Source: Bacillaceae bacterium | Lineage (GTDB): Bacteria; Bacillota; Bacilli; JACDOE01 | Direction of reading: 5' to 3' | Assembly (NCBI GenBank): GCA_017656255.1 | Contig: JACDOE010000010.1 | Location: forward strand, 36,400 to 100,399 | DNA length: 64,000 nt | Shown here: positions 1 to 64,000 of the stretch, in pieces | How positions within the stretch are numbered: position 1 is the stretch's first letter | Layout: each line of letters begins with the position of its first letter | Program-made: the position numbers and the translations under genes | Notes under the pieces: model-generated | The model's input: only the letters and a program-made list of their open reading frames with translations | The model's database searches: none | Told to the model about the DNA's origin: nothing

Positions 1-33
1 GCAGGCAGCACCCGCCCACTCCTAGGTGAGACT

Positions 34-441
34 ATGGATAATACGTATTTAAAACAGCAACTGACCCTGGAAGAACTGAGTATTCTGGAATCGGAAATGC
101 TCAAAAAACGGAAAGGGAAAGAAGCGGCATGGGGCCTGTGGGCCGGGTTATCTTTCTTTGGTGCTCATCGGTTTTACACCGAAGATTATAAATACGCATC
201 GGTGATGCTGACTACAACCATCATTCCGATAATCGGACTGATATTAATCTTAATATACGGTTCCGATACGGATTCCACGTGGTTTCTTGTTCGCCTTTTC
301 CTGATTTTCCTCGCCGGTTCAGTGGTCTGGAGCTGGATCGATGCTTTTTTTCTGAACCGGAGACTGGAAACATTAAATAACGAGATCGAGCAGAAGATCT
401 TACAGGATATTATGCAAAAAAGAGAAAGGCATGGAGCTTAA
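34..441 (+). CDS. TM2 domain-containing membrane protein
   Basis: 135-aa ORF with the TM2-type motif 'AAWGLWAGLSFFGAHRFY', followed by further hydrophobic helices. AGGTGAG lies just upstream of the ATG. Confidence 0.65.
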   Translation: MDNTYLKQQLTLEELSILESEMLKKRKGKEAAWGLWAGLSFFGAHRFYTEDYKYASVMLTTTIIPIIGLILILIYGSDTDSTWFLVRLFLIFLAGSVVWSWIDAFFLNRRLETLNNEIEQKILQDIMQKRERHGA

Positions 442-497
442 GTGCTTCCACGCCTTTCTTTTTATTATGGCTTTTTCCTGTCGTTCTACCTTCTGTC

Positions 498-533
498 CTG
501 TTACACCCATACCCGCGAGTATGTTTGTAACAG
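498..533. repeat. REP-like palindromic intergenic element, copy 1 (same family at 26865-26898 and, inverted, at 48385-48418)
   Basis: 'ctgttacacccatacccgcgagtatgtttgtaacag'. The arms gttacaCCcatac / gtatgTTtgtaac pair 11/13. It lies between convergent genes. Confidence 0.6.
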
Positions 534-551
534 AACCCTCCCTCTCTTCCT

Positions 552-1757
552 CTACGAAGCCGATATCGCCTTCGGTCGAAACACCTTTTCCCCGACGGCA
601 ACAATTACCTTTTCCGAGAGCGGGAAGGCAAATCCTGCCGGATCCTTCTGAACGGCCGGCACGGTCTTCTGAATGGTATCCTGAGGAACGCCGCGATCGG
701 AAAAATCAGCGGGGAGTCCCACCTCTTGCTGCAAATCCCTAATCCGGTCAATTACTTCGGCCAGGACGGTCTGCGGATGCTTGCCTTCCACTTTTAATCG
801 CAACGCTTCACCGAACTCATGGATTCTTGGCAGGTACAATTCGGGCAGTTCCTCCATCACCACCGGCAACAGAACCGCATTCGCCAGTCCGTGGGGGATC
901 CTGAACATGGCCCCGTAGGCATGGGCAAAATTATGAACCGGAATCGGCCCCAGCGCAAAACTGAATGCCGTAATCCCCATCAGGCTTGCCTGCAACATCT
1001 GCAGCCGGGCCTCAATATTCTCTCCGTTCTCCACGGCCTGAGGTAGATAATGCTCAATCAGTCGAATCGTCTGTAGGGCATACGCATCCGTCAACGCCGT
1101 CGCGCTGGGAGACATCAGCGCTTCCACCGCATGAGTGAGGGCATCAAACCCGGTAAAGGCAGTGATAAAAGGAGGCAGTCCCGCCGTCAATTCCGGATCC
1201 AGGACGGCCATGTCAGCACTGATAAACGGATGAATGATGTTGGTCTTCAGTTTCAACTCCTCATGATAGATCACCGCAATCGGGGATACTTCCGACCCGG
1301 TGCCGGCTGTAGTAGGTACGGCAATATGGGGGATCGGGATAAGATTGGCTTCCGGCCAGGTCAGATTGACCAGCCCACCCTGCAACCCGTCTTTGATATC
1401 GGTCAGCTCTTCATGCAAAGAAAATTTGACACCCTTCACCGTATCCATCACACTTCCGCCGCCGACTGCCAGGAGCCCGTCTCCTTCCACGTCGCGAAAA
1501 TAGTGGACGGCCTCATTAACACACCGACTGGCTGCATCCTGTTCAATATCCAGGAACACGCCTGCCAGTTCTACATCGGCATCCTTGAACTGTTCCACGA
1601 CCTTTTCTACGACGCCAGCCTTCTCCAGGCCCCGGTCACTGAACAAAACCACCCGGCGAGACTGCAATCCTTTAAACAGATCCGGGATCAGTTCCCGACT
1701 GCCGGCACCACTGTGCACCGCGGTCCGCATCATAAATTGGGCATGATTTGAAGTCAT
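552..1757 (-). CDS. iron-containing (group III) alcohol dehydrogenase
   Basis: 401-aa ORF. Contains 'LLAVGGGSVMDTVKG' (GGGS nucleotide loop) and His-rich metal motifs ('FDALTHAVEA', 'HNFAHAYGAMFRIPHG') typical of the Fe-ADH family. Confidence 0.85.
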   Translation of the reverse strand: MTSNHAQFMMRTAVHSGAGSRELIPDLFKGLQSRRVVLFSDRGLEKAGVVEKVVEQFKDADVELAGVFLDIEQDAASRCVNEAVHYFRDVEGDGLLAVGGGSVMDTVKGVKFSLHEELTDIKDGLQGGLVNLTWPEANLIPIPHIAVPTTAGTGSEVSPIAVIYHEELKLKTNIIHPFISADMAVLDPELTAGLPPFITAFTGFDALTHAVEALMSPSATALTDAYALQTIRLIEHYLPQAVENGENIEARLQMLQASLMGITAFSFALGPIPVHNFAHAYGAMFRIPHGLANAVLLPVVMEELPELYLPRIHEFGEALRLKVEGKHPQTVLAEVIDRIRDLQQEVGLPADFSDRGVPQDTIQKTVPAVQKDPAGFAFPLSEKVIVAVGEKVFRPKAISAS

Positions 1758-1778
1758 GTCGACACCTCCATCAGGATA

Positions 1779-2675
1779 TCAGGCTTGAACACCCAGTTCA
1801 CTTTCACTGGTTTTGTATATCTCAGCCAAACTTTTTCCCCTTGCTTTAGACAGCACTTCCATCCGTGCCTTGATCTGTTTTTGTGAGAATGCCATGGTAT
1901 CTTCCAGTGCCACCCCGAAGTTACTGACCTCTTTGCCACTCAGCCCTTCCTGATTCAGCCGGAAGGAGTATGGAGCGAGCTCTTCCATTTTTTGAACGAC
2001 ACGATCATAGATGTGGGGCTTTTCACTGATCAGGCGCTGTAACAGAAATGTCCCGTATGCGATATGCCGCGATTCATCCCGCTTCAGATACCCGATCCCC
2101 TTCATCAGCCCCGGCATGATACCGGCTTTGTCCAAAGACTCGTAGAATGAAAAATAACCCGTTTCCGCGAGCACCCCTTCGACGAACATGTTATAAACCG
2201 TTGACGCTTCAGCCAGGGCTTCCGGTGATTGATCCGTCACCAGCCGTTCCATCGCTTCCGGGAGAATCTCATAGAAAATCTCTTTGTAGGTATCCGAATG
2301 AAAATGGGACAAATCGTGGTTCGCCCCGAGGGCATTCAGGACCAACCGGAAAAACTCAGTGTGTTTCGCCTCTTCAAAGAGAAACGTGGTCAAAAACATC
2401 TCTTCCTCCAGGCGTCCTTCCTTCGCAATCACCATAATCAGTGGCAGCAAATCCAGGGTCACCGCTTCTTCCCCCGCCTGAAACTGGGAAATGAGCCGCA
2501 GAATATCATGCTGCTGCTCGGATGTGAGGGTCTGCCAGTCATCTACATCTTTTGAGAAATCAATGTCTTTCGGATCCCACACCCCGAATTTTTTGGCTTT
2601 TTGATACAGCCGGAAGGGGAGCGAGTCTTCGTTGATGCCCCGTTCACTGGTGGTGATAATGTGTGTCCTGCCCAT
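1779..2675 (-). CDS. R2-like ligand-binding oxidase (ferritin-like, ribonucleotide reductase small-subunit family)
   Basis: 298-aa ORF. Shows an RNR-R2-like four-helix signature ('FQAGEEAVTLDL', 'FLFEEAKHTEFF', 'MFVEGVLAETGYF', 'RDESRHIAYG'). AGGAGG RBS upstream. Confidence 0.75.
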   Translation of the reverse strand: MGRTHIITTSERGINEDSLPFRLYQKAKKFGVWDPKDIDFSKDVDDWQTLTSEQQHDILRLISQFQAGEEAVTLDLLPLIMVIAKEGRLEEEMFLTTFLFEEAKHTEFFRLVLNALGANHDLSHFHSDTYKEIFYEILPEAMERLVTDQSPEALAEASTVYNMFVEGVLAETGYFSFYESLDKAGIMPGLMKGIGYLKRDESRHIAYGTFLLQRLISEKPHIYDRVVQKMEELAPYSFRLNQEGLSGKEVSNFGVALEDTMAFSQKQIKARMEVLSKARGKSLAEIYKTSESELGVQA

Positions 2676-2826
2676 TACGCTTACCTCCTTTTACTAAATG
2701 GAATGTATGACGCATAAAATAAACATGTATGATATAGTTATAATATTCAGAATTTTATCCACCTTCATTGTATACCGGTTAGACTCAAGAAAACCATTCC
2801 CGAAAAAAGGGGGGTGAAATGTGTCG

Positions 2827-3498
2827 ATGAACACGGATAACATGAGGCCTTACGTTTCTGAAGAACCTCTGGAAAAATTGAAGGAGATGATGCGGACCAG
2901 CCTGGAGCTTTTTCCGTTTCAGAGAGCCTCACTTTTTACATATTCTCCACTGACACAGGAGGCTCAGGGACTATTGGCGGCAACGCCCTGCGGCATTTTC
3001 TCCATGGAACATATCAAAGAAGATGTCCGCTCCATTCCCCTGGTTGAAATGGCGATTAAACAAAAAAAGGCGCAATTCGCCGTTATTTCCAGGTCCACTT
3101 TTCTTTTTCCTGAGAAATATATAGAGGCTTTTTCTCTTTCTTCCCTGCTGGTGGTCCCCCTGTGTGATCAGCATGCCGTGACCGGCTGTGTGCTGGCCGA
3201 TCGTTTTAGTCGGGACCAGGCCATCGATGATGTCCTGATCGGGAAGGTTGAACGGTACTTTAATCATGAGGTAAAAAAGATGATCGGTCGGGAGGAACCG
3301 GTCTGCAAATTGAGCCGGCGGGAGAGGGAAATCCTGTACTGGTTCTCCCGGGGACTGGGGACGAAGGAAGTGGCGGACCGCATCCGGATCAGTGAATATA
3401 CGGTGCGGGATTATACGAAGTCCTGTATGCGAAAACTGGGGGCGAAAAACCGGACGGAAGCGGTGGCGATTGCGCTACGGGAGAGGATGATTGATTAA
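2827..3498 (+). CDS. LuxR/GerE-family HTH transcriptional regulator with N-terminal sensory (GAF-like) domain
   Basis: C-terminal 'LSRREREILYWFSRGLGTKEVADRIRISEYTVRDYTKSCMRKLGAKNRTEAVAIA' is a LuxR-type HTH. I chose the ATG at 2827 over the GTG at 2821 because it sits 9 nt after GGGGGTGA. Confidence 0.8.
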   Translation: MNTDNMRPYVSEEPLEKLKEMMRTSLELFPFQRASLFTYSPLTQEAQGLLAATPCGIFSMEHIKEDVRSIPLVEMAIKQKKAQFAVISRSTFLFPEKYIEAFSLSSLLVVPLCDQHAVTGCVLADRFSRDQAIDDVLIGKVERYFNHEVKKMIGREEPVCKLSRREREILYWFSRGLGTKEVADRIRISEYTVRDYTKSCMRKLGAKNRTEAVAIALRERMID

Positions 3499-3503
3499 AT
3501 GAA

Positions 3504-3533
3504 AAAGAGGACGTATGTCGTCCCCTTCTTTGA
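3504..3533. terminator. bidirectional rho-independent terminator between the LuxR-family gene and the sigK 3' fragment
   Basis: 'aagaGGACGtatgtCGTCCccttcttt'. On the minus strand the stem is followed by a 'ctcttttt' run, 15-40 nt after the sigK-fragment stop codon. Confidence 0.6.
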
Positions 3534-3544
3534 TGTTTACTCTG

Positions 3545-3920
3545 TTATTTTCGTTCCGGATGTTTGCGGTAAAATTCATGCAGCAGCTTCATCAAGGCCC
3601 TTTTTTCAATCCGGGAGACATAGGAACGTGAAATCCCCAGCTCTCTGGCAATTTCCCGCTGCGTCTTTTCTTCTCCCGATTCAAGCCCGAACCGGCCGAT
3701 GATCACCTCCTTTTCTCTTTTATCCAGCACGTGAATGTTTTTGTAGATCTTGCTTCGTTCGATTTTGAATTCCACTTTGTCGATGACTTCGTTGGCGTCT
3801 GTTCCGAGGATATCCATCAGGCTGATTTCGTTACCTTCTTTGTCGGTGCCGATTGGATCGTGGAGGGAAACGTCTTTGCGGGTTTTTTTGAGGGAGCGCA
3901 GGTGCATGAGGATTTCATTT
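3545..3920 (-). pseudogene. sigK: sigK 3' fragment (codons 122-245 plus stop); direct repeat of 8150-8525
   Basis: 376 bp that match the 3' part of the intact sigK except for one base (3551 t versus 8156 g, a synonymous Arg codon). Homology stops abruptly at 3920|3921. There is no upstream sigK sequence. Confidence 0.9.
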
Positions 3921-3941
3921 CTAAAGTCAATATTTGAGCTA

Positions 3942-3965
3942 TAAATTTGTTATATGAATGTTTAT
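3942..3965. repeat. direct repeat flanking the methyltransferase gene (partner at 4841-4861)
   Basis: 'taaatttgttatatgaatgtttat' versus 'taaatttatatgaatgtttat'. A 15-nt exact core 'tatatgaatgtttat' lies at 3951-3965 and 4847-4861. Confidence 0.6.
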
Positions 3966-4024
3966 TCTCTTTCTTTAAAAAAATCTATAATAAAAACTAT
4001 TATAAGTTTCATATACTCACTAAC

Positions 4025-4801
4025 TTATTTCACTGCCTTCCATATTGTCCATCTATCTTTTTCGACTATATTTTTTTCTATATTAATTGACTTATCTATA
4101 TATTTTATTAGTTTATCCAATTCTTTATCATCTATTTCATATAAAATGCTTCTTCCTGTTCTATTCCTTAAATCTTTAAATAATTCCTCTTTCGTTTCAT
4201 GTACCTTTCTTATTTCCCATAACTTAACTTCTATAACATCTCTGAATCCAACATATTTAAGGGATTCAATAACAGTTTGTCCATTATGACGTCGATCAAT
4301 TTCTTTTTCAATTAGTCTGGGGAAAAGTTTAAAAAAATATCCTCTAATATGAGTTTCGTCCCCTTCTAATAAGCAATCTTCAGGGGTACGGTCTTGAACA
4401 ATATAATATCCATCTTTCTTTAATAATCTATATGCTTCTTTGAAACAAGCATATAAGTCATTAATATGATGTATTAATGCTCTTTCAAGTAATAAATCAA
4501 AACAGTCGCTTTCTAAATCAGTATCAAAAGCATTTCCATACTTAAAAGATATGTTTTTATATTCCTTACAGTTTTCTTCAGCTTCTTTAAGTATAGCTTT
4601 TGAAAAATCAACACCAGTAACGGAAGGTACACCCATATCCGAAAGTGCTTTACAATATATTCCACCACCACAACCGACATCTAAAGCTTTAGAAACATTT
4701 TCGATTGGTACAAGTTTTTTAATTGCTTCTATCCATGATTTGTCTGCCTTTCGTGTTGAATAAGTCTTGCTGTTTTTCTTATTATGAAAATCTATACCCA
4801 T
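4025..4801 (-). CDS. class I SAM-dependent methyltransferase
   Basis: Motif I is 'ALDVGCGGGIYCKAL'. I chose the ATG at 4801 (MGIDFHNKK...) because it sits 7 nt after GAGGAG; the longer ORF reaches 4816. Confidence 0.8.
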   Translation of the reverse strand: MGIDFHNKKNSKTYSTRKADKSWIEAIKKLVPIENVSKALDVGCGGGIYCKALSDMGVPSVTGVDFSKAILKEAEENCKEYKNISFKYGNAFDTDLESDCFDLLLERALIHHINDLYACFKEAYRLLKKDGYYIVQDRTPEDCLLEGDETHIRGYFFKLFPRLIEKEIDRRHNGQTVIESLKYVGFRDVIEVKLWEIRKVHETKEELFKDLRNRTGRSILYEIDDKELDKLIKYIDKSINIEKNIVEKDRWTIWKAVK

Positions 4802-4840
4802 GGTAAATCTCCTCATTCTATTGATTAAACTTTTATAGGG

Positions 4841-4861
4841 TAAATTTATATGAATGTTTAT
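4841..4861. repeat. direct repeat flanking the methyltransferase gene (partner at 3942-3965)
   Basis: See the feature at 3942-3965. Confidence 0.6.
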
Positions 4862-4926
4862 AATTTACCTCTTTAATTTTAAAACATACCACTAATGTTG
4901 CATAAATAGTTACAGAAAATCCAGAT

Positions 4927-5690
4927 TTATATGTTTGCGTGGAAATGGGCTAAAAAGCCAAATGCTAAAGTAAAATGTCCATTTAGAGTTGCAACGATAT
5001 AGATTTTCTTATGGACTACCTCGGATTTCCCATTGAATTTGGCGAACCATTTTTGAAAGGGATTTAATGTTTGTAACCAACGTTTGAAGAAGGGATTGCT
5101 TTGTTCTGTTTCCACGAGTAAACAATTTGTGATTAGGGCGGATTAAAGTCGGTTTTGAACCACCGTTTCCCATTTATACCATAAAAACCCTTTATTCAAA
5201 CATGTTGCTTAAACTATTTGAATAACTTAATTCCCCAACGAAACCAGTAGGTGTTACTAATCTGTTTAGCACTAATATCAAAGCGACTAGTAACGAATAT
5301 CTTTGCCTTGTGAGTCTACCGTTTCCACTAATTGAAATTCATTTTCGGTTCGCTTTACGTAGTTCCGATGACAAAGAGTCTAAGGAAATCGTTTTTATTT
5401 CAGATATAGCAAAGTGCTTGATTGTACAGTTCAACAACGGAATTTTTCTTGAGTCGTGAAGCAAAAGAAAATCCTTTAATAAGAAAAGCGATCAAAAAAC
5501 GTACATAGATTCTTTTTAGTCAATCAAAATCTCATGTTGCTAAAATTTGTTCACACGTTAAGAGTGATGATGACTTTCTCCGTAGATGGTACCGAAATCG
5601 ATAAATGCCAAACTTAAGTATAGTTTTACCCCTGCTTTTGTTTTTTGCGAAAGGATTCTCACTGGTAGTTTGTTAAATACATGTAGAATA
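4927..5690 (-). pseudogene. degenerate IS4-like DDE transposase remnant(s)
   Basis: Minus-strand frames are broken by many stops. They read '...ISNTYWFRWGIKLFK*FKQHV*IKGFYG...' (about 5165-5250) and 'NPFFKRWLQTLNPFQKWFAKFNGKS' (4990-5100). Both resemble the C-terminal Y-2-R-3-E-6-K / 'RWxIExxFKxLKQ' region of IS4-type transposases. Confidence 0.35.
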
Positions 5691-5932
5691 ATACTTGAAT
5701 TAATGATTTATAGATCAACTCATTTACCAAATAACTTGTCACATAGCGTTTTCCTTTCCTTTACTTTAGATTTGGATAGGGATCACCTATACTCTCCATT
5801 GTAAAGGATTTATAACACTTGCAGATCGAACATTCATTGTATTTTTAATACTCTGATTTAATTATTACAATACTAATACATAACAATCTGAATTATAAAT
5901 ATTATTCAAAGATTAACTTTGAAAGGTGCGTT

Positions 5933-7144
5933 TTATTTCATATCCAACTTACTGTTATACTTAATCGAGTCGGGAAGTGGAATATGCTCTACCTTAGGAA
6001 GAGATAAAAGACTTAGTAAACATAAACCCATAAATCCCAAGAATACATAGTGCGTATTCATAATCCCAGCCAAATACCCAGAAAGCAAGGCTGAAGAAAT
6101 CTTAGCAAATGATACCACAATTGACCGGAAACTAATCACGCGGCCCATTAACTCTTTAGGAGTGTTAATCTGAACCAGTGTCTGCATAGAAATCACATGA
6201 AATAGAATGAAGAATCCGAACCCGAACAAAGCAAAAACTGTAAACCAAACGTACCCATCAATTCCCATAAATAAGGAAAATACTACTAAACCAACTAAAG
6301 TTACCACACTAACTTTCTCTTTATATTTATATAATGCTTTTTCCACAACAAATCCACCCAATGATCCACCTAGTGTGAATGAAATGGTTATTATAGAAAA
6401 TAAAACGCTGGAACCTTTCATATCTCGTGCAACCATTGGAGCGAGTAGAGTATTTGTCATTTGATACCCTGCACTACTAATAGTAGCGAGGAAAAACAAG
6501 TATAACATTCCTCTTTTTTCATTTACAAACTTCCAACCAACTTTAATACCTTCAATAACGTCCATACTTTTACTTTGAATATTACGTCTATCTATTCGAC
6601 GAAGCAGTATAAAGAAAATTGATGATACCATAAAGGTTAATGCATTGATTGCAAAACAAATTTCTACTGATAAAATAGACATTACGATTCCTGCTATACC
6701 AGTACCAATCAATGCCATGACAAAATTAATTGAAGATGACTTAGAGATAACATAAACCATTTCTTCATCGCTGAATGATTCTCTAATTAACGTTTGAGAA
6801 GATGGCTTAAATACCAGATGACAAACTGCTAAAACAACTTGAAGAAGATAAAACATAACAATTGATATAGTATCTATAAAAATTAACAGAACAACAATAG
6901 ATACAGCTAACCCACGAATTAACTGAACAGCAACTGTTAACACTTTGGAGTCCTGATGGTCTGTAATTATTCCTACCCATGGTGCGAAAAATAAGGGAGG
7001 TAGGTAATTAATGGCGATTAATATTCCAAGGGACAGGGGACTTCCTGTAAGTTTTAAAACCAACCACATCAACGCTACCGATTGGAAACCATCTCCTAAA
7101 TTATTAATTGCTGAACCTAACAAATAAAAGAACTTATTTCGCAT
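5933..7144 (-). CDS. MFS transporter
   Basis: 403-aa ORF with about 12 hydrophobic helices and an MFS-like N-terminus ('LGDGFQSVALMWLVLKLTGSPLSLG'). GGAAGGG RBS upstream. Confidence 0.8.
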   Translation of the reverse strand: MRNKFFYLLGSAINNLGDGFQSVALMWLVLKLTGSPLSLGILIAINYLPPLFFAPWVGIITDHQDSKVLTVAVQLIRGLAVSIVVLLIFIDTISIVMFYLLQVVLAVCHLVFKPSSQTLIRESFSDEEMVYVISKSSSINFVMALIGTGIAGIVMSILSVEICFAINALTFMVSSIFFILLRRIDRRNIQSKSMDVIEGIKVGWKFVNEKRGMLYLFFLATISSAGYQMTNTLLAPMVARDMKGSSVLFSIITISFTLGGSLGGFVVEKALYKYKEKVSVVTLVGLVVFSLFMGIDGYVWFTVFALFGFGFFILFHVISMQTLVQINTPKELMGRVISFRSIVVSFAKISSALLSGYLAGIMNTHYVFLGFMGLCLLSLLSLPKVEHIPLPDSIKYNSKLDMK

Positions 7145-7308
7145 AGTTGTGCCCTTCCATTTTTTATTTTAACTGGAAAATCATTTTATTTAGAAACATT
7201 AAATCGAGGAGGAATCGAAAAATAACATTCAAAAACACACTCTCTAAAATATATCCTTAAACTGTTGCTATTCGAATTCCTCCTCTGACATTCATGAAGT
7301 GAAGTGTT

Positions 7309-8083
7309 TTATTGTCTTCGTAATGAAAGGTTAGATAACTTAACGAAGCGTTTATATTTAAGAATAGTATCTAATACATCGCAAAGAATTAACATATTAG
7401 ACTCTTCCCCTGGAAAGTCACCCCAACTATCGTCATCGTTGCGAATGCTCATTAACCATTTGAAACCTTTTTCAATAGTGTTATGCCAAGAATAATCATC
7501 AAGGAGTTCACTCGCTAATATTAATGCTCGAATACTGTCACAAGTGTGGTCAACATTCATGTTATCGTAATGTCCTTCAGGATGTTGAGTCTTAACCAAG
7601 TATTGAACTGCTTTCTTAGAAGCTTTAACACCTTTCTTATCATATCCAAGAGTCTTTTGTAATAAGTGTGCTGTAACACAAACTGGTGTTTCATACTTTT
7701 CTTTATATTCCCATTCACCATCCTTACCCTGTCTTTCTATAATAAACTCCATAGCTTTGTTGTAAGGTTCTTCTACCATGTTTCTAATACGTTGTGGTAT
7801 ATCTGGAAGCATTCTAGCGAACATCAATGTACCGGCGCTTACACTAACAGCATCATAGAGTCCCCACTTATCATCCCACAAAGTCCCATCCTCTTTTTGT
7901 TGAGTGATTAACCAGGATAACCCATTATAAATTGCATTATCAAATCGCTCATTCCTCTGAGACAATGCATTATTAGCACGTAGAAGCATTTGTGTAGAAA
8001 ACGCAGTTTTTCTTACATGGCTTTTAATTTCCTTAGTGGTATTTCCCCAGCCACCATCCTCATGTGGGATAGAGCCCCATCTG
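7309..8083 (-). pseudogene. 5'-truncated prenyltransferase / squalene-hopene-cyclase-repeat (alpha-alpha toroid) protein
   Basis: Repeated 'DG.W' motifs are present ('HEDGGWGN', 'QKEDGTLWDDKWG', 'RQGKDGEWEY', 'TQHPEGHYDN', 'RNDDDSWGDF'). The frame stays open up to 8083 with no start codon until 7989, so the N-terminus appears to be missing at the segment boundary. Confidence 0.55.
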
Positions 8084-8149
8084 AATTAACAGGGTCTGGG
8101 GTTTACACAGAAAAATTGACAGACCCTCCCCTTATTTTGACGTGTGCTT

Positions 8150-8525
8150 TTATTTGCGTTCCGGATGTTTGCGGTAAAATTCATGCAGCAGCTTCATCAA
8201 GGCCCTTTTTTCAATCCGGGAGACATAGGAACGTGAAATCCCCAGCTCTCTGGCAATTTCCCGCTGCGTCTTTTCTTCTCCCGATTCAAGCCCGAACCGG
8301 CCGATGATCACCTCCTTTTCTCTTTTATCCAGCACGTGAATGTTTTTGTAGATCTTGCTTCGTTCGATTTTGAATTCCACTTTGTCGATGACTTCGTTGG
8401 CGTCTGTTCCGAGGATATCCATCAGGCTGATTTCGTTACCTTCTTTGTCGGTGCCGATTGGATCGTGGAGGGAAACGTCTTTGCGGGTTTTTTTGAGGGA
8501 GCGCAGGTGCATGAGGATTTCATTT
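8150..8525. repeat. 376-bp direct repeat (partner at 3545-3920)
   Basis: Offset is exactly 4605 bp. I found one mismatch. Confidence 0.9.
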
Positions 8526-8887
8526 TCAATACATCTTGCTGCGTATGTGGCCAATTTGGTCCCTTTGTTTACCTTGTAACTTTCGATGGCCTTGATCAGC
8601 CCGATGGTGCCGATGGAGATCAAGTCTTCGCTGTCTTCGCCGGTGTTTTCAAATTTCTTGACGATATGCGCCACCAGGCGAAGGTTATGCTCGATCAGCA
8701 TATTCCGTGCCTCAACATCTCCCTGTTCCATCAAGCGTAAGTATTTCTCCTCGTCTTCTTCCGACAGTGGCTGGGGAAAGGCATTGTTCTTGACGTAGGA
8801 GACGAACAGAATCAGTTCTTTGTACAGAAGCGCCAGTAACCCGAGCAGTCCAGACACCCGATCCCACCTCCAGGAATAGTGCTTCAT
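8150..8887 (-). CDS. sigK: RNA polymerase sporulation sigma factor SigK (pro-sigma-K), intact copy
   Basis: 245 aa with a pro-sequence plus '[20 protein letters not shown]', '[37 protein letters not shown]' and '[24 protein letters not shown]'. Co-linear with B. subtilis SigK over its whole length. Confidence 0.93.
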
Positions 8888-8925
8888 TTATGCCTATTCC
8901 CTTCTGGGCTTGTTTGTGTCTGTAC
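8656..8925. repeat. 270-bp direct repeat (partner at 15292-15561)
   Basis: Offset is exactly 6636 bp. I found four mismatches: three are synonymous codon changes and one lies in the 5' UTR. The repeat covers codons 1-77 plus 38 bp upstream of the ATG. Confidence 0.9.
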
Positions 8926-9010
8926 TAAAAAAACTGTAATCAGTTTTATTTGCTTTTTTAAATTCTTTAAGTAAGTATCATATAACACCATAACAGACAG
9001 TAAAAGACAA

Positions 9011-9034
9011 GATCCCGGTTTGAATACCGAGATC
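9011..9034 (-). terminator. terminator after the last gene of the segment-B operon
   Basis: The minus strand reads 'GATCTCGGTattcaaACCGGGATCttgtctttt', starting 28 nt downstream of the stop at 9062. Confidence 0.55.
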
Positions 9035-9061
9035 ATCACAGTAACTTAATACATCTCTAAT

Positions 9062-9562
9062 TTAATTAACCTTCTGATCATAAAACGCAATGGCCTCATC
9101 TATTAATTTTTCAAGATGTGGTTTAAGTTCAATTGCTTTTGATTTAGCTTTGTGTGTGTCATAGCCTAAATCAATTAAAAATGCATATGTACTAACCATT
9201 TCCAAAAACTGAGAACTTTCCTTGACCATAGAATTCAAAAGATCAGTATTAATTTTTAAAGAGTATCCTCCATCAGCTTCTAAAGTTTCTTTAAATGCTT
9301 TCCCCTTCTTAGTAATAGAGTACACATAAGCTTCATCGTTTTTTGATTCAGTTAGAAATCCTTGTTGTACTAAAGTATTTATCTCTTCTTGAAGTTCTGC
9401 AGAATATGGGCCATAAAAGTGGTATTCATACTTAAATGGTAAATCTAATCCGGCTGATTCAAGCAAATGCACCATCTTTTGTACCTTTTTTCGACCGTGT
9501 ACCTTTTTAATTTCATCAAACAGACTCAATAAACTGTAGGCTCCTTCGAACAATTCAATCAC
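9062..9562 (-). CDS. YwgA / SocA(Panacea, DUF4065)-like protein
   Basis: 166 aa. 'KVQKMVHLLESAG...YHFYGPYSAELQEEINTLVQQGFL' resembles the YwgA-type partner of YwfO-type HD proteins. It overlaps the upstream HD gene by 4 nt. Confidence 0.55.
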   Translation of the reverse strand: MIELFEGAYSLLSLFDEIKKVHGRKKVQKMVHLLESAGLDLPFKYEYHFYGPYSAELQEEINTLVQQGFLTESKNDEAYVYSITKKGKAFKETLEADGGYSLKINTDLLNSMVKESSQFLEMVSTYAFLIDLGYDTHKAKSKAIELKPHLEKLIDEAIAFYDQKVN

Positions 9563-10869
9563 CCTCCAAAAATTTCATTTTTATAATCTTCGGGCATAAA
9601 GTATCTATCTATAGAGATTTTTTTATTTCTAATTCCATTAATTATATCAGAGATCACTGATAATTCTGTACCATTTCCGTTATTATCAAATAAAATTATT
9701 TGCTCTGAAGCTTCACGTTCGCCTTCTTTTTCATCCGTTTTGGGCGTATGAAAAATATAGGGATCTTTGTATGAACTACTTTTAGCTTCGTCCATTAGAA
9801 AGTAGTACTTAATTGGAATGCCTTTTTTGTTTGAATATTCGAATACCTCCTGCCAAAACTCCATAGGACTTTTGTCTGGAATGGAAACTGACTTAAAAAA
9901 CTTTCTTCTTAATAGTCGAGTACAAAGATCGCTCAATATCGAATCTTGGTGTCTACTCCATATCGAAATAAAATACCAAATCGTATTATCTGTTAAATTA
10001 ATATAATTATGTAGTGTTTCTTTAAGGTTGCCTTTTTCTGATAAAATCCGAATCAAATCTTCAGGAAATTCAATCTCCTGTTTTTCTTGAAAAATCTCAT
10101 AAGCTCTATTAAATATTTTATCTACTAGTAGTTCAGCGCTCCGAGTTGTTTTGTGAAAATACACATTCATATACATATAGTACCTTGCCATAACAAAATC
10201 TTCGGCTATACTAATACCTTTTTCAAGATCTAACCCTACCTCAATTTGACCATTATATTCACCGATTCTCAATACATTTATCATCCATTCAAGATCGAAT
10301 GAACCGTAGCCTGCACCAGTCATTTTAGAGTCTCTTAATAAATAATCAATTCTATCTGTATCTAACTGACTTGATAACAATTTCACAAGAGCTTTGGATC
10401 TATGAGTTCGTTGAATAACATCAGCAACTTCATCTGGGTCCACATTGTACTTTTTGAGAACGCTATTGATTTCTGTATCCCCACGTATTATTTCTATTGT
10501 CCACTTTTCATGTCTAACGCCAGTTGTTTTTTCTAAAGCATGGGAAAAAGGGCCATGCCCAATATCATGTAGGAGTGCTGCAGTTAATGCTAACATTCTA
10601 TTATCAGCTAGCTCTTGAGAATATTGTTTGTATTGTTCATCCTTTAAGCTACATATCTTATTAATAAATCTTTTAGTTAAATGTGTCACACCAATAGAAT
10701 GAGCAAACCGAGTATGTTCGGCTCCTGGATATGTAAATGACGATAATCCAAGTTGTTTTATATGGCGTAGTCTTTGAAATTCTTGGGTATCTATTAATTC
10801 CAAAAGCAAAGCATCTGATTCTTTATCAAAATGAATAATATTATGTACGGGATCACGAATAGTTTTCAC
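9559..10869 (-). CDS. HD-domain dNTP triphosphohydrolase-like protein (SAMHD1 / EF1143 / YwfO family)
   Basis: 436 aa with 'IRDPVHNIIHF', 'FQRLRHIKQLGLSSFTYPGAEHTRFAHSIGV', 'LLHDIGHGPFSH' and 'DTDRIDYLLRDS'. These are hallmark motifs of the family. Confidence 0.8.
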   Translation of the reverse strand: MKTIRDPVHNIIHFDKESDALLLELIDTQEFQRLRHIKQLGLSSFTYPGAEHTRFAHSIGVTHLTKRFINKICSLKDEQYKQYSQELADNRMLALTAALLHDIGHGPFSHALEKTTGVRHEKWTIEIIRGDTEINSVLKKYNVDPDEVADVIQRTHRSKALVKLLSSQLDTDRIDYLLRDSKMTGAGYGSFDLEWMINVLRIGEYNGQIEVGLDLEKGISIAEDFVMARYYMYMNVYFHKTTRSAELLVDKIFNRAYEIFQEKQEIEFPEDLIRILSEKGNLKETLHNYINLTDNTIWYFISIWSRHQDSILSDLCTRLLRRKFFKSVSIPDKSPMEFWQEVFEYSNKKGIPIKYYFLMDEAKSSSYKDPYIFHTPKTDEKEGEREASEQIILFDNNGNGTELSVISDIINGIRNKKISIDRYFMPEDYKNEIFGG

Positions 10870-10917
10870 ATTATCACCCCATTATAAAACTCTTTAATTA
10901 TTATCTAACTCGACAAA

Positions 10918-11556
10918 CTAGAATGCATTGTGTTTTCCCATTTGTCTCAGTACTTCTAATCTATCTAAACAACTTGTACATAATAAGCAATGTCGATCCC
11001 CTAAAGCATTACAAGAAAAGGTTTTTTCTATTGGTACTGACATGTTAATTGCCTCATCAATTACAATCTGTCTGTCTAAACCCACAAATGGAGTGATCAA
11101 TTCAAATTCATGAAGTGATTCTGAAAGAGTAGTAGATATGCTCTCTATAAATGACTTACTTGTATCCTTATAAGATCTTGACCCAGTCACACCTATTGCT
11201 ATTTTTCGTATATCGTTTTTATACGCATATGCTCCAGCCAAAGATATTAAAATCATATTTCTGTTCGGAAAAAACTCGGTATTAAACCATTCTTCTGCTG
11301 AATATCCTGATTGAGGACTATCCCCCACAAGTGATCCAGAGCCAAGGTGCTTCATATTAGAAATGTCTAAAAATAAGACTTTATCCGCATACTCATTTCC
11401 TATTATTGATTTAATTGCTCTAATTTCGCCAGACACTGTTACTTGCCCATAGTTAATATGAATAGGGAATATATCGTATTTTCTTTTTCGCAACCAATAA
11501 TAAAGAACAACAGAATCAATGCCCCCTGATAATAATAATACGACTTTTTTTCTCAT
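10918..11556 (-). CDS. QueC-like PP-loop ATPase (7-cyano-7-deazaguanine synthase family, divergent)
   Basis: 212 aa with the 'LLLSGGIDS' PP-loop, 'INYGQ', 'FFPNRNMILISLAG' and a C-terminal Cys cluster 'SCNALGDRHCLLCTSCLDR'. Co-linear with QueC. Its start overlaps the upstream stop (ATGA). Confidence 0.75.
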   Translation of the reverse strand: MRKKVVLLLSGGIDSVVLYYWLRKRKYDIFPIHINYGQVTVSGEIRAIKSIIGNEYADKVLFLDISNMKHLGSGSLVGDSPQSGYSAEEWFNTEFFPNRNMILISLAGAYAYKNDIRKIAIGVTGSRSYKDTSKSFIESISTTLSESLHEFELITPFVGLDRQIVIDEAINMSVPIEKTFSCNALGDRHCLLCTSCLDRLEVLRQMGKHNAF

Positions 11557-12818
11557 AATATATACAACTTCTCTATTAATTCTTCAATAGATTCAACTAT
11601 AACATTACAACCATAAACTAGCATATTATTTAATTCAAACTGTGAGGTTTTTAAAGCAATTATAGGGATACCTCTTTCATAAGCAAACCCAACTTCAAAA
11701 CATGTACCCGGATCATTATGATCTAACAATGCTACCACAACATCAGATTGTCTTATCAAGTCAAGATCTTTATCAAAAATATTTTTGCGTTCATCCATTG
11801 GTGTGTCTTTCTTTATAATTCCATTTTCTCGTAGAGGTGATAAAACTTTAAATCCACAATTTTCTATTCTATTCGTTATTAATTTAACCCAATCCTCTTC
11901 CTGTTTACTAAAAAATGGACCTGCCAAGTAAACGCTTTTGTCTGAATTACCAGATACAACAATTTCTCTTCTGTCCATATCTTCTTCTACCGCTACTCTA
12001 TTTATTATATTTTCAATTGTAAAATTCTCAATGAAGTTAGCAGCAACACAACTTGCTAACCTCGTACTATACTCAATATCCCTCGTCCTGAGAAATGTAG
12101 CAGCTAATGCACCACCAAAAACATCACCAGAGCCTAAAGTGCATTTAACATTACTTTTATACGCCGGTATATGTATAGTCTTTCCTTCGTTTACTAGAAT
12201 ACAACCTTTATATCCTCTTTTTACGATTATGTACTTAGGCCCCATATGAATTAACTTTTCAATAGCATTCTCTAAAGTATTTGCTTGAGTTAATAATAAA
12301 ACCTCTTCCTCATTTACTAAAAGTACAGATACATATTCTAAAATTTTTCTAGCATCATGAATTGATTTGCTATTTGGTTTTGGGTCAAGAAAAACAGGAA
12401 TATTTTTTTCACATGCTTGCTTACATAAATCTTCCGGAAGCGAGTGATCCACTGGAAATACTAAGATACCCTCACATTCATCACTTAGCTGTGGATTATA
12501 TTCAATACCGATTTTAACATCTATCAAAGGAGTACTTTTTTTAACTTCATAAGCTTTATAACCTTTTACTAAATATTTTGGCAGACAATAATTTTCCATA
12601 TATTTAGCACTCGAAAAACTTACACCCATTAAGTTCCATATTTTTATACTATATGAATCGATTTCGGGCCCGTATACTGTCATAAACTCAACATTGATGC
12701 CTTGTTTTGCTGCAGATATTGATGCATATAAACCGGCTCCCCCAAATCTATCGATAATCTTTGTATCATAATCTAATAATAAGTCAATACCTATCTCTCC
12801 GTATACAGCAATATTCAT
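11553..12818 (-). CDS. fusion protein: PfkB-family sugar/nucleoside kinase + nucleoside 2-deoxyribosyltransferase-like domain
   Basis: The N-terminal part has 'GGAGLYASISAAKQG' and 'TLGSGDVFGGALAA' (PfkB signatures). The C-terminal part has 'VYLAGPFFS' and 'DPGTCFEVGFAYERGIPIIAL' (NDT/DNPH1-type motifs). I chose the start at 12818 (MNIAVYG...) because it sits 5 nt after GTGAGGTGA. Confidence 0.75.
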   Translation of the reverse strand: MNIAVYGEIGIDLLLDYDTKIIDRFGGAGLYASISAAKQGINVEFMTVYGPEIDSYSIKIWNLMGVSFSSAKYMENYCLPKYLVKGYKAYEVKKSTPLIDVKIGIEYNPQLSDECEGILVFPVDHSLPEDLCKQACEKNIPVFLDPKPNSKSIHDARKILEYVSVLLVNEEEVLLLTQANTLENAIEKLIHMGPKYIIVKRGYKGCILVNEGKTIHIPAYKSNVKCTLGSGDVFGGALAATFLRTRDIEYSTRLASCVAANFIENFTIENIINRVAVEEDMDRREIVVSGNSDKSVYLAGPFFSKQEEDWVKLITNRIENCGFKVLSPLRENGIIKKDTPMDERKNIFDKDLDLIRQSDVVVALLDHNDPGTCFEVGFAYERGIPIIALKTSQFELNNMLVYGCNVIVESIEELIEKLYIL

Positions 12819-12823
12819 CGGTA

Positions 12824-13534
12824 TCACCTCACGAATTGAAAGTATCCGTTTCTCCCTAATATCCATAATAAATAGTCCATCTTACCTAAAGGCACTCCAA
12901 TCTTCAAGCAAATAATTCGTAATGCTTCTTCATATTGTAAGTAAACCTTTTCTGTTATGTTTTTAGGAATATTATATCCTAAGTAACCAAGAAATCTTAG
13001 TATATGGATATCCAGTACTGCACAATCATTATTAAATCCTGTATTCCTTAATAGCCAACTAGCTGATTTCATGCCAATACCTGGACATTCACATAGCCAT
13101 GTTCTAGCATCAAATGAATTAAGTTCATTAAGTTTATCAAATAATCTCCAGTGACAGTTCTCCCAAAGCCAATATCCAGCCTTGGATATAACCTTAGGCT
13201 TCGTTTCCACAAATCTATATTTTCTGAACTGGCCGTTACAAGTAATGGGATAAAACTGCTTTTTTGATAACTCTCTCTTTATTACATTTTCAATTATATA
13301 TAAGTTAGATATAGAGGAATAATATTTTGCTTCGATTAACCCTTTATTCTTTAATACATGTAAACCTGATTTGTTTAACTCATAACTGATTCCAAATCCT
13401 CCAAGAACTACGAAAAAAAATTCATCTATAACTTGTTCATTAGATTTTGAAACAAACGAAAACTCTCTTTCAATTGCAATACCATAAGTTTCCCAAAGTT
13501 CTTTTAACACATTGAATGCTCTAGTATTTTCCAT
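12824..13534 (-). CDS. Ogg2/AGOG-like HhH-GPD DNA glycosylase (N-glycosylase/DNA lyase type)
   Basis: 236 aa. 'CPGIGMKSASWLLRNTGFNNDCAVLDIHILRFL' shows a helix-hairpin-helix with the Lys and downstream Asp arrangement of bifunctional Ogg2-type enzymes. Confidence 0.65.
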   Translation of the reverse strand: MENTRAFNVLKELWETYGIAIEREFSFVSKSNEQVIDEFFFVVLGGFGISYELNKSGLHVLKNKGLIEAKYYSSISNLYIIENVIKRELSKKQFYPITCNGQFRKYRFVETKPKVISKAGYWLWENCHWRLFDKLNELNSFDARTWLCECPGIGMKSASWLLRNTGFNNDCAVLDIHILRFLGYLGYNIPKNITEKVYLQYEEALRIICLKIGVPLGKMDYLLWILGRNGYFQFVR

Positions 13535-13540
13535 ATCACT

Positions 13541-13891
13541 TTACGCCTCTACCTCTACTGTAACCTTCGGGTCATGTTGATTCCCTTCTTTTTTTATTAC
13601 AACCCCCTTGTATTCCCACCCTTCTTCAATACATTTTAAGAGCCAACTGTATTTTGGAGGAACGACCCCTATACTAAAATTATCTTTTTCTTTTTTTACT
13701 TCCATGACCGGCAATGTATCATCATTTCTTAAGATAATAGACACTTCATCATTCACAGAAACATTTCTCCACACTGCTTTTTGATTCTCATTAACAATTA
13801 ATAAAATTGTAACTTTTTCACCGCATCTATTTACTGTTTTTCCAGTTCCTCCTCCAAAACCACCAAATGATGAAAAGCCACCACTTCCCAT
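13541..13891 (-). CDS. small protein with Gly/Phe/Ser-rich N-terminus and beta-rich body (possibly HIRAN-like); first gene of the operon
   Basis: 116 aa beginning 'MGSGGFSSFGGFGGGTGK'. Strong AAGGAGGA RBS. Its stop lies 6 nt before the next start. No family was recognised with confidence. Confidence 0.55.
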   Translation of the reverse strand: MGSGGFSSFGGFGGGTGKTVNRCGEKVTILLIVNENQKAVWRNVSVNDEVSIILRNDDTLPVMEVKKEKDNFSIGVVPPKYSWLLKCIEEGWEYKGVVIKKEGNQHDPKVTVEVEA

Positions 13892-14024
13892 ATAAATCCT
13901 CCTTACTAGTTATTTTTTTTTTTGCAATCTTTATAATACTCCAAAACTATTTATATTTAAATTAAATGAAATCTCATTTTGATCACTTCTTTTGTAAATT
14001 GTCTAATGTGCTTAGAATATGTTA

Positions 14025-14860
14025 TTATTTCTCTAGACCAAATTCTCTTTTTAATTTATTAAAGTCATATTCTTTTATTTCGATTGGGATACTAAGGTTC
14101 TTAAGTTTTGACATCAAATCGCTTTTATTAACAACAGGTTTGTCCTCGTAAACAATTGCGAATATCAATTTAAAATTATTTATTGAAGCACTGTCTAAAT
14201 TTTTAGCTGTCTGATATAACGATTCAATAACATTACGAGTTAACTTACCTCGTTTATTATATTTTATCTCAAATCCATAAGTTGAATTATCAGTTTTACT
14301 AATACCATCAATTTCAATTAACTTATCAGAAGATTTAAATGCCATGTGTCTCTGAATAGGAATTTTAAATTCTTGTTCAAGTTTCCTAAACACCAAATCT
14401 TCAGCTAAAAAGTATTGCATTTTGGGATCAACAGTCACTTTGGAAGGCATGTCTAACGTACCCGCTTTATCCTCTTCAATATTATTATCACTAGAAGATT
14501 CTTCAAGCTCTGCTTCTGCTTTCTTTCTTTGTGAATCACTAGTTAATTTTAAGAAATTCCCTTCATCCTTAAAATCACTTGGCGCATATAATTTGGTATG
14601 ATAAAAATCACAAGTCTATAAAATGTAAATAAAACAAGTAAAGGGAAAATTACTATGAAACACACAAGGAACCATTTTTGAGAAACATTTAATTCCGAAC
14701 TAAATTGAAGTACTAATGCTGCTATTCCATAAATTAGTGATATAAATAATGCAATGATACCTAAGGGGTTCTTTGTAAAACCTGATGCACTTCTCGTGAA
14801 TTCTATTATTATCGCTCACCTTCCTTGTAAAAATTTTAAAATGATGCCAACGTTACTCAT
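14025..14860 (-). pseudogene. disrupted membrane-anchored PD-(D/E)xK-like protein
   Basis: The ATG at 14860 begins 'MSNVGIILKFLQGR'. An in-frame TGA follows at 14816-14818. Two hydrophobic helices come next, then a frame change at a T-run near 14600-14610. After that the frame runs into the 141-aa ORF 14025-14450, which has 'IEIDGIS...YGFEIKY'. Confidence 0.5.
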
Positions 14861-15283
14861 TCTTAATACCAATCCAAATCATATCCGTGGACAAAAATGG
14901 CTGGAAAATATAAAACATGTCTGAGTATCAAAAAATTAATCTTTTAATATAACATTCTTCTCTTTTTTCTCATTAACTCCTCCTAGCTTTTGTGCACACC
15001 AATATATTAAAAAACAATCTTCAAAACTATACTTACTCCTTTTAGATCAAAGATCAAAAAATCCCTAACAAAAAAATTAGTGTTTATTCTCAATTGTATT
15101 TCGGTAAAAAAACAGATAATCCCTTTTAGGACAAATAAAAAATAATTAGTAAGGATATCACTCTATACTATATACTTATCTGAATTAATAGGTTTAATTG
15201 GTTTTATAATTATCTTCTTTTAGCTATTTGAAACCCCCCCTGACCCAGCACCACACCAGCATTCTTCCGACATCGCTTCGTGT

Positions 15284-15523
15284 TCACAACCTCTTGACGA
15301 TATGCGCCACCAGGCGAAGGTTATGTTCGATCAGCATATTTCGCGCCTCAACATCTCCCTGTTCCATCAAGCGTAAGTATTTCTCCTCGTCTTCTTCCGA
15401 CAGTGGCTGGGGAAAGGCATTGTTCTTGACGTAGGAGACGAACAGAATCAGTTCTTTGTACAGAAGCGCCAGTAACCCGAGCAGTCCAGACACCCGATCC
15501 CACCTCCAGGAATAGTGCTTCAT
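15284..15523 (-). pseudogene. sigK: sigK 5' fragment (codons 1-77, then 'RL' and a stop)
   Basis: The 79-aa ORF matches intact SigK through '...[10 protein letters not shown]'. Homology ends at 15292. Confidence 0.9.
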
Positions 15524-15561
15524 TTATGCCTATTCCCTTTTGGGCTTGTTTGTGTCTGTAC
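15292..15561. repeat. 270-bp direct repeat (partner at 8656-8925)
   Basis: See the feature at 8656-8925. Confidence 0.9.
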
Positions 15562-15669
15562 CGGAGATTTGTTTTTGCTCTTTTGTTAAAAACTGTTTAA
15601 GCATTTTTAACACTAGCGTTCTCAAATAAATTTAATGTTTCTGTCCTTCACTTCTTTTTTCTACAAGTA

Positions 15670-15710
15670 AACAAACATCCCGCAATACCTTAATAGTAAT
15701 GCGGGATATT
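15670..15710 (-). terminator. terminator of the Hen1-Pnkp operon
   Basis: 'ATCCCGCA-15 nt loop-TGCGGGAT', followed on the minus strand by 'gtttgttt'. Confidence 0.5.
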
Positions 15711-15742
15711 ATGAGAACCTTTTAGACATACCCTTCTTTACC

Positions 15743-18346
15743 TTATAACCTCGGGTCAATTTCTTTCTCTTTACTTACTTCAAATAGCATGTTAGCAACC
15801 ACCTGTTTATATTTATGATCTGACTCATTTATTTTATCTAAATGAAAGGCCAACATCTCTTTCCCAAGTTTGAATTCATTGATAGAGGTTTTTAGTTTCT
15901 TTGAAATATTTTTTTGCTTTAAAAGCTTGGCATATTTGTGTGGAAAGCGATAATCATATCCATAAACAATGGTTAAATAATCTGGATTGCGAACTTTCAT
16001 ATAAGGGGCAGTATCATCTGCCAATTTTTCAGGTTTAATCACGACACCTTCCATTTTTCTTTCTGTTGTCAAAGTCTTAAAAAAGGTTAAAGCTTTTTCA
16101 TAATAATCCTGTTCGTTTAAATCGATCAACATAAATTCATCATCAGATACAAACTTAAAAATTTCCGATGTTGATTCTGCAGGGATGATCTCTTCTCCAT
16201 TTTCCTTGACCATTTTTAAAATATTAAATGGTTTATAGTTAATCTCATCATCCTTTGCATAGAGCTCGATTTGTTCATGATATTTTTGATGGGCTTCCAC
16301 ATGTTTTTCTATTGGTTCATATGACTTTAACATAGTTTGCAACGCCTTATAAGTCTGGTAAGTGGCACCGCCAAACTTTTTAATCAAATCTTTCTTAGAC
16401 ATTGTTTGCTGATCGACTTCATAGTCACTTGATTTATATTGCTCAACAAGTTTTTGAAAGTGGGCATCAAAGCCTTGCTCCTTTAAAAAATCCAACTCTG
16501 TTTGTAAAGCTCTGTCTATAGTCCTAAATTGCTTTTCAATCAATTCCTCTCCCAAAATAGACCAGGGCAGTAATTCACCATCAAACACGATTGTTTTTAT
16601 TTTATTCTCTTTCATGTAATCCGAAAATTTATTTAACAGATTATCATATACCGGAGACAAATCCACTTTCTTAATTTTAAATCCATTTCGACTCACTGCA
16701 TAACATTGATCTAGTTCCCTTGCTAAGTAAATGTTACATCTTGACCCCATGTACTTCGGTTGCAAAACCACTTTATGGACGCCTTTTCTCTTAAAATACA
16801 ACAACCCCTGTTTTAAAGATTCCAATTCATTGCTATCCAAATCTTTGTCAGCCGGCGACATGGTACCAGAAATATAATTAATCTTATTTTTCAAGACATA
16901 ATTAAGGCGCTTTTGGTCCTGTTCATGTAAATCCTCGATGTTAACATGTTTATCTCTTTGTTTAAATAAAGTAGGTAAAGGTTCGTTCCAGTATTTACTA
17001 GTGCTTGTAATTCGCTGCTGTTTAAAAAACGGTCTCCAGGAGTCAATCACAACAGAAGAAAGAACATTTCCATTGGCAGCTCCCGTATCAATGTTAATCT
17101 TATTTTTAATTTGGACTATTTCTTTTACAGCAACATGTCCAAAAATATGATACGGATGATTTCCAACACTCTCTGACTCCAGAAAGTGCAATTGCTCCTC
17201 GTAGGGTTTTTCTCGATCAAGAACAAAGCTTCTTTGCTTTTTCAGAGACGTTTTATCTAACTTCCCTATATATTTGTTTTGACACGGAGCATGTGTCACA
17301 TAAAAGGAAGGCTTTTGTAATCCAATATACCTGTAGAATTCTTTCGAAGATTCAACGAGTCGGAAAAATTTGTGTTTTAAATCCTCATCCTTTTCAAAGA
17401 TTTCTATAGAGTCAAAGTAGTTGTCTAGTAAACTTGAATCTACTGAATTCTTATCAATTTCACCTTTCAAGTATTTGTAAACAAAATTCTCATGATTTCC
17501 TTTTACAAGCACAAAATGATCCATATTTTGTTCAATAAATTCTACCGTCTCTTTGGTAGCATTTCCTTTGTCAATCCAGTCTCCGTTAAGAATAATTTTA
17601 TATTCATCCGTTTTTTCAGTGGATAAAATACGATTATTTTCAATATTAAACCCATAGCTGATAAGCAGCTTTTTTAAATCAGCCACTTTTTCATGAACAT
17701 CTCCAACAATTATATATTTGTGTTCCTGCGGCAAAATATGACTGAGATAATGATCTAAATCCTCTATCATAATTTTATAATTTGCATTCGGTTCATTGGT
17801 ATCAGGGTTATAGAAATCCCGCTCCCTAATTTTGTGTATTCGACGAAATTTTGACTTTGAAATTTGTTTCAGAACCTCTCTTTTGAGACGAGTGACATGA
17901 TTTGAAATTAATCGTCTTGAACCACCTGAAGCATAGAAATCTTCTCTATTTTTAAAATCAAAAAGTATAGCTTCCAGGTTATATTGCTTTTCTTTAGCAA
18001 TTTCCATGATTTGCTCACGGAATTCTTCTGAAAGGCCAATTGTATCAACAATGACGAACTCGGCGTTAATTGGAAATGACGTAACGGCTTTTAGTTTCTC
18101 AAATAAAATATGAAAGGCTTGTTCGCTGCTTTCCATCATAATTCTGTCATGTTTGTCATATTCATGTCCCAAAATATCCTGCCTGATTTCATCAGAGGAA
18201 ATATATTGAACATTGGTTTTAAAGCCCCGATCCTTATCCTGAATAGAAAGTTGAGGCAACAATATTTCTTTAGCAAATGTTGATTTACCGGAATTAGTAG
18301 CACCAATTAACATAAATATGGTATGCATATTTGTTTTTAATTCCAT
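15743..18346 (-). CDS. pnkp: bacterial polynucleotide kinase-phosphatase (Pnkp): kinase + metallophosphoesterase + ligase/adenylyltransferase domains
   Basis: 867 aa. Contains an N-terminal P-loop 'IGATNSGKSTFA', central 'IIVGDVHE...GDWIDKG...GNHE' phosphoesterase motifs, and a C-terminal 'QPKYMGSRCNIY' ligase-like lysine motif. Confidence 0.85.
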   Translation of the reverse strand: MELKTNMHTIFMLIGATNSGKSTFAKEILLPQLSIQDKDRGFKTNVQYISSDEIRQDILGHEYDKHDRIMMESSEQAFHILFEKLKAVTSFPINAEFVIVDTIGLSEEFREQIMEIAKEKQYNLEAILFDFKNREDFYASGGSRRLISNHVTRLKREVLKQISKSKFRRIHKIRERDFYNPDTNEPNANYKIMIEDLDHYLSHILPQEHKYIIVGDVHEKVADLKKLLISYGFNIENNRILSTEKTDEYKIILNGDWIDKGNATKETVEFIEQNMDHFVLVKGNHENFVYKYLKGEIDKNSVDSSLLDNYFDSIEIFEKDEDLKHKFFRLVESSKEFYRYIGLQKPSFYVTHAPCQNKYIGKLDKTSLKKQRSFVLDREKPYEEQLHFLESESVGNHPYHIFGHVAVKEIVQIKNKINIDTGAANGNVLSSVVIDSWRPFFKQQRITSTSKYWNEPLPTLFKQRDKHVNIEDLHEQDQKRLNYVLKNKINYISGTMSPADKDLDSNELESLKQGLLYFKRKGVHKVVLQPKYMGSRCNIYLARELDQCYAVSRNGFKIKKVDLSPVYDNLLNKFSDYMKENKIKTIVFDGELLPWSILGEELIEKQFRTIDRALQTELDFLKEQGFDAHFQKLVEQYKSSDYEVDQQTMSKKDLIKKFGGATYQTYKALQTMLKSYEPIEKHVEAHQKYHEQIELYAKDDEINYKPFNILKMVKENGEEIIPAESTSEIFKFVSDDEFMLIDLNEQDYYEKALTFFKTLTTERKMEGVVIKPEKLADDTAPYMKVRNPDYLTIVYGYDYRFPHKYAKLLKQKNISKKLKTSINEFKLGKEMLAFHLDKINESDHKYKQVVANMLFEVSKEKEIDPRL

Positions 18347-19618
18347 TTACTTTTCACCTCTTGCTTTAACCAAAACTCCCTGAGTGGTATAAACCCCGTC
18401 TACACAATCGCCAATACTTAAATGATGAATCTCAAAATCTCGTTCATCAAAAATCTCACTTATCCATTGTTTAAATTCATTTGTCCCCATTTCCCATTTA
18501 TGATCTTCATGCCGATATTCATCCAGGGAATAATACTTATTAAAATCATGATTTGGAGTCGTTATAATAATGGATTCAAAATGAATGTCATCAAGAATTG
18601 TTAAAATTAGTTTTTTAGCCTCATCCTTCTCCATGTGTTCAATGACTTCTGTAAGGATGACATCAACTAATTCCCCATTGTAATCTTCAATAAAATCCTC
18701 AATGGATCCATAAGTTAATATATTTTCAATACCCCTTTTTTTAATTCTTGCATCCAGCGAACGAATGATATCTTCATCAATGTCAATGGCATAATAGTAT
18801 TTGTCACCTATACTTTCGGAGAAAAGAAAGGCATAATAACCTTCCCCACATCCAACATCAACAATTGGTTTGTTGAAGGGTAATAACTTTTTTATCGCTT
18901 CTCTTCTTTGGTGAGCTGTATGTCCGTAAGAAAAGTTTATGTCATACCTTTGTGTTTCTTCCAGGCTTTCTTTAAATTTTGAAAATAATTTCCTGCTGGT
19001 AAGTATGTTTCGTGCAAACAGATACCTTATAAAAAACGGAGCATCCAGGACTTTAATTTGATTAACATACTTTTCAATCAAACTATCTGTAACATCAAGG
19101 TATTCGTTACCTATTAAAGATAAAAATAAAAACAATAGATTAGCTGTATTCAATAAATCATAAATACTTTTGTTCGTTTTGATTTTAATTGAATAGCTCT
19201 TGTGAGATTGATGAATCATTTCGATAGAGAAATCCTCAAAATGTTTGCTAAAAAAATCTATATATCTTGGTAGTGTGATATGAACCATATTCACAAATAA
19301 TTCATTTTCATATCCTTCAAGATCATTATCATACCGGTTTTTGATTGTGGAATTAAAGAATTCTGTCATTGCGTTTAATGGAAAAAGAGGTGTATTATAT
19401 CTTGAAACATTTAGATATTCAAAGCTTTCTTCTTTATGTTGCTTGTAAGATATCTCGTTGTCAGCGTCCTTAAAATATATATTGTAGGTTTGATCATCAG
19501 AATACCAGCCAAACGCAATTCCCTGTCTGACTGTACGCAACATCATGCCTGAAGCTGGATTTTTGCGTATTAAAAAAGAAAAGTGCGGATTCGTTGATTT
19601 TAACTGAACAATAGCCAT
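18347..19618 (-). CDS. hen1: Hen1 3'-terminal RNA ribose 2'-O-methyltransferase
   Basis: 423 aa. The N-terminal 'FSFLIRKNPASGMMLRTVRQGIAFGWY' is Hen1-type, and the C-terminal SAM motif is 'IVDVGCGEGYY'. The stop codon abuts the pnkp start codon. Confidence 0.8.
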   Translation of the reverse strand: MAIVQLKSTNPHFSFLIRKNPASGMMLRTVRQGIAFGWYSDDQTYNIYFKDADNEISYKQHKEESFEYLNVSRYNTPLFPLNAMTEFFNSTIKNRYDNDLEGYENELFVNMVHITLPRYIDFFSKHFEDFSIEMIHQSHKSYSIKIKTNKSIYDLLNTANLLFLFLSLIGNEYLDVTDSLIEKYVNQIKVLDAPFFIRYLFARNILTSRKLFSKFKESLEETQRYDINFSYGHTAHQRREAIKKLLPFNKPIVDVGCGEGYYAFLFSESIGDKYYYAIDIDEDIIRSLDARIKKRGIENILTYGSIEDFIEDYNGELVDVILTEVIEHMEKDEAKKLILTILDDIHFESIIITTPNHDFNKYYSLDEYRHEDHKWEMGTNEFKQWISEIFDERDFEIHHLSIGDCVDGVYTTQGVLVKARGEK

Positions 19619-19773
19619 CTACTTTCACTCCTGTTATTTCCCTCAATCATTTTCCAATAAACCAATAAACTTTAATTGCTATACTAACCTGATTCCCAGT
19701 TCAAAAGAATAATCAAATAAAATATGAAAAGAGGAAAAATGTAGTCCCCTTTTCCTAGTGCTTGGTAAAAATA

Positions 19774-21105
19774 TCATGCTTTTGAAGATATACAACACAA
19801 CATAAAGAGACCAATTATGAATCCATATAAGATTAAAATCCAGTAGCATAAACTTAACACATACTTTCTTTTGATTCGTCGTCTCATCTGAATCCAATAT
19901 TCAATTATAGAGGCTTTAAGTAATATTCGGACATAAAAAAATTGATATATCATAACTAGCAATATAATCCCCGCTGTCATTATTGTCGCAAGTAACAACT
20001 TGAACCAAAAAGAAACAGTTTGAATATCAATCATCATAATAAATAGTAATATGCTGCCCCCTGTTCCTAATGCAATCAGTAACAGCATAGATAAAGAAGC
20101 AATAATTCTTTTAGATAGGGAAATATGGTCAATATTTAACGTTTCCTCCAAAACTTCTTTGTTCTCCTCATGATTTTTTAGTTCGTCAAGATTTTCAATA
20201 CCTCTTAAATCAAAAAAGTCTCTAAACTTATCTAAAAACCACTTAGCTATATCATGTGCATCTTTTTCAAGTTCTTCAGAACGAAGAGATAATTGGATAT
20301 ACTTTTCATCTTTATCTGTCGTGTCTTCAATAACACCTTTAACTCCCTCTCCCCTTCTATCAATCTGGATATACATAAGTAATTGATCCTCTTTAATTTG
20401 AAAAATTATCTGAATTTCATCCATCTTATCCCATAGAATTTCCTTTATCGGTTTAAAATCGTATATAAACATAAAAGGTTTCTCATCACTATAGGTATAA
20501 AAAGAGTTGAAATTCATTCTCATATTATCAATAGACACATGGGATTCTGTTTTTAAATTCTTTTTATATCCTTGCCAATTTTTAAACTGATACAAAATGT
20601 AAGATAATGAAAAACCAAGTTCTTTCTGAAGAGCTTCAATTACTTTTTGTACCCATGGATGAGGGAAAACATTAATTTCGTTATATTCCTTCCAATTTGG
20701 CCACTTGTCAAGGGAGCATATCGTGTCAATCGATATATGAAAGAATCCTTTAGAAACCAAATCCTTATCTCCATTTTCTGATTCTTTTACATTGTGAACG
20801 GCAATAGGGGTATCATAGGGAACCTGAAAAGAAAAGGAAAATTCTAATTTTTCACCAATTTCAATTTTACGTTCTTTTGCAATCGTAGTTTTTAACAGTG
20901 GGACACGAGAATATATTAAGTCGTCACGGGTATCCATTTTTGTTGTAATCTGAATGACTAATTCCTTAATTATTCTTTCCTGTATTCCTCCCTGAACTAT
21001 TACTTTGCCCGATACTTGTTCACCGGGGCGGTAATAATTTTTATCCAGAATAGTCTTGATTGCTATATCTCCATGTCTTAGCCTCCAAAGCTTTTTTCTT
21101 AACAT
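19774..21105 (-). CDS. Spo0M-like (arrestin-fold) protein with C-terminal multi-pass membrane region
   Basis: The N-terminus 'ILDKNYYRPGEQVSGKVIVQGGIQERIIKELVIQI...FSFQVPYDTPIAV' resembles Spo0M. The last 120 aa or so contain 3-4 hydrophobic helices. Confidence 0.6.
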   Translation of the reverse strand: MLRKKLWRLRHGDIAIKTILDKNYYRPGEQVSGKVIVQGGIQERIIKELVIQITTKMDTRDDLIYSRVPLLKTTIAKERKIEIGEKLEFSFSFQVPYDTPIAVHNVKESENGDKDLVSKGFFHISIDTICSLDKWPNWKEYNEINVFPHPWVQKVIEALQKELGFSLSYILYQFKNWQGYKKNLKTESHVSIDNMRMNFNSFYTYSDEKPFMFIYDFKPIKEILWDKMDEIQIIFQIKEDQLLMYIQIDRRGEGVKGVIEDTTDKDEKYIQLSLRSEELEKDAHDIAKWFLDKFRDFFDLRGIENLDELKNHEENKEVLEETLNIDHISLSKRIIASLSMLLLIALGTGGSILLFIMMIDIQTVSFWFKLLLATIMTAGIILLVMIYQFFYVRILLKASIIEYWIQMRRRIKRKYVLSLCYWILILYGFIIGLFMLCCISSKA

Positions 21106-21294
21106 ATTTTCACCTACTCCTTAAAAGCCTTTTATCAATTTCATATTCTACAAATTTCAACAATTACCTTTAAGTAGAAAAGGCATAAAGAAAGGAGATA
21201 AATATTGCCGCTAATCCCCATGGCTAAATAATGGGCCAAAAGAGAGTAAGATTGCAGATTGTCCTTATTATTATTTTGATCTGGCCAGTACATA

Positions 21295-21643
21295 TCAGGG
21301 TGCTCTATAAGATATTCCTTTTAATCTTTGTAGTCGAATCTTTTGATACCCCCCATCTGAACTCTCGGAAGTGACAATTTCGATGTTAGCACCTAAATCT
21401 TTTAAACGGTTATATAATTATATCCCTTGATAACATTCTTAGAGCTATTTCAAATGTCCCCGATGTCGTTTATAATATGACTACCTTTTCTTATAAACTT
21501 CTTTTCTTCTGCTTTTTGTAGAATATGTTTTAGGTTAACTTCATAATATAAAAACTTGCCCCCAAACAAATTTTTCTCTAATGGTCTATTCCAGGTAATA
21601 CATAATCTGAAAAAGGCCAACCTTTTGTAGGAAAGCCAAACAT
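21295..21643 (-). pseudogene. degraded ORF of unknown family
   Basis: An ATG at 21643 preceded by AGGGAGGG begins 'MFGFPTKGWPFSDY'. The reading then continues only by switching frames at least three times ('ITWNRPLEKNLFGGKFLYYEVNLKHILQKAEEKKFIRKG...', 'YNRLKDLGANIEIVTSESSDGGYQKIRLQRLKG'). Confidence 0.3.
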
Positions 21644-21664
21644 ATAAATACCCTCCCTAAAAAA

Positions 21665-22810
21665 TCAAAAAGATAAACCTTTAAAACCATGAGAGGTGGA
21701 AATGGCCAGGATTCTGTCAGATTCATCCACCTCATGTTTAAGTTGTGTGATAGCACTCCAGATCGTGGCTGACGACGTTTCCAAATACAATCCATATCTC
21801 CCTAATTCCTGTTGACTTTGCAACGCATTTTGAAGGTTAACGACTTTGACCAGGCCCTTTGTATCAGTAATCGTCTTTTTTAACTGATACGTTACCGTTG
21901 ACCCACTGATAGAAGGAAGGCCATCAGATACACCTGCAAAATGATTTCTGTAATCTTCACCTTTTATGACACGCGTTAATCTGGGAAACGGTTCCACCGC
22001 TACAAATTTTGGGATTTCATTAATCCATCCAAGTTCTCTGGCGTCCCTGAAACCGCGATATATGCCCCAGATTAAATCGCCTCGAGAAGCTGGCGCTACA
22101 ATAATACTCGGCAGCGTCTCTTTCAGTTCTTCCATAATTTCATAGGCAATCGTTTTATATCCTTCAACCCCAAACACATGACTGCCGACGGGTGGGTTAA
22201 TGAAATTTGTTGCAGGATACCACCCTTTGTTTGAAACGGCTTTCTCCATACAGTCCCAGCGACTCAATGAAGTTTGCGTATAAATCATTTTGGCTCCGGT
22301 CATTTTAATCGCTTTAGAGTATGTCTTCTGAATGGCATCCGTAGCGATAATGACACATTTCAGACCAGAAGCAGCACTATAACTGGCTATCGACACGCCG
22401 GCATTGCCTGATGAAGCGGCCACCACTGTCGAATACCCCATGTTCTTCGCTCTTGCCATGATGAGAGGACTCATTCGATCTTTGTGAGAACCGGTCGGAT
22501 TTTGAGCTTCATTTTTGATCCAGACATGGCGAACACCGATTTGTCTGGCTAAATCCCTTAATTCCATGATAGGAGTCGATCCTTCTCCCAATGTAGGAAA
22601 AGAACGATAAGGCAATAAATCGGTGTATCTTTGTAAGCCTCTTTGTGACCGGTCAATATTAACTTTTTGATAATCATACAGAGCAGTCAAACTGGCCGGA
22701 TACCCTTCTTCCAGACAAAGAGGACATCCTTTGAAATAATCTTTGACTTCAAAGATAGAATGACATCGAATGCATTGGAAACCGATCATATTTTTGTTTA
22801 ATTGATACAT
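21665..22810 (-). CDS. threonine synthase-like PLP-dependent enzyme with N-terminal zinc ribbon
   Basis: Contains 'FQCIRCHS...CPLC', 'NPTGSHKDRMS' (PLP lysine) and 'SSGNAGVSIA'. I chose the start at 22810 (MYQLNK...) because it sits 9 nt after GAAGGGG; the longest ORF reaches 22894. Confidence 0.7.
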   Translation of the reverse strand: MYQLNKNMIGFQCIRCHSIFEVKDYFKGCPLCLEEGYPASLTALYDYQKVNIDRSQRGLQRYTDLLPYRSFPTLGEGSTPIMELRDLARQIGVRHVWIKNEAQNPTGSHKDRMSPLIMARAKNMGYSTVVAASSGNAGVSIASYSAASGLKCVIIATDAIQKTYSKAIKMTGAKMIYTQTSLSRWDCMEKAVSNKGWYPATNFINPPVGSHVFGVEGYKTIAYEIMEELKETLPSIIVAPASRGDLIWGIYRGFRDARELGWINEIPKFVAVEPFPRLTRVIKGEDYRNHFAGVSDGLPSISGSTVTYQLKKTITDTKGLVKVVNLQNALQSQQELGRYGLYLETSSATIWSAITQLKHEVDESDRILAISTSHGFKGLSF

Positions 22811-23116
22811 GTTTAAAATCCCCTTCATGGAAATATGTTTTGAATCAAAACCCCAACAAAACATATACCGGATAAAGCTAAGCCAGGCCGCCATTCACAT
22901 CCCTGTCAGACCCGGACCTTATTCCATGCCTCCCTGCACTATTTGACAACCACCCAGTAAAATCCTTCCTTATAATGATTAAATCCCCATCAACCTAAAT
23001 ACATCCAAAGACTATACCGAAGTATAATATCTTCCACCGGTGCACCGTGATACATTATTGACAAAGAGATGTTTTCAGGAGAGAAACGGAAACATCAATT
23101 AAAAGGAGAGATCATT

Positions 23117-23440
23117 TTGCTTGAAGAAAAAGTGGAAACGAAAGACGTTGAGGAAAACAAAGCGATGGGGATACTGGCTTACATTTTGTTTTTCATCCCC
23201 CTGCTTGCTGCCAGAGAATCAAAGTTTGCTATGTACCATGCCAACCAGGGGCTAAACCTGTTCTTAACCAGCGTGATCATAAACGTTGTCGGTACTATCA
23301 TTCCCCTTCTGGGCTGGCTGCTCATCCTGCCGATCGGAAACCTGTTTGTCATCATCCTGGCCGTCATGGGAATTATTCATGCGGCAAAAGGGGAAACCAA
23401 ACCGCTCCCCATTATCGGAAAATACAAACTGCTGAAATAA
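23117..23440 (+). CDS. DUF4870-like small membrane protein
   Basis: Contains 'GILAYILFFIPLLAARESKFAMYHANQGLNLFL'. I chose the TTG at 23117 because it sits 6-7 nt after AAAGGAGAG. Confidence 0.6.
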   Translation: MLEEKVETKDVEENKAMGILAYILFFIPLLAARESKFAMYHANQGLNLFLTSVIINVVGTIIPLLGWLLILPIGNLFVIILAVMGIIHAAKGETKPLPIIGKYKLLK

Positions 23441-23513
23441 CCAAACCTGCCATCGAGTATGCAGATATCGAGTTGGCCAGGATATCTGCATCTCATCCCA
23501 TTATCCCGTCATC

Positions 23514-25544
23514 TCACATAAACCGTTTCATCAATTGTAACCGGTTCTTGACCCCGGTCTTTTTAAGAATGCTGCTGACATGCTTTTTCACCGTAATCTC
23601 CGTGACATGCAGCTGTTTCGCTATCTCTTTATTGGAGAGCTCCTGCAGGATCAGTTTGACAATTTCTTTTTCCCGTTCCGTCAATTGAAACTGTTCAGCC
23701 AGCTCATGCAGATTCTGATCCTCAGCAAACAGGTGGGACGTGATCTTCTTAAGATAGTGAGCCAGTTTCGGCCCGCGCAAATCCAGCACATAAGTGGGAG
23801 AGGGCTGATCAGGACCGTAGTCATAGTGAGTGGCACCATCCACCTGTTGATATCCCATTCGTTTGTTAAGTTCCTGATAAAAAGGGATCGGCGTAGATAC
23901 AATAATGCGTCCACCGGTGAGAAGAAGAGGAAAGAGGTTATACAGGAGAAACGAGCGGATATCCGCATTGGTCGGATCAAGAACATCCAGCATCCGGATA
24001 AACCACCCGGCACACCGATCTTCTCGGACCGCATATTCCTTTTCTTCATCCGGGCTTAGACGGCTAAAATACGCTCTCGAGACAGGCTCCGTTTTCAGGT
24101 GAGGCAGAGTGCGTTCATTGATGGGGACAATGATGGACAGACCCAGCGTCTCACCCTGCCTGTTTTTAACCAGTTTTGCCGAATCATACCCCATTTTTTT
24201 CACATAATCGGCACCGATTAATTCCGATTCCTTTTTGTTATGCTGGGCTGTAACATAATAATGATACATTTCATCGGTTTCCCGGTTATAAAAATGGGCA
24301 CTTGTTTCGATCGCCTGTTTTTTTCGCCTGTCAAAGTACTCTTCTATCTCGTGAAAATTGTGGGGCCCTACGTGTTCAATATACTTGTCATCATCCAGCG
24401 CCCCCTGGAAAAAGGTGGATTGAATAACCCTGTCCCCCATATGGTAAAAGAACTGGGCCACATCCCAGTAGGATACAGATTGTTCGTTAATTTTGTTGTA
24501 ATAATAAGTCATGGCTCGCTGGCGCAAAGCCTGGCACCGATCCGGATTTCGCTGTTGCAATTCAACTTTAATGGCATCACCGATCAATTCATGCAACATC
24601 CAGCCACGGCTGTTCTTTTTAATAAAGGAGAGTGAGACGAATGCTTTAAATTGAGAGGCGGAAATTTCCTGCTCCAGCAGAAATGAAAGAGAGGATTGAT
24701 CGAAGTGTCCCATGACGGCCGCCGCTTCCAGCATATCATGCCACTCCGGTTCCGATACTTCTTCCAGCCATTTGTGGGTAAGCTCCGTTAAGATATCTAT
24801 TTTTTCATCTGCTTCCGGGAGAGATGACAGATTTTCCTCCCCGGCCATCACGGCCAGCGACAGCGTGAGCGGGTGTCCCTGGCTGAACAGCCACAGATTA
24901 CGAATCGTCCTGTCTTCTTTAATGTCATAGCGATTTAAATACTGGCGGGTTTGCGAACGGGTAAACTCCTTAATCTCAAGCTTTTGGACCATCCTTCGCC
25001 ACGCCGGCGATTGCGACCAGGTTCCGGACAACGGAAACCGGCCGGCAAGGATGATCTTCACCTGCCCGGGGAGTTGTTCCAGAAAGAACTCTCGAATCCA
25101 GCGATCCATATCACCCATTTTTTCATAGGTGTCAATGGCGATAACCACCCGGTTATCCCGGACCAGCTTTTCCAGCATATTGACCACGTAGGTCAGACTA
25201 CTGGAATGGTTTGAAAGTGGCATGTTCAACTGGCTCTCCAGCGCAGCCAGCAGATTGTGGGCCAGTGTAAATGGTGAGTGCAGAAAGTCCTGGCTGTCCA
25301 GCATCAGGAAAATCACATCTTTTTCACGTTCAGCCACCCTCTGAAAGGCGTGAAGCAGATACGTCTTGCCGGTTCCACCGGTTCCGTACAGATTGAGAAC
25401 ACGTGGGGTTTCTTCACGTTGTTGAAGAAAACGGCGAAATACATCCAATTCTTTTTCCCGTCCGACAAAGAAATGCTCTTCCATCCTGCTTACAGCCGAA
25501 CCCATTTTTCCCACTTGCTTGTTCGGCTCTTTAGAAACTTCCAT
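23514..25544 (-). CDS. LuxR-family transcriptional regulator with N-terminal STAND/AAA ATPase (MalT-like)
   Basis: 676 aa with Walker A 'LYGTGGTGKTYLL' and a C-terminal LuxR HTH 'LTEREKEIVKLILQELSNKEIAKQLHVTEITVKKHVSSILKK'. Confidence 0.8.
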   Translation of the reverse strand: MEVSKEPNKQVGKMGSAVSRMEEHFFVGREKELDVFRRFLQQREETPRVLNLYGTGGTGKTYLLHAFQRVAEREKDVIFLMLDSQDFLHSPFTLAHNLLAALESQLNMPLSNHSSSLTYVVNMLEKLVRDNRVVIAIDTYEKMGDMDRWIREFFLEQLPGQVKIILAGRFPLSGTWSQSPAWRRMVQKLEIKEFTRSQTRQYLNRYDIKEDRTIRNLWLFSQGHPLTLSLAVMAGEENLSSLPEADEKIDILTELTHKWLEEVSEPEWHDMLEAAAVMGHFDQSSLSFLLEQEISASQFKAFVSLSFIKKNSRGWMLHELIGDAIKVELQQRNPDRCQALRQRAMTYYYNKINEQSVSYWDVAQFFYHMGDRVIQSTFFQGALDDDKYIEHVGPHNFHEIEEYFDRRKKQAIETSAHFYNRETDEMYHYYVTAQHNKKESELIGADYVKKMGYDSAKLVKNRQGETLGLSIIVPINERTLPHLKTEPVSRAYFSRLSPDEEKEYAVREDRCAGWFIRMLDVLDPTNADIRSFLLYNLFPLLLTGGRIIVSTPIPFYQELNKRMGYQQVDGATHYDYGPDQPSPTYVLDLRGPKLAHYLKKITSHLFAEDQNLHELAEQFQLTEREKEIVKLILQELSNKEIAKQLHVTEITVKKHVSSILKKTGVKNRLQLMKRFM

Positions 25545-25659
25545 TTCGCCTCAACTCAGCCCCCTTAACATAATGGTTAAATTAAATTTTACCAGCTATA
25601 CGATAAAAAGAAAGAGAAATATACATAAAATATCATTAAATAGACGGTAATCAGATGAC

Positions 25660-26781
25660 TTAATCGGTTATACGGCTGTGACGTTTTTGAAAATCCACAC
25701 CCGGATAATATACATTTTTAACCAGAAGATTGGGGCCCAGACACTTGACTTCCGGGCAATGACAACTGAGACTCCCTGCTGTTTCAGATGCGACCCATTT
25801 TTGATAGGCCTCATGTAACGTATCCTGTTGAATGTGTCCCAGCGGGGGTTCATCACCGAAGTCCGTCACGATGATCTCACCGGTGAAAATATTGACATTT
25901 AGCCGAGAACGTCCGTCGGGATCATTGCGAACGGTGACGTTTTTTTCCTGGTGGAGTCGTTTTAACAGGTGCAGGTCTTGTTCACGGTCACTGCACGCAA
26001 AAAAGGGCAATGTTCCGAACAGTAGCCAGATGTCCGGGTGACGGTGATCCAGCAGTGTATGGATCGCCTGCCTGATTTCATCGAGAGAAAGAGTGTCCAG
26101 GTTACCGGCAAAATCGCTGGGATACATCGGATGGACCTCATGCCTCCTGCAACCCATTTCGGCGATCTGGTGATGGATCTCTTTTAAATAGGGAACCGTT
26201 CGCTTATTTAACATGGTCTCCGCCGAAATGAACACACCTGCATCCGCCAATACCTTCGCATTCTTGATCATGCGCTCAAAATAGGCGACGCGCTGCTGAT
26301 AGGACGGCTTTCGTTCCATCATGGCGAACCCGAATTCAGCAAACTCTGCTTCGGTTCCCCAGTTGTGTGAAATATGCAGCACATCCAGATACGGGATAAT
26401 CTTCTCGTAACGTTTCAGGTCCAGCGTCAGATTGGAATTGATCTGGGTACGGACACCCCGCTCGCGAGCATATTTTAACAGCGGCACCACGTATTCTTCC
26501 ACGGATTTCATGGATAGCATGGGTTCACCGCCGGTGATGCTTAAAGCCCTTAACTTCGGTACTTCTTCCAGGCGTTGAATCAAGAGATCAAGTGGAAGAG
26601 CCTCCGGATCTCTGCTCTGCAGGGTTTCACCCACGGCGCAGTGCCCGCACCGCATATTGCACAGGGTCGTCGTAGTAAATTCGACATTGGTTAATTGAAG
26701 TTGACCGTATTGTTCGACATCCAGATACGCTTCCCACGGATCAAAAGAAGGGGAAATGTGCTGTTGTTTTATTGTATTCAT
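25660..26781 (-). CDS. radical SAM / CxCxxxxC-motif protein (YfkAB-like)
   Basis: Contains the 'CNMRCGHCAVG' CxxxCxxC cluster and a C-terminal 'SCHCPEVKC' (CxCxxxxC) motif. Confidence 0.7.
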   Translation of the reverse strand: MNTIKQQHISPSFDPWEAYLDVEQYGQLQLTNVEFTTTTLCNMRCGHCAVGETLQSRDPEALPLDLLIQRLEEVPKLRALSITGGEPMLSMKSVEEYVVPLLKYARERGVRTQINSNLTLDLKRYEKIIPYLDVLHISHNWGTEAEFAEFGFAMMERKPSYQQRVAYFERMIKNAKVLADAGVFISAETMLNKRTVPYLKEIHHQIAEMGCRRHEVHPMYPSDFAGNLDTLSLDEIRQAIHTLLDHRHPDIWLLFGTLPFFACSDREQDLHLLKRLHQEKNVTVRNDPDGRSRLNVNIFTGEIIVTDFGDEPPLGHIQQDTLHEAYQKWVASETAGSLSCHCPEVKCLGPNLLVKNVYYPGVDFQKRHSRITD

Positions 26782-26864
26782 GCGTCATCACCTTTTTTAC
26801 ATGGAAATCAGGGTCAAGTCTATGATAGCGTAAAATCGTATTTTATCAATGAGTGAATTCGCTT

Positions 26865-26898
26865 TGTTACACCCATACTCGCGGGTATGTTTGTAACA
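26865..26898. repeat. REP-like palindromic intergenic element, copy 2
   Basis: 'tgttacacccatactcgcgggtatgtttgtaaca'. Confidence 0.6.
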
Positions 26899-26967
26899 GA
26901 ACTTAAGGTAAATGCAATAAAATTCCTCACCTCCATCATTGAGGTGAGGGTATTGGTGAAATCGGAT

Positions 26968-27630
26968 TTATTCCTTTCTCCGTGACAACCCGTGCATCAA
27001 AAACTGAATCGTATGCTCAATCTCCACATCATCATCCCAGTCCCTTTCAGGGAGAACCAGAAACCGGGTAATCAAATAACCGACAATCGTGGTAATCGTC
27101 ATACGTATCACAGTCTCTGGCGGCAGCTCGATGATTTCCCCTTTTTGCTGAAAATGAGAGACAATCTTTCTAAATTTGTCATAGACATGTTCCACAAAGA
27201 TGTGACGATATTGTTCCTTGATTTCAGGGTGAAAAGCCAACTCCTGCAAAAATATCTTGATCATCGGCAGGTGCTTTTTCACAAAATCAAAGCGGTTGCG
27301 AATCAGGGCCCGAATGAAATTCTCATAACTCTGGTAATCATCTTCAAACACTTTCTGGGCAAAATCCCGGGCCAAAAAAGGAGCCACCACCCGGGTCAGC
27401 ACGGGTGTGACAATGGCCATCAACAGATCCTTTTTCGTTTTGTAGTGACGAAAAATGGTTCCTTCCGCCACCCCTGCTTTTCTGGCGATCTCACTGGTGG
27501 ACGTTGCCGCATACCCTTTTTCCGAGAACATCTCGATCGCCGCTTCCAGGATCTTTACTTTTTTTTCACTCATTTTTTCCTGCTCGTCACCGGCCTGCAA
27601 CAGTTCCCGCAGCAGCTCCTGTTCGGTCAT
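26968..27630 (-). CDS. TetR/AcrR-family transcriptional regulator
   Basis: N-terminal HTH 'ILEAAIEMFSEKGYAATSTSEIARKAGVAEGTIFRHYKTKKDL'. Confidence 0.85.
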   Translation of the reverse strand: MTEQELLRELLQAGDEQEKMSEKKVKILEAAIEMFSEKGYAATSTSEIARKAGVAEGTIFRHYKTKKDLLMAIVTPVLTRVVAPFLARDFAQKVFEDDYQSYENFIRALIRNRFDFVKKHLPMIKIFLQELAFHPEIKEQYRHIFVEHVYDKFRKIVSHFQQKGEIIELPPETVIRMTITTIVGYLITRFLVLPERDWDDDVEIEHTIQFLMHGLSRRKE

Positions 27631-27650
27631 GATCCATCATCCTCTAACAT

Positions 27651-28676
27651 TTATAATCGACGGTGTTTTTTAAGAGCATAGACATTTAATATCATAAAAA
27701 ACAGAGAGAAGGCAAGCAAGATGTAGATATCGTGATCAATGAACGACCAGCCTTTTCCTCGAATCATCACTTCCCGCAGGGCATCTGCGCCATAAGTAAG
27801 CGGCATGATCACGCTTATAGACCTTAACCATTCCGCCATCGTGTCCAGATTGAACAATCCGGAAAAGAAAATCTGCGGAATCACCACCAGTGGAATAAAC
27901 TGCATCATCTGCAGTTCGTTATTGGCGAAGGCAGACAAAAGCGTCCCCAGCGTCAGCGCGGTCATCGCCAGCAAAAACGTGATTAACAGGACATATCCAA
28001 AAGAACCTGCCATCATGATGCCGAGTACCTTAATCGCAAACCAGGAAATAATACTGGCTTGAAACGTGGTGAATATACCAAACCCGAGTACGTATCCGGT
28101 GACAATCTCCCATCTTCTCAAAGGTGTGGCCAGCAGCCGTTCCAGTGTTCCGCCGGTCCGTTCACGCAGGAAAGAAACCCCGGAAATGATGAAAACAAAG
28201 AAAAAGATGAAAAAACCGATAAGCACCGGACCAAAATTGTCGAACAGGGACAAATCTTCCGCACCATACAGATACGTGACATCAGGACGAACACTTCGTT
28301 CCGATGGTTTCATGTTCTCAAACGCCTGCTGGAGAGCCTGCATCACTGCCCGATTGGCGGTCGGATCACTCCCTTCCAGTATAACAGAAGGTGTCATACC
28401 GTTCATCGTAATGAACGCATCGATTTCCTGATGGTCCATCGCCGTGTAAGCTTCCGGTTCCGTCATCCGATCCGTTTTTGCCCCTGTATCCGCCAGTTGG
28501 TCTTCAATCTGCTCCGGTACGTCCCCCACACCGATTACCGGGATATAATCCTCCCCGTTGAAGACCAGGTGCAGAAGCAAGAGAATAAACATCGGAGCTA
28601 CGATCATCAGAGCCAGTGTTCTTTTGTCCCGGAAAAACTGGCGGATAATACGGATCACAATCGCTCTCACTCTCAT
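27651..28676 (-). CDS. ABC-2 type transporter permease
   Basis: The start MRVRAIVIRIIRQFFRDKRTL at 28676 overlaps the ATPase stop by 4 nt. Six hydrophobic helices are present. Confidence 0.8.
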   Translation of the reverse strand: MRVRAIVIRIIRQFFRDKRTLALMIVAPMFILLLLHLVFNGEDYIPVIGVGDVPEQIEDQLADTGAKTDRMTEPEAYTAMDHQEIDAFITMNGMTPSVILEGSDPTANRAVMQALQQAFENMKPSERSVRPDVTYLYGAEDLSLFDNFGPVLIGFFIFFFVFIISGVSFLRERTGGTLERLLATPLRRWEIVTGYVLGFGIFTTFQASIISWFAIKVLGIMMAGSFGYVLLITFLLAMTALTLGTLLSAFANNELQMMQFIPLVVIPQIFFSGLFNLDTMAEWLRSISVIMPLTYGADALREVMIRGKGWSFIDHDIYILLAFSLFFMILNVYALKKHRRL

Positions 28677-29395
28677 TGTCTTGCACCCCCGTAATACAGA
28701 AACGCTTCTTCGAGCGTGGCGGAAGAAGAGGCTTCCTTCAGTTGATCCGGTGCTCCCATAGCAATCAGCCGTCCATCCCTTAACATACCGAGGGAATCGC
28801 ATTTTTCGGCTTCATCCATCACATGCGTGGTGACGACGATGGTGGTCCCTCTCTGACTCCACTGGTGAAGTTCTTCCCACACGGCCTGACGAAGGACGGG
28901 ATCGATTCCCACTGTCGGTTCGTCGAGAATCAGGATATCCGGTTCGTGGAGCAGGACGGCTGCCAGGGAAAGCCGTCGTTTCATACCGCCGGAAAACTGG
29001 TTGACGATTTTCTTCCGGTCCTCCGTCAAATTGACCAGTTCCAGCACTTTTTCGATCCGTTCTTGACGCTTTTTTTTGGGAAGGCCATAGACCGATGCAA
29101 AAAAGTCCAGATTCTCATAGGCGCTTAACTCGCCGTACAGGGCATCAGATTGCGCCATGAAGCCGATCCTGCCCATGGTGTTCAGATCAGGCATCACCGT
29201 ACCCAGAACGGTAATCCTTCCGGTTGAGGGCGATTCGATGCCGGCCATCATCTTGACCAGTGTTGTCTTGCCGGCACCGGAAGGGCCCAGCAGGCCGAAA
29301 ATTTCAGATCCCTTGACTGTTAGAGAGACGTCTTTTAAAACTTCTTTTTTTCCAAAGGACTTACTCACGTGATCGACCTTTATGTGAGGTTGCAA
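28673..29395 (-). CDS. ABC transporter ATP-binding protein
   Basis: Contains Walker A 'GPSGAGKTT', signature 'FSGGMKRRLS' and Walker B 'ILILDEP'. The start is uncertain: a TTG at 29395 follows GGAGAGGAG, while the longest ORF reaches 29440. Confidence 0.8.
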   Translation of the reverse strand: MQPHIKVDHVSKSFGKKEVLKDVSLTVKGSEIFGLLGPSGAGKTTLVKMMAGIESPSTGRITVLGTVMPDLNTMGRIGFMAQSDALYGELSAYENLDFFASVYGLPKKKRQERIEKVLELVNLTEDRKKIVNQFSGGMKRRLSLAAVLLHEPDILILDEPTVGIDPVLRQAVWEELHQWSQRGTTIVVTTHVMDEAEKCDSLGMLRDGRLIAMGAPDQLKEASSSATLEEAFLYYGGARQ

Positions 29396-29428
29396 GTGTA
29401 TCCGACTCCTCTCCCTGATTAAAATAGT

Positions 29429-29491
29429 GTGAGTAATCACTCATTTTTATTTTAAGGGGTAAAAGATTGTTTGTAAAGTGAGTAATCACTC
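29429..29491. promoter_or_regulatory. two copies of a 14-bp imperfect palindrome; candidate TetR operator pair
   Basis: 'gtgagtaatcactc' occurs at 29429-29442 and 29478-29491. The core GAGTaATcACTC is 10/12 self-complementary. The sites lie directly upstream of the ABC-ABC-TetR operon. Confidence 0.4.
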
Positions 29492-29531
29492 GCTTTTTTC
29501 AAAAAATGGGAGCTTTCCGATCTCCGGCAAA

Positions 29532-30035
29532 CTAATTTTCCAACAACTCAACCAGCGAAAACGATTGTTCAATTTTTTCCCCGTTTTCAACCCAGCTTAC
29601 ATCAATGTATTCATCTTTAAAAATATGTTTTAAATCCGCCACATCAAGCCCCTGATAGTCAAAAACCAGATCCCGACTCGCAACCAGATTTGTCCCTTCG
29701 CTGCCGATATCTCTGGAATAGGAGGATATAGACCGCATCCGGTCATAACCGTCGATGCTCGGTACCAGTTCCGGAATTAAAACCTCAACATCCCGAACAT
29801 CACCGGGATGTTCGATCGTGACCGTCACCCTTAACAGTCTGACATCTTCACGTTGCAAATCATCTCTCGGTCGAAACGCATTGTTAATTGCATTAAATTC
29901 CGCTTTCGTTACGGTGGTTAATTGAACGTCCGGAACCACACTGAATCCGGAATGGCAGGATGTGAGACTCAGCAATAGCATGAGCATGATCAATCCGGTG
30001 ACCCATGTATCAACCCATTTACTAAACCACTTCAT
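29532..30035 (-). CDS. lipoprotein of unknown function
   Basis: Signal peptide with lipobox 'LLLSLTSC'. The ATG at 30035 follows GGGAGGG. Confidence 0.6.
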   Translation of the reverse strand: MKWFSKWVDTWVTGLIMLMLLLSLTSCHSGFSVVPDVQLTTVTKAEFNAINNAFRPRDDLQREDVRLLRVTVTIEHPGDVRDVEVLIPELVPSIDGYDRMRSISSYSRDIGSEGTNLVASRDLVFDYQGLDVADLKHIFKDEYIDVSWVENGEKIEQSFSLVELLEN

Positions 30036-30297
30036 CGTATTCTTTCCCTCCCGAAAATGACTCACTTACCAAAATCACGAAACCCTTCCCGTCCATTTTG
30101 TCAAACCATTACCGTTCAATTATTTCCCTGTATTTTTCATTATATATTCAGATTTACTCAATAGCCATAAAAAGTGAAAACACGGCTGTTATAAAAACTT
30201 AAAACCTGCCAATCAATCTGATTGCGATTAAGAGGATTTTGCGACAAAAAATAGAAAGTAGTAAAAAAGAACGATTTTGGTCGAAAGGATTGGAACA

Positions 30298-32463
30298 ATG
30301 TCGGAAAACACGAACGAAGCTATCTTTTCTCTCGATATCGGAACCAGAAGTGTTGTCGGATTGATTCTGGAACCGGAGGACAACGGAAAAATGAAAGTGG
30401 CCGGATGTGAAGTGGTCGAACATGAGGACCGCTCCATGCTGGATGGACAGATTCACGACGTCGTCGCCGTATCTAAAGTCATTCGGCAGGTCAAGGAAAA
30501 ACTGGAGAAAAACCACGGCCCTCTTCACAAAGTAGCGGTGGCGGCAGCCGGGCGCTCCCTGAAAACCATCCGGGCCTCGGTGGAAAAAGAAATTAACGGC
30601 ATGCCGATACTAACCCGGGATGACATCCTTGCCCTGGAACTATCGGCGGTCCAGGATGCTCAGAAACAGCTGGCTGCAGAACAGGATACCCACGACCAGC
30701 ACGAATACTACTGCGTCGGCTACAGTGTGGTTCATTACTATCTGGATCATGAGGTTATCGGGAACTTAATCGATCAACGCGGCGAAACGGCAAGCGTCGA
30801 AGTCATCGCTACCTTTTTGCCCCGGGTGGTGGTCGATTCTTTGCTCGCTGCCCTGAAACGGGCCGATCTGGAAATGAACGCTCTGACTCTGGAACCGATC
30901 GCGGCCATCAATGTCCTCATCCCCTCCACCATGCGTAAATTAAATATTGCGCTGGTGGACATCGGGGCCGGCACCTCCGACATTGCCATCGCGGAACACG
31001 GCACGATTACCGCCTATGGCATGGTTCCCAGTGCCGGCGATGAAATTACAGAGGCACTCAGTGAAGCGCTGCTGCTCGACTTCACGATGGCGGAACAGCT
31101 GAAGCGGAACCTGAATGATCCGAAGCAGGAAGAATATAAAGTCACCGACATCCTCGGCTTCGAACAAACGATGAGCAAGACGGACATTCTGGATCAAATC
31201 GACGAACCGATCGACCGTCTGGCCCAATTAATCAGTGATAAAATCCTGGAATTGAACGGCAGGGCGCCCCAGGCCGTCATGTTGATCGGAGGCGGAAGCC
31301 AGATTCCCCGGCTGACAGATAAAATCGCGAAAAAAACGGGACTCTCACCGAACCGGGTGGCGGTGCGCGGTGCCGATGCCCTGCAGAATACCATTCACAA
31401 ACACCGGAAAATCAAAGGGCCTGAATTTGTCACACCGGTTGGTATCGCCGTGGCAGCGACGCTTCATCCGGTCAAATATTTGACAGTCACGGTCAATGAC
31501 AATATTCTGCGTATTTTTGACCTGAAAGAACTGACCATCGGCGATGCCCTGCTGCATGAAGGCATTGATATCAAAAAACTGCACGGACGTCCGGGATTGG
31601 CTGTAACAATCCAGGTCAACGGCAAACTTAAATTTATTCCCGGCGGGCACGGTACGCCCCCGTCCATTCTTTTGAACGGTGAACCTGCCCATCTGGATAC
31701 GCCCATTTCCGAAGGGGACAGTATCACGGTCATCAAGGGCGAAGATGGTGCGGACGCCAGCGCCAGCGTCAAGGATGTGATCGATGAATTGACGACACTC
31801 GATATCACCATCGACGGCCGTCCCTATTCCCTGGCACCTCTCATTCGGGTCAACGGGGAACCGGCCACACTGGAAACTTCACTGACAGACCGGGACGAAC
31901 TGGATATCCACCTCCCTTCCACGCTGGAAGAAGTAGTGGATGAATCGGAGCTTCTGAGCTGGGATGATATTATTGCCAGCTACACGTACCGTTTAAACGG
32001 ATCAGAAAAACAGTTGAAATGGCAAAAGGCCACGATCTATGTGAACGGAAGAAAAGCCGGACGCAAAACACCGGTCAAAACCGGTGACCGGATTACGATT
32101 GAACCGCAACCATCTGGTCAGCCGTTATTGAAAGATGTGATCCCGGCGGACCAACTTTCCGGGATGATGACACCGGTCACTTTTAACGGTGAAAAGGTGA
32201 ACATCCACGACCTGCAGTACAGCATCATCATGAACGGTGAGAAGGTCTCTCCTGATGAGCCGCTGGTTGACGGGGCGACGATCCGGATTGAACGTCATGA
32301 AGACCAGGGGCTCATTTTCAGCGATGTTTTCCGTTACGTTGAAGTGGATACCGGGCAACCGCCCGGCAAAAAAAAGCTGGTGATTCTCGTCAACGGGGAA
32401 CCCGCTGATTTAAACACCCCGATCAAGGCCGGCGATCATCTGGAAATGAGATGGGAAGCCTGA
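30298..32463 (+). CDS. FtsA/PilM-like actin-fold ATPase fused to tandem ThiS-like repeats
   Basis: The N-terminus has 'IFSLDIGTRSVVGLI', 'ALVDIGAGTSDIAI' and 'MLIGGGSQIP' (actin/HSP70-fold phosphate motifs). The C-terminal 330 aa or so hold five or more repeats of 'VNGEPxxLxTPIxxGDxIxI'. Confidence 0.65.
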   Translation: MSENTNEAIFSLDIGTRSVVGLILEPEDNGKMKVAGCEVVEHEDRSMLDGQIHDVVAVSKVIRQVKEKLEKNHGPLHKVAVAAAGRSLKTIRASVEKEINGMPILTRDDILALELSAVQDAQKQLAAEQDTHDQHEYYCVGYSVVHYYLDHEVIGNLIDQRGETASVEVIATFLPRVVVDSLLAALKRADLEMNALTLEPIAAINVLIPSTMRKLNIALVDIGAGTSDIAIAEHGTITAYGMVPSAGDEITEALSEALLLDFTMAEQLKRNLNDPKQEEYKVTDILGFEQTMSKTDILDQIDEPIDRLAQLISDKILELNGRAPQAVMLIGGGSQIPRLTDKIAKKTGLSPNRVAVRGADALQNTIHKHRKIKGPEFVTPVGIAVAATLHPVKYLTVTVNDNILRIFDLKELTIGDALLHEGIDIKKLHGRPGLAVTIQVNGKLKFIPGGHGTPPSILLNGEPAHLDTPISEGDSITVIKGEDGADASASVKDVIDELTTLDITIDGRPYSLAPLIRVNGEPATLETSLTDRDELDIHLPSTLEEVVDESELLSWDDIIASYTYRLNGSEKQLKWQKATIYVNGRKAGRKTPVKTGDRITIEPQPSGQPLLKDVIPADQLSGMMTPVTFNGEKVNIHDLQYSIIMNGEKVSPDEPLVDGATIRIERHEDQGLIFSDVFRYVEVDTGQPPGKKKLVILVNGEPADLNTPIKAGDHLEMRWEA

Positions 32464-32556
32464 ACCGGATAATATGATGACCCCAAATCGCATACAAATG
32501 AAAAAACATCCCGATCCACCTGTATGGAACGGGGTGTTTTGTTTGTCGGCTACTAT

Positions 32557-32748
32557 TTAATAACACTCAGGATAATAACGGTACAACCACCCAAGTCCCA
32601 AAAACAAGATCGAGACGACACCCAGCGTCAACATACGTTCTGATAGTGAACCGTCAGCCATCAGAACCGGCCCCAGCCCGAAGAAGGCAACCAGTAACAG
32701 GCAAAATATAAAAATGAGGTGTACGAATAACCTTTTCACTTGTATCAC
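32557..32748 (-). CDS. small two-helix membrane protein (hypothetical)
   Basis: 63-aa ORF consisting of two hydrophobic helices. No family recognised. Confidence 0.35.
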   Translation of the reverse strand: MIQVKRLFVHLIFIFCLLLVAFFGLGPVLMADGSLSERMLTLGVVSILFLGLGWLYRYYPECY

Positions 32749-32813
32749 GCTCCTGTTCTCTCATTTTATCGCAGATACAGAAGAACAGGTACAGGAAACA
32801 GATGGACCGTATG

Positions 32814-33209
32814 TCAGATTTCGATATCTTCCGGTGGCCGGTCAGACAGATACAACAAATGGCTTACACACCGGCAATCTGAAGAGCCAAATCCCCTTGC
32901 CGGCATACTCGCCCTATTTTCGTTCTTCACATGTTCACACAGGCTGCATTCTGTCCACACGTCTCCGGAAAACGTCTCCACCCGGACAATGTCCGCATGC
33001 GGTCGCAGATAATCCATGTGCCATCGCTTCTTTTTCTCTCTCTTTAGATGGCGTTCAATTCTCGCTTTAATATGCTTACGGGCACTTCCGATATAAGCAT
33101 AGAATCCGGGCGGAAAATGAAAGCTTCCCAGTTTGCCGATTTGTAGCGTTTGATCCTGTGCCACATAAAGATGCAGGACATACAACTGATGTTCCGTGTT
33201 AATATCCAT
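32814..33209 (-). CDS. GIY-YIG superfamily DUF123-like endonuclease
   Basis: Contains 'YVLHLYV...LGSFHFPPGFYAYIGSARKHIKARIERHL...KRWHMDYL', typical of the DUF123/Uri-like family. The start is uncertain (33209 or 33242). Confidence 0.6.
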   Translation of the reverse strand: MDINTEHQLYVLHLYVAQDQTLQIGKLGSFHFPPGFYAYIGSARKHIKARIERHLKREKKKRWHMDYLRPHADIVRVETFSGDVWTECSLCEHVKNENRASMPARGFGSSDCRCVSHLLYLSDRPPEDIEI

Positions 33210-33428
33210 TCCAGAACGTACTCCTTTATACCTTCCGTTCATATTATATTAACATTGAGATCTTGAGTTGAACACCATCGCTATTATGGCATCCTTTTAA
33301 TAGGTATGAATCAAAATAAAAAAATCGTATTAAAAGACAATGTTTCAGGTGTCATCCTTTTTTTATTATAAAGAAGTTTCCCTGGTTGCGACCTGATCAT
33401 CCATATTAAAATGAACCCGAGCGAAAAC

Positions 33429-33470
33429 AAAAAAAGACCCTGTTATTTTCCGGGAAATAATAAGGGTCTT
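33429..33470 (-). terminator. terminator of the FtsZ-like gene
   Basis: The minus strand reads 'GACCCTTATTATTTCCcggAAAATAACAGGGTCttttttt'. Confidence 0.6.
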
Positions 33471-33504
33471 CGATTCAATCTCGCCGTAACTTCAACGTAT
33501 GTAC

Positions 33505-34398
33505 TTATCCTCTCGGCCCCGCCTGTTCTTCCCTGTTTTTCACCATGTTCATCCAGCGGTTATTGACACATTTTTTCTTGAATAGATTCCATTTATGGCG
33601 AATTTGATATCGCTGATTGATGCGTGTTGCAACACCCTGTTCCGGAAGTGGATACGGATCTTCAATCCCGGTCACAAATAGACTCACTTTAAAGCGTTGG
33701 CCGGGTTCATCCATCGAATAGGTGCCCATCTTCAGAATGTCCGCTTTGTGAAACAGGTCATTAAGACGGAGCGTCATGTGGCGAAAGGTATTCATGTCCA
33801 CCTCACGCGCATACCCGATATTGACGATCATATTGCGCCCTTCCGCATAATCCGGGGCCAGGTAAGGTGCCGATATGGCATACTTTAAAGGTTCATTGAA
33901 AGAGTCGCCTTCGATCGTCCGGATAAAAACCGGACCGTCATCTCCTTTCAACAGCGTTTTGATATCATGGACATCGATATTGATTTCACCGGATAAACGA
34001 ACCATCTCCTCTACAATTCGCACCGGGGCTTCTTCAAGGGATTCAATGGTCTCCTGGGCCTGCTTGTACGGCACCTCCGGGTCCATCAATTCCATCATCC
34101 CGTCACTGTCAAAATAAGTGACCGCGTCGCAGATTCCCTTCATCTGGTGGTACTGCATCACAGCCGTTTCAAGTCGCTTTTTTCCTTCAAACTTGAACGG
34201 AAACCGAAAGATGCCGATCAAAAAACCCTGCGTCTCTTTCAAACGGTACAAACTTTCCACCATCTCCTCCGTTTCACCCGGATTGCCGCCACGAAACCGG
34301 AAAAAACAGATGTCATCCGGTTCTATCTGAGAGACCTGCGACATATCCTTGTTACCCACAGACTGTTTAAAAATAAAGATGCTGACCTCTTGACCCAT
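33505..34398 (-). CDS. FtsZ-derived protein lacking the N-terminal GTP-binding loops
   Basis: 'IGIFRFPFKFEGKKRLETAVMQYHQMKGICDAV' and 'INIDVHDIKTLLKGDDGPVFI...NMIVNIGYAREVDM...KVSLFVTGI' are co-linear with the FtsZ core. No GGGTGTG/T4-type loop is present. The ATG at 34398 follows AAGGGGGA. Confidence 0.6.
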   Translation of the reverse strand: MGQEVSIFIFKQSVGNKDMSQVSQIEPDDICFFRFRGGNPGETEEMVESLYRLKETQGFLIGIFRFPFKFEGKKRLETAVMQYHQMKGICDAVTYFDSDGMMELMDPEVPYKQAQETIESLEEAPVRIVEEMVRLSGEINIDVHDIKTLLKGDDGPVFIRTIEGDSFNEPLKYAISAPYLAPDYAEGRNMIVNIGYAREVDMNTFRHMTLRLNDLFHKADILKMGTYSMDEPGQRFKVSLFVTGIEDPYPLPEQGVATRINQRYQIRHKWNLFKKKCVNNRWMNMVKNREEQAGPRG

Positions 34399-34565
34399 AG
34401 CCTGTCCCCCTTGCTTTTTATTCATTATATACGGAACAGGACGTAAAGAATGTCATCCCGGGTCGATGGCGGGGTTCTAGTTTTGCAGAATTTTGATGAA
34501 ACTGATTGTAATTCCTGATATACTCTAGTAACGAATAGATAATGACATAAATTGGAGGCATTGAC

Positions 34566-35798
34566 ATGGATCAATTTGCTGAAAAACTTGAAAAATACGC
34601 TGAACTGGCTGTCAAAAAAGGGGTAAACATCCAGAAGGATCAAACCCTGGTGATCCACGCCCCGATTACAGCCGCCGATTTTGTGCGAAGAACCGCCAGA
34701 ATTGCCTATCAAAGCGGAGCACGGCATGTTCATGTCGACTGGCAGGATGAACAATTGTCACTCACCCGCTTTATGTATGCTCCGGACGAATCATTTGATG
34801 AATATCCGATGTGGAAAGCCAGAGGTCTGGAAGAAATGGCGGAAAACGGCGCCGCTTTCCTGGCAATTTATGCGCCAAATCCCGATCTGTTGAAAGATGC
34901 AGATCCGGATCGCGTGGCCCGCGCCAATCGCGCCAGTGCGCAGGCCCTTGAAAAATATGCCGACTACCGGAAAAAAGATGAGGTGAGTTGGTCGATTATT
35001 TCAGTTCCCACGCCGGAATGGGCCACCCGGGTTTTCCCCGATGCCACGGAGGAAGAAGCGATGAATCGGTTGTGGGAGCGCATTTTTAAAGCGACCCGCA
35101 TCGAGGAGGCGGATCCGGTGCAGGCGTGGGATGAACACAGCCGCACGCTGCATGAAAAAGTGAATTATCTCAACCAGAAAAAATATAAAAAGCTTCACTA
35201 CCGGGCACCCGGCACTGACCTGACTGTGGAACTTCCGGATGGGCACATCTGGGTAGGCGGCGGCTCGACCAATAAAAACGGCGTTCCCTTTATCGCCAAC
35301 ATTCCGACAGAAGAAGTGTTCACCCTTCCCAAAAAGGACGGGGTAAACGGAACCGTATCCAGCACCAAACCGCTCAACTACAGCGGAAACCTCATCGACA
35401 ACTTCACCCTGACGTTTAAAGACGGAAAAATTGTTGATTTTAAGGCTGAAAAAGGGGAAGAAACGCTGAAACGCCTGATTGAGACGGACGAAGGATCTCA
35501 TTACCTTGGAGAACTGGCGCTTGTTCCGGATGACTCACCCATATCCAACCAGAACACCATTTTCTACAACACCCTGTTCGATGAGAACGCTTCCTGCCAT
35601 CTGGCAATCGGCGCGGCCTATCCCCTGTGTCTGGAGGGAGGCACCAAAATGAACAAAGAAGAGCTTGAAAAGAACGGAGCCAATACCAGCCTGACTCACG
35701 TCGATTTTATGATCGGTTCCAGCAAGCTGGACATCGACGGCATAACCGAAGACGGAAAAACAGAACCGGTGTTTCGCGGAGGTAACTGGGCATTTTAA
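34566..35798 (+). CDS. aminopeptidase, M29 family (AmpS/PepS-like)
   Basis: 410 aa. 'LEKYAELAVKKGVNIQKDQTLVI', 'GTDLTVEL' and 'HLAIGAAYP' are typical of thermophilic aminopeptidase II family members. Confidence 0.8.
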   Translation: MDQFAEKLEKYAELAVKKGVNIQKDQTLVIHAPITAADFVRRTARIAYQSGARHVHVDWQDEQLSLTRFMYAPDESFDEYPMWKARGLEEMAENGAAFLAIYAPNPDLLKDADPDRVARANRASAQALEKYADYRKKDEVSWSIISVPTPEWATRVFPDATEEEAMNRLWERIFKATRIEEADPVQAWDEHSRTLHEKVNYLNQKKYKKLHYRAPGTDLTVELPDGHIWVGGGSTNKNGVPFIANIPTEEVFTLPKKDGVNGTVSSTKPLNYSGNLIDNFTLTFKDGKIVDFKAEKGEETLKRLIETDEGSHYLGELALVPDDSPISNQNTIFYNTLFDENASCHLAIGAAYPLCLEGGTKMNKEELEKNGANTSLTHVDFMIGSSKLDIDGITEDGKTEPVFRGGNWAF

Positions 35799-35825
35799 AC
35801 TCTCTTTACGGTCCTCCCTGTCAAT

Positions 35826-35853
35826 AAGCCGCCTTGATCAGGCGGCTTTTTCT
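35826..35853 (+). terminator. rho-independent terminator
   Basis: 'AAGCCGCCttgatcaGGCGGCTTttt'. Confidence 0.75.
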
Positions 35854-35871
35854 ATCAGAGCGAATCTTACA

Positions 35872-35907
35872 TTAAAATACCCGGCATCACTGAAACGTGC
35901 CGGGTAT
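35872..35907 (-). terminator. rho-independent terminator of dapA
   Basis: 'ATACCCGGCA-11 nt-TGCCGGGTAT', followed by 'tttta' on the minus strand. Confidence 0.65.
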
Positions 35908-35924
35908 GTATCGATTCCACATGA

Positions 35925-36815
35925 TCAGCTGACCGCATCGGTAATCATCTTGTGGTGAAACACCTGCTTCAATGCCGCCATCTCTTCGTCCGTCAGAGGG
36001 ACCAGGGGCAGACGAACCGATCCAACCTGAACCCCTGTCAACTCCAGCGCCGCCTTGACCGGAGTCGGACTCGGCGCGGCAAACAGAGCTTTCATCATGG
36101 GGAGCAGTTCCCGATGCAGACGGGCTGCCTCCTGTACCTCACCGTTAAAATAGGCTGATACCATTTGTTTCATTTCGTTACCAATCACGTGAGACGCCAC
36201 GGATACCACACCCCGACCCCCGATGGACAGGACGGGAAGTGTCATGGAATCGTCTCCGCTGTACAGGCTGAAATCAGCATCGGTTTGTTGAATGATCTCT
36301 GCCATCGCGTCCAAATTGCCACTCGCTTCTTTAACCGCAACGATATTTTCAATCCGGGACAGCCGCACGATGGTCTCGACAGAGATGTTGACGACACTTC
36401 TGCCCGGGATATTGTAGAGCATCACCGGAAGTGTTGTTGATTCTGCAATCGCCTTGAAGTGCTGATACAACCCTTCCTGTGACGGTTTGTTGTAATAGGG
36501 AGCCACCAGCATAATCCCATCAACGCCGCAACGCTCCGCTTCTCTTGTCAATGCAATCGATTCCGCCGTATTGTAAGAACCGGTTCCGGCAATAACCGGG
36601 ACCCGTCCGTCAACAACTTCCACCACATGCCTGAATAACTGGATTTTCTCATCCTTCGAGAGTGTCGGAGATTCCCCCGTTGTACCGGCTACGACAAGTC
36701 CGTCGGACCCATTGCTGATCAAATGGCGGATCAGCTTACTGGTTGCCTCGAAATCCACTTCATTGTTCTGATCAAACGGTGTTACCATTGCCGTCAATAC
36801 CTGACCAAAGTTCAT
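35925..36815 (-). CDS. dapA: 4-hydroxy-tetrahydrodipicolinate synthase
   Basis: 296 aa with 'ALVTPF', 'GLVVAGTTGESPTLS', 'VIAGTGSYNT' and 'YNIPGRS'. These are classic DapA motifs. Confidence 0.92.
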   Translation of the reverse strand: MNFGQVLTAMVTPFDQNNEVDFEATSKLIRHLISNGSDGLVVAGTTGESPTLSKDEKIQLFRHVVEVVDGRVPVIAGTGSYNTAESIALTREAERCGVDGIMLVAPYYNKPSQEGLYQHFKAIAESTTLPVMLYNIPGRSVVNISVETIVRLSRIENIVAVKEASGNLDAMAEIIQQTDADFSLYSGDDSMTLPVLSIGGRGVVSVASHVIGNEMKQMVSAYFNGEVQEAARLHRELLPMMKALFAAPSPTPVKAALELTGVQVGSVRLPLVPLTDEEMAALKQVFHHKMITDAVS

Positions 36816-36900
36816 GCATTTTCACCCTCTACTTAGAATTTTAGATTGCCGGGTATCTCCGCCTGACCTGAGACGTTCACACCAAACGCCCTTTAAACGC

Positions 36901-37140
36901 AAAAAAGCAACAGCGGAGGGTTTCCGTTGTTGCTTTAGAAACAATACCGGATCGTTTCCTTAGCGTGAGATAGCCCTCCATATAGCAACAAGACTATATG
37001 ACAGTTCTGCACTTATTCAGTGCAAAACCAGCTGCAGGAATCATGAGCTTCCCGAAGCTTCGGCAAATCCCCCTTTCCACAACCTTCACCGGAGCTCATT
37101 CTCCTCTGATTGTGTACTGATGGTCTTTGCGCCTCTATCC
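36901..37140 (-). ncRNA. lysine riboswitch (L-box) with terminator, leader of dapA
   Basis: The minus strand reads 'GATAGAGGCGC...GAGCTCCGGTGAAGG...GCCGAAGC...CTGG...GAACTGTCA...TGGAGGGCTATC'. The terminator 'AGCAACAACGGaaaccctCCGCTGTTGCTTTTTT' follows at 36901-36936. Confidence 0.85.
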
Positions 37141-37186
37141 TCACTCCATATATATTACTGAAGCAGGAAATATTGAATTTTCCTGT

Positions 37187-37215
37187 ACTATATCAAATAA
37201 ATTTTTTTCTTGCAA
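37187..37215 (-). promoter_or_regulatory. sigma-A-type promoter for the L-box/dapA transcript
   Basis: Minus strand: TTGCAA, 17 nt, TATAGT. Confidence 0.5.
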
Positions 37216-37240
37216 GGTGTTTGTCACATTTTTTTGTATT

Positions 37241-37280
37241 TTTATAAAATCAGGCCGTTACTCCGCAAGGAGTAACAGCC
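37241..37280 (-). terminator. terminator of MCP gene 1
   Basis: 'GGCTGTTACTCCttgcGGAGTAACGGCC' on the minus strand, followed by a T-rich tract. Confidence 0.6.
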
Positions 37281-37296
37281 TTAAATGTAAGATCTG

Positions 37297-39033
37297 TTAC
37301 ATTTTGAATCGGGACAGGGACTGATTCAATTCTTCCGCCATCTGGGCCAGGTTCTCGGCCATGCTGTTGATCTCCTGCATGGACGCGTTCTGCTGTTCCA
37401 TCGAGGCAGACAGTTCTTCCGTTCCCGCGGATGATTCTTCCGTCACGGCAGCGATGTCTTCCACCGCTTTCACACCCTGTTCCACTCTTCCCGTAATCTG
37501 TTCCGTTGCCATCGACACCTGCTGGATCTTGCCGCCCATCTCCTGGATGATTGCCGCAATCTCTTCGAAGGTCTTGCCGTTGGTTTCGATTACTTCCGAA
37601 CCTTCTTTGACCTGATCCACCGCTTCCTGCATCACCGTACCGGCTTCTTCTGCTTCCTTCAGCACCGAATGAACGATATCGGCGATCTCATTGGTAGATT
37701 TACCCGCCTGTTCTGCCAGTTTCCGTACTTCATCAGCCACCACGGCAAACCCTCTTCCCTGTTCACCGGCACGGGCTGCTTCAATCGCTGCATTCAGTGC
37801 CAGCAGGTTGGTCTGCTCGGCTATTTCATTGATCACTTTCAAGATTTCACTGATCTCTTTCGACTTTTCACTCAGCGTAAACACCACATTGGCCGATTGT
37901 GACACTTTCTGTTCGATGATTTGCATCTGTTCGATGGACTGATGGGCACTTTCCGCTCCCTGCCTGGATGCTTCATCTCCCCGGCGGGAACTTTCTTCCA
38001 TCTCCGTGGCACTGGCATTAATCTGTTTGATCTCTTCGTCGATCTGCTGCATGATCTCCAGCGCACTGCCTGCCTGCTCCGCCTGTGTGGTAGCACCTGC
38101 CGCCAGTTCTTCGGTGGTGGCAGATACCTGTTCGATTCCCTGGGTGATCTGGTTGGACGAAGCCGTCAGTTCCTCACTGGAGCCCGTCACCTTCTCAGAA
38201 ATGGTGCTGGCATCCTTGATCAGGGATCTCAGGTTATCCACCATGGCGTTCATGGCCTCGGACAGCTGACCGATCTCATCTTTCGAACGCACTTTCATCT
38301 GCGAAATCGCCAGGTTACCGTCCGCCAGCTGTTTCATTTTCTCCGTAATCTGTACGATCGGCGTACCCATGCGTCCGGCAAACATATAAATCACCACGAT
38401 ACCCACCACCAGTGCAATACCGAGGGTCAGCATCAACACCTGCAGAATACGGGTCGCTCCGCTGTTATAGTCCTCCATGTAAGAACCGGCACTGATCACC
38501 CATCCCCAGTGAGGGTCCAGTTCGCTGTAAGAAATTTTCGGCGCCAGTTTATCGGGGTTATCGGGAAGCGGCCACTCGTAATAGGTGAAACCTCCGCCTT
38601 CCTGAGCCTTTTTAATAAAATCACGAATAAAATAAAAACCGTTTTGTGTCTGGAAATCCCACATGTTTTTCCCTTCTACTGCGGGATGAGCCAGGGTATT
38701 CCCTTTTTGATCCACAACGGTAAAGTACCCGCGGGCCCCCAGATCGATCGTCTTATCGACCGGGCGCTTGCCCTCACTGTTTTTTTCACCGAGAATCTGT
38801 ACTTTGACCCGCTCCTGAGCTTCTTCGAGGGTCAGGGTTCCTTTCTGTACTTCCTCATCCAGCGTGGCAATCATTTTTTTAACCATCCGTACATTATTCT
38901 GGAGTCCCGTCGCTCCGGCATCATTCAGCTCATTCTCGGCGATCTGATAGGCTATCACGCCGATGATGAGACCGGGTATCACCAGTAAAGCAAGGCTGAT
39001 CAAAATAAGTTTCGCTTTAATGTTAAGTTTCAT
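37297..39033 (-). CDS. methyl-accepting chemotaxis protein (dCache-type sensor, HAMP, MA domain), paralog 1
   Basis: 578 aa with an N-terminal TM helix, a periplasmic Cache-like region, a second TM helix, a HAMP domain and the highly conserved signalling hairpin '[40 protein letters not shown]'. Confidence 0.9.
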
Positions 39034-39074
39034 TGTCCTACTCCCATCCTTTTAATCTGTCTTTGTATATGAAT

Positions 39075-39235
39075 ATAAAAAGACTATTTCAACCATATGA
39101 AATAGCCTCCGTTACCTGTAGATGCACGTTCCCTGAAGCTGGTTCTCTCTTCGGTAACCCGGCATCTGTTCGATCTGATTTCAGACACCTGGGCTTTGCG
39201 CCCCCATCTCTCAATGAGTTTGCCGTTTCGGAGTT
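39075..39235 (-). ncRNA. c-di-GMP-I (GEMM-I) riboswitch with terminator, leader of MCP gene 1
   Basis: The minus strand reads 'GGCAAACTCATTGAGAGATGGGGGCGCAAAGCC...CCGGGTTACCGAAG', with a GNRA-capped P1a and the GCGCAAAGCC core. A hairpin 'CTATTTCAtatggTTGAAATAG' plus a T-run follows at 39083-39105. Confidence 0.8.
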
Positions 39236-39287
39236 CATTATGTATTTGTGACAAAAACATGAAAGTTTTTCCTGTAAAACAATTAAT

Positions 39288-39316
39288 AATATACGACAAT
39301 TTTTTATATTTTTCAA
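39288..39316 (-). promoter_or_regulatory. sigma-A-type promoter of the riboswitch/MCP-1 transcript
   Basis: Minus strand: TTGAAA, 17 nt, TATATT. The block is conserved at 41460-41488. Confidence 0.55.
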
Positions 39317-39431
39317 CATCTGCAGTGTAAAATTGCAGTTAAAAAGTACTATTTCCTTTGTACCAGTAGGTGATCAGGGAATTCGCAAAAAATTATTTTG
39401 CACGTCGTTAAATAGTCTGTCTGAAACAAAA

Positions 39432-39464
39432 TAAAAATGCCGCCACTCCCGAAGGAGTAACGGC
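39432..39464 (-). terminator. terminator of MCP gene 2
   Basis: 'GCCGTTACTCCttcgGGAGTGGCGGC' followed by 'atttttatttt' on the minus strand. Confidence 0.6.
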
Positions 39465-39479
39465 ATGATCTGACCGCTG

Positions 39480-41219
39480 TTACATTTTGAATCGGGACAG
39501 GGATTGATTCAATTCTTCCGCCATCTGGGCCAGGTTCTCGGCCATGCTGTTGATCTCCTGCATGGACGCGTTCTGCTGTTCCATCGAGGCAGACAGTTCT
39601 TCCGTTCCCGCGGATGATTCTTCCGTCACGGCAGCGATGTCTTCCACCGCTTTCACACCCTGTTCCACTCTTCCCGTAATCTGTTCCGTTGCCATCGACA
39701 CCTGCTGGATCTTGCCGCCCATCTCCTGGATGATTGCCGCAATCTCTTCGAAGGTCTTGCCGTTGGTTTCGATTACTTCCGAACCTTCTTTGACCTGATC
39801 CACCGCTTCCTGCATCACCGTACCGGCTTCTTCTGCTTCCTTCAGCACCGAATGAACGATATCGGCGATCTCATTGGTAGATTTACCCGCCTGTTCTGCC
39901 AGTTTCCGTACTTCATCAGCCACCACGGCAAACCCTCTTCCCTGTTCACCGGCACGGGCTGCTTCAATCGCTGCATTCAGTGCCAGCAGGTTGGTCTGCT
40001 CGGCTATTTCATTGATCACTTTCAAGATTTCACTGATCTCTTTCGACTTTTCACTCAGCGTAAACACCACATTGGCCGATTGTGACACTTTCTGTTCGAT
40101 GATTTGCATCTGTTCGATGGACTGATGGGCACTTTCCGCTCCCTGCCTGGATGCTTCATCTCCCCGGCGGGAACTTTCTTCCATCTCCGTGGCACTGGCA
40201 TTAATCTGTTTGATCTCTTCGTCGATCTGCTGCATGATCTCCAGCGCACTGCCTGCCTGCTCCGCCTGTGTGGTAGCACCTGCCGCCAGTTCTTCGGTGG
40301 TGGCAGATACCTGTTCGATTCCCTGGGTGATCTGGTTGGACGAAGCCGTCAGTTCCTCACTGGAGCCCGTCACCTTCTCAGAAATGGTGCTGGCATCCTT
40401 GATCAGGGATCTCAGGTTATCCACCATGGCGTTCATGGCCTCGGACAGCTGACCGATCTCATCTTTCGAACGCACCTTCATCTGCGAAATCGCCAGGTTA
40501 CCGTCCGCCAGCTGTTTCATTCTCTCCGTAATCTGTACGATCGGCGTACCCATGCGTCCGGCAAACAGGTAAATGGCCACGATACCTACCACCAGCGCAA
40601 TGCCGAGGGTCAGCATCAATACCTGCAGAATACGGGTTGCTCCGCTGTTATAATCTTTCATATAGGAACCGGCAGCCACTATCCAACCCCAGTGGGGATC
40701 CAGTTCCGTGTATGCAATCTTGGGCGCAAGAGAGTCCGGGTCATCCGGAAGCGGCCAGTCATAATAAGTGAATCCTCCGCCCTCCTCCGCCTTCTTTACC
40801 ATATCACGGGCAAAGTAGTATCCGTCTTCTGTTTTTGTATCCCACAAACTCTCTCCCTCAAGCAGTGGATGTGCAATAAGGACTGCTTTTCGCGACATAA
40901 CAAAATAGTAACCGTTTTCACCAATGTCAATCGTTTTATCGATCGGGCGCTTGCCCTCACTGTTCATTTCTCCCAGAATCTGTACCTTCACCCGCTCCTG
41001 GGCTTCTTCGAGGGTCAGGGTTCCTTTCTGTACTTCCTCATCCAGGGCGGCAATCATCTTTTTTACCAGGCGGACATCATTTTTCAATCCCGTAGCCCCG
41101 GCGTTGTTCAATTCGTCCTTGGCAATCTGAAAGGCCGTCATCCCGATGATCAGGCCGGGGACCGCCAGCAAAGCAAGGCTGATTAAGATAAGCTTGGCTT
41201 TAATGTTGATGAGTTTCAT
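39480..41219 (-). CDS. methyl-accepting chemotaxis protein, paralog 2
   Basis: 579 aa. The C-terminal 330 aa or so match paralog 1 exactly, while the sensor domain has diverged. Confidence 0.9.
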
Positions 41220-41254
41220 ATGTAGCTTCCCATCCTTCTTTTCTTTTTGATGAT

Positions 41255-41410
41255 TATAAAAAGGCTATTTCAACCCGTTGAAATAGCCTTCGTTACCTGC
41301 TGTTGATGACTCTTGATGAGGATTTCTCACGGTAACCCGGCATCTTTCATCTACTTCACAGACACCAGGGCTTTGCGCCCCCATCTTTCGATGAGTTTGC
41401 CTTTTCTAAA
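41255..41410 (-). ncRNA. c-di-GMP-I (GEMM-I) riboswitch with terminator, leader of MCP gene 2
   Basis: The minus strand reads 'GGCAAACTCATCGAAAGATGGGGGCGCAAAGCC...CCGGGTTACCGTGAG'. The hairpin 'GGCTATTTCAacgggTTGAAATAGCC' plus a T-run follows. A compensatory change occurs in P1a relative to copy 1. Confidence 0.8.
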
Positions 41411-41459
41411 TCCTGTTGAAACGACATATCGTAAGATATTCCCGATTCATTTATACTAA

Positions 41460-41488
41460 AATATACGACAATTTTTGTTATTTTTCAA
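41460..41488 (-). promoter_or_regulatory. sigma-A-type promoter of the riboswitch/MCP-2 transcript
   Basis: Minus strand: TTGAAA, 17 nt, TATATT. Confidence 0.55.
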
Positions 41489-41577
41489 CAATTATTGTGT
41501 CGAGTGGGATAATAAAGGTTTATATCCTATGATAAATTATTATAGCCCCGATCACCACGGTTGGGCCGGCCGGGACT

Positions 41578-42075
41578 TTAATTTTTTACCTCATAGAAAC
41601 GATGCTCAAATGTCAGCTTGTCCCCAACAGTCAAGACACCATATGAATAGCGGGGTTGTCTGCGTTTATCCGTTGGAGAGCCCGGATTAAACAAAATGAT
41701 TCCGTCACGTTCTTCAAGCAGCGGAATATGCGAATGACCGAAAATAATGGCATCCACCTGTTCCCCCTTAAAGGCATCCACCGCCCGCTGTAAGGTAGTC
41801 TTCCCCCGACCGTCCCCGTGAACGAGACCGACTCTGAACCCTTCCAGAGAGAGAATCTTCTTTTTGCCAAACCGCCGGATGATCTCTTCGCCGTCTACAT
41901 TACCTGCTACCCCTTCAACCGGGGCGTAGGTTCTAAGTAACTCATAGATCTCCATGGTCTGCCAGTCTCCGGCATGGATGATGAGATCCGCCTGTTCCAG
42001 CTCCTCCACCAGTTGATGGGGGAATTCCTTAGCGCGACGCGGCATATGGGTATCGGAAACAACACAGACTCTCAT
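41578..42075 (-). CDS. YfcE/MJ0936-family metallophosphoesterase
   Basis: Contains 'VVSDTHMP', 'IIHAGD', 'GNVD', 'LVHGD' and 'FGHSHIP'. Confidence 0.8.
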   Translation of the reverse strand: MRVCVVSDTHMPRRAKEFPHQLVEELEQADLIIHAGDWQTMEIYELLRTYAPVEGVAGNVDGEEIIRRFGKKKILSLEGFRVGLVHGDGRGKTTLQRAVDAFKGEQVDAIIFGHSHIPLLEERDGIILFNPGSPTDKRRQPRYSYGVLTVGDKLTFEHRFYEVKN

Positions 42076-42704
42076 GCCTGACGACCTCCTGAAGGTAACA
42101 TTTTTAAATAGGTCAACACCTGATCGGGATGATCAATCAGGTTCCATCCCCTGGCCTGCAATTGTTCTTGATGGACACGATTAAATGACTCCGCCTCTTC
42201 GATAATACTTCTTTGCCACGTTTTCAATTGCTGCCGGGTTTCTTCCGCAGCCTGATCTTCAATGGTATGACAGACAAACGAGCGGCAGATACTGGTCTTG
42301 TAACGGGGTGGCAGGCCGCACCCCTTTCCTGAAACAAAAAAAGAACAGATCGAATATGTCATCTTGAAATCCACCGCGCGATAACGGGTGGAAGCATTGG
42401 CCAGCCATTTCCTGTATTTCTCCTGTTCCTCTGAACGGTAAAACCGGTCATCCACCTGTGCTTCAACCAGGATCTCGTAAGGGAAGATACGTCGTTTCGG
42501 ATGATGATAGATATGATTCATAAAAAAATCGTCATCTCCATCCCGCACCATTTTATAGATTTCAAACAGAGTAAACACCGGCTCATACCGGCAGCACCCC
42601 ACATTTTCCATATCGTCAAAAACAGGCGTGAAATCCGGATCACCGCAGTGCATACACAGCGAGGAAAGGATCTGTTTGTTGTCACCGTCCCAGCGGCAGG
42701 ACAT
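42072..42704 (-). CDS. Cys-rich hypothetical protein (possible YkgJ/UPF0153-like cysteine cluster)
   Basis: 210 aa with 'CMHCGDPD...VGCCRYEP' and 'CSFFVSGKGCG...SICRSFVCH'. It overlaps the downstream gene by 4 nt. Confidence 0.4.
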   Translation of the reverse strand: MSCRWDGDNKQILSSLCMHCGDPDFTPVFDDMENVGCCRYEPVFTLFEIYKMVRDGDDDFFMNHIYHHPKRRIFPYEILVEAQVDDRFYRSEEQEKYRKWLANASTRYRAVDFKMTYSICSFFVSGKGCGLPPRYKTSICRSFVCHTIEDQAAEETRQQLKTWQRSIIEEAESFNRVHQEQLQARGWNLIDHPDQVLTYLKMLPSGGRQA

Positions 42705-42896
42705 ACCACATTCTCCTTTGTTTCTGAGCTAATATTATGTTCATTATCTTAACACATCCCCCGGTATCACGGGAAACGAAATACTTTCCCCCGGCAGATC
42801 ACCCCTGTTGACGCAAGGATAAAATATTTGAAAATTCGTGAAATAACATCTACAATGAAAGAAGTTAGGAAAAGTCAGTGTTCAGGAGGAAAATCA

Positions 42897-44843
42897 ATGA
42901 CATGTAATCATCTGTTTCAACCGATTCAAATTGGGGGAACAACTCTGCCCAACCGGGTGATGATGGGTTCGATGCATGTTGGACTTGAAGGTATTGATGA
43001 AGACGGTGAAGCCCTGATCGCATTTTACAGGGAAAGAGCTGGCACGGACGGCCCGTCCCTGATCGTCACCGGGGGTATCGCCGTGTCTCCGGAGGGCGAA
43101 GGAGGCGGCCATTTTCATGGATTTTACCGGGAAAAAGACTGCCGATTTATGCAGCGGATGAACGATGAAATCCACAGGGCCGGCGGACGCATGGCCGCTC
43201 AATTGTTTCATGCCGGCCGCTATGCCCATGCTTTTGCAGGAAAAGGGACCGTTGCCCCGTCAGCCATCCAGTCACCGATTACCCGCTTTCCACCCCGTGC
43301 CCTTACGTCCGGAGAAATTGAAGCCCTGATCGAAAAATACGCCGCCAGTGCAGCAAAAGCAAAGGAAGTCGGATTTGATGCGATTGAAATTATGGGCTCA
43401 GAAGGATATCTGATCAATCAATTTCTGTCTCCGGTCACCAACCAGCGGGACGATGAATGGGGCGGCGATTTTGAGCGAAGAACCCGCTTTCCCCTGGCGA
43501 TCATCAAAGCGATCCGCCGCGAGGTGGGCAAAGATTGTCCCGTCATTTTCAGGCTTTCCGGTGCTGATCTGGTCCCGGACAGCACGACGGAAGACGAAAC
43601 GCTCCGGTTTGCCCGAATGGTACAGGAAGCCGGTGTGGACCTGATCAATGTCGGCATCGGCTGGCATGAGTCCCGGGTTCCGACCATTTCCATGATGGTG
43701 CCCCGTGCCGGATTTGCTCCTATCGCCCGGAAAATCAAAGAAGCCGTTGAGATTCCAGTGGTGGGCAGCAATCGTATCAACGACCCGCTGCTGGCAGACA
43801 GACTGATTGAACAGGGTGATTGTGACATGGTTTCCATGGCCCGCCCCTTCCTGGCTGATCCAGATCTACTGCGGAAGGCACGCAGGGAGGAATATGACCG
43901 AATCAACACCTGCATCGCCTGTAACCAGGCTTGTCTCGATCATATCTTCGAAGGAAAACCGGCTTCATGCCTGGTCAATCCGCGGGCGGGACGGGAGTGG
44001 AAGTGGCCTCTATCTGCAACGGATAACCGGAAGACTGTCGTGGTGATCGGCGGAGGCGCCGCCGGTATGGAAGCCGCTCGTTCCCAGGCCGAAATCGGCA
44101 ACCGGGTGATCCTTTATGAAAAAAGTGACCGGCTCGGTGGACAGCTCAATCTGGCCACCCGAATTCCAGGGAAAGAAGAATTTAACGAAACACTCCGTTT
44201 CTACAGGCATGAGCTGGATCGATTAGAGGTGGACATCCGGTTCAACCACACCCCTTCCGCTGCAGAAATTATGGAAGACAAACCGGATCTGGTGGTCATC
44301 TCGACCGGTGTCCGTCCCCGCGTTCCATCTATTCCGGGTGTTGATCTTCCTCATGTGATGTCGTATCCCGAAGCTCTTCGGGAGCCTGAGCGGATCGGCA
44401 AACAGGTAGCGATTATCGGAGCCGGCGGCATCGGATGTGATCTCGCTCATTTTTTGACGGAACAGGGAGATCATCAGGTGGTGCTGATGAGAAGGAAAGG
44501 AAAAATGGGTGAAAATCTGGGGAAAACAACCCGCTGGGCGTTAATATCCCACCTGTATCAGCAGGGAGTTCGTTTTTTAAATAACCTGCGGTATGAAAAG
44601 ATTGAAAAAGACGGCGTTCTCATTACCCTTTTTGGAGAAGAAGGTGCCGAACAGAAAAAGATCCCGGCCGATACCGTCATTCTGGCGGCCGGACAGGAAT
44701 CAGTTCTATTCGATCAAGAACGTCTGAAACAGGCAGGGATCCCTGTCGTCACGGTGGGTGGTGCCCGGGAAGCGGGCGAACTGGATGCCAAACGGGCCAT
44801 TTATGACGGCGCCCGACTTGCCTATTCCACGACGACCGTTTAA
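42897..44843 (+). CDS. NADPH-dependent 2,4-dienoyl-CoA reductase-like flavoenzyme (OYE-type FMN domain + FAD/NAD(P) domain)
   Basis: The N-terminus has 'LPNRVMMGSMH...QLFHAGRY' (OYE family). The C-terminus has the 'VVVIGGGAAGMEAA' and 'VAIIGAGGIGCD' dinucleotide folds. The ATG at 42897 follows AGGAGGA. Confidence 0.8.
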   Translation: MTCNHLFQPIQIGGTTLPNRVMMGSMHVGLEGIDEDGEALIAFYRERAGTDGPSLIVTGGIAVSPEGEGGGHFHGFYREKDCRFMQRMNDEIHRAGGRMAAQLFHAGRYAHAFAGKGTVAPSAIQSPITRFPPRALTSGEIEALIEKYAASAAKAKEVGFDAIEIMGSEGYLINQFLSPVTNQRDDEWGGDFERRTRFPLAIIKAIRREVGKDCPVIFRLSGADLVPDSTTEDETLRFARMVQEAGVDLINVGIGWHESRVPTISMMVPRAGFAPIARKIKEAVEIPVVGSNRINDPLLADRLIEQGDCDMVSMARPFLADPDLLRKARREEYDRINTCIACNQACLDHIFEGKPASCLVNPRAGREWKWPLSATDNRKTVVVIGGGAAGMEAARSQAEIGNRVILYEKSDRLGGQLNLATRIPGKEEFNETLRFYRHELDRLEVDIRFNHTPSAAEIMEDKPDLVVISTGVRPRVPSIPGVDLPHVMSYPEALREPERIGKQVAIIGAGGIGCDLAHFLTEQGDHQVVLMRRKGKMGENLGKTTRWALISHLYQQGVRFLNNLRYEKIEKDGVLITLFGEEGAEQKKIPADTVILAAGQESVLFDQERLKQAGIPVVTVGGAREAGELDAKRAIYDGARLAYSTTTV

Positions 44844-44873
44844 CGAATCTTTCATAATATCGATTCAAAAGAA

Positions 44874-44910
44874 ATGATCCCGTCCGGAAATGGGGACGGG
44901 ATCATTTTTA
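44874..44910. terminator. bidirectional terminator between the reductase gene and motB
   Basis: 'ATGATCCCGTCCggaaatgGGGACGGGATCATtttt'. Confidence 0.7.
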
Positions 44911-45699
44911 CTATTTCTGAAGGGGGCGCAGGACCGGTTGTTCCTTATCGGCATTACTCACAAATTTGTAGATTGAGATTTCAACACGGCGATTCAGCGC
45001 TCTTCCCTCTTTCGTTTCATTGGTTGCAATCGGACGGAATTCCCCGTAGCCTTCTGCATGAAACCGGCCGGGATTTAACTGATCATTTTGCAACAGGATT
45101 TTCATAAAATTGAGTGCCCGTTCGGTGCTGAGATCCCAGTTGGATTCAAACTGAGCAGTACGAATGGGACGATTGTCCGTATGACCGGCCACCACCACTT
45201 CATAGCCCGGATATTCAACCAGCATTTCCGAAAGGGCGACGCCGAGTTGTCTGGCTCCGGGATTGACCTCGGCACTTCCCGAGTCAAACAGGGCATGGTC
45301 GCGAATGGTGATCATCAGCAGGTTTTTGTTCAGGCTCGTTTCAATTTCCGATTCCAGATGATTCTCTTGAATGTAGCGATCAACCCTTTTTTTCAATTCT
45401 TCCAGATTTTTTAATTCCGCCCCGATGTTTTTATCCGTATCGGAACCCCGGTGTTCCGTCGACTCCGTCGGTTGATCCACTTCAAGCGGAAAGGCACTGG
45501 TATACTCCAAAATGCCTGAACCACTATGGAAGGCAGAATTCATGGCCAGTATCAACCGGTCATATTTCTTCTGATCAATGTTACTGACAGCAAAGAGAAC
45601 AATGAACAGAGCCAGCAGCAGGGTCAGCAGATCGGCATATGGAATAAGCCAGGTTTCATCAATATGCTCTTCCTCATGCTGTTTGCGCTTCTTCGGCAT
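44911..45699 (-). CDS. motB: flagellar motor stator protein MotB (OmpA-like C-terminal domain)
   Basis: Contains the N-terminal 'WLIPYADLLTLLLALFIVLFA' with the conserved Asp, and the C-terminal 'VVAGHTDNRPI...FESNWDLSTERA...NRRVEI'. Confidence 0.88.
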   Translation of the reverse strand: MPKKRKQHEEEHIDETWLIPYADLLTLLLALFIVLFAVSNIDQKKYDRLILAMNSAFHSGSGILEYTSAFPLEVDQPTESTEHRGSDTDKNIGAELKNLEELKKRVDRYIQENHLESEIETSLNKNLLMITIRDHALFDSGSAEVNPGARQLGVALSEMLVEYPGYEVVVAGHTDNRPIRTAQFESNWDLSTERALNFMKILLQNDQLNPGRFHAEGYGEFRPIATNETKEGRALNRRVEISIYKFVSNADKEQPVLRPLQK

Positions 45700-46498
45700 T
45701 TGCCGGATCCTCCTGTTGAGTGCCTGTATCCTCCTGCACCTGTTTCAATTCGGAGCTAGAAACAAATACAGACAATTTTTGTTCAATATTCGTTGGCGAC
45801 ATCCCCAGTTGGATGGACAACAATCCTTCCACCATCAACAGTTTGGTTTCAACTTCCTGTCTGGACAAACGTTTAAGTTTGTTGGCAATGGGATGCCACA
45901 GGACATATCCGGTAAAAATACCGAGGAGCGTTGCGACAAACGCGGCAGCAATCGAATGCCCGAGGACTTCAATGTCATCCAGATTTCCCAGGGCAGCAAT
46001 CAGGCCGACAACAGCCCCAAGTACCCCCAGTGTCGGTGCATATGTACCAGCCTGTGTAAAAATCAGGGCTCCAGCTTTATGTCTCTCTTCGATGGCTTCG
46101 ATCTTTTCCAGCAACACATCGCGGACAAAGTCGTTTTCACTTCCGTCAATAATCATCATCAGCCCGTCTTTTAAAAAGGGATCGTCCAGATCTTCCACTT
46201 TGTTTTCCAGGGATAAAAGGCCTTCGCGTCTGGCATGTCCGGCCAGGTCGACAAATAATTTGATCAATTCCGGTTTGGAGGGAATATCCGGTTTCTTAAA
46301 CACAATTTTGATCAATTTGGGGAATTTTTTTAATTCTTCCAGCGGAAAACCGATAAACAGAGAAGCAGCTGTTCCGACGATAATAATTAAAAATGCAGCC
46401 GGGTTAATCAGTGCGGCGAGGGAGGCGCCTTTTAACACCATTCCCAGTCCCACTGCAATAAGTCCCAGTGTAATCCCGATCCATGTTGATCTTTCCAT
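45674..46498 (-). CDS. motA: flagellar motor stator protein MotA (MotA/TolQ/ExbB channel family)
   Basis: Four TM helices with 'GTYAPTLGVLGAVVGLI' and 'AAAFVATLLGIFTGYVLWHPIANKL'. The ATG at 46498 follows AAGGGAG. It overlaps motB. Confidence 0.88.
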   Translation of the reverse strand: MERSTWIGITLGLIAVGLGMVLKGASLAALINPAAFLIIIVGTAASLFIGFPLEELKKFPKLIKIVFKKPDIPSKPELIKLFVDLAGHARREGLLSLENKVEDLDDPFLKDGLMMIIDGSENDFVRDVLLEKIEAIEERHKAGALIFTQAGTYAPTLGVLGAVVGLIAALGNLDDIEVLGHSIAAAFVATLLGIFTGYVLWHPIANKLKRLSRQEVETKLLMVEGLLSIQLGMSPTNIEQKLSVFVSSSELKQVQEDTGTQQEDPANAEEAQTA

Positions 46499-46880
46499 GA
46501 TTGCCACTCCCTTTCGGTCCATGGTCCTTGTTGCGTTCTACATGTTTCGATTTATTTTTTAAGATTATATCATTAATTGGTCAAAACTACCAAGTTTTTT
46601 TACATATCATGACACTGCATTTAATTTTATGTAATAAATTGTCGTATAGATAAATGTTATCCATTTATAGAAAAAGGTCACCGGGGTTCAATGGTTGTCG
46701 TGGAAGGCAGAGTTCGACCGAAGGAGTGTCTCCGAATTAAAAGGGGGACCCGTCCTGGAGAATTTCTCTGTTATACGCCGATTTAGACTCGAATATGAGG
46801 CGACGGGTTGAGAGCTGATCTTCCGTTTTCCGGAACACCTGACGACTGTTTCTGTCACATCTTCACCCATCCCCTGTAAA

Positions 46881-46918
46881 AAAAAGCTGTTTCACACAGG
46901 AATGTGAAACAGCTTTTC
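46881..46918 (-). terminator. terminator of the small zinc-ribbon gene
   Basis: The minus strand reads 'AAGCTGTTTCACAttcctgTGTGAAACAGCTTTTTTTT'. Confidence 0.75.
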
Positions 46919-46984
46919 ACATGGATTCGACAGGGTCTATCTTACGGGGTTTCGGACCACTCATCAGACAGGAACGGCCGCCAT

Positions 46985-47116
46985 TTACTCCTGATGTGTA
47001 TTCATACACCGGCAGCATTCATACATCACACCATCACGCTGATCCAACAGTTCGACTCCGCACTCGACACAGGTTCCTTTCGTCCTCCGGTTCTGCTCAC
47101 GATTGTTTTTCATCAT
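46985..47116 (-). CDS. 43-aa zinc-ribbon protein (YhfH-like size class), absent from the supplied ORF track
   Basis: 'TAAGGAGGAaaaacATG' precedes 'MMKNNREQNRRTKGTCVECGVELLDQRDGVMYECCRCMNTHQE'. Two CxxC pairs are present and a strong terminator follows. Confidence 0.6.
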   Translation of the reverse strand: MMKNNREQNRRTKGTCVECGVELLDQRDGVMYECCRCMNTHQE

Positions 47117-47312
47117 GTTTTTCCTCCTTAATCGTTTTTTAATCCGTTTATCTTTGTTAATGGTATTGTACTATAACAGTTTTTATAAGTCAACAACTGT
47201 TTTAAAACAATTCACCCATTTTATGATTACCACTATTTGGTTGATGAATCGAGGCCCTATCAATTTTAAAATGGAATCGGTAGGATATGAATAAATACTG
47301 GGAGGGAAACAA

Positions 47313-48353
47313 ATGCGCGTCTGGCATAAAATCAAATGGAAAAAATGGATGTTGACCGGTTTCACCGCCACGATGATAGCAGGAACGGGGCTTCTAACCG
47401 GTGAGGCCAGTGTCCATGCAGCAGCCGACACCGCCATACACACGGTACAACCGGGAGACAGCCTGTATAAAATTGCACAGAAGTACAACATTACCGTTGA
47501 ACAAATCATGACATGGAATCAATTGCAAACTACCTGGATCTATCCTCAGGATCAACTAATTGTATCACCTGTTCGTACATATCAGGTCAAAGCGGGAGAT
47601 TTCCTCTGGAAAATCGCTAAGGAACAGGGAACAACGGTAGAAACCATTCAAAACCTCAATCATTTGACCTCCAGTTTGATCTATCCGGGGCAAACGCTTC
47701 GTATCCCGGAATCATCAGCAAAATCCAGTGTCTCCGATTCCCCGCAACCGGAACAATCACGGGTCGAATACAAAACCCATACCGTCCAACAGGGGGAAAC
47801 CGGCTGGACCATTGCACTGAAATACGGAATCCCGTTCCAGGAATTTCTCGACCTGAACAATCTGAAGGAATCTTCCATTTTGATGCCGGGAGATCAGGTA
47901 ACGGTCGCCATCCATCACATTGCCGTCAAACCGACACTGGGCCCCCGTTTCGGAGAATATCTGGACTGGTGGAGTGAAGCTCAGTATGTATGGCCGATCG
48001 GAACTGTGGCAAAGGTGACAGATTTTGAGACAGGAGCAAGCTGGAAAATGAAACGAACCATCGGCGCTTTTCATGCGGATGTTGAGCCGCTTACAGCACA
48101 GGATACAGCGACCATGAAGAAAGTGTGGGGGGGAACATGGAGTTGGGAGAGACGCCCTGTACTGGTAGAAGTAAACGGACACCGCATTGCGGCGTCAGCC
48201 AGTGCCATGCCGCACAGCGTCCAGTACATTCAGGATAACCAGTTCCCGGGGCATACGGATATTCATTTTGCCGGAAGCCGGCGTCATAAAGATAACCGGA
48301 TCGACCCCGAACATCAGAAAAATGTGCGGATTGCCGCCGGTCAGGATCAATAA
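47313..48353 (+). CDS. secreted LysM-repeat peptidoglycan-binding protein
   Basis: Signal peptide plus three LysM repeats ('HTVQPGDSLYKIAQKYNITVEQIMTWN', 'YQVKAGDFLWKIAKEQGTTVETIQNLN', 'HTVQQGETGWTIALKYGIPFQEFLDLN'). The C-terminal domain was not identified. Confidence 0.8.
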   Translation: MRVWHKIKWKKWMLTGFTATMIAGTGLLTGEASVHAAADTAIHTVQPGDSLYKIAQKYNITVEQIMTWNQLQTTWIYPQDQLIVSPVRTYQVKAGDFLWKIAKEQGTTVETIQNLNHLTSSLIYPGQTLRIPESSAKSSVSDSPQPEQSRVEYKTHTVQQGETGWTIALKYGIPFQEFLDLNNLKESSILMPGDQVTVAIHHIAVKPTLGPRFGEYLDWWSEAQYVWPIGTVAKVTDFETGASWKMKRTIGAFHADVEPLTAQDTATMKKVWGGTWSWERRPVLVEVNGHRIAASASAMPHSVQYIQDNQFPGHTDIHFAGSRRHKDNRIDPEHQKNVRIAAGQDQ

Positions 48354-48384
48354 TTGAATGTTTAATGGTTCATAATACAAAAAA

Positions 48385-48418
48385 TGTTACAAACATACCG
48401 ACGGGTATGGGTGTAACA
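48385..48418. repeat. REP-like palindromic intergenic element, copy 3 (inverted orientation); probable bidirectional terminator
   Basis: 'tgttacaaacataccgacgggtatgggtgtaaca', flanked by an A-run and a T-run between convergent genes. Confidence 0.6.
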
Positions 48419-48423
48419 TTTTT

Positions 48424-49548
48424 TTATAGATTTACTGTTTTGGCATCGCTGTAAATGATTCGGTTGCGACCGGCCTTTTTGGCTGCATACATGGCCTGGT
48501 CCGTCCGGTTGATCATTTGATCCGCACTTTCAGCAGTTCCGGGTACCACCGTGGTAACGCCGATACTGACGGTCACCCGTGAAGACGTATCTGAATGCGG
48601 GTGTTTAATGTCCAGAGACTCAATGTCACGACGGATATTTTCCGCTATGTGGAGCGCATTGTCCTTGTCTGTATCAGGGAGGATCATCATAAATTCTTCT
48701 CCACCGTAGCGCGCCGCCAGGTCTCCCGGTCGCGTCGCCGCATCAACCAGTACCCGTGCCACCTCTTTCAAACAGGCATCCCCGGCCTGGTGACCGTAAA
48801 CATCATTGTAGTTCTTAAACCGATCGATATCGAGCATCAGTAAAGAGAGTGGATTTTTCTCACGAATCGCCCTGTTCCATTGCTTTCTCAGGGTCTTTTC
48901 AAACTGTCTCCGGTTTGGGATACCGGTGAGGCCGTCCACCATGGAAAGACGCCGCAGCGAATCTTCTCTTTTTTTACTCTCTGTGATATCGCGGGACACT
49001 CCCAAAAGGTGCGTACAGTTCCCTGTTTCATCAAGCATGGGAATCAGGGATGTTTCTACAATCAGCGTTCCCACCGGAAGCTGAACGTCCTCTTCATATT
49101 TTAAGGTATCCCGTTGTTGAACCGCTTCTTTATATTTACCGATGACAAAATCGGCTTCACGTGGTGGAAGGATGTGTTCAATACGATTTCCCACGACGTC
49201 CTCCCTTTTCATTCCCGTTGCCTGCAGATAAGCGTCGTTCACCTCGACACATCGAAAGACTTGTCCCGGTTCCACCCTCATTAAAAACATCAAATCGGAT
49301 ACCCCGTTAAAAATGAGGGAAAGCCTTCTTTTTTCATGCATTTCCCGGGCAAGAAAACGAACACCAAACAGATAGACAAAAGGTAAGCTGATCAGTGATA
49401 AAAGCACAGCATCAACCAAGTGCTCCCAGCGATTCGGAAGGGTTAGCCTTTCCAGAAATATCATGATGAAATATTCAATGATTCCGATGATGACCAGATT
49501 CAGCAGAAACAGATAAACCAGGGTTCCGGTCTTTTTATTAGGCAACAT
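48424..49548 (-). CDS. membrane-anchored PAS-GGDEF diguanylate cyclase
   Basis: Two N-terminal TM helices, a PAS-like region, and a GGDEF domain ('DRFKNYNDVYGHQAGD', 'ARYGGEEFMMIL'). Confidence 0.85.
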   Translation of the reverse strand: MLPNKKTGTLVYLFLLNLVIIGIIEYFIMIFLERLTLPNRWEHLVDAVLLSLISLPFVYLFGVRFLAREMHEKRRLSLIFNGVSDLMFLMRVEPGQVFRCVEVNDAYLQATGMKREDVVGNRIEHILPPREADFVIGKYKEAVQQRDTLKYEEDVQLPVGTLIVETSLIPMLDETGNCTHLLGVSRDITESKKREDSLRRLSMVDGLTGIPNRRQFEKTLRKQWNRAIREKNPLSLLMLDIDRFKNYNDVYGHQAGDACLKEVARVLVDAATRPGDLAARYGGEEFMMILPDTDKDNALHIAENIRRDIESLDIKHPHSDTSSRVTVSIGVTTVVPGTAESADQMINRTDQAMYAAKKAGRNRIIYSDAKTVNL

Positions 49549-49690
49549 CCTCACGCCTTTCACTGTAAACGATAGCTTATCTTAAGTATACACGGGTTCA
49601 GACTGGAAAGAAATATAAAAATGGCAAGTTTCGACTTTTTTCTTGAAACTGTTTCCAGCTTAACAGAGGTCGGAGGTTAGAGGCCGGAAG

Positions 49691-50428
49691 TCAGATTATG
49701 GGGGCATTCAGCAGGATTTTACTGAACAAATCCATTTTGTTCCCTTTTATTCCGAAGGGATACCCATTTCCATCCTCTCTTTCATGGTGTTGAAGGGCAA
49801 CCAGCGCCAGGCGGCGTGAAGCACCTACCGTATTTTGAATTAATTCATAGCCGTAAATGGTATGTTTTTGTATAATTTCATACTCTTGATCTGTGAGTTT
49901 ACCCGGTTTGTTCAGAATCTCGACAGGGATTCTGGTTTTGCCGATATCGTGGAGTGTAGCAGCGAGGGATAGAAGTGAAAGCTGAGAAGATTCAAGGTTC
50001 ATCCAGTTACCGATCATTGTCGCGATGATTCCCACTCCGATATTATGCCGGAATGTATAATCATCTTTGGACTGCAGTTCAGCAAACAATTGAAAAATGT
50101 CCGGATCTTCCGTGGCCTGATGAATGGCAGGAATGATTTTTTCTCTGATTTCAAAAAGAGGGATTTTTTTGCTGAACCTGACCGATTCGAATATGTGCGT
50201 GATCTCCTCAGTCGCCTGTTCGATCAGCACCTGACTTGCCTTTTTCTCCGGTGATTCCTCCGTCAACACAACATCGTCTTCCGTCAACCGAACGTTGTTT
50301 TCTACCATAATCATCCGGAGATAATGTTCATTGAGAACCGTGTCTTTTGGTAACAACAGAATTCCGGAAGCGTTAAAGATATCTCGCCTCAACCGTAAAC
50401 CGATCCATTTTTTAAAAGATGATGCCAT
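49691..50428 (-). CDS. HD-GYP domain protein (c-di-GMP phosphodiesterase family), C-terminally short
   Basis: Contains 'ATLHDIGKTRIP' and 'HHEREDGNGYP'. The ORF ends only about 25 aa after the GYP motif. Confidence 0.7.
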   Translation of the reverse strand: MASSFKKWIGLRLRRDIFNASGILLLPKDTVLNEHYLRMIMVENNVRLTEDDVVLTEESPEKKASQVLIEQATEEITHIFESVRFSKKIPLFEIREKIIPAIHQATEDPDIFQLFAELQSKDDYTFRHNIGVGIIATMIGNWMNLESSQLSLLSLAATLHDIGKTRIPVEILNKPGKLTDQEYEIIQKHTIYGYELIQNTVGASRRLALVALQHHEREDGNGYPFGIKGNKMDLFSKILLNAPII

Positions 50429-50624
50429 GCATTCCCCTTCCTTTGACAAATGGATTCATTTTTTGAATGCGCCGTATACCAGATGATGCTAGTTAATGTT
50501 AGATTATGTATGATATTCTTCATAAAAGTAAAATCTCCTTTTTTACAAATGGTTTATTTCTTCCTAAAGCCATAAAAAAAAGGCGGAATAAACGCCGCCT
50601 TTCATGTTATCCATTAAGTTATAC

Positions 50625-51797
50625 TCAGGATTTAACCGTTTTTTTCTGCGGGGTATCCGGTAATTCATCCACGGACACCACTTGATCGGTTTTCTTCTTC
50701 GGTTTATTCCAGTACTTTTCGTTTCCGGGCAGATCATCAAACCAGGCCGCATCTTTCGGGCAATCCAGTACCATGAACTTGCCGTAATGGCCATCGCGGG
50801 ACTGGTGATACTTGAGGTAGGCCTTTCCGTTTTCGATAGCCAGAATTTCGATCTTACCAGACGTATGACTCATGGACAGGCGTACCCGCTTACCAAGACC
50901 GGATGTTTTCGCTTTCGCCTGTTCCACAATGTTGTACACTTCTTCAAGAGTCAACACGAAGTCGCGGTTTCCGGCCACCGGACGGTTGACGAAGAAGTAA
51001 TACGGGGTGACGCCGGCCCAGGACAGTTTATCCAGCAGTTCACCCAGAACTTCCGGGTCATCATTAATCCCTTTGAGAACCGGTGTCTGGTTGACGACAA
51101 TTGCACCGGCATCATGCAGGGCGTCGATTGCTTTCTTGGCCTGTTCCGTAATTTCACGCGGATGGTTGATGTGAGCCATGACGTAAATCCGTTTGTCCGG
51201 GGAGGAATGCTCACGGATCAATTCAAGCAACTCCTGGTCTTCATAAATACGCATCGGATTAAAGACCGGCAGTTTGGATCCGAAACGGATAATCTTCACG
51301 TGATCGATGGCACGCAATCTTTCCACGATCATCCGCAGTTTCTTCGTAGCCAGAATAAGTGAATCTCCACCAGTCAGGAGAACGTTGTTAATCTCGGGAT
51401 GTTCACTGATATATTTCAAACCGGGTTCAACGTCGGACATCGCTTCTTTAACGTCATTTCTGAACAAACGCTTGCGGAAACAATAACGGCAGTAAGCACC
51501 GCATACTTCTGAAACGATTAATAGAGCCGTGGTTTCATATTTGTGCTGGCAGCCCGGCACCACATAATTGGTGGCTTCATCGGAAGCATCCCAGCGTCCG
51601 TATTCCATTAACTCTCCTTCATTGGGGATGACCAGCTTTCGAATCGGGTCATTGGGGTCATTCCAGTCAATCAGGCTGAGATAATAGTCATTTACGCGAA
51701 ACACATATTTTTCAGTGATTTGCTTCAGCTTCTTCCGCTCTTCCTCCGGAATCTGCTCAATCTTGTCAATGTCCGTAATATACTTCGGCATTGCCAT
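50625..51797 (-). CDS. KamA-family radical SAM aminomutase (lysine 2,3-aminomutase-like)
   Basis: Contains 'CGAYCRYCFRK', 'LLTGGDSL' and a KamA-type N-terminus 'EERKKLKQITEKYVFRVNDYYLSLIDWNDPNDPIRK'. Confidence 0.8.
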   Translation of the reverse strand: MAMPKYITDIDKIEQIPEEERKKLKQITEKYVFRVNDYYLSLIDWNDPNDPIRKLVIPNEGELMEYGRWDASDEATNYVVPGCQHKYETTALLIVSEVCGAYCRYCFRKRLFRNDVKEAMSDVEPGLKYISEHPEINNVLLTGGDSLILATKKLRMIVERLRAIDHVKIIRFGSKLPVFNPMRIYEDQELLELIREHSSPDKRIYVMAHINHPREITEQAKKAIDALHDAGAIVVNQTPVLKGINDDPEVLGELLDKLSWAGVTPYYFFVNRPVAGNRDFVLTLEEVYNIVEQAKAKTSGLGKRVRLSMSHTSGKIEILAIENGKAYLKYHQSRDGHYGKFMVLDCPKDAAWFDDLPGNEKYWNKPKKKTDQVVSVDELPDTPQKKTVKS

Positions 51798-52126
51798 CGC
51801 GTATCACCCTCCCATTAAGATTATTGAAAACACGCCTGAAAAAACTTGTCTTATAACAAGCAAGCCTCCGGCGCATTTGTACGGCTCAGCTGCCTCTTAA
51901 GCTTAACAGGATTAAAGAATTCATTCCTGTCCGCCAAAAAAAAGAGAGCAACTATATTATAACAGGAGGGGTGTCAAACGGTCAAAAATGAAATAAAATT
52001 TCAATTATAATTCTATTGACGAAAAAAATCAATCATTTTTGAAGGAAAAGATTCATTTTTTAAGAATGAAAGAATTCTTTTATCATTTTGTCCCAATATG
52101 ACAGGCCTGTTTCATGGGAGACCCAC

Positions 52127-52267
52127 TCAGGTTGATGGACGATTGGGACCATCCAGTTTTTTATTGCCGTAACCCGGTGCTTTTTCCTTCGTCACTTCCG
52201 GTTGTTCCGTATGTTCTTCCACTCTTTTCTCGACATTGCTGCTCGTCCGCTTCGGGTCCTGTTTCAT
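52127..52267 (-). CDS. small charged protein (46 aa), hypothetical
   Basis: 'MKQDPKRTSSNVEKRVEEHTEQPEVTKEKAPGYGNKKLDGPNRPST'. GGAAAGGAGG lies upstream. No family recognised. Confidence 0.4.
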   Translation of the reverse strand: MKQDPKRTSSNVEKRVEEHTEQPEVTKEKAPGYGNKKLDGPNRPST

Positions 52268-52343
52268 TTTGACAGAAACCTCCTTTCCGTTGTAGTATGT
52301 GCAAAAATAACGAAAATCAGAAGGACGTTTTGAGAGGGTGATC

Positions 52344-52988
52344 ATGATTAAAGGAATTCTGTTCGACCTGGACAACACACTGCTTCAATCCCGGATTGAT
52401 TTTTTCGCCATGAAAAAAGAGCTTTATGAAAAGCTCCTTGACAAAAGTATATTTGAGCCCTTTGACTGGAAACACAACACCCCGTCCCAGATCATTGAGC
52501 TGGCCCGGAACAAGGGGATTGACCCCGAAACAGAGGCGATGATCTGGGAAACGGTGACCCGATTTGAAGAAGAAGGGATGCGCGATGCCGCTCTGTCACC
52601 AGGCGTTCCGGAAATGCTGCAGTTCCTTTCACAGCAGGGGATCGTCCTGACCGTTGTCACCAATAATGCTCATTCCGCCGCCGTGAAAGCCCTGAAGGAA
52701 ACCGGTATCGTGTCCTTTTTCGACCGGATTGCCGGCCGGGAGCAGATGAAGGCGCTCAAACCTTCCCCTTCCGGCATTGAATACATACTGGCCGGGTATC
52801 CGGACATCCGGCGCAGCGAATGGCTGTATGTGGGAGATTCATGGATCGATGGCCGTGCCTCAGAGCTGGCAGGGATTTCATTCGTTGCCTTCTGCGCCTG
52901 TGAAAAAACACTGAAGCAAAAAGGGGTTGAGCCGGTGGCCCGGATCACTCAATTCTCCGATCTGCCGGATATCCTTGCGGCTCTTTGA
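52344..52988 (+). CDS. HAD-superfamily hydrolase (phosphatase)
   Basis: Contains motif I 'ILFDLDNTL', 'VVTNN' and 'YVGDSWIDG'. Confidence 0.8.
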   Translation: MIKGILFDLDNTLLQSRIDFFAMKKELYEKLLDKSIFEPFDWKHNTPSQIIELARNKGIDPETEAMIWETVTRFEEEGMRDAALSPGVPEMLQFLSQQGIVLTVVTNNAHSAAVKALKETGIVSFFDRIAGREQMKALKPSPSGIEYILAGYPDIRRSEWLYVGDSWIDGRASELAGISFVAFCACEKTLKQKGVEPVARITQFSDLPDILAAL

Positions 52989-53692
52989 CCTTTCTTCCTG
53001 CGGCACGCCTCGATGAACGCCTGAAACAGGCGGTGTGCCAGGGCATCGGTGGCAGTCATGTTTTCCGGATGCCACTGTACCCCCAGCACAAACGGGTGGC
53101 TTCGGCTTTCAATCGCTTCAATTACCCCGTCTGCCGTCCTTGCCGAAACCACAAAACCGGGGGCGGGTTCTTTCACCGCCTGGTGATGAAAACTGTTCAC
53201 CTTAAAACTTTCTTCCCCTGTGATTTGATACAGTAGAGACGGTTTCACGACCCGGATTTTGTGGGAAGCATGATACCTCGGAGCCTGCTGGGTGTGCTGT
53301 AACAGGCCGTCGAGCTGACTGTCCAGATCCTGGTACATGTCTCCTCCGGCAGCGACATTGAGAATCTGGCATCCCCGGCATATCGCGAAAATCGGGCTGC
53401 CGCGATTCAGCATGAGCCGAATCATCCTGATTTCCAAGTGGTCCCTTTCCGGTGTAATGGGCCCCAGCCCCGGCAATGGATCTTCACCAAACAGGGACGG
53501 ATCGATATCGCCTCCCCCGGTGAGAAGCAGTCCGTCCACCTGATCCGCCATCTGATTGAAATCCTCGTCATCCGTGGAATAGGGCAAAATGAACGGGAGT
53601 CCTCCCGCCCTTCGGACACTGTCCGTATAATCACGATGAACCCTCACCGACTCATTTTCCAGAGATGGGATGATGCCGATAATCGGTTTCAT
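52949..53692 (-). CDS. class I glutamine amidotransferase-like peptidase C26 (gamma-glutamyl-GABA hydrolase family)
   Basis: Contains 'IIGIIP', 'LLLTGGGDIDP', 'IFAICRGCQILNVAAGG', 'HHQAV' and 'GVQWHPE'. Confidence 0.85.
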   Translation of the reverse strand: MKPIIGIIPSLENESVRVHRDYTDSVRRAGGLPFILPYSTDDEDFNQMADQVDGLLLTGGGDIDPSLFGEDPLPGLGPITPERDHLEIRMIRLMLNRGSPIFAICRGCQILNVAAGGDMYQDLDSQLDGLLQHTQQAPRYHASHKIRVVKPSLLYQITGEESFKVNSFHHQAVKEPAPGFVVSARTADGVIEAIESRSHPFVLGVQWHPENMTATDALAHRLFQAFIEACRRKKGQRAARISGRSEN

Positions 53693-53783
53693 GGCCGGCT
53701 CCTTTCAGGGGCTGACAGATTTGTGCGTATGACGCTACATTAATTATAAAATGCAACGGGATGCCATGAGGTTCGCCCGAATC

Positions 53784-55607
53784 CTAGACAACAGTCCTGC
53801 CGGAATCGGCTGAAAACCTCCCGTCATGGATTAAGGTTTCCACCGGAATGTGGCCATACTCCATTAATTTTTCAAAATAGTCCAGTTCCACCGGACGTGC
53901 GTCTTTTAAACCCCTGTCCTGGAAACACTCAAAATGTTTCTTTTTGTAAAGGCGTGCCACCACAAATTTACGTGCGTTCCCGTCACGGGTGACCTGATCC
54001 TCCGCTTCTTTTAAAATCTGAATCAGTTGGAATACGTCGATCATGTAATCGGCAAAACGCTTCATGTGCCAGGTGATCACGTCTTCTTTTTGCTGAAACA
54101 GGAATTGGATTGTTTCCCTGATCTCCGCCACGGCATTGTTTAGCACCGGTATGAAGGCCTGAGAAAGCGGATGGTTCAGTTCATTTATCTCCTGTTCCAT
54201 GACACGAATAAAGACATCATGCCCCTTTTCCTTACGAAATACCCTAATCACATCAAGGGCCAGGATGTTGGACGTTCCCTCCCAGACAGTCAGCACCTGG
54301 GCGTCCCGCAAAAGGCGGGGCGTGACATATTCCTCGATATATCCGTTGCCGCCGTGGGTTTCAATCGATTTGTGCGCGGCGGCTACCGCCTCTTCCCCGG
54401 TCCGGTATTTCAGCAATGGAACCAACAGCCGGGCCATCACCTTTTCATCCCGGGTGGCATCGCCGGTGGTTACCACACGGTCAAAATAGCGAATCATCTC
54501 AAAACAGGCGCCTGTGTTGACCTCCAGTTCCATCAGCATATCCAAAAGCGTTTCACGTACCATGGGATAACGGCTGATCGCCTGGCCGAAGGCCTTTCGC
54601 TGCGACGCATAGTGCCAGGCCTCATAAAAAGCCCGCCGCATAATCCCTACTGAAGCTATTGCGTTACAGATCCGCGAGATATTGAGGGCATCCGCCATAT
54701 ACTTGAATCCTTTATCCGGATCTCCGATCAGATAACCTTCCGCCTCCTCCAGGATCACTTCAGCCGATGGGACGGCATTGACACCCAGCTTATCCTTCAG
54801 GCGGCGGACATAAACGGTATTACGGGTCCCATCCGGTTTCACCCACGGGACCAGAAACAGGCCAAGCCCTTTTGTCCCCGGCTTATCCGGGTTGACCCGA
54901 GCCAGAACAGTAGCGACCATCGCCCCGGCATTGCTGGCGAAAAACTTTTCACCGGTCAGGCGATACACACCCCGTCGCTTTGGATCCGGTTCCGCCACCG
55001 TCAGATTCGCTCCCACATCAGACCCTCCCTGCCGCTCCGTCAGCCACGTGGCACCTTCGTAGAGGGTCTTATAGTCAAGGGAAGCCAGGCCTTTCAGGTA
55101 GGTTTCTTTTTGTTCTTCCGAACCGTAACGGTCAATCAGGTAAGCCGCCGACATGGTGAGGGTCACCGGGCAGTAGAATCCGGGTTCACTCTGGCTGAGC
55201 AAGTAGCCCTGCAGATAGGAATAGGCATAGGGTGCCTTATGTTTCAATTCGGGAATCTCGTGGTACAGATACCCGACGATGCCGGATTCATAAACGTCTT
55301 TCACCGTCTGTTTATAGCCGTCATTGGTGATAATCTCCGAAATCTCTTCTCCGCGTCGGTTGTATCGCTTTAATCGGGGACGCCCTTCGTCATCGGTGTA
55401 AGATGCCCGCTCATCCACCGGACCGGCCACCAGTTCCCCGAATCGAGACAGTTCACGGTCCGCCCATTCCTGCATGGATGCCGGCAGATAACGCATCATC
55501 AGATAGCGGATGTTGGGATCATCCTCATAGAAATTGGAGTTTTCGGCGGGGCGCGGAATATTGTTCGAATAGGCGCCGCTGTCAATTTCCCGCTGGATGT
55601 GCCTCAT
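53784..55607 (-). CDS. acyl-CoA dehydrogenase family protein (AidB-like long form)
   Basis: 607 aa. Contains 'TERQGGSDVGAN', 'KFFASNAGA' and 'HGGNGYIEEY', which resemble ACAD-family motifs. The ATG at 55607 follows GAGGAGAGGA. Confidence 0.75.
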   Translation of the reverse strand: MRHIQREIDSGAYSNNIPRPAENSNFYEDDPNIRYLMMRYLPASMQEWADRELSRFGELVAGPVDERASYTDDEGRPRLKRYNRRGEEISEIITNDGYKQTVKDVYESGIVGYLYHEIPELKHKAPYAYSYLQGYLLSQSEPGFYCPVTLTMSAAYLIDRYGSEEQKETYLKGLASLDYKTLYEGATWLTERQGGSDVGANLTVAEPDPKRRGVYRLTGEKFFASNAGAMVATVLARVNPDKPGTKGLGLFLVPWVKPDGTRNTVYVRRLKDKLGVNAVPSAEVILEEAEGYLIGDPDKGFKYMADALNISRICNAIASVGIMRRAFYEAWHYASQRKAFGQAISRYPMVRETLLDMLMELEVNTGACFEMIRYFDRVVTTGDATRDEKVMARLLVPLLKYRTGEEAVAAAHKSIETHGGNGYIEEYVTPRLLRDAQVLTVWEGTSNILALDVIRVFRKEKGHDVFIRVMEQEINELNHPLSQAFIPVLNNAVAEIRETIQFLFQQKEDVITWHMKRFADYMIDVFQLIQILKEAEDQVTRDGNARKFVVARLYKKKHFECFQDRGLKDARPVELDYFEKLMEYGHIPVETLIHDGRFSADSGRTVV

Positions 55608-55647
55608 AATATATCCTCTCCTCTGGTTCGGGCAACGCCCGTGACTT

Positions 55648-56046
55648 TTATTCTTGCAACGCGGCCAGTTTCGCTTCAAACTTCTTCTTGTATGCCATCA
55701 TCTCGTCCCGCAGCCGGGTCAACTCGTCAATCTGCTCATTGATTTCCGTGATTTTCCGTTCACCGTATTCAATCGTTTTCTCCAGTTGTTTTTTTCCGCT
55801 GCGGTCCTCATCAAACAGCGTAATCAGTTCCTTGATTTCCCTCAGGGAAAACCCGAATCGTTTCCCGCGCAAAATCAGTTTCAATCTAGCCCGGTCCTTT
55901 CGGGTATAATACCGGGTACCCCGCCCGCTTCGCGCCGGTTGCAACAGATCCAGTTCTTCATAATACCGAATCGTCCGTGTACTGATGTCAAGTTCCCGGG
56001 CCAGTTCGGAAATTGTAAAATAGGTTTCTGACGGATTGAGTGGGAT
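55648..56046 (-). CDS. MerR-family transcriptional regulator (start codon unresolved)
   Basis: The HTH 'YFTISELARELDISTRTIRYYEELDLLQPARSGRGTRYY' lies upstream of the first canonical start (TTG at 55944). The frame is open to 56052, and the only candidate start after GGAGGTG is ATC at 56046. Confidence 0.65.
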   Translation of the reverse strand: MPLNPSETYFTISELARELDISTRTIRYYEELDLLQPARSGRGTRYYTRKDRARLKLILRGKRFGFSLREIKELITLFDEDRSGKKQLEKTIEYGERKITEINEQIDELTRLRDEMMAYKKKFEAKLAALQE

Positions 56047-56224
56047 GGCCGTTCACCTCCTGTACGCTGCCATGTTACCTGGTTTCATCATAATGGCTGG
56101 ATCTCATTAACGTCAACGTTAATTTAGTTAATTGATAAAATTATCAGATTATTATGCACGCCTGTTATTCATGTTATCCGGCCATCCGGTAATCCTATAA
56201 CTATCACATCATGCAGCAGGAGGA

Positions 56225-56692
56225 ATGAATTTGTACAAAATGCTGACAGCAATCACGTTGTGCCTGGTTGTGTTGACGTTTCTGTTTCCTGCGCAGGCGG
56301 AACCTGCAAAACCGCCTCCGGAATCAACGGAGGAACTTTATCACGATCTGTTCATCACCCTGCTTCATCCACATATCAAGCAGGCGGTAGCCGCTTATTA
56401 TACAAAGGCCGGAAAAAGGGTCCCCATGGTCTATCCATACATGGTCGAGCTCATCGAGGCCGAACGGATTCTCGGCTATCGCTCCTTTTTATTCAGAGTC
56501 ACGCTTGACGTCACATCCGTTGTAGGGCCGCACCACCCTGTGGGCCGGGACCGGTTAACCTTTAAAATCGGAACGGGACGCATACAACTGGAACAGTTTA
56601 AACACCTTGAGAGTTATGATCCTCCACCACGGGGACCGGCTGAACCCATCATTTCCATCCGTCAGGAACCATACGTATTCCGTAAAATCTGA
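56225..56692 (+). CDS. secreted hypothetical protein (DUF3888-like)
   Basis: Signal peptide 'MLTAITLCLVVLTFLFPAQA'. Contains 'YHDLFITLLHPHIKQAVAAYY'. Confidence 0.5.
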   Translation: MNLYKMLTAITLCLVVLTFLFPAQAEPAKPPPESTEELYHDLFITLLHPHIKQAVAAYYTKAGKRVPMVYPYMVELIEAERILGYRSFLFRVTLDVTSVVGPHHPVGRDRLTFKIGTGRIQLEQFKHLESYDPPPRGPAEPIISIRQEPYVFRKI

Positions 56693-58458
56693 ATCACCTG
56701 CCGGAACATCTCGACTGCCTGATTGTTCCCATAAGACGGCTGATTTTCAGCCACAACCGCAATCGCATAACGGGGACGATCAGCGGGAGCATAACCGACA
56801 AACCACTGGTTGACCCTGCTGGTCGGTGAATCCGTGACTTCCGCCGTCCCACTTTTGCCCGCCACCTGCCACCCGGCATCCTGCAGGTCGGAACCGGTAC
56901 CTTCGGTTACGACCATCCGCATCATCCGCTGCAGTTGATAGGCGGTGTAACGTTCAATCGAATCAGTTGAGAGGCTGCGGCTTTCAAAGGTGTAAAAAGG
57001 AACGCCGGTTTTATACCGGATTTCGTTGACAATCCGCACCTGTTCACTCCTCCCCTCTTCGGCGATGGTTGCCGCCATGTTCGCCGCCTGAAGGGGTGTC
57101 ATGCGGACGTCCCGCTGGCCGATGGCCGTCTGGATCAGAACCCCCTCATCATCGGACGGGGTGGAAGGGGCAAATACCTGCCCGACATCTTCGGCATCAA
57201 ACTGGGCAAACGCCTCCATCTTAAAAAAGGGGGCTTTTTGCCAGCCATTGGGGAGCGTGACCCCTATTTTTCCAGCATATTCCCTGATTTTTTCATCCCC
57301 CAGTTCCAGGGCAACCCGGGCAAAGGTAATGTTACAGGATTGGGCATACGCTTCGGCAAAGGTCAGTTCACCGTGACCCCCTTTTTTCCAGCAGGAGAAC
57401 CCGTATTTTCCCCATTCCCCGTCGCAATAAAAACGATCCAGGGGCTTCGCTACGCCTTCTTCAAGGGCCGCTGCGGCAATCACGGTTTTGAATACAGAAC
57501 CCGGCGCAATCTGTTCCAGGGCACGATTTCGCCAGCCGCCCTGCTCCAGGTCCACCTGATTGGGATCAAACCCGGGCCGGCTGACCATCGCCAGCACCTC
57601 CCGGCTTTCCACATCCAGCACCACAACCGACCCTTTATGAAGGCCCTGCCGGTCCGCAAGCTGCTCCAGTTCCCGCTGCAACTCCAGATCGAGGGTGGTG
57701 ACCAGTGAGAGGGGATAAAACTGATTTTCAGGCTGATACAAACGAACATCCAGCCCCTTTAATGGATTGCCGTAGGCATCGACAAAATAGGAAACGGTCG
57801 TCGGCCCCACTCCATGCAAAAAAGATTGGAAACTGCGCTCCAGGCCGGATCCGCCGATCAGGCTGTCCAGATGAAGAATCCCGTCTTCCCATTCTTCCCG
57901 GTAACGGGTTCTGATGGCCTCCGGGTTCTGGCTGATGTAGCCGATCACCTGTGCCGCCATCATATCCGAAGGGTAACGTTCTTTGACGGGAAACGTAAGG
58001 ATACCGGGTATGTTCATTTCCTGAACCGCTTCAGCCTCCATCGGGGTTAAACGCACGATTTCACCACGTCGATTCCGATACACCGCCGGCTGTTTCAAAT
58101 GCTTGACAAACCGGATCAGTTCATCGACGGGGATCTGCAATTGACGGGCTACTTTTTGCAATTCATCCGTCCGGTCTTCATGCCGGACCACGGGAAAAAT
58201 GATCAGGGCCTGTGTCTTTTTACCGGTGAGGGGACGGCCTTCCCGATCCAGGATATCTCCCCGTCCGGTGTCCAGCACTAGACTCTGCTGACGCTGCTTG
58301 ACGGCCTGGCGGACCAGATCAATCCCCTGATCGGAAAAGTGGCGGGTATCGACCAGTTGAATCCAGGCCAGTCGCGACCACAGGAGAGCGATCATGAAGC
58401 TGATCACCAGAAGTGTCGCAAACATGCGACGTTTGGTGGACTTCGGAGCGGTTTCCAC
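56662..58458 (-). CDS. class B penicillin-binding protein (transpeptidase)
   Basis: N-terminal TM anchor. The SxxK motif is 'GSVFKTV' and the KTG-type motif is 'KSGTAE'. Its position matches yrrR/pbpI in the B. subtilis yrr cluster. Confidence 0.85.
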   Translation of the reverse strand: METAPKSTKRRMFATLLVISFMIALLWSRLAWIQLVDTRHFSDQGIDLVRQAVKQRQQSLVLDTGRGDILDREGRPLTGKKTQALIIFPVVRHEDRTDELQKVARQLQIPVDELIRFVKHLKQPAVYRNRRGEIVRLTPMEAEAVQEMNIPGILTFPVKERYPSDMMAAQVIGYISQNPEAIRTRYREEWEDGILHLDSLIGGSGLERSFQSFLHGVGPTTVSYFVDAYGNPLKGLDVRLYQPENQFYPLSLVTTLDLELQRELEQLADRQGLHKGSVVVLDVESREVLAMVSRPGFDPNQVDLEQGGWRNRALEQIAPGSVFKTVIAAAALEEGVAKPLDRFYCDGEWGKYGFSCWKKGGHGELTFAEAYAQSCNITFARVALELGDEKIREYAGKIGVTLPNGWQKAPFFKMEAFAQFDAEDVGQVFAPSTPSDDEGVLIQTAIGQRDVRMTPLQAANMAATIAEEGRSEQVRIVNEIRYKTGVPFYTFESRSLSTDSIERYTAYQLQRMMRMVVTEGTGSDLQDAGWQVAGKSGTAEVTDSPTSRVNQWFVGYAPADRPRYAIAVVAENQPSYGNNQAVEMFRQVIQILRNTYGS

Positions 58459-58536
58459 AATAAAAATCCCCTTTCACACCGATTTACTTCCATTTTTGCC
58501 GGTGTAAAAGAGGATTTATACCTTCTTAATGGCAGA

Positions 58537-59829
58537 TTAGACACTCTCTTTTCGCATCATATCCCGCGGCCGAACGGGCCGGTCTACTTTCATCCGGACC
58601 AGTTGCAGCGGATGGCGGGCGGCATCCAGTTCGTTCCCGTCCTCATCCCAGATGGTATCGATGGTCTGGACGAAGGTATAGTCGGGTCCGAAAAATTCCA
58701 CTTCCTGTCCCGGTTTGAAGTGATTGCGCTGCTGAACCGTGGCGATACCCGTCTGCTCGTCATAATCGACAACCAGGCCGGCAAATTCATACTGCGCATG
58801 TTCTTCCGCTTCATGGAACAGCTGATCTTCATGTCCCGGTTTTCCATAAAAGAACCCGCTGGTCGCCGAACGATGTCCCGATTTTTTCAATTCTTCGATC
58901 CATTCGGGTTTCAGTTCATAGTTGTCGGGATCTTCACAATAGGCGTCGATCGCCTGACGATAGACTTTGACGACGGTAGCCACGTAGTGAATACTCTTCA
59001 TCCGCCCTTCAATCTTGAAGCTTTCCACGCCAAGATCGACGATGTCCGGAATGTGGCGGATCATCGATAAATCCTTGGAGCTCATCGTGAACGGATCATC
59101 CTGTTCGTTAAACAGCGGAATTTCCCGTTTACCCACGTTTGCCTGAAGGGCATCCTCATCCGGTCCTTCTTCGAATAGATCATATTTCCAGCGACAGGAC
59201 TGGCAACAACCGCCCCGATTGGAATCCCGCGCCGTAAAATGGTTGGAGAGGACGCAGCGTCCCGAGTAGGAAATGCACATGGCACCATGAATAAAGACTT
59301 CCAGCTCCACGTCCACATGTTCCTTGATCTGGCGAATCTCCTCCAGGGAAACTTCCCGGGCCAGCACGATCCGGGAGACCCCTTCCTCTTTCCAGAACTT
59401 GACCGCCTGCCAGTTGGCCGTCGAAGTCTGGGTACTGAGATGAACTTCCAGATCGGGAGCAGCCTCCCTGCAGGCCTGGATCAGGGCCGGGTCGGCCACG
59501 ATGACGGCGTCAATGCCGATATCCTGTAGCGTTCGGTAATAATCATGCACGCCGGGTAAATCTTCATTATGGGCGATAATATTGGTGGCGACAAATACTT
59601 TGGCGCCCCGTTCATGGGCAAAACGGACGCCTTCTTCCATCTCTTCAAAGGAAAAGTTGTCAGCGTTGGCACGGAGCCCGTACTGCTGTCCGCCGATATA
59701 GACAGCATCCGCTCCGTAATGAACGGCACACTTCAATTTTTCCAGATTGCCGGCCGGCGCCAGCAATTCCGGCTTCTCGAGTCTGGGCCGGACGATTTTT
59801 TTATCTGGTACCGTAATGGTTGACGACAT
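58537..59829 (-). CDS. peptidase U32 family protein (YrrO-like)
   Basis: Contains 'ELLAPAGNLEKLK.AV.YGADAVYIGG' and the Cys-rich 'GGCCQSCRW'. By synteny it is the YrrO counterpart. Published work links YrrN/YrrO to tRNA U34 hydroxylation. Confidence 0.8.
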   Translation of the reverse strand: MSSTITVPDKKIVRPRLEKPELLAPAGNLEKLKCAVHYGADAVYIGGQQYGLRANADNFSFEEMEEGVRFAHERGAKVFVATNIIAHNEDLPGVHDYYRTLQDIGIDAVIVADPALIQACREAAPDLEVHLSTQTSTANWQAVKFWKEEGVSRIVLAREVSLEEIRQIKEHVDVELEVFIHGAMCISYSGRCVLSNHFTARDSNRGGCCQSCRWKYDLFEEGPDEDALQANVGKREIPLFNEQDDPFTMSSKDLSMIRHIPDIVDLGVESFKIEGRMKSIHYVATVVKVYRQAIDAYCEDPDNYELKPEWIEELKKSGHRSATSGFFYGKPGHEDQLFHEAEEHAQYEFAGLVVDYDEQTGIATVQQRNHFKPGQEVEFFGPDYTFVQTIDTIWDEDGNELDAARHPLQLVRMKVDRPVRPRDMMRKESV

Positions 59830-59864
59830 GTGAGTTCCCCCCTTTTTACACACTTTTATCCTAA

Positions 59865-60794
59865 CTAAAAGATCTGTTCCTTGAAAAAGAATCCGGTGGT
59901 CAGCGGACGTCCGTCAGGTTGCATCGCTTCTAACTGTTGTCTCAGTTCAGACGCCTGTTGCTCATAGTCAACAGGGTTCTCCAGATACAGATCGATAGCT
60001 TCCCGGTACGCTTTCACCACGTTAATCTGGTAATCCGCCGATTTCATCAACCCATCCACTTTCAGGCTGTCGATGCCGGCGTCAAGGAGTTCCGACAGGT
60101 GGTCAATCATGCAGACATCCTCGGCACTCATGATATGGGTACCGTGATCATCTTCGTAAATGGGGTATTTATAATCTTCCCTTTTTTCTTCCCTGATAAA
60201 TAAACGGCGCTCAAGTGACGTATCCCGGTCCCGGTCTTCTCCGCGATGGGTCAGGTAGTTGGTAACCAGATCCCGCTTCGAGTGAAACATACACATTATG
60301 CCGTGCACCTGAACCTGGATCTCCAGATTGGCCTGCTCCTTGGTTTCAATAATCTCTTCCATATTCAGCTCCCGGGCGAGATCGGCACGACTTGCTCCCC
60401 GGGATGCCCAGTAATTGATGGTCGCCACATTGGTGGTCGTGATTTCCGTACTGAAATGAAGCGGTATCTCGGGAATCTCCGCCCGCGCCGTCATCAAGAC
60501 TGCCGGATCGCTGAATACAATCGCATCCACACCGGCTTCTCCCAGTTCAGACAGATAGGCGGGCAGGCCGTCCAGGTCTTCATTATGCATCAGACTGTTG
60601 ACGGCAACATAGAGCTTCGCTCCTTTTTCCCGGGTGTATGCGGCGGCCGTGCGGATCTCTTCCATGCTAAACCTGCCGGGGGTGCGCAGGGCGTACTTTT
60701 CGCCTCCTATATGAACAGCATCGGCACCCGCTTCGATGACGCCTTTCAGTTCATCAAAATCAGCTGCCGTTGCCAGCAGTTCCGGTTTCTTCAT
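59865..60794 (-). CDS. peptidase U32 family protein (YrrN-like)
   Basis: Contains 'ELLATAADFDELKGVIEAGADAVHIGG'. The ATG at 60794 follows AAGAGGTGA. Confidence 0.8.
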   Translation of the reverse strand: MKKPELLATAADFDELKGVIEAGADAVHIGGEKYALRTPGRFSMEEIRTAAAYTREKGAKLYVAVNSLMHNEDLDGLPAYLSELGEAGVDAIVFSDPAVLMTARAEIPEIPLHFSTEITTTNVATINYWASRGASRADLARELNMEEIIETKEQANLEIQVQVHGIMCMFHSKRDLVTNYLTHRGEDRDRDTSLERRLFIREEKREDYKYPIYEDDHGTHIMSAEDVCMIDHLSELLDAGIDSLKVDGLMKSADYQINVVKAYREAIDLYLENPVDYEQQASELRQQLEAMQPDGRPLTTGFFFKEQIF

Positions 60795-61437
60795 CGGTTT
60801 CACCTCTTTTTACGCCAACCGCCAGTCCGTCCCCGACCGGAATAAAAGACACGTCCAGTTGCGGATGGCGGCTCAAATACGCATTAAATGCCTTCAGTTT
60901 CTCAACAAGCTGTCTGTAACGGCCGGAGGGGGGCTCATCTTCCGCCACCATGCCGCGAAACAGCACGTTGTCACAGACGAGAATCCCCTGTTCTTTTAAC
61001 CGGGGAAAATATAAGTCAAAATAAGTGCGATATTGCCCCTTGGCCGCATCCAGAAAAATAAGATCAAAGGTATAGTGATCAGGCAAACCATCCCGGGCAT
61101 CTCCTTCGATCACTTCCACCCGGTCCCGTACTCCGGCCTGTTCCAGGTTGTTCAGGGCGCGCGTGACCCGGTCCGGATCCAGTTCCATGGTGGTTATCCG
61201 GGCGCGGGGAGCGGCCAGGGCCAGCCAGATGGTGGAGTATCCGATGGCTGTTCCTACTTCCAAAATCCGGGTCGGCTGCCGGGCGGCAACCAGGGTGGCG
61301 AGAAACTGTATCGCCGGCAGCTGCATAACCGGAATATTTTCTTGCGCGGCCTCCCGTTCCAGCCGTTCAAGCAGCGGCGTTCTGGGGGGAACGAGTTGCT
61401 GGAGATAGGCCTCTGTTTTCGGGTCCGTGATCGTCAT
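60760..61437 (-). CDS. class I SAM-dependent O-methyltransferase (YrrM/TrmR-like)
   Basis: Contains 'ILEVGTAIGYSTIWLA', 'FDLIFLDAAK' and caffeoyl-CoA-OMT-like architecture. Synteny with yrrM. Confidence 0.8.
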   Translation of the reverse strand: MTITDPKTEAYLQQLVPPRTPLLERLEREAAQENIPVMQLPAIQFLATLVAARQPTRILEVGTAIGYSTIWLALAAPRARITTMELDPDRVTRALNNLEQAGVRDRVEVIEGDARDGLPDHYTFDLIFLDAAKGQYRTYFDLYFPRLKEQGILVCDNVLFRGMVAEDEPPSGRYRQLVEKLKAFNAYLSRHPQLDVSFIPVGDGLAVGVKRGETDEETGTAGNGS

Positions 61438-61443
61438 CAATGG

Positions 61444-62538
61444 TCACTCCGTTCCCAGCTCGCGCTGGTTCTGTTTGCTTTTGGCGATGTTTCGCTGATG
61501 CTCGGGAAATGTCTCGGCAAAATAATGCTCGCCGGATCCGTCTTTTTTGGTCACGTAATAGAAATACGGGTGTTCTTCAGGATAAACCACCGCTTCCAGG
61601 GATTTGCGTCCCGGGCTTCCGATCGGTCCGGGAGGAAGTCCTTTTTGAATGTAGGTATTGTAAGGATCTTTGATCTCCAGATCCTCATAGGTCACGATTT
61701 CCTTCTGTTCTCCCAGAATGTACTGAATGGTGGCATCCGCCTGAAGCAGCATATCGATGGCCATTCGATTGTAGTAAACGCCTGCCACTTTGGCCCGTTC
61801 TTTATCGGAGCGGACTTCCCGTTCCACGATGGAAGCGAGGGTGACAGCGTCATGTATCGTCAGCCTTTTCTGTTCCATGACCTGTTGCCATTCTGCTTTA
61901 AATTCGGTGTCAAATTGTTTTAGCATGCGGTTGATAATATCATGCTCAGTGGCCCCGACTTCCATTTCATAGGTCTCGGGAAACAGGTAGCCTTCCAGGC
62001 GGTATTTGATGTCTGGATTGTCCGGAATCTGTTTGACAAAGTCGTAATCAAACTGACCCTCATTAACCTCTTTTAAAAAAGTTTCCCGGTCCACCAGTTC
62101 CTGTGCAGCCAGCCGGTCCGCAATCTGCTCGACGGTGAACCCTTCCGGAATGGTAAAGGTGAAGGTTTCCATATAGGTATCGCCTTTGACCAGTTTTTCC
62201 AGAATCTCTTCCTTGGATACGCCGGGTGTGAATTGATAGTCCCCGGCCTTTAACTGGCTCCCTTTTTCCGTGTATTTAATATAGTAATTAAAGATAGTAG
62301 CATTTTTAATCAGTCCGTTATCCTCCAGAATCTGAGCAATCTTCAAGCTGGTCGCTCCGGACGGAATAGTGACGATAACCGGTTCCACATCCCCGGACGC
62401 TTCGACTGGCTCAAGATTACTGAAAATGTAGGCAGCCAAGCCTCCCAGACCGGCAATTCCCAGGATAACGACTGTCATGACTGAAATGATGAGTATTTTC
62501 CAGATATTCGTGCCAGATTGATTTTCTTTGAATCCCAC
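61444..62538 (-). CDS. mltG: endolytic murein transglycosylase MltG (YceG-like)
   Basis: TM anchor plus the YceG domain ('LASIVEREV', 'VYYNR', 'LQADATIQY', 'YNTYIQKGLPPGPI'). I chose the GTG at 62538 because it sits 7 nt after GAGAGGAGGGG; the longest ORF reaches 62568. Confidence 0.88.
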   Translation of the reverse strand: MGFKENQSGTNIWKILIISVMTVVILGIAGLGGLAAYIFSNLEPVEASGDVEPVIVTIPSGATSLKIAQILEDNGLIKNATIFNYYIKYTEKGSQLKAGDYQFTPGVSKEEILEKLVKGDTYMETFTFTIPEGFTVEQIADRLAAQELVDRETFLKEVNEGQFDYDFVKQIPDNPDIKYRLEGYLFPETYEMEVGATEHDIINRMLKQFDTEFKAEWQQVMEQKRLTIHDAVTLASIVEREVRSDKERAKVAGVYYNRMAIDMLLQADATIQYILGEQKEIVTYEDLEIKDPYNTYIQKGLPPGPIGSPGRKSLEAVVYPEEHPYFYYVTKKDGSGEHYFAETFPEHQRNIAKSKQNQRELGTE

Positions 62539-62616
62539 GAGGATTCCCCTCCTCTCACCAGATTCCATTATACAATAACGGGGAAAATAAAAAAAACGGC
62601 TGAACCTGCTTGAAGA

Positions 62617-62931
62617 TCAGCCGTTCTCCTTATGTTTGAAATACAACCATTCATCATAGGCGTCTGCTACCTGTTCCCATTCCTGGTCATCCTCAATCGG
62701 TTCCACCCGGTGATGATCGCCATCCAGCTGATACCGGTAGATATAGAGATCATCCCGTCTGGCGTCCTGCGGAAGCAGACAGGCATAAAATTCTCCGCTG
62801 ATTTCCAGTTCCGCAACGATGTGGCAGGGAACTTCCTGTGCATCTTCCTGCAGTGACAGCCGGGATCCGATTTTCTCACGCAACAGTTGTATTTCTCTGG
62901 CCAGCGGCCGGTTCGAGGACAAGGTCATCAC
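62617..62931 (-). CDS. DUF1292 domain protein, paralog 1
   Basis: 'HIVAELEISGEFYACLLPQD...DLYIYRYQLDGDHHRVEPIEDDQEWEQVADAYDEW'. Confidence 0.7.
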   Translation of the reverse strand: MMTLSSNRPLAREIQLLREKIGSRLSLQEDAQEVPCHIVAELEISGEFYACLLPQDARRDDLYIYRYQLDGDHHRVEPIEDDQEWEQVADAYDEWLYFKHKENG

Positions 62932-63272
62932 CCTTGCTGGTCATCAGTTTCTGCTTCATGAACCAGTGTTTCAAAAGTCTGCTGGACATTTTCCCATTCC
63001 TGTTCATCTTCAATGGGTTCCAGTGTATCCGTTCCGTTGTAGCGCAGGAAATAGACATCATATTCTTCCTCGGTCTGCTGTTCGACCGGAACCAGGCACA
63101 GATAGGTCTGGTCCTCAATATCGAATGCATACATAATGGTAAAGTCTTTTTCAAACTCCTCATTGCCTTCTTCGGTCAGGGTGATTGTTTCACCGACTTC
63201 AATCCCATCCAACATAGGAAAATTATCATCCCTTCTTTCAAAATTTACAGGCCGGTGGATGACCTGTTTCAC
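62928..63272 (-). CDS. DUF1292 domain protein (YrzB-like), paralog 2
   Basis: '[21 protein letters not shown]...[32 protein letters not shown]'. The start is uncertain (GTG at 63272 overlaps the ruvX stop). Confidence 0.7.
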
Positions 63273-63694
63273 TCCTTCAACTGGTTTCCCCTGTAATCCA
63301 GATAACTCTGAAGGATCATCACCGCAGCCATCTTGTCGATGACGCGTTTGCGTTTCTTACGGCTGACATCGGCTGAGAGAAGGGCACGTTCAGCGGCCAT
63401 GGTGGTCAGTCGCTCATCCCACATGGTAACGGGGAGGTCCAGCGACGCTTCCAGCTGTCCGGCAAAACGCTGACATTCCTCCCCTCTGAAACCGATGGAT
63501 CCATTCATATTTTTGGGAAGACCTACGACGATGTGACGGACCTGATATTCATTGACAAGTTCCTGTAAACGTCTGATGTCCGTTTGAAGATCACGGCGAC
63601 GGATCGTTTCGATGCCCTGGGCAGTCCAGCCCATTTCATCACTGACCGCAACACCGATTGTCTTCTCCCCGACATCAAGTGCCATGATTCTCAT
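63269..63694 (-). CDS. ruvX: Holliday junction resolvase-like RNase RuvX (YqgF family)
   Basis: Contains '[17 protein letters not shown]', '[12 protein letters not shown]' and 'DERLTT'. Confidence 0.9.
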
Positions 63695-63752
63695 TGTTTA
63701 CTGACTCCTGTTTTTTAGTGTGGCAACGGAAAGCGGCAAATATTCATCGCTT

Positions 63753-63995
63753 TTACCTGCTGTGCTGGTTCAGATAAGATCTGACCAGTTCTTCGATGAG
63801 TTCGTCTCTTTCCAGTTTGCGAATAATGGTGCGGGCATTGTTGTGCCTCGGGATATAAGCCGGGTCTCCGGACAGAAGGTAGCCGACGATCTGGTTGATG
63901 GGATTGTATCCTTTCTCCTCCAGAGCCTGATAGACTGTGAGAAGTGCTTCCTGGGCACTGATCTCCACTTCTTCCGTCTTCATATTGAATTTCAT
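63753..63995 (-). CDS. ireB: IreB-family regulatory phosphoprotein (UPF0297, YrzL-like)
   Basis: Contains '[51 protein letters not shown]'. The start lies near the window edge. Confidence 0.8.
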
Positions 63996-64000
63996 AGTCC

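Follow-up and report, generated by a model that had tools for sequence, protein, structure and literature searches.

What might a protein do that keeps the part of FtsZ which activates GTP hydrolysis in an adjoining FtsZ subunit and is without the part that binds GTP? The question is posed by a minus-strand gene in a 64,000-nucleotide stretch of DNA from a Bacillaceae bacterium (GCA_017656255.1 JACDOE010000010.1:36400-100399), the whole of which was analyzed and is called the window here. An initial annotation, made from the sequence alone, had read the gene product as an FtsZ derivative of this kind.

Gene model

The longest open reading frame at the locus (33505-34425, minus strand) encodes 306 amino acids, and the residue numbers given below follow this 306-residue numbering; all four peptides quoted in the initial annotation are present in its translation. 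We take the start codon to be ATG 34398, where that annotation had put it, and not ATG 34425, because the latter lies within the -10 hexamer TATAAT (34424-34429), the identical NCBI protein (P0001) is 297 amino acids long in agreement with ATG 34398, and the equivalent methionine, about 63 residues N-terminal to the FRFP motif, is the start in 48 orthologues.

33505-34398, minus strand: coding sequence of the FtsZ-like protein, 297 amino acids plus stop, within the longest open reading frame that reaches 34425
34405-34412, minus strand: Shine-Dalgarno sequence AAGGGGGA, 6 nt 5' of ATG 34398

Between the end of the reading frame at 34425 and a divergent M29 aminopeptidase gene at 34566 lie 140 bp. 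When full-length B. subtilis FtsZ was compared by tblastn with the window and 49 related 20-kb loci, only FtsZ residues 84-347 were matched, and residues 1-83 found no match in any frame. With 140 bp free upstream and this part of FtsZ encoded nowhere nearby, a missed upstream nucleotide-binding domain, hidden by a mis-called start or a frameshift, which the initial annotation had itself raised against its reading, is ruled out.

Relationship to FtsZ

Descent from FtsZ and co-linearity with it, as first proposed from the sequence, are borne out by three kinds of sequence comparison. NCBIfam TIGR00065 matches residues 63-266 (profile positions 128-336 of 353) with E=1.8e-14; phmmer against the FtsZ chains of the PDB aligns residues 34-257 with residues 95/99-324 of S. 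epidermidis/S. aureus FtsZ at E=1.8e-15 and finds B. subtilis FtsZ at about 1e-10; and profile-profile comparison with FtsZ gives a probability of 99.3%, in a global-mode alignment whose stretch upstream of strand S4 carries no confidence. The homology is thus far above chance, and the closest solved relatives are the FtsZ proteins of Bacillota, namely those of S. aureus, S. epidermidis and B. subtilis. For residue mapping we used the numbering of B. subtilis FtsZ, the reference sequence of which is identical to PDB 2vam. The shared, co-linear region runs from S4 to S10 of canonical FtsZ, so that the similarity noticed in the initial annotation stands and its placement does not: it had been thought to follow the tubulin signature loop and in fact begins at S4, before that loop.

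The curated FtsZ models are nevertheless missed. The TIGR00065 score is 53.9 bits against a cutoff of 295.2, and the two Pfam families that had been suggested as a check are also below threshold (PF00091, 18.1 against 33; PF12327, 14.9 against 27). With scores so far below every curated threshold, the family is best described as a divergent offshoot of FtsZ and not as its orthologue. A library of 1.84 billion proteins leads to a similar separation, for there the family is made up of two 50%-identity representatives that score 499 and 435 bits, and ordinary FtsZ proteins reach 123 bits at most; a gap separates the two. Other N-truncated FtsZ-like proteins in this library proved to be fragments or mis-started copies of canonical FtsZ that still have GGGTGTG and IPxFL.

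An AlphaFold2 model of the monomer, made with 32 family members as input, has a pLDDT of 84 and a pTM of 0.81. Its best Foldseek matches are to FtsZ (E=1e-18, TM 0.65), and the top structural matches are all FtsZ, CetZ, TubZ or tubulin, with no other family or fold among them. A Rossmann-like N-domain, the core helix H7 and the C-terminal activating domain are all present, which places the protein in the tubulin/FtsZ structural superfamily.

Retained and lost FtsZ elements

The elements that could be assigned are the following.

34270-34293, minus strand: vestigial T4 loop, R45-T52, RGGNPGET, at the GGGTGTG position (family consensus GGNxSET)
34174-34209, minus strand: S5/T5 block, F73-R84, FRFPFKFEGKKR, with the highest conservation in the family
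33964-33990, minus strand: T7 synergy loop, G146-D154, GEINIDVHD, aligned to T7 of FtsZ
33655-33963, minus strand: C-terminal (GTPase-activating) domain, H8 to S10, from the alignment and the model
about 33739-33774, minus strand: family-specific invariant H10 block (T)LRLNDLFHKAD, within the C-terminal domain
33508-33654, minus strand: basic, Trp-containing C-terminal tail, predicted to be helical, net charge +8

Canonical FtsZ has S1 to H3 with loops T1, T2 and T3, an intact T4 and residues that contact guanine, and the FtsZ-like protein is without these. S1-H3, the first ~95 residues of FtsZ, is absent; about 38 poorly conserved residues, predicted to form one strand and one short helix, precede S4, and local alignments to FtsZ begin no earlier than FtsZ residue ~80. 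The initial annotation had noted no motif of the GGGTGTG type. The canonical loop is indeed missing, but a vestige, RGGNPGET, remains at its position; compared with GGGTGTG it lacks two residues and contains an inserted acidic one, and it does not conform to GGGTG(T/S)G. Alignment to FtsZ indicates that the guanine-contacting residues N166 and F183 are both replaced, the former (in T6) by Ser and the latter (in H7) by Gln in the window protein and by Asn in the family consensus. Canonical GTP binding by this protein is very unlikely, because T1 and T3 are absent and the T4 signature is degenerate, and the expectation of the initial annotation on this point holds.

What is kept is kept strictly. 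P76, E80, G81 and R84 correspond to P135, E139, G140 and R143 in T5 of FtsZ and are invariant in the family, and T7 residues N149, D151 and D154 correspond to FtsZ N208, D210 and D213, are invariant in 32 of 32 family members and preserve the NxDxxD pattern. When conservation is scored by element, T5 (0.94), S5 (0.86) and H10 (0.86) are the three highest, followed by the T4 remnant (0.80), S9 (0.76) and T6/H6 (0.70), and conservation is lowest in the N-terminal extension (0.32-0.47) and the tail (0.36).

The tail stands in the place of the FtsZ linker and C-terminal peptide. Across the family it has 30-60 residues, a net charge of +3 to +11, a (W/F)x(K/R)(K/R)KW motif and a moderate hydrophobic moment (0.3-0.7). 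Canonical FtsZ ends in an adaptor-binding C-terminal peptide, and this protein does not: no peptide of the (D/E)IPxF(L/M)(R/K) type, through which FtsA, SepF and ZipA are bound, was found in the window protein or in the tails of the family.

Distribution and selection

The family forms 32 protein clusters at 90% identity; among 185,579 species genomes it was found, with a common architecture of ~280-310 amino acids, in at least 49. The hosts are all Bacillales, many of them halophilic or alkaliphilic Bacillaceae (for example Ornithinibacillus, Evansella, Salirhabdus, Virgibacillus and Piscibacillus), together with Alicyclobacillaceae and Brevibacillus. To our knowledge the named host genera are all endospore formers. 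Since the family is missing from most spore formers, B. subtilis among them, it does not serve a core sporulation function.

For pairs with unsaturated dS, dN/dS is 0.05-0.09, and we regard the gene as functional and under selection. The reading frame is shortened at two loci, L047 and L048. Collections of phage and plasmid sequences contained no family members and gave only matches of 20-28% identity to ordinary FtsZ, and the PADLOC and PHROGs libraries gave no match; a phage, plasmid or defence origin was rejected on these grounds. The family is chromosomal and small. PGAP and JGI annotate its members only as "cell division protein FtsZ", a label that is misleading for genome-based counts of FtsZ paralogs, and our literature searches found no description of this FtsZ-like family.

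Promoter and putative regulation

The region upstream of the gene contains a -10 hexamer and three further boxes.

34424-34429, minus strand: -10 hexamer TATAAT, identical or with one mismatch in 46 loci
34451-34457, minus strand: proximal box GATGACA, with TGACA at 34451-34455 and a spacer of exactly 21 nt to the downstream -10 hexamer
34461-34467, minus strand: second box ATCGACC, upstream of the first by 10 bp, a 5/7 match to the inverted 0A box TTCGACA
34476-34490, minus strand: distal element TTCTGCAAAACTAGA (family consensus TTCAACAAAACTAGT), roughly two turns of the helix further upstream than the second box

When the strand of the gene was scanned for sigma-70 promoters of standard spacing (16-18 nt), none was found. 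The arrangement TGACA-N21-TATAAT (GACA-N21-TATAAT), with a spacer of exactly 21 nt, is present in 46 of 48 loci, with TATAAT 23-42 nt 5' of the start codon; the second box of the family reads xCGACA or xCAACA, 10 bp above the proximal one, and this rigid, unusual layout is shared even by lineages so far apart as Alicyclobacillaceae and Bacillaceae. In 988 kb of related DNA the composite pattern was found 35 times, against ~0.5 expected by chance, and 34 of these matches precede the FtsZ-like gene. The one other match (L027, minus strand, ~230 nt 5' of a TasA/camelysin-like gene) is no more than this chance expectation provides.

Over-long spacers occur in the sigma-A promoters of spoIIG and spoIIE, which Spo0A activates: they have 22 and 21 bp, respectively, and their 0A boxes overlap a -35-like element. 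With a sigma-A -10 hexamer and a -35-like element 21 nt apart, the promoter of the FtsZ-like gene has over-long spacing of this type. The best matches to TTCGACA lie at -40, -50 and -72 and average 4.9, 4.3 and 4.1 of 7 positions, compared with 1.87 +/- 0.74 for the background; the boxes are imperfect matches, and the score of the proximal one is inflated because it served as the alignment anchor. The upstream region also has an ACTAGT extension and a T-tract, for which 0A boxes do not account; we know of no 0A consensus that includes the ACTAGT extension. When the conserved upstream motif was compared by eye with consensus sequences, sites for sigma-F, -G, -E, -K and -H, for ECF-type sigma factors, for MerR-type regulators and for PhoP, WalR, TnrA, CodY and ComK all fit more poorly than 0A boxes.

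The published record on 0A sites bears on this resemblance in two ways. The 0A core is TGTCGAA, contacted at G2, C4 and G5, and genuine Spo0A targets such as spoIIE can have near-consensus boxes only (PMC3485338); the distal box of the family usually has A or T where an 0A box needs G. Tandem imperfect TGTtGAA boxes 3 bp apart have been footprinted as Spo0A sites (PMC2731898), and TTCAACA, a form found in the family, is exactly TGTTGAA when reverse-complemented. From the 21-nt spacing, the null result of the standard scan, the 0A-like boxes and these published sites we infer that transcription starts from a sigma-A promoter and depends on an activator bound at the three phased boxes. Spo0A~P would be the most likely activator, an assignment that is drawn from motif resemblance and that we make tentatively, as rather less than an even bet. 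Under Spo0A~P control the gene would be expressed as cells enter stationary phase or sporulation.

Proposed role and alternatives

In the longitudinal interface of FtsZ four regions of contact have been distinguished, in which H10 of the upper subunit meets the H6-H7 loop of the lower (region A), S9 meets T5 (region B), H8 meets T3 (region C) and T7 meets H1/H2 (region D), and residues D46, R143, N208, D210 and D213 are required for assembly (PMC8936486). The family keeps all four upper-subunit elements (T7, H8, S9 and H10) and, of the lower-subunit side, only the H6-H7 loop and T5. In a protein that has no GTP of its own, invariance of the catalytic triad of T7 is most simply read as pointing to a partner that supplies the nucleotide. 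We favor, with a confidence that stops just short of even, the view that the protein is a nucleotide-free, one-faced FtsZ pseudo-subunit of spore-forming Bacillales that docks on the nucleotide face of FtsZ and whose likely activator is Spo0A~P. Its intact lower face (T7, H8, S9 and H10) would dock where a canonical FtsZ monomer bears its GTP or, alternatively, on the nucleotide-exposed end of an FtsZ filament, and the docked protein would complete the active site of the FtsZ subunit to which it is bound. Its own upper face would be unable to support normal further growth, because it keeps two of the four contact regions and has no nucleotide, though some leaky co-polymerization might be possible. 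The expected outcome would be capping, monomer sequestration by occupation of the face competent for growth, and/or stimulated GTP turnover, by which Z-ring assembly would be modulated.

Capping or antagonism of FtsZ polymers is plausible, in that it fits the pattern of conservation, and the protein probably regulates FtsZ filaments rather than building them. Capping of the nucleotide-exposed, shrinking end should inhibit less strongly than capping of the growing end. The fully specified form of this idea is an activating cap that would insert its intact T7 loop into the GTP pocket of FtsZ, on a free subunit or at the nucleotide-exposed end, would present no nucleotide face itself, and would be deployed by a Spo0A-type activator at the onset of sporulation, so that the medial Z ring is dismantled or re-sited; with all its parts taken together, it is unlikely to be right.

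A different account needs no FtsZ at all. The conservation of T5 and H10, and the presence of both partners of regions A and B, would fit head-to-tail self-association equally well, so that the protein might form a nucleotide-independent polymer or dimer through these two regions and act as a scaffold held at the membrane by its basic tail. The four elements concerned are all highly conserved (T5 0.94, H10 0.86, S9 0.76 and T6/H6 0.70), R84 could take the place of GTP and pair with the T7 aspartates directly, the tail is conserved as basic, Trp-containing and predicted helix, and absence of the FtsZ C-terminal peptide means that the protein would not be recruited by FtsA or SepF. Yet half of the longitudinal interface (T3, H1 and H2) is missing together with the nucleotide/Mg/K network by which FtsZ subunits are held to one another, the invariant NxDxxD spacing has no obvious reason where there is no gamma-phosphate, and the hydrophobic moment of the tail, at 0.3-0.7, is only moderate. 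We judge such a scaffold to be unlikely.

The fold might also have been put to use outside the cytoskeleton, the remnant of the pocket (GGN-ET, the Glu and Arg of T5 and the Asp of T6) binding another small ligand or partner and the tail binding an unrelated protein or nucleic acid. Strong conservation of the T4 remnant (0.80) and of T5 (0.94) persists although the phosphate and base sites are lost, the tail is charged at +3 to +11, and no conserved neighbor points to a pathway. But it is precisely the FtsZ residues of subunit contact and catalysis that are conserved, the top structural matches all belong to FtsZ, CetZ, TubZ or tubulin, and PADLOC and PHROGs are without a match, which together make this reading distinctly unlikely.

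The initial annotation had suggested that the protein could pair with its FtsA-like neighbor, which would be a pairing like that of FtsZ with FtsA. The two genes are ~1 kb apart in the window, and the neighbor, a ThiS-repeat protein (30277-32463, plus strand), has an actin fold of the FtsA/PilM type. The genes are convergent, though, with two others between them, and the FtsZ-like protein lacks the C-terminal peptide by which FtsZ binds FtsA. When all 57 open reading frames of the window were compared by tblastn with 49 related loci, and the reading frames of those loci were clustered all against all, no homologue of the FtsA-like protein, nor of any other of the 56 reading frames that accompany the FtsZ-like gene in the window, was found within +/-10 kb of the FtsZ-like gene in the 49 other genomes. 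The most common co-located families were promiscuous SDR and ABC proteins and the ectoine genes of related halophiles, and a conserved neighborhood was rejected. The FtsZ-like gene stands alone, and whereas canonical ftsZ adjoins ftsA, this gene is not beside ftsA. Since the neighbor has no homologue near the gene in any other genome, the proposed pairing is unsupported, and we consider it very improbable.

Finally, the reading of the gene as an artefact or as a remnant in decay, whether through a wrongly called start, a frameshift in ftsZ or pseudogene formation, at which the PGAP/JGI name and the shortened frames of L047 and L048 might hint, can be dismissed almost outright, being refuted by the lack of upstream room and of N-terminal FtsZ coding potential in any frame (40 sequences), by the same architecture in at least 49 species, by dN/dS of 0.05-0.09 and by the conserved promoter and ribosome-binding site.

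The favored reading, an FtsZ pseudo-subunit with one working face, would have consequences beyond this family. End-capping and sequestration of FtsZ are central to the placement and remodelling of the division ring and bear on FtsZ-targeting antibiotics, and a paralog with only its T7 face intact would offer a natural means to probe filament polarity, treadmilling and what the shrinking end contributes. The family would also illustrate an evolutionary path from a cytomotive GTPase to a nucleotide-free pseudo-enzyme that acts as a regulator.

Comparison with known systems

Plants have an FtsZ relative, ARC3, that is without the tubulin signature. ARC3 is derived from FtsZ, binds FtsZ and directly inhibits Z-ring assembly, and has been proposed to increase both the GTPase activity of FtsZ and the dynamics of the Z ring (PMC12232670); it is the best functional analogy for the FtsZ-like protein. 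It differs in being eukaryotic and multi-domain (FtsZ-like, middle and MORN) and in being regulated by PARC6 and ARC6 through the MORN domain, and Pfam found neither a MORN nor any other extra domain in the FtsZ-like protein. The two are presumably of independent origin, and we liken them by function and not by sequence.

Among inhibitors of bacterial FtsZ, MciZ is sporulation-specific, and MciZ and SulA bind the T7/C-terminal face of FtsZ. All natural protein inhibitors of FtsZ whose binding site is known to us act on that face, and we know of no natural protein ligand of the nucleotide-bearing face. The site proposed for the FtsZ-like protein is the nucleotide-bearing face, opposite to the site of MciZ and SulA. 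If the proposal is true, the FtsZ-like protein would be the first known protein regulator that acts on the nucleotide-bearing face, and it would be the bacterial equivalent of ARC3 in plants. MciZ, SulA and MipZ have unrelated folds and act by substoichiometric end-capping or monomer sequestration, which is the logic proposed here; MipZ is reported to cap the plus end (PMC9897490).

The proposed pseudo-subunit would also be a natural counterpart of engineered FtsZ interface mutants with a defective upper face and an intact T7 face (Redick 2005; Du 2018; both cited in PMC8936486). The engineered proteins carry point changes and still bind GTP, whereas in the FtsZ-like family a whole subdomain has been deleted and the deletion is fixed in at least 49 species.

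Divergent or truncated paralogs are found elsewhere in the FtsZ superfamily, as FtsZl1 and FtsZl2 and as the truncated FtsZ1 and FtsZ3 of Hyphomicrobiales, and these coexist with a housekeeping FtsZ. FtsZl1 is without T6-H7 and the C-terminal domain (Makarova & Koonin 2010, PMC2875224), and the Hyphomicrobiales paralogs are duplications of the FtsZ GTPase domain that have been described as truncated (bioRxiv 10.1101/2025.09.29.679267). These paralogs and the present family mirror each other: the former keep the GTP-binding domain with its GGGTG(S/T)G signature, and the FtsZ-like protein of the window keeps the T7 loop and the activating domain.

Genes surrounding the FtsZ-like gene

On one side of the FtsZ-like gene the window encodes the following features.

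30277-32463, + strand: FtsA-like/ThiS-repeat protein, 728 aa
32557-32748: hydrophobic ORF, 63 aa
32814-33242, - strand: DUF123 (GIY-YIG-like) protein, 142 aa, between the FtsZ-like and FtsA-like genes

The architecture of the FtsA-like protein is unusual: an FtsA/PilM-type actin-fold ATPase occupies residues ~16-390, and several ThiS/MoaD-like beta-grasp repeats come after it; in other genomes we found no linkage of its gene to the FtsZ-like gene. On the other side lies a tandem pair of methyl-accepting chemotaxis protein genes.

37297-39033, - strand: first gene of the pair
39480-41219, - strand: second gene of the pair

Their products are identical over ~360 C-terminal residues, and the antisense ORFs that overlap both genes are also identical; together these identities suggest that a duplication or gene conversion took place recently.

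Farther away, positions 4000-22000 form a low-GC island (GC 0.31-0.35 vs 0.45-0.53 elsewhere) that was probably acquired horizontally. An HD-domain protein and an Ogg-type glycosylase are encoded there in addition to the following.

8150-8887: sigma-70-family factor
11553-12866: PfkB kinase / nucleoside 2-deoxyribosyltransferase fusion
15743-18346: Pnkp, forming an RNA-repair pair with Hen1
18347-19618: Hen1, the partner of Pnkp
19774-21105: Spo0M-like protein

FtsZ-like loci in other genomes

One contig filed under 'Candidatus Bathyarchaeia archaeon' (locus L015, DASQNU010000253.1) carries both the FtsZ-like gene and its promoter. These are very close to those of Brevibacillus migulae (L020; dN 0.027, dS 0.51), and L015 probably comes from a bacterium and was mis-binned into an archaeal MAG. 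The orthologous ORFs of Piscibacillus salipiscarius JCM 13188 (L047) and Virgibacillus sp. YIM 98842 (L048) are truncated, at 196 and 211 aa, respectively; possible causes are frameshifts, pseudogene formation and errors in the draft assemblies. Near the Salirhabdus FtsZ-like gene (L001 and L005, 6900-8500) are DUF1657, DUF421 (YetF-like) and DUF4363 genes, known as spore-associated; these neighbours are not conserved in the other loci.

Promoter sequences outside the putative 0A boxes and a second match to the promoter pattern

Two conserved stretches of the promoter alignment are unaccounted for by the reading of its boxes as 0A boxes. The first, G(G/A)TGAAAAAG, directly follows the -10 hexamer (-6 to +1; window ~34416-34423) and matches TGTCGAA in forward orientation at 5/7 positions. 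The second, at -63 to -50, is an ACTAGT-N2-TTTTTC tract that Bacillaceae loci carry between the distal and middle boxes.

The sole instance of ACA-N6-GACA-N21-TATAAT away from the FtsZ-like gene in 988 kb is in L027 (about 15030-15077, - strand), and a single extra instance is the number expected by chance. Its -35 position is occupied by an exact TTCGACA, and ~230 nt downstream lies a TasA/camelysin-like gene (ORF 14214-14804), which is followed by an M4 protease. TasA-type genes of B. subtilis belong to the Spo0A pathway.

Follow-up and report, generated by a model that had tools for sequence, protein, structure and literature searches.

The two tandem methyl-accepting chemotaxis protein (MCP) genes mcp1 and mcp2 appear to derive from an old tandem duplication of 2.1-2.2 kb, whose signalling half was recently homogenised by gene conversion. 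We give this reading a probability of roughly 0.8. An initial annotation of the sequence had also proposed gene conversion between the tandem paralogs, and the contrast in dS within the gene pair, permutation tests and a third-position control all support that proposal. The genes are found on a 103,489-bp contig of a metagenome-assembled genome (MAG); "the window" is used here for the whole 64-kb stretch of DNA that was analysed.

The tandem chemoreceptor genes

37297..39033, minus strand: mcp1, 578-aa methyl-accepting chemotaxis protein with sCache_2 (36-196), HAMP (218-269) and MCPsignal (361-531) domains; identical to MBO8173001.1
39480..41219, minus strand: mcp2, 579-aa methyl-accepting chemotaxis protein with TM1, sCache_2 (aa 38-197), TM2, HAMP (218-270) and MCPsignal (362-532); identical to MBO8173002.1

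Both genes are intact open reading frames arranged in tandem on the minus strand with an offset of 2183 bp, and a blastn search of the window did not reveal MCP copies besides these two. In Pfam profile matches, MCPsignal (PF00015) scores 152.0 bits in mcp1 and 152.4 bits in mcp2 versus a gathering cutoff of 34.6, HAMP (PF00672) scores 53 bits in both, and sCache_2 (PF17200) scores 150 bits in mcp1 and 135 bits in mcp2. The sensor is flanked by hydrophobic segments at about aa 8-28 and aa 196-218, read by eye from the two translations. Both gene products are predicted to be transmembrane chemoreceptors of the Cache-HAMP-MCPsignal type. Approximately 308 residues lie C-terminal to the HAMP domain, i.e., 44 x 7, which by residue count would fit the 44H heptad class as in Bacillus MCPs. 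Long antisense open reading frames on the plus strand (37921-38988 and 40104-41186) overlap the signalling module.

The near-identical tract

37294..38292, minus strand: mcp1 copy of the converted tract; spans codons 248-578, stop codon and another 3 nt, with 998 of 999 positions identical to the mcp2 copy and the difference at 37321
39477..40475, minus strand: converted tract, mcp2 copy; 999 bp, with the difference at 39504
38293..38480, minus strand: graded transition zone of mcp1, which takes in the HAMP codons up to 247, TM2 and the last part of the Cache domain; identity falls from 97.8% to 86.5% along it; mcp2 partner at 40476-40663
38749..38853, minus strand: low-divergence island in the mcp1 sensor, codons 61-95, dS 0.34; mcp2 partner at 40932-41036

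The sole mismatch in the tract, a C at 37321 versus a T at 39504, is a synonymous change in a Gln codon (CAG/CAA). The longest exact run shared by mcp1 and mcp2 is 971 bp (37322-38292). Identity had been annotated initially as perfect from 37297 to 38291; the near-identical tract is real, but 994 of these 995 positions match, with the exception of the Gln codon change. The value of about 97% given for the next 150 bp or so does not hold, as 38293-38442 is 93.3% identical and only its first 92 bp (38293-38384) show 97.8% identity. Identity then drops to 86.5% at 38385-38480 and to 74.3% at 38481-39024 (mcp1 coordinates, compared with mcp2).

The end of identity was also thought to coincide with a domain boundary. 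However the border of exact identity is at codon 248, inside the HAMP domain, and from there identity declines stepwise through HAMP, TM2 and the sCache_2 sensor. That the sensor domains themselves have clearly diverged is correct: they are about 74% identical at the nt level. The transition zone is most simply read as the trace of older conversion events that had different 5′ end points. At the sensor island there is an exact run of 44 nt (38819-38862), which has a chance probability of about 3e-4, and the island is probably an older and shorter conversion tract.

Silent-site divergence

Codons 248-578 of mcp1 and mcp2 display a dS of 0.0045 and a dN of 0. In codons 198-247 dS is 0.22, and in the sensor region, codons 1-197, dS is 1.23 and dN 0.16. 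Thus synonymous sites outside the tract have diverged, as the initial annotation had stated. In 20,000 shuffles of the 156 differences, the longest run was 148, versus the observed 971 nt, and the run of identical third positions is 323 versus a shuffle maximum of 81 (20,000 permutations). At the third-position rate of the sensor region (0.438), the probability of finding one difference or none in 333 third positions is about 1e-81. A GENECONV-type criterion looks for a contiguous stretch in which differences are significantly rarer than elsewhere in the alignment, and the tract is such a stretch.

GC-biased gene conversion was considered as well. GC3 is 0.63 in the tract and 0.54-0.57 in the sensor, but a single-copy relative (L019) has the same offset (0.53 versus 0.45), and there is no specific signal.

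Leaders, promoters and terminators

41460..41488, minus strand: promoter-like site of mcp2, TTGAAA-17-TATATT, part of a 31-mer with 94% identity to its mcp1 counterpart
41328..41411, minus strand: c-di-GMP-I riboswitch aptamer in the mcp2 leader (RF01051, 53.3 bits versus a gathering score of 35)
41253..41291, minus strand: terminator hairpin and U-tract of the mcp2 leader, GAAGGCUAUUUCAAC..GUUGAAAUAGCCUU-UUUAUAAU; riboswitch expression platform with a GGUAAC box before the hairpin
39437..39466, minus strand: intrinsic terminator after mcp2, a hairpin with a 13-bp stem and then TTTTATTTTG; divides the locus into two transcription units
39288..39316, minus strand: promoter-like site of mcp1, TTGAAA-17-TATATT
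39150..39234, minus strand: c-di-GMP-I riboswitch aptamer in the mcp1 leader (RF01051, 46.7 bits versus a gathering score of 35)
39079..39110, minus strand: terminator hairpin of the mcp1 leader; riboswitch expression platform with a GGUAAC box before the hairpin
37252..37281, minus strand: terminator hairpin that follows mcp1, paralogous to that of mcp2 but diverged; the second pair of the stem shows a compensatory change (G-C versus U-A)

A blastn alignment of the two whole units, a check suggested in the initial annotation, pairs 37244-39318 with 39431-41490 and shows 87.7% identity over 2089 nt. With the matching promoter-like sites and 3′ hairpins found in both units, it confirms that leaders, promoters and terminators are paralogous. 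What had not been described is that each leader carries a c-di-GMP-I riboswitch, by its match to RF01051, followed by a terminator. Both aptamers span positions 1-87 of the 87 in the model. Each is situated downstream of the promoter-like site and upstream of the start codon, with a GC/AU hairpin and U-tract 3′ of it. The GGUAAC box is conserved and is complementary to the GGUUACC at the 3′ side of the aptamer.

The same riboswitch and platform layout is found upstream of MCP genes in L019, L024 and L006. A second c-di-GMP riboswitch in L006 precedes a gene for an HD-domain protein, not a tandem MCP. In minimum free energy folds of both leaders, aptamer-like helices and the leader terminator coexist, and a search of these folds for a terminator/antiterminator alternative did not yield a convincing ON or OFF switch. 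The predicted signals suggest that mcp1 and mcp2 are transcribed separately, each gated by c-di-GMP via its own predicted riboswitch.

Relatives and comparable mosaics

In a collection of 5.8 billion proteins, the sensor halves of mcp1 and mcp2 are each other's closest relatives, with 75% aa identity versus 65.5% or less for the best outside match. The next relatives are 62-68% identical, and the lineage is poorly sampled. Look-ups of the exact mcp1 and mcp2 proteins returned no further record. In scans of genome contigs and metagenome contigs, the best matches had 63-68% identity, and neither scan turned up another genome carrying both genes. A foreign donor of one of the sensors was also sought among the 5.8 billion proteins; none was found, the two sensors being mutual best matches.

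In the nearest relative the locus is partly syntenic and single-copy. A branch-length contrast bears on the concerted evolution proposed in the initial annotation: the sensor is 75% versus 65% identical, and the signalling half 99% versus 69%, in the comparison of the paralogs with outside sequences. MAG GCA_041686735.1 has a probable single-copy orthologous locus, with a lysine riboswitch and dapA, an M29 peptidase gene, and a c-di-GMP-I riboswitch with an sCache_2 MCP gene. Riboswitch-MCP units recur in the lineage, with leaders of this kind on several chemoreceptor genes per genome.

Mosaics of a similar kind are present elsewhere. Peribacillus loiseleuriae FJAT-27997 has two dCache_1 MCP genes about 1.2 Mb apart on one scaffold, and these show a dS of 0 at codons ~260-500 versus 0.2-0.5 N-terminally. 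In a related MAG, L006 and L007 display a similar mosaic pattern.

Origin of the mosaic

The tract is bordered on both sides by sequence with older divergence: sensor and leader lie 5′ of it, 3′ UTR and terminator 3′ of it. Since the leaders and 3′ terminators are as diverged as the sensor, an old duplication with one internal conversion tract is favoured over a recent duplication.

A full unit of 2.1-2.2 kb, consisting of promoter, c-di-GMP-I riboswitch with leader terminator, sCache_2-HAMP-MCPsignal gene and 3′ terminator, would have been duplicated in tandem long ago. Sensors, leaders and terminators of the two copies would then have diverged to synonymous saturation. Very recently, homologous recombination without crossover may have copied about 1 kb from one gene to the other, in either direction, possibly during RecA-dependent repair of a break or gap with the paralog as template. 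The copied stretch would extend from mid-HAMP to 3 nt beyond the stop codon, and the divergence that had accumulated there would have been erased. Earlier events with other end points could have left the graded HAMP/TM2 transition and the short sensor island. The tract presumably stops where homology in the flanks is too poor for extension of the heteroduplex, i.e., in the sensor at about 74% identity and at indels in the 3′ UTR. Such a boundary would reinforce itself, and selection at the domain border need not be invoked. Unequal crossover followed by deletion would have an outcome formally indistinguishable from that of gene conversion.

The role of selection in keeping the signalling halves identical should also be considered. 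Riboswitch-gated receptors might need the same HAMP-distal signalling and adaptation part in order to mix in arrays, and the repeated core might serve as a platform on which new sensor heads are tested or dropped when the 2183-bp unit is deleted or amplified. We regard this as unlikely. The mosaics in P. loiseleuriae and the related MAG, and the recurrent riboswitch-MCP units of the lineage, are compatible with it.

It is quite improbable that the pattern is an assembly artefact, in which either the tandem layout is unreal, or the identity was produced by an assembler that collapsed two similar copies and traversed the result twice. De Bruijn-graph assemblers can merge near-identical repeats and write the same consensus twice, and the source is a MAG with no independent assembly or conspecific genome found in the contig scans and protein look-ups. 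The differences that are retained are only at the repeat edges, 37321 within 27 nt of the 3′ edge and 38293 at the 5′ edge, as would be seen after bubble-popping. However distinct sequences are present at all four borders of the repeat, and through the spacer 39034-39479 one copy runs on into the leader of the next. With two different entries, two different exits and a joining spacer, a linear path needs at least two tandem copies. The two open reading frames are uninterrupted, with a separate promoter, riboswitch and terminators for each. Furthermore, an assembler should collapse only copies with high similarity to begin with, so that a more than ten-fold drop in silent divergence would persist, and the P. 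loiseleuriae assembly shows that similar mosaics occur between two MCP genes elsewhere. The near-perfect identity in the interior of the tract may nevertheless partly reflect assembly consensus, the source being a MAG; true identity there could fall a little short of 100%, and there could be more copies of the 2183-bp unit than were assembled.

The same identical core with diverged flanks would also result from a recent duplication of the whole unit, after which one copy received its leader, its sensor and its 3′ flank by recombination with a diverged allele of another strain or species. The poor sampling of the lineage leaves room for a donor that has not been sampled. This course of events requires two separate replaced segments, compared with one conversion tract, and for each copy the most similar sensor in the protein collection is that of the other copy. 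Repeated internal exchange accounts better than a single import for the gradual loss of identity at the 5′ end of the tract and for the sensor island. We consider a replacement of this type highly unlikely.

A last explanation, extreme purifying selection on the DNA or RNA of the signalling module (codon usage, mRNA structure or an antisense gene) with no recombination, has next to no probability: at the protein level MCPs are most conserved in the signalling domain, and the antisense open reading frames do overlap it, but the third positions of the module are only 28-46% identical to relatives, so silent sites are free to change and constraint at the nucleotide level cannot explain the identity of mcp1 and mcp2, and the difference in dS inside one gene pair is beyond codon bias. 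Among MCP paralogs of the related MAG, 14 of the 15 pairs have 35-53% identity at third positions of the module; the 15th, L006/L007, is a suspected conversion pair with 77% identity. Selection at the nucleotide level is effectively refuted by these third-position identities.

Sensor domains and predicted ligand class

The mcp1 and mcp2 sensors match solved sCache_2 domains, i.e., PscD of Pseudomonas syringae, McpP of P. putida, Adeh_3718, and 2QHK/4EXO of Vibrio parahaemolyticus (E values from 4e-17 to 4.5e-08). In PscD, the carboxylate is anchored by residues Tyr90, His103, Tyr143, Trp145 and Lys156 (PMC5062169), and equivalents of all five are kept in both proteins. The pocket lining differs from that of PscD, with Trp92 replaced by Thr/Phe, Asn94 by Val/Met, Phe126 by Ile/Ala and Met129 by Phe/Met (mcp1/mcp2), and these positions also differ between mcp1 and mcp2. 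By this comparison mcp1 and mcp2 are putative carboxylate-type chemoreceptors with different pocket linings and the same signalling and adaptation module. The dN/dS of the sensor region is approximately 0.13 between the two genes. Diversification of ligand sensing between them is plausible.

Comparison with known systems

Partial gene conversion, a non-reciprocal homologous recombination that homogenises duplicated segments, is known from tufA/tufB in Salmonella and from rRNA operons, and a conversion tract is recognised by having far fewer silent differences than its flanks. Gene conversion in bacterial paralogs was reportedly reviewed by Santoyo and Romero in 2005. In tuf genes and rRNA operons whole genes are kept alike, whereas in mcp1 and mcp2 homogenisation is confined to the signalling half and the sensors remain diverged. 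Another tandem set of chemoreceptor genes is mcpA-tlpA-mcpB-tlpB of Bacillus subtilis, which encodes dCache_1 receptors with similar C-terminal domains and different sensor specificities. The C-terminal halves in that cluster are far from identical at the DNA level, unlike those of mcp1 and mcp2, and the cluster is not known to have a c-di-GMP riboswitch.

A literature search on gene conversion among MCP genes found almost nothing specific; matches from Treponema and Halobacterium were irrelevant, and only Tlp2, Tlp3 and Tlp4 of Campylobacter jejuni are directly comparable. These have identical signalling domains and periplasmic Cache sensors with about 30% identity (PMC9769880). The combination of a shared signalling module with diverged sensors is similar to that of mcp1 and mcp2. 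However the C. jejuni genes are dispersed, of the dCache_1 and 28H types, and have no riboswitch control, whereas mcp1 and mcp2 are in tandem, of the sCache_2 type, and have sensors that are still 75% identical.

The leaders resemble that of mcpE in the Bacillus cereus group, whose 5′ UTR contains Bc1, a c-di-GMP riboswitch of class I that has an intrinsic terminator as its expression platform (PMC11218506). Both leaders described here likewise pass the RF01051 gathering score and continue into a terminator hairpin before an MCP gene. Bc1 has a dual terminator and controls one gene. The arrangement here comprises two riboswitch-MCP units in tandem, whose leaders have one terminator each and share the conserved GGUAAC box.

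Thus MCP paralogs with identical signalling domains (C. jejuni) and the riboswitch-MCP architecture (Bc1-mcpE) are both already known, and current understanding is unchallenged by the findings on mcp1 and mcp2. With mcp1 and mcp2, leaders of the Bc1-mcpE type are also seen outside the Bacillus cereus group, in a Bacillaceae lineage with sparse sampling. Direct repeats of 1 kb situated 2.2 kb apart may be collapsed, mis-phased or mis-counted in short-read MAGs, and in the cell the direct repeat is a substrate for deletion of mcp1 or amplification of the unit. The pair represents a clean and quantifiable example of how a chemoreceptor repertoire evolves, in which the sensing half diverges while recombination keeps the signalling half uniform.

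Two tandem MCP genes and their surroundings

The methyl-accepting chemotaxis protein (MCP) genes mcp1 and mcp2 are arranged head-to-tail, and both proteins belong to "MAG: Bacillaceae bacterium", on a contig of 103,489 bp. The genes and the c-di-GMP-I aptamers in their leaders are as follows.

37297-39033, minus strand: mcp1, intact ORF, 578 aa, MBO8173001.1 (exact look-up)
39150-39234, minus strand: c-di-GMP-I aptamer, mcp1 leader (RF01051, 46.7 bits)
39480-41219, minus strand: mcp2, intact ORF, 579 aa, MBO8173002.1 (exact look-up)
41328-41411, minus strand: c-di-GMP-I aptamer, mcp2 leader (RF01051, 53.3 bits)

The two proteins share a Pfam architecture of sCache_2 (about aa 36-197), HAMP (218-270) and MCPsignal (361-532), with every domain above its gathering score. 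The initial annotation had described leaders, promoters and terminators as paralogous. This is borne out by a blastn alignment of 37244-39318 with 39431-41490 (87.7%), and by a promoter-like TTGAAA-17-TATATT site and a 3′ terminator hairpin in each copy. The mcp2 terminator and mcp1 promoter split the pair into independent units. No further MCP copies were detected in the window by blastn.

Directly downstream of mcp1 is a lysine riboswitch (RF00168, 130.9 bits; 36963-37145, minus strand), followed by a terminator-like hairpin and dapA (35925-36815, minus strand). Just upstream of mcp2 is a YfcE-like metallophosphoesterase gene (41578-42075, minus strand), whose start is overlapped by 4 nt by the end of a Cys-rich 210-aa ORF without a Pfam match (42072-42704, minus strand). 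Antisense ORFs of 355 and 360 aa opposite the MCP genes (37921-38988 and 40104-41186, plus strand) are most likely a by-product of MCP codon composition and not real genes. Elsewhere, a low-GC island (~4000-22000) has 31-35% GC, compared with about 50% on either side, and all of its genes lie on the minus strand. It carries genes for a Pnkp/Hen1 RNA-repair pair (15743-18346 and 18347-19618), an HD-domain protein, a PfkB-nucleoside 2-deoxyribosyltransferase fusion, a sigma-70 family protein, an MFS transporter and a methyltransferase. The region resembles DNA gained by horizontal transfer and may serve in defence or repair.

The near-identical tract and probable gene conversion

Alignment of the two copies at the 2183-bp offset recovers a tandem near-identical 3′ tract with diverged sensors. 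The tract (37294-38292 vs 39477-40475) begins 3 nt past the stop codon and is identical at 998 of 999 positions, with a longest exact run of 971 bp. The shared tract first reported is real, but its identity is not perfect: 37321 (C) and 39504 (T) differ, a silent change between the glutamine codons CAG and CAA. Going 5′ along the genes, identity is 97.8% (38293-38384) and falls stepwise to 86.5% (38385-38480) and 74.3% (38481-39024). The initial annotation gave about 97% for roughly 150 bp past the tract, where 93.3% was measured, and placed the end of identity at a domain boundary; the border lies instead at codon 248, within HAMP, and the 5′ fall is graded.

The near-identical run is far beyond chance. 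Shuffling the 156 differences 20,000 times gave no run longer than 148 nt, against 971 observed; at third codon positions the longest was 81, against 323. If third positions differed at the sensor-region rate of 0.438, finding no more than one difference among 333 of them would have a probability of about 1e-81. Nei-Gojobori dN and dS are 0.16 and 1.23 for codons 1-197, 0.027 and 0.22 for codons 198-247, and 0 and 0.0045 for codons 248-578. Older divergence flanks the tract on both sides, in the leader and sensor on one and in the 3′ UTR and terminator on the other, where indels and a compensatory stem change are found. The dS values, the permutations and the old flanking divergence uphold the gene conversion proposed for these paralogs; in the simplest history, the whole unit (promoter, leader, gene and terminator) was duplicated long ago and a non-reciprocal internal exchange followed recently. 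A low-divergence island within the sensor (codons 61-95, dS 0.34) has a 44-nt exact run (chance probability about 3e-4). This island and the graded 5′ border suggest earlier conversion events with other end points.

The source is a MAG, and where two copies are this similar an assembler could have merged differences in the interior; the surviving differences are located at the repeat edges, as collapse would also leave. Unit copy number could also be above two. The tandem layout itself is backed by distinct junctions at all four repeat borders and by a spacer that joins one copy's end to the other copy's leader. A recent duplication, with both flanks then replaced by an imported allele, ranks with the less parsimonious or refuted explanations: at 75% aa identity the two sensors resemble each other more than either resembles any outside protein (≤65.5% among 5.8 billion), which argues for divergence in situ and against import of a foreign sensor. 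GC-biased conversion was placed in the same group. Nucleotide-level selection on the signalling module is refuted, because third positions of the 993-nt module are only 28-46% identical to homologs in relatives.

In the gene conversion history, homologous repair, presumably RecA-dependent, would use one copy as template for the other without a crossover and so homogenise the core. Because heteroduplex extension would fail where divergence is high, the core would stay recombinogenic while the flanks drift further. Such divergence-limited exchange would give a sharp cliff, and selection at a domain border would be unneeded.

Sensor domains

Both sensors match sCache_2 carboxylate sensors of known structure (2QHK/4EXO, 4K08 and 5G4Y). 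Compared with the PscD pocket (PMC5062169), the carboxylate-anchoring residues Tyr90, His103, Tyr143, Trp145 and Lys156 (PscD numbering) are kept in both paralogs. In the alignment, pocket-lining residues are Thr in mcp1 and Phe in mcp2 at Trp92, Val and Met at Asn94, Ile and Ala at Phe126, and Phe and Met at Met129. The pattern fits two putative carboxylate-type receptors of different specificities. Sensor dN/dS is about 0.13, without sign of positive selection.

Riboswitch leaders

Both aptamers exceed the RF01051 gathering score of 35 (Rfam scan), and each is followed by a hairpin and U-tract upstream of the ribosome-binding site. The initial annotation called these leaders paralogous only, without the riboswitches. 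Leaders of this type also precede MCPs in L019 and L006, loci of the related MAG GCA_041686735.1, and in a further comparison locus, L024. In 4 of 5 aligned leaders, those of mcp1 and mcp2 among them, the terminator is closely preceded by a GGUAAC box complementary to the aptamer's 3′ GGUUACC. The architecture is already known from the B. cereus group, where 98.7% of 155 sequenced genomes have Bc1 ahead of mcpE, and Bc1 works via terminators in its expression platform (PMC11218506); the mcp1 and mcp2 leaders resemble these Bc1-mcpE units.

Downstream of its riboswitch-led MCP, L006 has a second c-di-GMP-I riboswitch (12151-12237), behind which is a 332-aa HD-domain protein (12312-13310). This may be an HD-GYP-type c-di-GMP phosphodiesterase, and the arrangement suggests a c-di-GMP feedback unit beside a chemoreceptor.

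Comparable mosaics and consequences

Exact protein look-ups and scans of genome and metagenome contigs found no conspecific genome or independent assembly. The nearest relative is GCA_041686735.1 ("Bacilli bacterium 15dZY3.bin.90"), with MCPs 62-68% identical. Its locus L019, which carries a lysine riboswitch-dapA pair (riboswitch 6883-7063), an M29 aminopeptidase and one riboswitch-led sCache_2 MCP, is probably the single-copy counterpart, with a different gene order.

In Peribacillus loiseleuriae FJAT-27997, about 1.2 Mb separates two dCache_1 MCP genes of a single scaffold (9371-11485 in both L009 and L010), with dS 0 over codons about 260-500 vs 0.2-0.5 in the N-terminal sensor part. The homogenised tract starts inside the sensor domain, and the pair is a dispersed-paralog example of the homogenisation seen in mcp1 and mcp2. 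In the related MAG, sensors of L006 and L007 differ in architecture (Pfam dCache_1 in L006, no sensor domain found in L007), and silent divergence decays toward the 3′ end. Thus partial homogenisation of MCP signalling modules recurs in this group.

In C. jejuni, the signalling domains of the MCP paralogs Tlp2/3/4 are identical and their Cache sensors have diverged (PMC9769880). The mcp1/mcp2 pair is similar in its shared signalling module and diverged Cache sensors. The initial observation was correct and well read, and the pattern reflects an ordinary evolutionary process at work in a Bacillaceae lineage that has been little sampled; partial conversion between paralogous bacterial genes is textbook knowledge. 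If the repeats crossed over, the 2183-bp unit would be lost and exactly mcp2 with mcp1's terminator would remain, and the reciprocal product would amplify the unit. That both genes are still present suggests either that the two sensors are useful or that the present state is recent.

Follow-up and report, generated by a model that had tools for sequence, protein, structure and literature searches.

The two tandem chemoreceptor genes in the window, by which we mean the whole 64,000-nucleotide stretch of DNA that was analysed, are each preceded by a leader that carries a c-di-GMP-I (GEMM-I) riboswitch, and it is reasonably probable that each gene forms an independent transcription unit whose leader works as a transcriptional OFF switch of the Cd1 type. 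Direction of switching, on which the earlier note was silent, and its effectiveness in the two window copies are what we infer here; the OFF reading is adopted because the same platform recurs in relatives within the Bacilli and because, in one of them (L024), a helix removes the G-C pairs of the terminator. We propose that bound c-di-GMP leads to termination before the ribosome-binding site, and therefore that high c-di-GMP would lower the dose of both receptors, so that c-di-GMP would set chemoreceptor dosage. High c-di-GMP generally represses motility functions.

Both units lie on the minus strand and have the same order: a sigma-A-like promoter, the aptamer, a non-conserved linker, GGUAAC, an intrinsic terminator, a ribosome-binding site, a chemoreceptor gene of the sCache_2-HAMP type, and the gene's own terminator. 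The promoter of unit 2 (41460–41488), which scored 10/12 in a consensus scan, consists of TTGAAA, a 17-nt spacer and TATATT, with a conserved TTGTCG directly 5′ of the −10 box, and the promoter of unit 1 (39288–39316), from the same kind of scan, shares both boxes and the spacer length. Chemoreceptor genes of B. subtilis have sigma-D promoters; a sigma-D (sigma-28) promoter was considered for the window units and rejected, as no TAAA-N15-GCCGATAT match was seen by eye and the conserved boxes are sigma-A-like. The receptor gene of unit 2 (MCP2, 39480–41219, 579 amino acids, MBO8173002.1) and that of unit 1 (MCP1, 37297–39033, 578 amino acids, MBO8173001.1) both encode methyl-accepting chemotaxis proteins with the Pfam domains sCache_2, HAMP and MCPsignal. 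The two proteins are 91% identical and differ only in the N-terminal sensor part; the two genes share 1 kb of identical sequence, which may reflect gene conversion or an artefact of assembly. The MCP2 unit ends in a terminator at 39437–39466 (a 13-bp stem with seven G-C pairs, then TTTTATTTTG), and the MCP1 unit in one detected by scanning at 37252–37281, immediately 5′ of a lysine riboswitch-dapA unit.

When the whole window was searched against Rfam with cmscan at gathering thresholds (a score of 35 for RF01051), exactly two c-di-GMP-I (RF01051) matches were found, both on the minus strand and both spanning model positions 1–87 of 87. The aptamer of unit 2 (41328–41411) scores 53.3 bits (E = 1.4e-7), with P1a as CUCAUC-GAAA-GAUGGG and P1b as GGUGUCU...AGAUGCC; that of unit 1 (39150–39234) scores 46.7 bits (E = 5.4e-6), with P1a as CUCAUU-GAGA-GAUGGG. 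The earlier note had assigned to each MCP paralog a c-di-GMP-I riboswitch of its own, with a platform of the terminator type, and had proposed a covariance-model search with RF01051; the search bears the assignment out, both matches fall inside the intervals given there, and every motif quoted for the core (GGCAAAC, a P1a hairpin capped by a GNRA loop, GGGGGCGCAAAGCC and CCGGGTTACCG) occurs in the form stated. The GAGA (unit 1) and GAAA (unit 2) tetraloops cap P1a stems of 6 bp. The difference between these stems had been described as a compensatory change, a description that has to be withdrawn: CUCAUU/GAUGGG versus CUCAUC/GAUGGG is a one-sided replacement of U-G by C-G, accompanied by the loop change from GAGA to GAAA. 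An outer P1 helix is plausible in copy 2 only (GGAUUU/AAAUCC) and is weak in copy 1.

Downstream of the aptamer core lie the strands on which switching would depend. The aptamer 3′ strand, AGAUGCCGGGUUACC, is the same in unit 2 (41331–41345) and unit 1 (39153–39167); it covers the P1b 3′ strand, the junction and P1 of the aptamer as well as one side of the proposed antiterminator, and is complementary to GGUAAC..GGC. The switching strand GGUAAC is found 33 nt past the aptamer in unit 2 (41292–41297), where it is 3 nt ahead of the terminator stem and forms a hairpin in the minimum free energy (MFE) fold, and 36 nt past the aptamer in unit 1 (39111–39116). It occurs in the leaders within CAGGTAACG(G/A) and is the exact complement of aptamer GUUACC. 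An intrinsic terminator follows in both leaders, as the earlier note had stated. In leader 2 (41252–41290) its stem, AAGGCUAUUUCAA/UUGAAAUAGCCUU with the loop CGGG, has 13–14 bp in the MFE fold and is followed by UUUAUAAUC, the U run being 41258–41262; a simple scanner missed this terminator because the stem extension swallowed part of the T run. In leader 1 (39072–39110), MFE folds place the 5′ strand GGCUAUUUCA at 39107–39098, the 3′ strand UGAAAUAGUC at 39091–39082 and the U run at 39081–39077, and the terminator scan gave a 13-pair stem at 39110–39079. The two stems (39110–39079 and 41290–41261), each followed by UUUUU, are 43 and 38 nt 5′ of the start codons, respectively.

Between the two copies, promoter, aptamer, GGUAAC and terminator are 93–100% identical, against about 50% for the linker and the 5′ UTR. 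Identity amounts to 27/29 positions in the promoter, 16/16 in the aptamer 3′ strand and 20/21 in GGUAAC plus the 5′ strand of the terminator, compared with 17/33 in the linker and 30/53 between the −10 box and the aptamer; the promoter flanks have also diverged. That this pattern fits function is supported by the sequence comparison. A leader peptide or small open reading frame was considered as well, and discarded: the reading frames of the two window leaders are unlike in frame, length and sequence, and neither holds a conserved one.

The same platform was found in another genome. The genome scan listed 18 loci, few of them useful, and the metagenome scan with the MCP protein two distant loci with 26–27% identity, so the comparison set consists of four leaders from two genomes: copy 1 (W1) and copy 2 (W2) of the window, and two leaders from a single Bacilli metagenome-assembled genome. 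One of these, L021, precedes the syntenic MCP ortholog, whose protein is 68% identical (RF01051, 49.8 bits); the other, L024, precedes an MCP paralog (56.8 bits). All four share the order of an aptamer ending in ..GCC[G/U]GGUUACC, a linker of 20–53 nt, GGUAAC, 2–4 nt, a GGCUAUU(U)C hairpin and a U tract. GUUACC:GGUAAC forms six perfect pairs in all four although the linkers are unrelated, and the position of GGUAAC is kept in L021 and L024 despite their differing linkers. The alternative pairing with the aptamer 3′ strand, proposed from the window alone, is therefore exact and invariant in all four leaders of this type; because the pairs are invariant, the support is conservation rather than covariation. 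The RNAalifold consensus of the four leaders contains both aptamer hairpins and the terminator, with the terminator pairs kept. It includes several changes from G-U to G-C or A-U, and a two-sided change from C-G to A-U at the base of P1b that is visible only once the relatives are added.

How strongly the alternative pairing would oppose the terminator differs among the four leaders. In L024, GCCUGGUUACC:GGUAACCGGGC forms a continuous helix of 11 bp (−20.7 kcal/mol) that appears in the MFE fold of the leader whether truncated or complete; this helix between the aptamer 3′ strand and GGUAAC deprives the terminator of its only G-C pairs and leaves it as a 6-bp hairpin with five of six pairs A-U. 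The antiterminator of L021 has 10 bp and extends into the terminator at AGGGC. That of the window copies comprises 6 + 3 bp across a 2×3 internal loop (−12.9 kcal/mol) and overlaps the terminator by three pairs (GCC:GGC), and the predicted antiterminator is weak in both. Before the 3′ strand of the terminator is present, the ligand-free GGUAAC:GUUACC fold, which is part of the MFE in copy 2, L021 and L024, is more stable than the aptamer-compatible one by 3.4, 4.0 and 10.1 kcal/mol, respectively, while in copy 1 it is the aptamer-compatible fold that is better, by 1.7 kcal/mol. Forcing GCC:GGC at this stage costs 1.0 kcal/mol in copy 2, 0.4 in L021 and 5.2 in copy 1, and the extended duplex between the aptamer 3′ strand and the terminator in copy 1 was no better than shuffled controls. 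The window copies also contrast in other respects: copy 2 combines the GAAA loop and the plausible outer P1 with an antiterminator favoured by 3.4 kcal/mol, and copy 1 combines the GAGA loop and a weaker terminator with an aptamer-compatible fold favoured by 1.7 kcal/mol.

All helices of at least 6 bp that touch the terminator strands were listed systematically, and three other candidates for an antiterminator were rejected. The apical loop of P1b can pair with the 5′ strand and loop of the terminator, as UGAAAU:AUUUCA in copy 1, UGAAGUAG:CUAUUUCA in copy 2 and UCUUCAUUG:CAAUGAAGA in L021. The extended duplex beats shuffled sequences at only p ~0.03–0.04 in copy 2 and L021 and does not do so in copy 1, and such a pairing is not ligand-dependent by itself; it is kept only as a possible extension. 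A pairing of the P1a 3′ strand (GAGAUGG) with CUAUUUC is weak, rich in G-U and in competition with a local hairpin, and a pairing of the A-rich junction with the U tract amounts to trivial A/U complementarity.

Taken together, we propose the following mechanism. Without ligand, the aptamer 3′ strand AGAUGCC-GG-GUUACC would pair with the switching strand GGUAAC-GRA-GGC, which is transcribed 33–36 nt later. This antiterminator would wreck the ligand pocket and capture GGC, which provides the sole G-C (or G-U) pairs, at the base of an otherwise A-U terminator stem; with the terminator blocked, RNA polymerase would read through and the receptor would be made. When c-di-GMP is bound, the 3′ strand would stay in the aptamer and leave GGUAAC..GGC free, the terminator GGCUAUUUCA/UGAAAUAG(C/U)C followed by U5 would form, and transcription would end ahead of the ribosome-binding site. 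In the bound state of Cd1, aptamer and terminator coexist, and its antiterminator is a short-lived fold beginning some 45 nt downstream of the aptamer (PMC9262584); the window leaders have this geometry.

Alternatively, the aptamers may be genuine and the terminator effectively constitutive, an attenuator locked OFF as in Bc1-mcpE, so that promoter strength or a protein or RNase sets expression and c-di-GMP has little or no effect. We regard this as possible, if unlikely, and the folding results speak for it. In the MFE folds of the full window leaders, the hairpins of P1a and P1b stand together with the GUUACC:GGUAAC hairpin and with the complete terminator, the terminator lying beside the GUUACC:GGUAAC hairpin and not overlapping it, so by thermodynamics alone the terminator would form with or without ligand. 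Forcing GCC:GGC in the full leaders costs 7–8 kcal/mol, and in copy 1 the hairpin is already disfavoured while the terminator is still incomplete. In addition, Bc1 showed no response to c-di-GMP either in vivo or in vitro (PMC11218506), and two paralogous leaders, L001 and L022, have the same promoter and terminator without an aptamer, indicating that the terminator can exist without a c-di-GMP sensor. At E ≤ 1, no Rfam family was matched by these two leaders, which have an insert of roughly 75 nt and might hold a different, undescribed sensor in the aptamer's place. However, near-invariance of the aptamer, its 3′ strand and GGUAAC in a leader that is otherwise only about 50% identical is difficult to account for unless these elements take part in switching, and the antiterminators of L024 and L021 clearly overlap the terminator. 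Moreover, the Cd1 antiterminator is also only transiently stable, yet that switch works (PMC9262584).

The opposite direction, in which c-di-GMP binding blocks termination and raises chemoreceptor expression, appears quite improbable. ON-type c-di-GMP-I riboswitches are known, for example Bc2 (PMC4933901), and the linker of L021 holds a second terminator-like hairpin (GAAACAC...GUGUUUC-UUUUU), whose 5′ strand could, in our reading, instead form an outer P1 with GUG(G)UUUC located 5′ of the aptamer; for that hairpin this would amount to ON logic. Yet this hairpin has no U-tract counterpart in the window leaders. Further, the list of helices of at least 6 bp shows no conserved partner whose release or sequestration by the bound aptamer could block the terminator, and the bound aptamer is compatible with the terminator in 4/4 leaders. 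The Cd1-type OFF reading remains the one that we prefer.

With regard to the ligand, the window aptamers are assigned by their sequences to the c-di-GMP-I class, and both RNAs would be expected to bind c-di-GMP. That they sense another cyclic dinucleotide, such as 3′3′-cGAMP as in GEMM-Ib, is very improbable. GEMM-I-like aptamers with altered specificity are indeed known, and they had initially been taken for sensors of c-di-GMP (PMC9262584). However, c-di-GMP-I was the best match kept among the overlapping families of Rfam clan CL00126, and the core stretches GGCAAAC, CGCAAAGCC and GGUUACCG fit the upper-case family consensus in both aptamers, with a G and not an A in the GGCAAAC stretch. For this comparison the ligand-contact positions, presumably corresponding to G20, A47 and C92, were placed on the window core by hand from the Vc2 sequence. 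In Vc2 itself, G20, A47 and C92 are ligand contacts (PMC5888326). The canonical 11-nt GAAA tetraloop receptor (of the CUAAG...UAUG type, in P1b) is absent from both window aptamers, the respective model positions being deleted in the cmscan alignments; a CUAAGG...CUAUGA receptor is present in the relatives L006 (second aptamer) and L024. This receptor is typical of one c-di-GMP-I subtype and is not obligatory in the family.

A putative source of the ligand is also encoded close by, which again argues against a different dinucleotide. The gene at 48424–49563 on the minus strand is predicted from Pfam matches to encode a PAS-GGDEF diguanylate cyclase, and its translation has a GGEEF active site and an RxxD I-site (RPGD). 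It is accompanied on the same strand by an HD-GYP type protein (49691–50449; HHEREDGNGYP; Pfam HD_5, profile positions 7–130 of 170), whose reading frame ends about 20 residues past the GYP motif in translation and may be truncated, and by the flagellar stator genes motA (45674–46522; Pfam MotA_ExbB/MotA_N) and motB (44911–45699; Pfam MotB_plug/OmpA). These are the neighbours to which the earlier note had pointed, and they are indeed located within 9 kb.

Finally, decaying relics carried along by gene duplication, or chance matches of no present function, are hardly credible: copy 1 has the lower score (46.7 bits), a G-U pair in the base of its terminator and no clear outer P1 helix, but both copies clear the curated threshold by a wide margin, with E values between 1e-5 and 1e-7 when reckoned over the whole window and library, and the functional elements have been kept selectively, both from one paralog to the other and in a second genome.

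If the OFF reading is true, an uncultured Bacillaceae bacterium uses transcription elongation to couple c-di-GMP directly to the composition of its chemoreceptor array, and this transcriptional link would act alongside any c-di-GMP control of the flagellar motor. It would add a second lineage of the Bacilli beside Bc1-mcpE, with a simpler platform of a single terminator. A further idea, which we hold to be distinctly doubtful, is that duplication gave two receptors with identical signalling modules, different sensor domains and differently tuned c-di-GMP switches; rising c-di-GMP would then change the ligand that is sensed before chemotaxis is shut down, rather than merely reduce the dose. The leaders also provide a natural series of antiterminator strength (L024 > L021 > copy 2 > copy 1), with which one could ask how far antiterminator and terminator must overlap in such a switch, while knowledge of the riboswitch class itself is unchanged by them.

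Among the closest known systems is Cd1, which lies 5′ of the flgB flagellar operon in Clostridioides difficile. The aptamer class is the same and is followed by an intrinsic terminator with which the aptamer can coexist, and the antiterminator, a putative one in the window leaders, uses the aptamer 3′ strand and begins approximately 35–50 nt downstream of the aptamer. Cd1 is an OFF switch on a motility function (PMC9262584), and the window leaders are read likewise. By contrast, Cd1 controls a flagellar operon rather than a single chemoreceptor gene, and the putative antiterminator in the window is short (6 + 3 bp) with a terminator overlap of 3 bp. Vc2 of Vibrio cholerae, the structural reference, shares GGCAAAC, CGCAAAGCC and GGUUACCG with the window aptamers. 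It is, however, a translational OFF switch in which binding depends on P1 stability (PMC9262584), whereas control in the window is through an intrinsic terminator. Bc2, ahead of a collagen adhesion protein gene in B. thuringiensis, resembles the window leaders in aptamer class, in control by transcription termination and in its Bacillus host (PMC4933901), but it turns an adhesin gene ON, while the anatomy in the window points to an OFF switch on a motility-related gene.

Placement of c-di-GMP-I riboswitches ahead of chemoreceptor genes is already known from Bc1-mcpE in the Bacillus cereus group, where the Bc1-mcp architecture occurs in 98.7% of 155 genomes (PMC11218506). Bc1-mcpE, the only MCP-linked c-di-GMP-I riboswitch studied, stayed OFF in vivo whatever the c-di-GMP level (PMC11218506). 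It shares with the window leaders an aptamer in the 5′ UTR of an MCP gene, a terminator-type platform and a host related to Bacillus. It differs in that its platform is long, with two terminators separated by 28 bp and an opposing effect proposed for translation, whereas the window leaders have a single terminator within a cassette that has been tandem-duplicated as a whole, and a second terminator-like hairpin appears only in the linker of L021.

Scanning the full 64-kb window against Rfam 15 with covariance models at curated thresholds returned three matches, one lysine riboswitch and two c-di-GMP-I riboswitches, the latter each located 5' of one of two tandem chemoreceptor genes. Both c-di-GMP-I matches cover the full length of RF01051 (gathering score 35), with 53.3 bits (E 1.4e-7) for the aptamer of unit 2 (41411-41328, minus strand) and 46.7 bits (E 5.4e-6) for that of unit 1 (39234-39150, minus strand). 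Their score, secondary structure and core nucleotides all agree with membership in the family; the canonical GAAA tetraloop receptor, which is not obligatory for RF01051, was not found in either aptamer. Both matches fall within the intervals proposed in an earlier note, and the motifs quoted there are present as written. Its argument from a compensatory change in P1a fails in that form, as CUCAUU/GAUGGG versus CUCAUC/GAUGGG is a one-sided change from U-G to C-G, while the P1a loops of the two copies differ only in GAGA versus GAAA.

The downstream genes, MCP1 (37297-39033, minus strand) and MCP2 (39480-41219, minus strand), correspond to NCBI entries MBO8173001.1 and MBO8173002.1 (MAG Bacillaceae bacterium, 103,489-nt contig) and, by their sCache_2, HAMP and MCPsignal domains, encode methyl-accepting chemotaxis proteins (MCPs). 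Each unit begins with a sigma-A-like promoter, TTGAAA-17-TATATT (39316-39288 in unit 1 and 41488-41460 in unit 2, minus strand), which is followed by an unconserved 5' UTR of about 55 nt, the aptamer, an unconserved linker of 33-36 nt, and the hexamer GGUAAC (39116-39111 and 41297-41292, minus strand). Three nucleotides further lies a terminator hairpin, GGCUAUUUCA / UGAAAUAG(U/C)C, then UUUUU, with its stem within 39110-39079 in unit 1 and within 41290-41261 in unit 2 (minus strand), and, after about 40 nt, the ribosome-binding site GGAUGGGA and ATG. Because each gene ends with its own terminator (a strong one at 39466-39437 for MCP2, and 37281-37252 for MCP1, both minus strand), MCP1 and MCP2 are separate transcription units with one sensor apiece. 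Comparison of ORFs in the two leaders found none common to both.

The two leaders are conserved in a mosaic pattern. Between copies 1 and 2, identity is 27/29 in the promoter, 16/16 in the aptamer 3' strand AGAUGCCGGGUUACCG and 20/21 in CAGGUAACGRAGGCUAUUUCA, versus 17/33 in the linker and 30/53 from the -10 box to the aptamer. Judged from sequence, such a mosaic is what an old duplication followed by selection on promoter, aptamer, switching strand (GGUAAC) and terminator would leave. Separately, about 1 kb covering the HAMP and signalling domains (37314-38313 versus 39497-40496, minus-strand genes) is 100% identical in DNA, against just 45-95% identity (50-nt steps) in the sCache_2 sensor part and the leaders, suggesting either that gene conversion acted on the signalling module or that the identity arose in MAG assembly. 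The MCP1 sensor domain looks closer than that of MCP2 to P0002, a single-copy ortholog.

The closest other genome found, the Bacilli MAG GCA_041686735.1, has several MCP paralogs with 55-68% identity. One of them, L021, is syntenic, adjoining an M29 peptidase gene and a lysine-riboswitch dapA unit as the window does, and has a c-di-GMP-I aptamer of 49.8 bits; the aptamer of a second paralog, L024, scores 56.8 bits. Both share the window's platform, i.e., ..GCC[U]GGUUACC, linker, GGUAAC, a GG(G)CUAUU(U)C hairpin and a U tract, with linkers of 53 nt (L021) and 20 nt (L024) that are unrelated in sequence and GGUAAC-to-hairpin gaps of 4 and 2 nt, respectively. RNAalifold on the four leaders recovered aptamer and terminator, with one pair, at the foot of P1b, in which both nucleotides differ between the window copies (C-G) and the relatives (A-U), and one position of the L024 terminator kept through changes in both strands.

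The aptamer's GGUUACC forms part of the P1b base, the junction and P1, i.e., the ligand pocket region, and its pairing with GGUAAC would therefore exclude the bound aptamer. In the list of all helices of at least 6 bp that touch the terminator region, GUUACC:GGUAAC is the only perfect one conserved in position. In L024 it extends to a continuous 11-bp helix, GCCUGGUUACC:GGUAACCGGGC (-20.7 kcal/mol), which is present in the MFE structure of both the truncated and the full leader and deprives the terminator base of GGC and so of its only G-C pairs; what is left is a hairpin of 6 bp, of which five are A-U. In L021 a 10-bp helix reaches into the terminator's AGGGC; while the terminator 3' strand is still unmade, its extended form comes to within 0.4 kcal/mol of the MFE. 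In both relatives, the GGUAAC helix is thus predicted to disable the terminator as well. The window copies have 6 bp, a 2x3 internal loop and GCC:GGC (-12.9 kcal/mol); the extended helix costs 1.0 (copy 2) or 5.2 kcal/mol (copy 1) over the MFE when the terminator 3' strand is not yet made, and 7-8 kcal/mol once it is, so that disabling of their terminators appears marginal in these folds. Ahead of the decision point, the hairpin fold without ligand is more stable than the aptamer-compatible one by 3.4 (copy 2), 4.0 (L021) and 10.1 kcal/mol (L024), but less stable by 1.7 kcal/mol in copy 1.

Taken together, a transcriptional OFF design of the standard type probably fits all four leaders. Without ligand, the aptamer 3' strand would pair with the switching strand and the terminator would be weakened; with c-di-GMP, the 3' strand would be kept in the aptamer, and aptamer and terminator would coexist. 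The proposed behavior is that measured for the Cd1 riboswitch, in which aptamer and terminator coexist and an antiterminator of only transient stability starts about 45 nt 3' of the aptamer (PMC9262584); the window copies have both the terminator and the alternative pairing of such a platform. Alternatively, the window-copy terminators might form regardless of ligand, for which Bc1-mcpE, the only studied MCP-linked example and reportedly OFF at any c-di-GMP level, is a precedent (PMC11218506), although we regard this as rather unlikely. An ON design is more doubtful still, as no helix conserved among those of at least 6 bp touching the terminator region supports such logic.

Other loci vary the arrangement. 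At L006, a further MCP locus of GCA_041686735.1, a third aptamer, its platform constructed differently, lies 5' of a small ORF and MCP gene, and a fourth (6151-6237, 54.4 bits) with a terminator lies 5' of an unannotated ORF; in the platform of the latter (ACCGAAGAUU..AAUCUUGG-GCUGUUUC hairpin), the switching strand takes in the first two terminator G. The aptamer of a Sporanaerobium MCP gene (L008) apparently has no terminator after it. The L021 linker contains an extra terminator-like hairpin (2872-2905; GAAACAC..GUGUUUC, then UUUUUGU) 5' of the main terminator, which brings to mind the two terminators of Bc1; an outer P1 helix formed by the 5' strand of this hairpin and GUG(G)UUUC, located 5' of the aptamer, is a possible alternative. 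Two MCP paralogs that are 63-64% identical, from a Bacilli MAG and a Logan assembly (L001 3840-3990, L022 2825-2975), have a promoter homologous to that of the window leaders (TTGAAA..TATCGTAAAAT) and the same terminator (GGCUAUUUCA..GAAAUAGCC-U run), but no c-di-GMP aptamer, which is replaced by an insert of about 75 nt closed by a GGAAUAG(G)...CUAUUCC helix that abuts the terminator. These leaders matched no Rfam family at E <= 1; either the aptamer was lost, or a different, undescribed sensor is present. T(T/A)GTCG directly 5' of the -10 box (window 39294-39299 and 41466-41471) is also kept in L021 (~2700), L024 (~2672) and L006 (~2943), five c-di-GMP-I controlled leaders in total, while L001 and L022 have TATCG in its place. 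As the motif misfits the usual TGn extended -10 spacing, it may represent a peculiarity of these promoters or a site for a protein.

The GGDEF, HD-GYP and motAB genes that the earlier note placed nearby all lie on the same strand within 9 kb: motB and motA (44911-46522), a PAS-GGDEF protein (48424-49563, minus) in which the GGEEF site is intact and an RxxD I-site is present, and an HD-GYP type protein with HHEREDGNGYP (49691-50449, minus). The HD-GYP ORF ends about 20 residues past GYP, its match to Pfam HD_5 spans profile positions 7-130 of 170, and no continuation was found in other frames before the GGDEF gene; its product may be truncated or inactive. Adjacency of the cyclase is no evidence that it feeds the window riboswitches. 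Immediately 3' of the MCP1 terminator, the lysine riboswitch (37145-36963, minus strand, 130.9 bits) precedes the dihydrodipicolinate synthase gene dapA (35925-36815, minus strand), a pair that also adjoins the MCP ortholog in L021. Two ORFs near the cassette, 42072-42704 (minus, 210 aa) and 33505-34425 (minus, 306 aa), had no Pfam match.

Of modest interest are the tandem duplication of a complete promoter-riboswitch-gene cassette, the natural series of antiterminator strengths given by the relatives, and the paralogous leaders with promoter and terminator but without aptamer. Chemoreceptor genes with a 5' c-di-GMP-I riboswitch are already established: of 155 B. cereus group genomes, 98.7% have the Bc1-mcp architecture (PMC11218506). 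For Cd1, this class is likewise established as controlling motility genes through a terminator-type OFF platform (PMC9262584). The window pair adds two members to a riboswitch class, and to a type of gene context, that were both known already.
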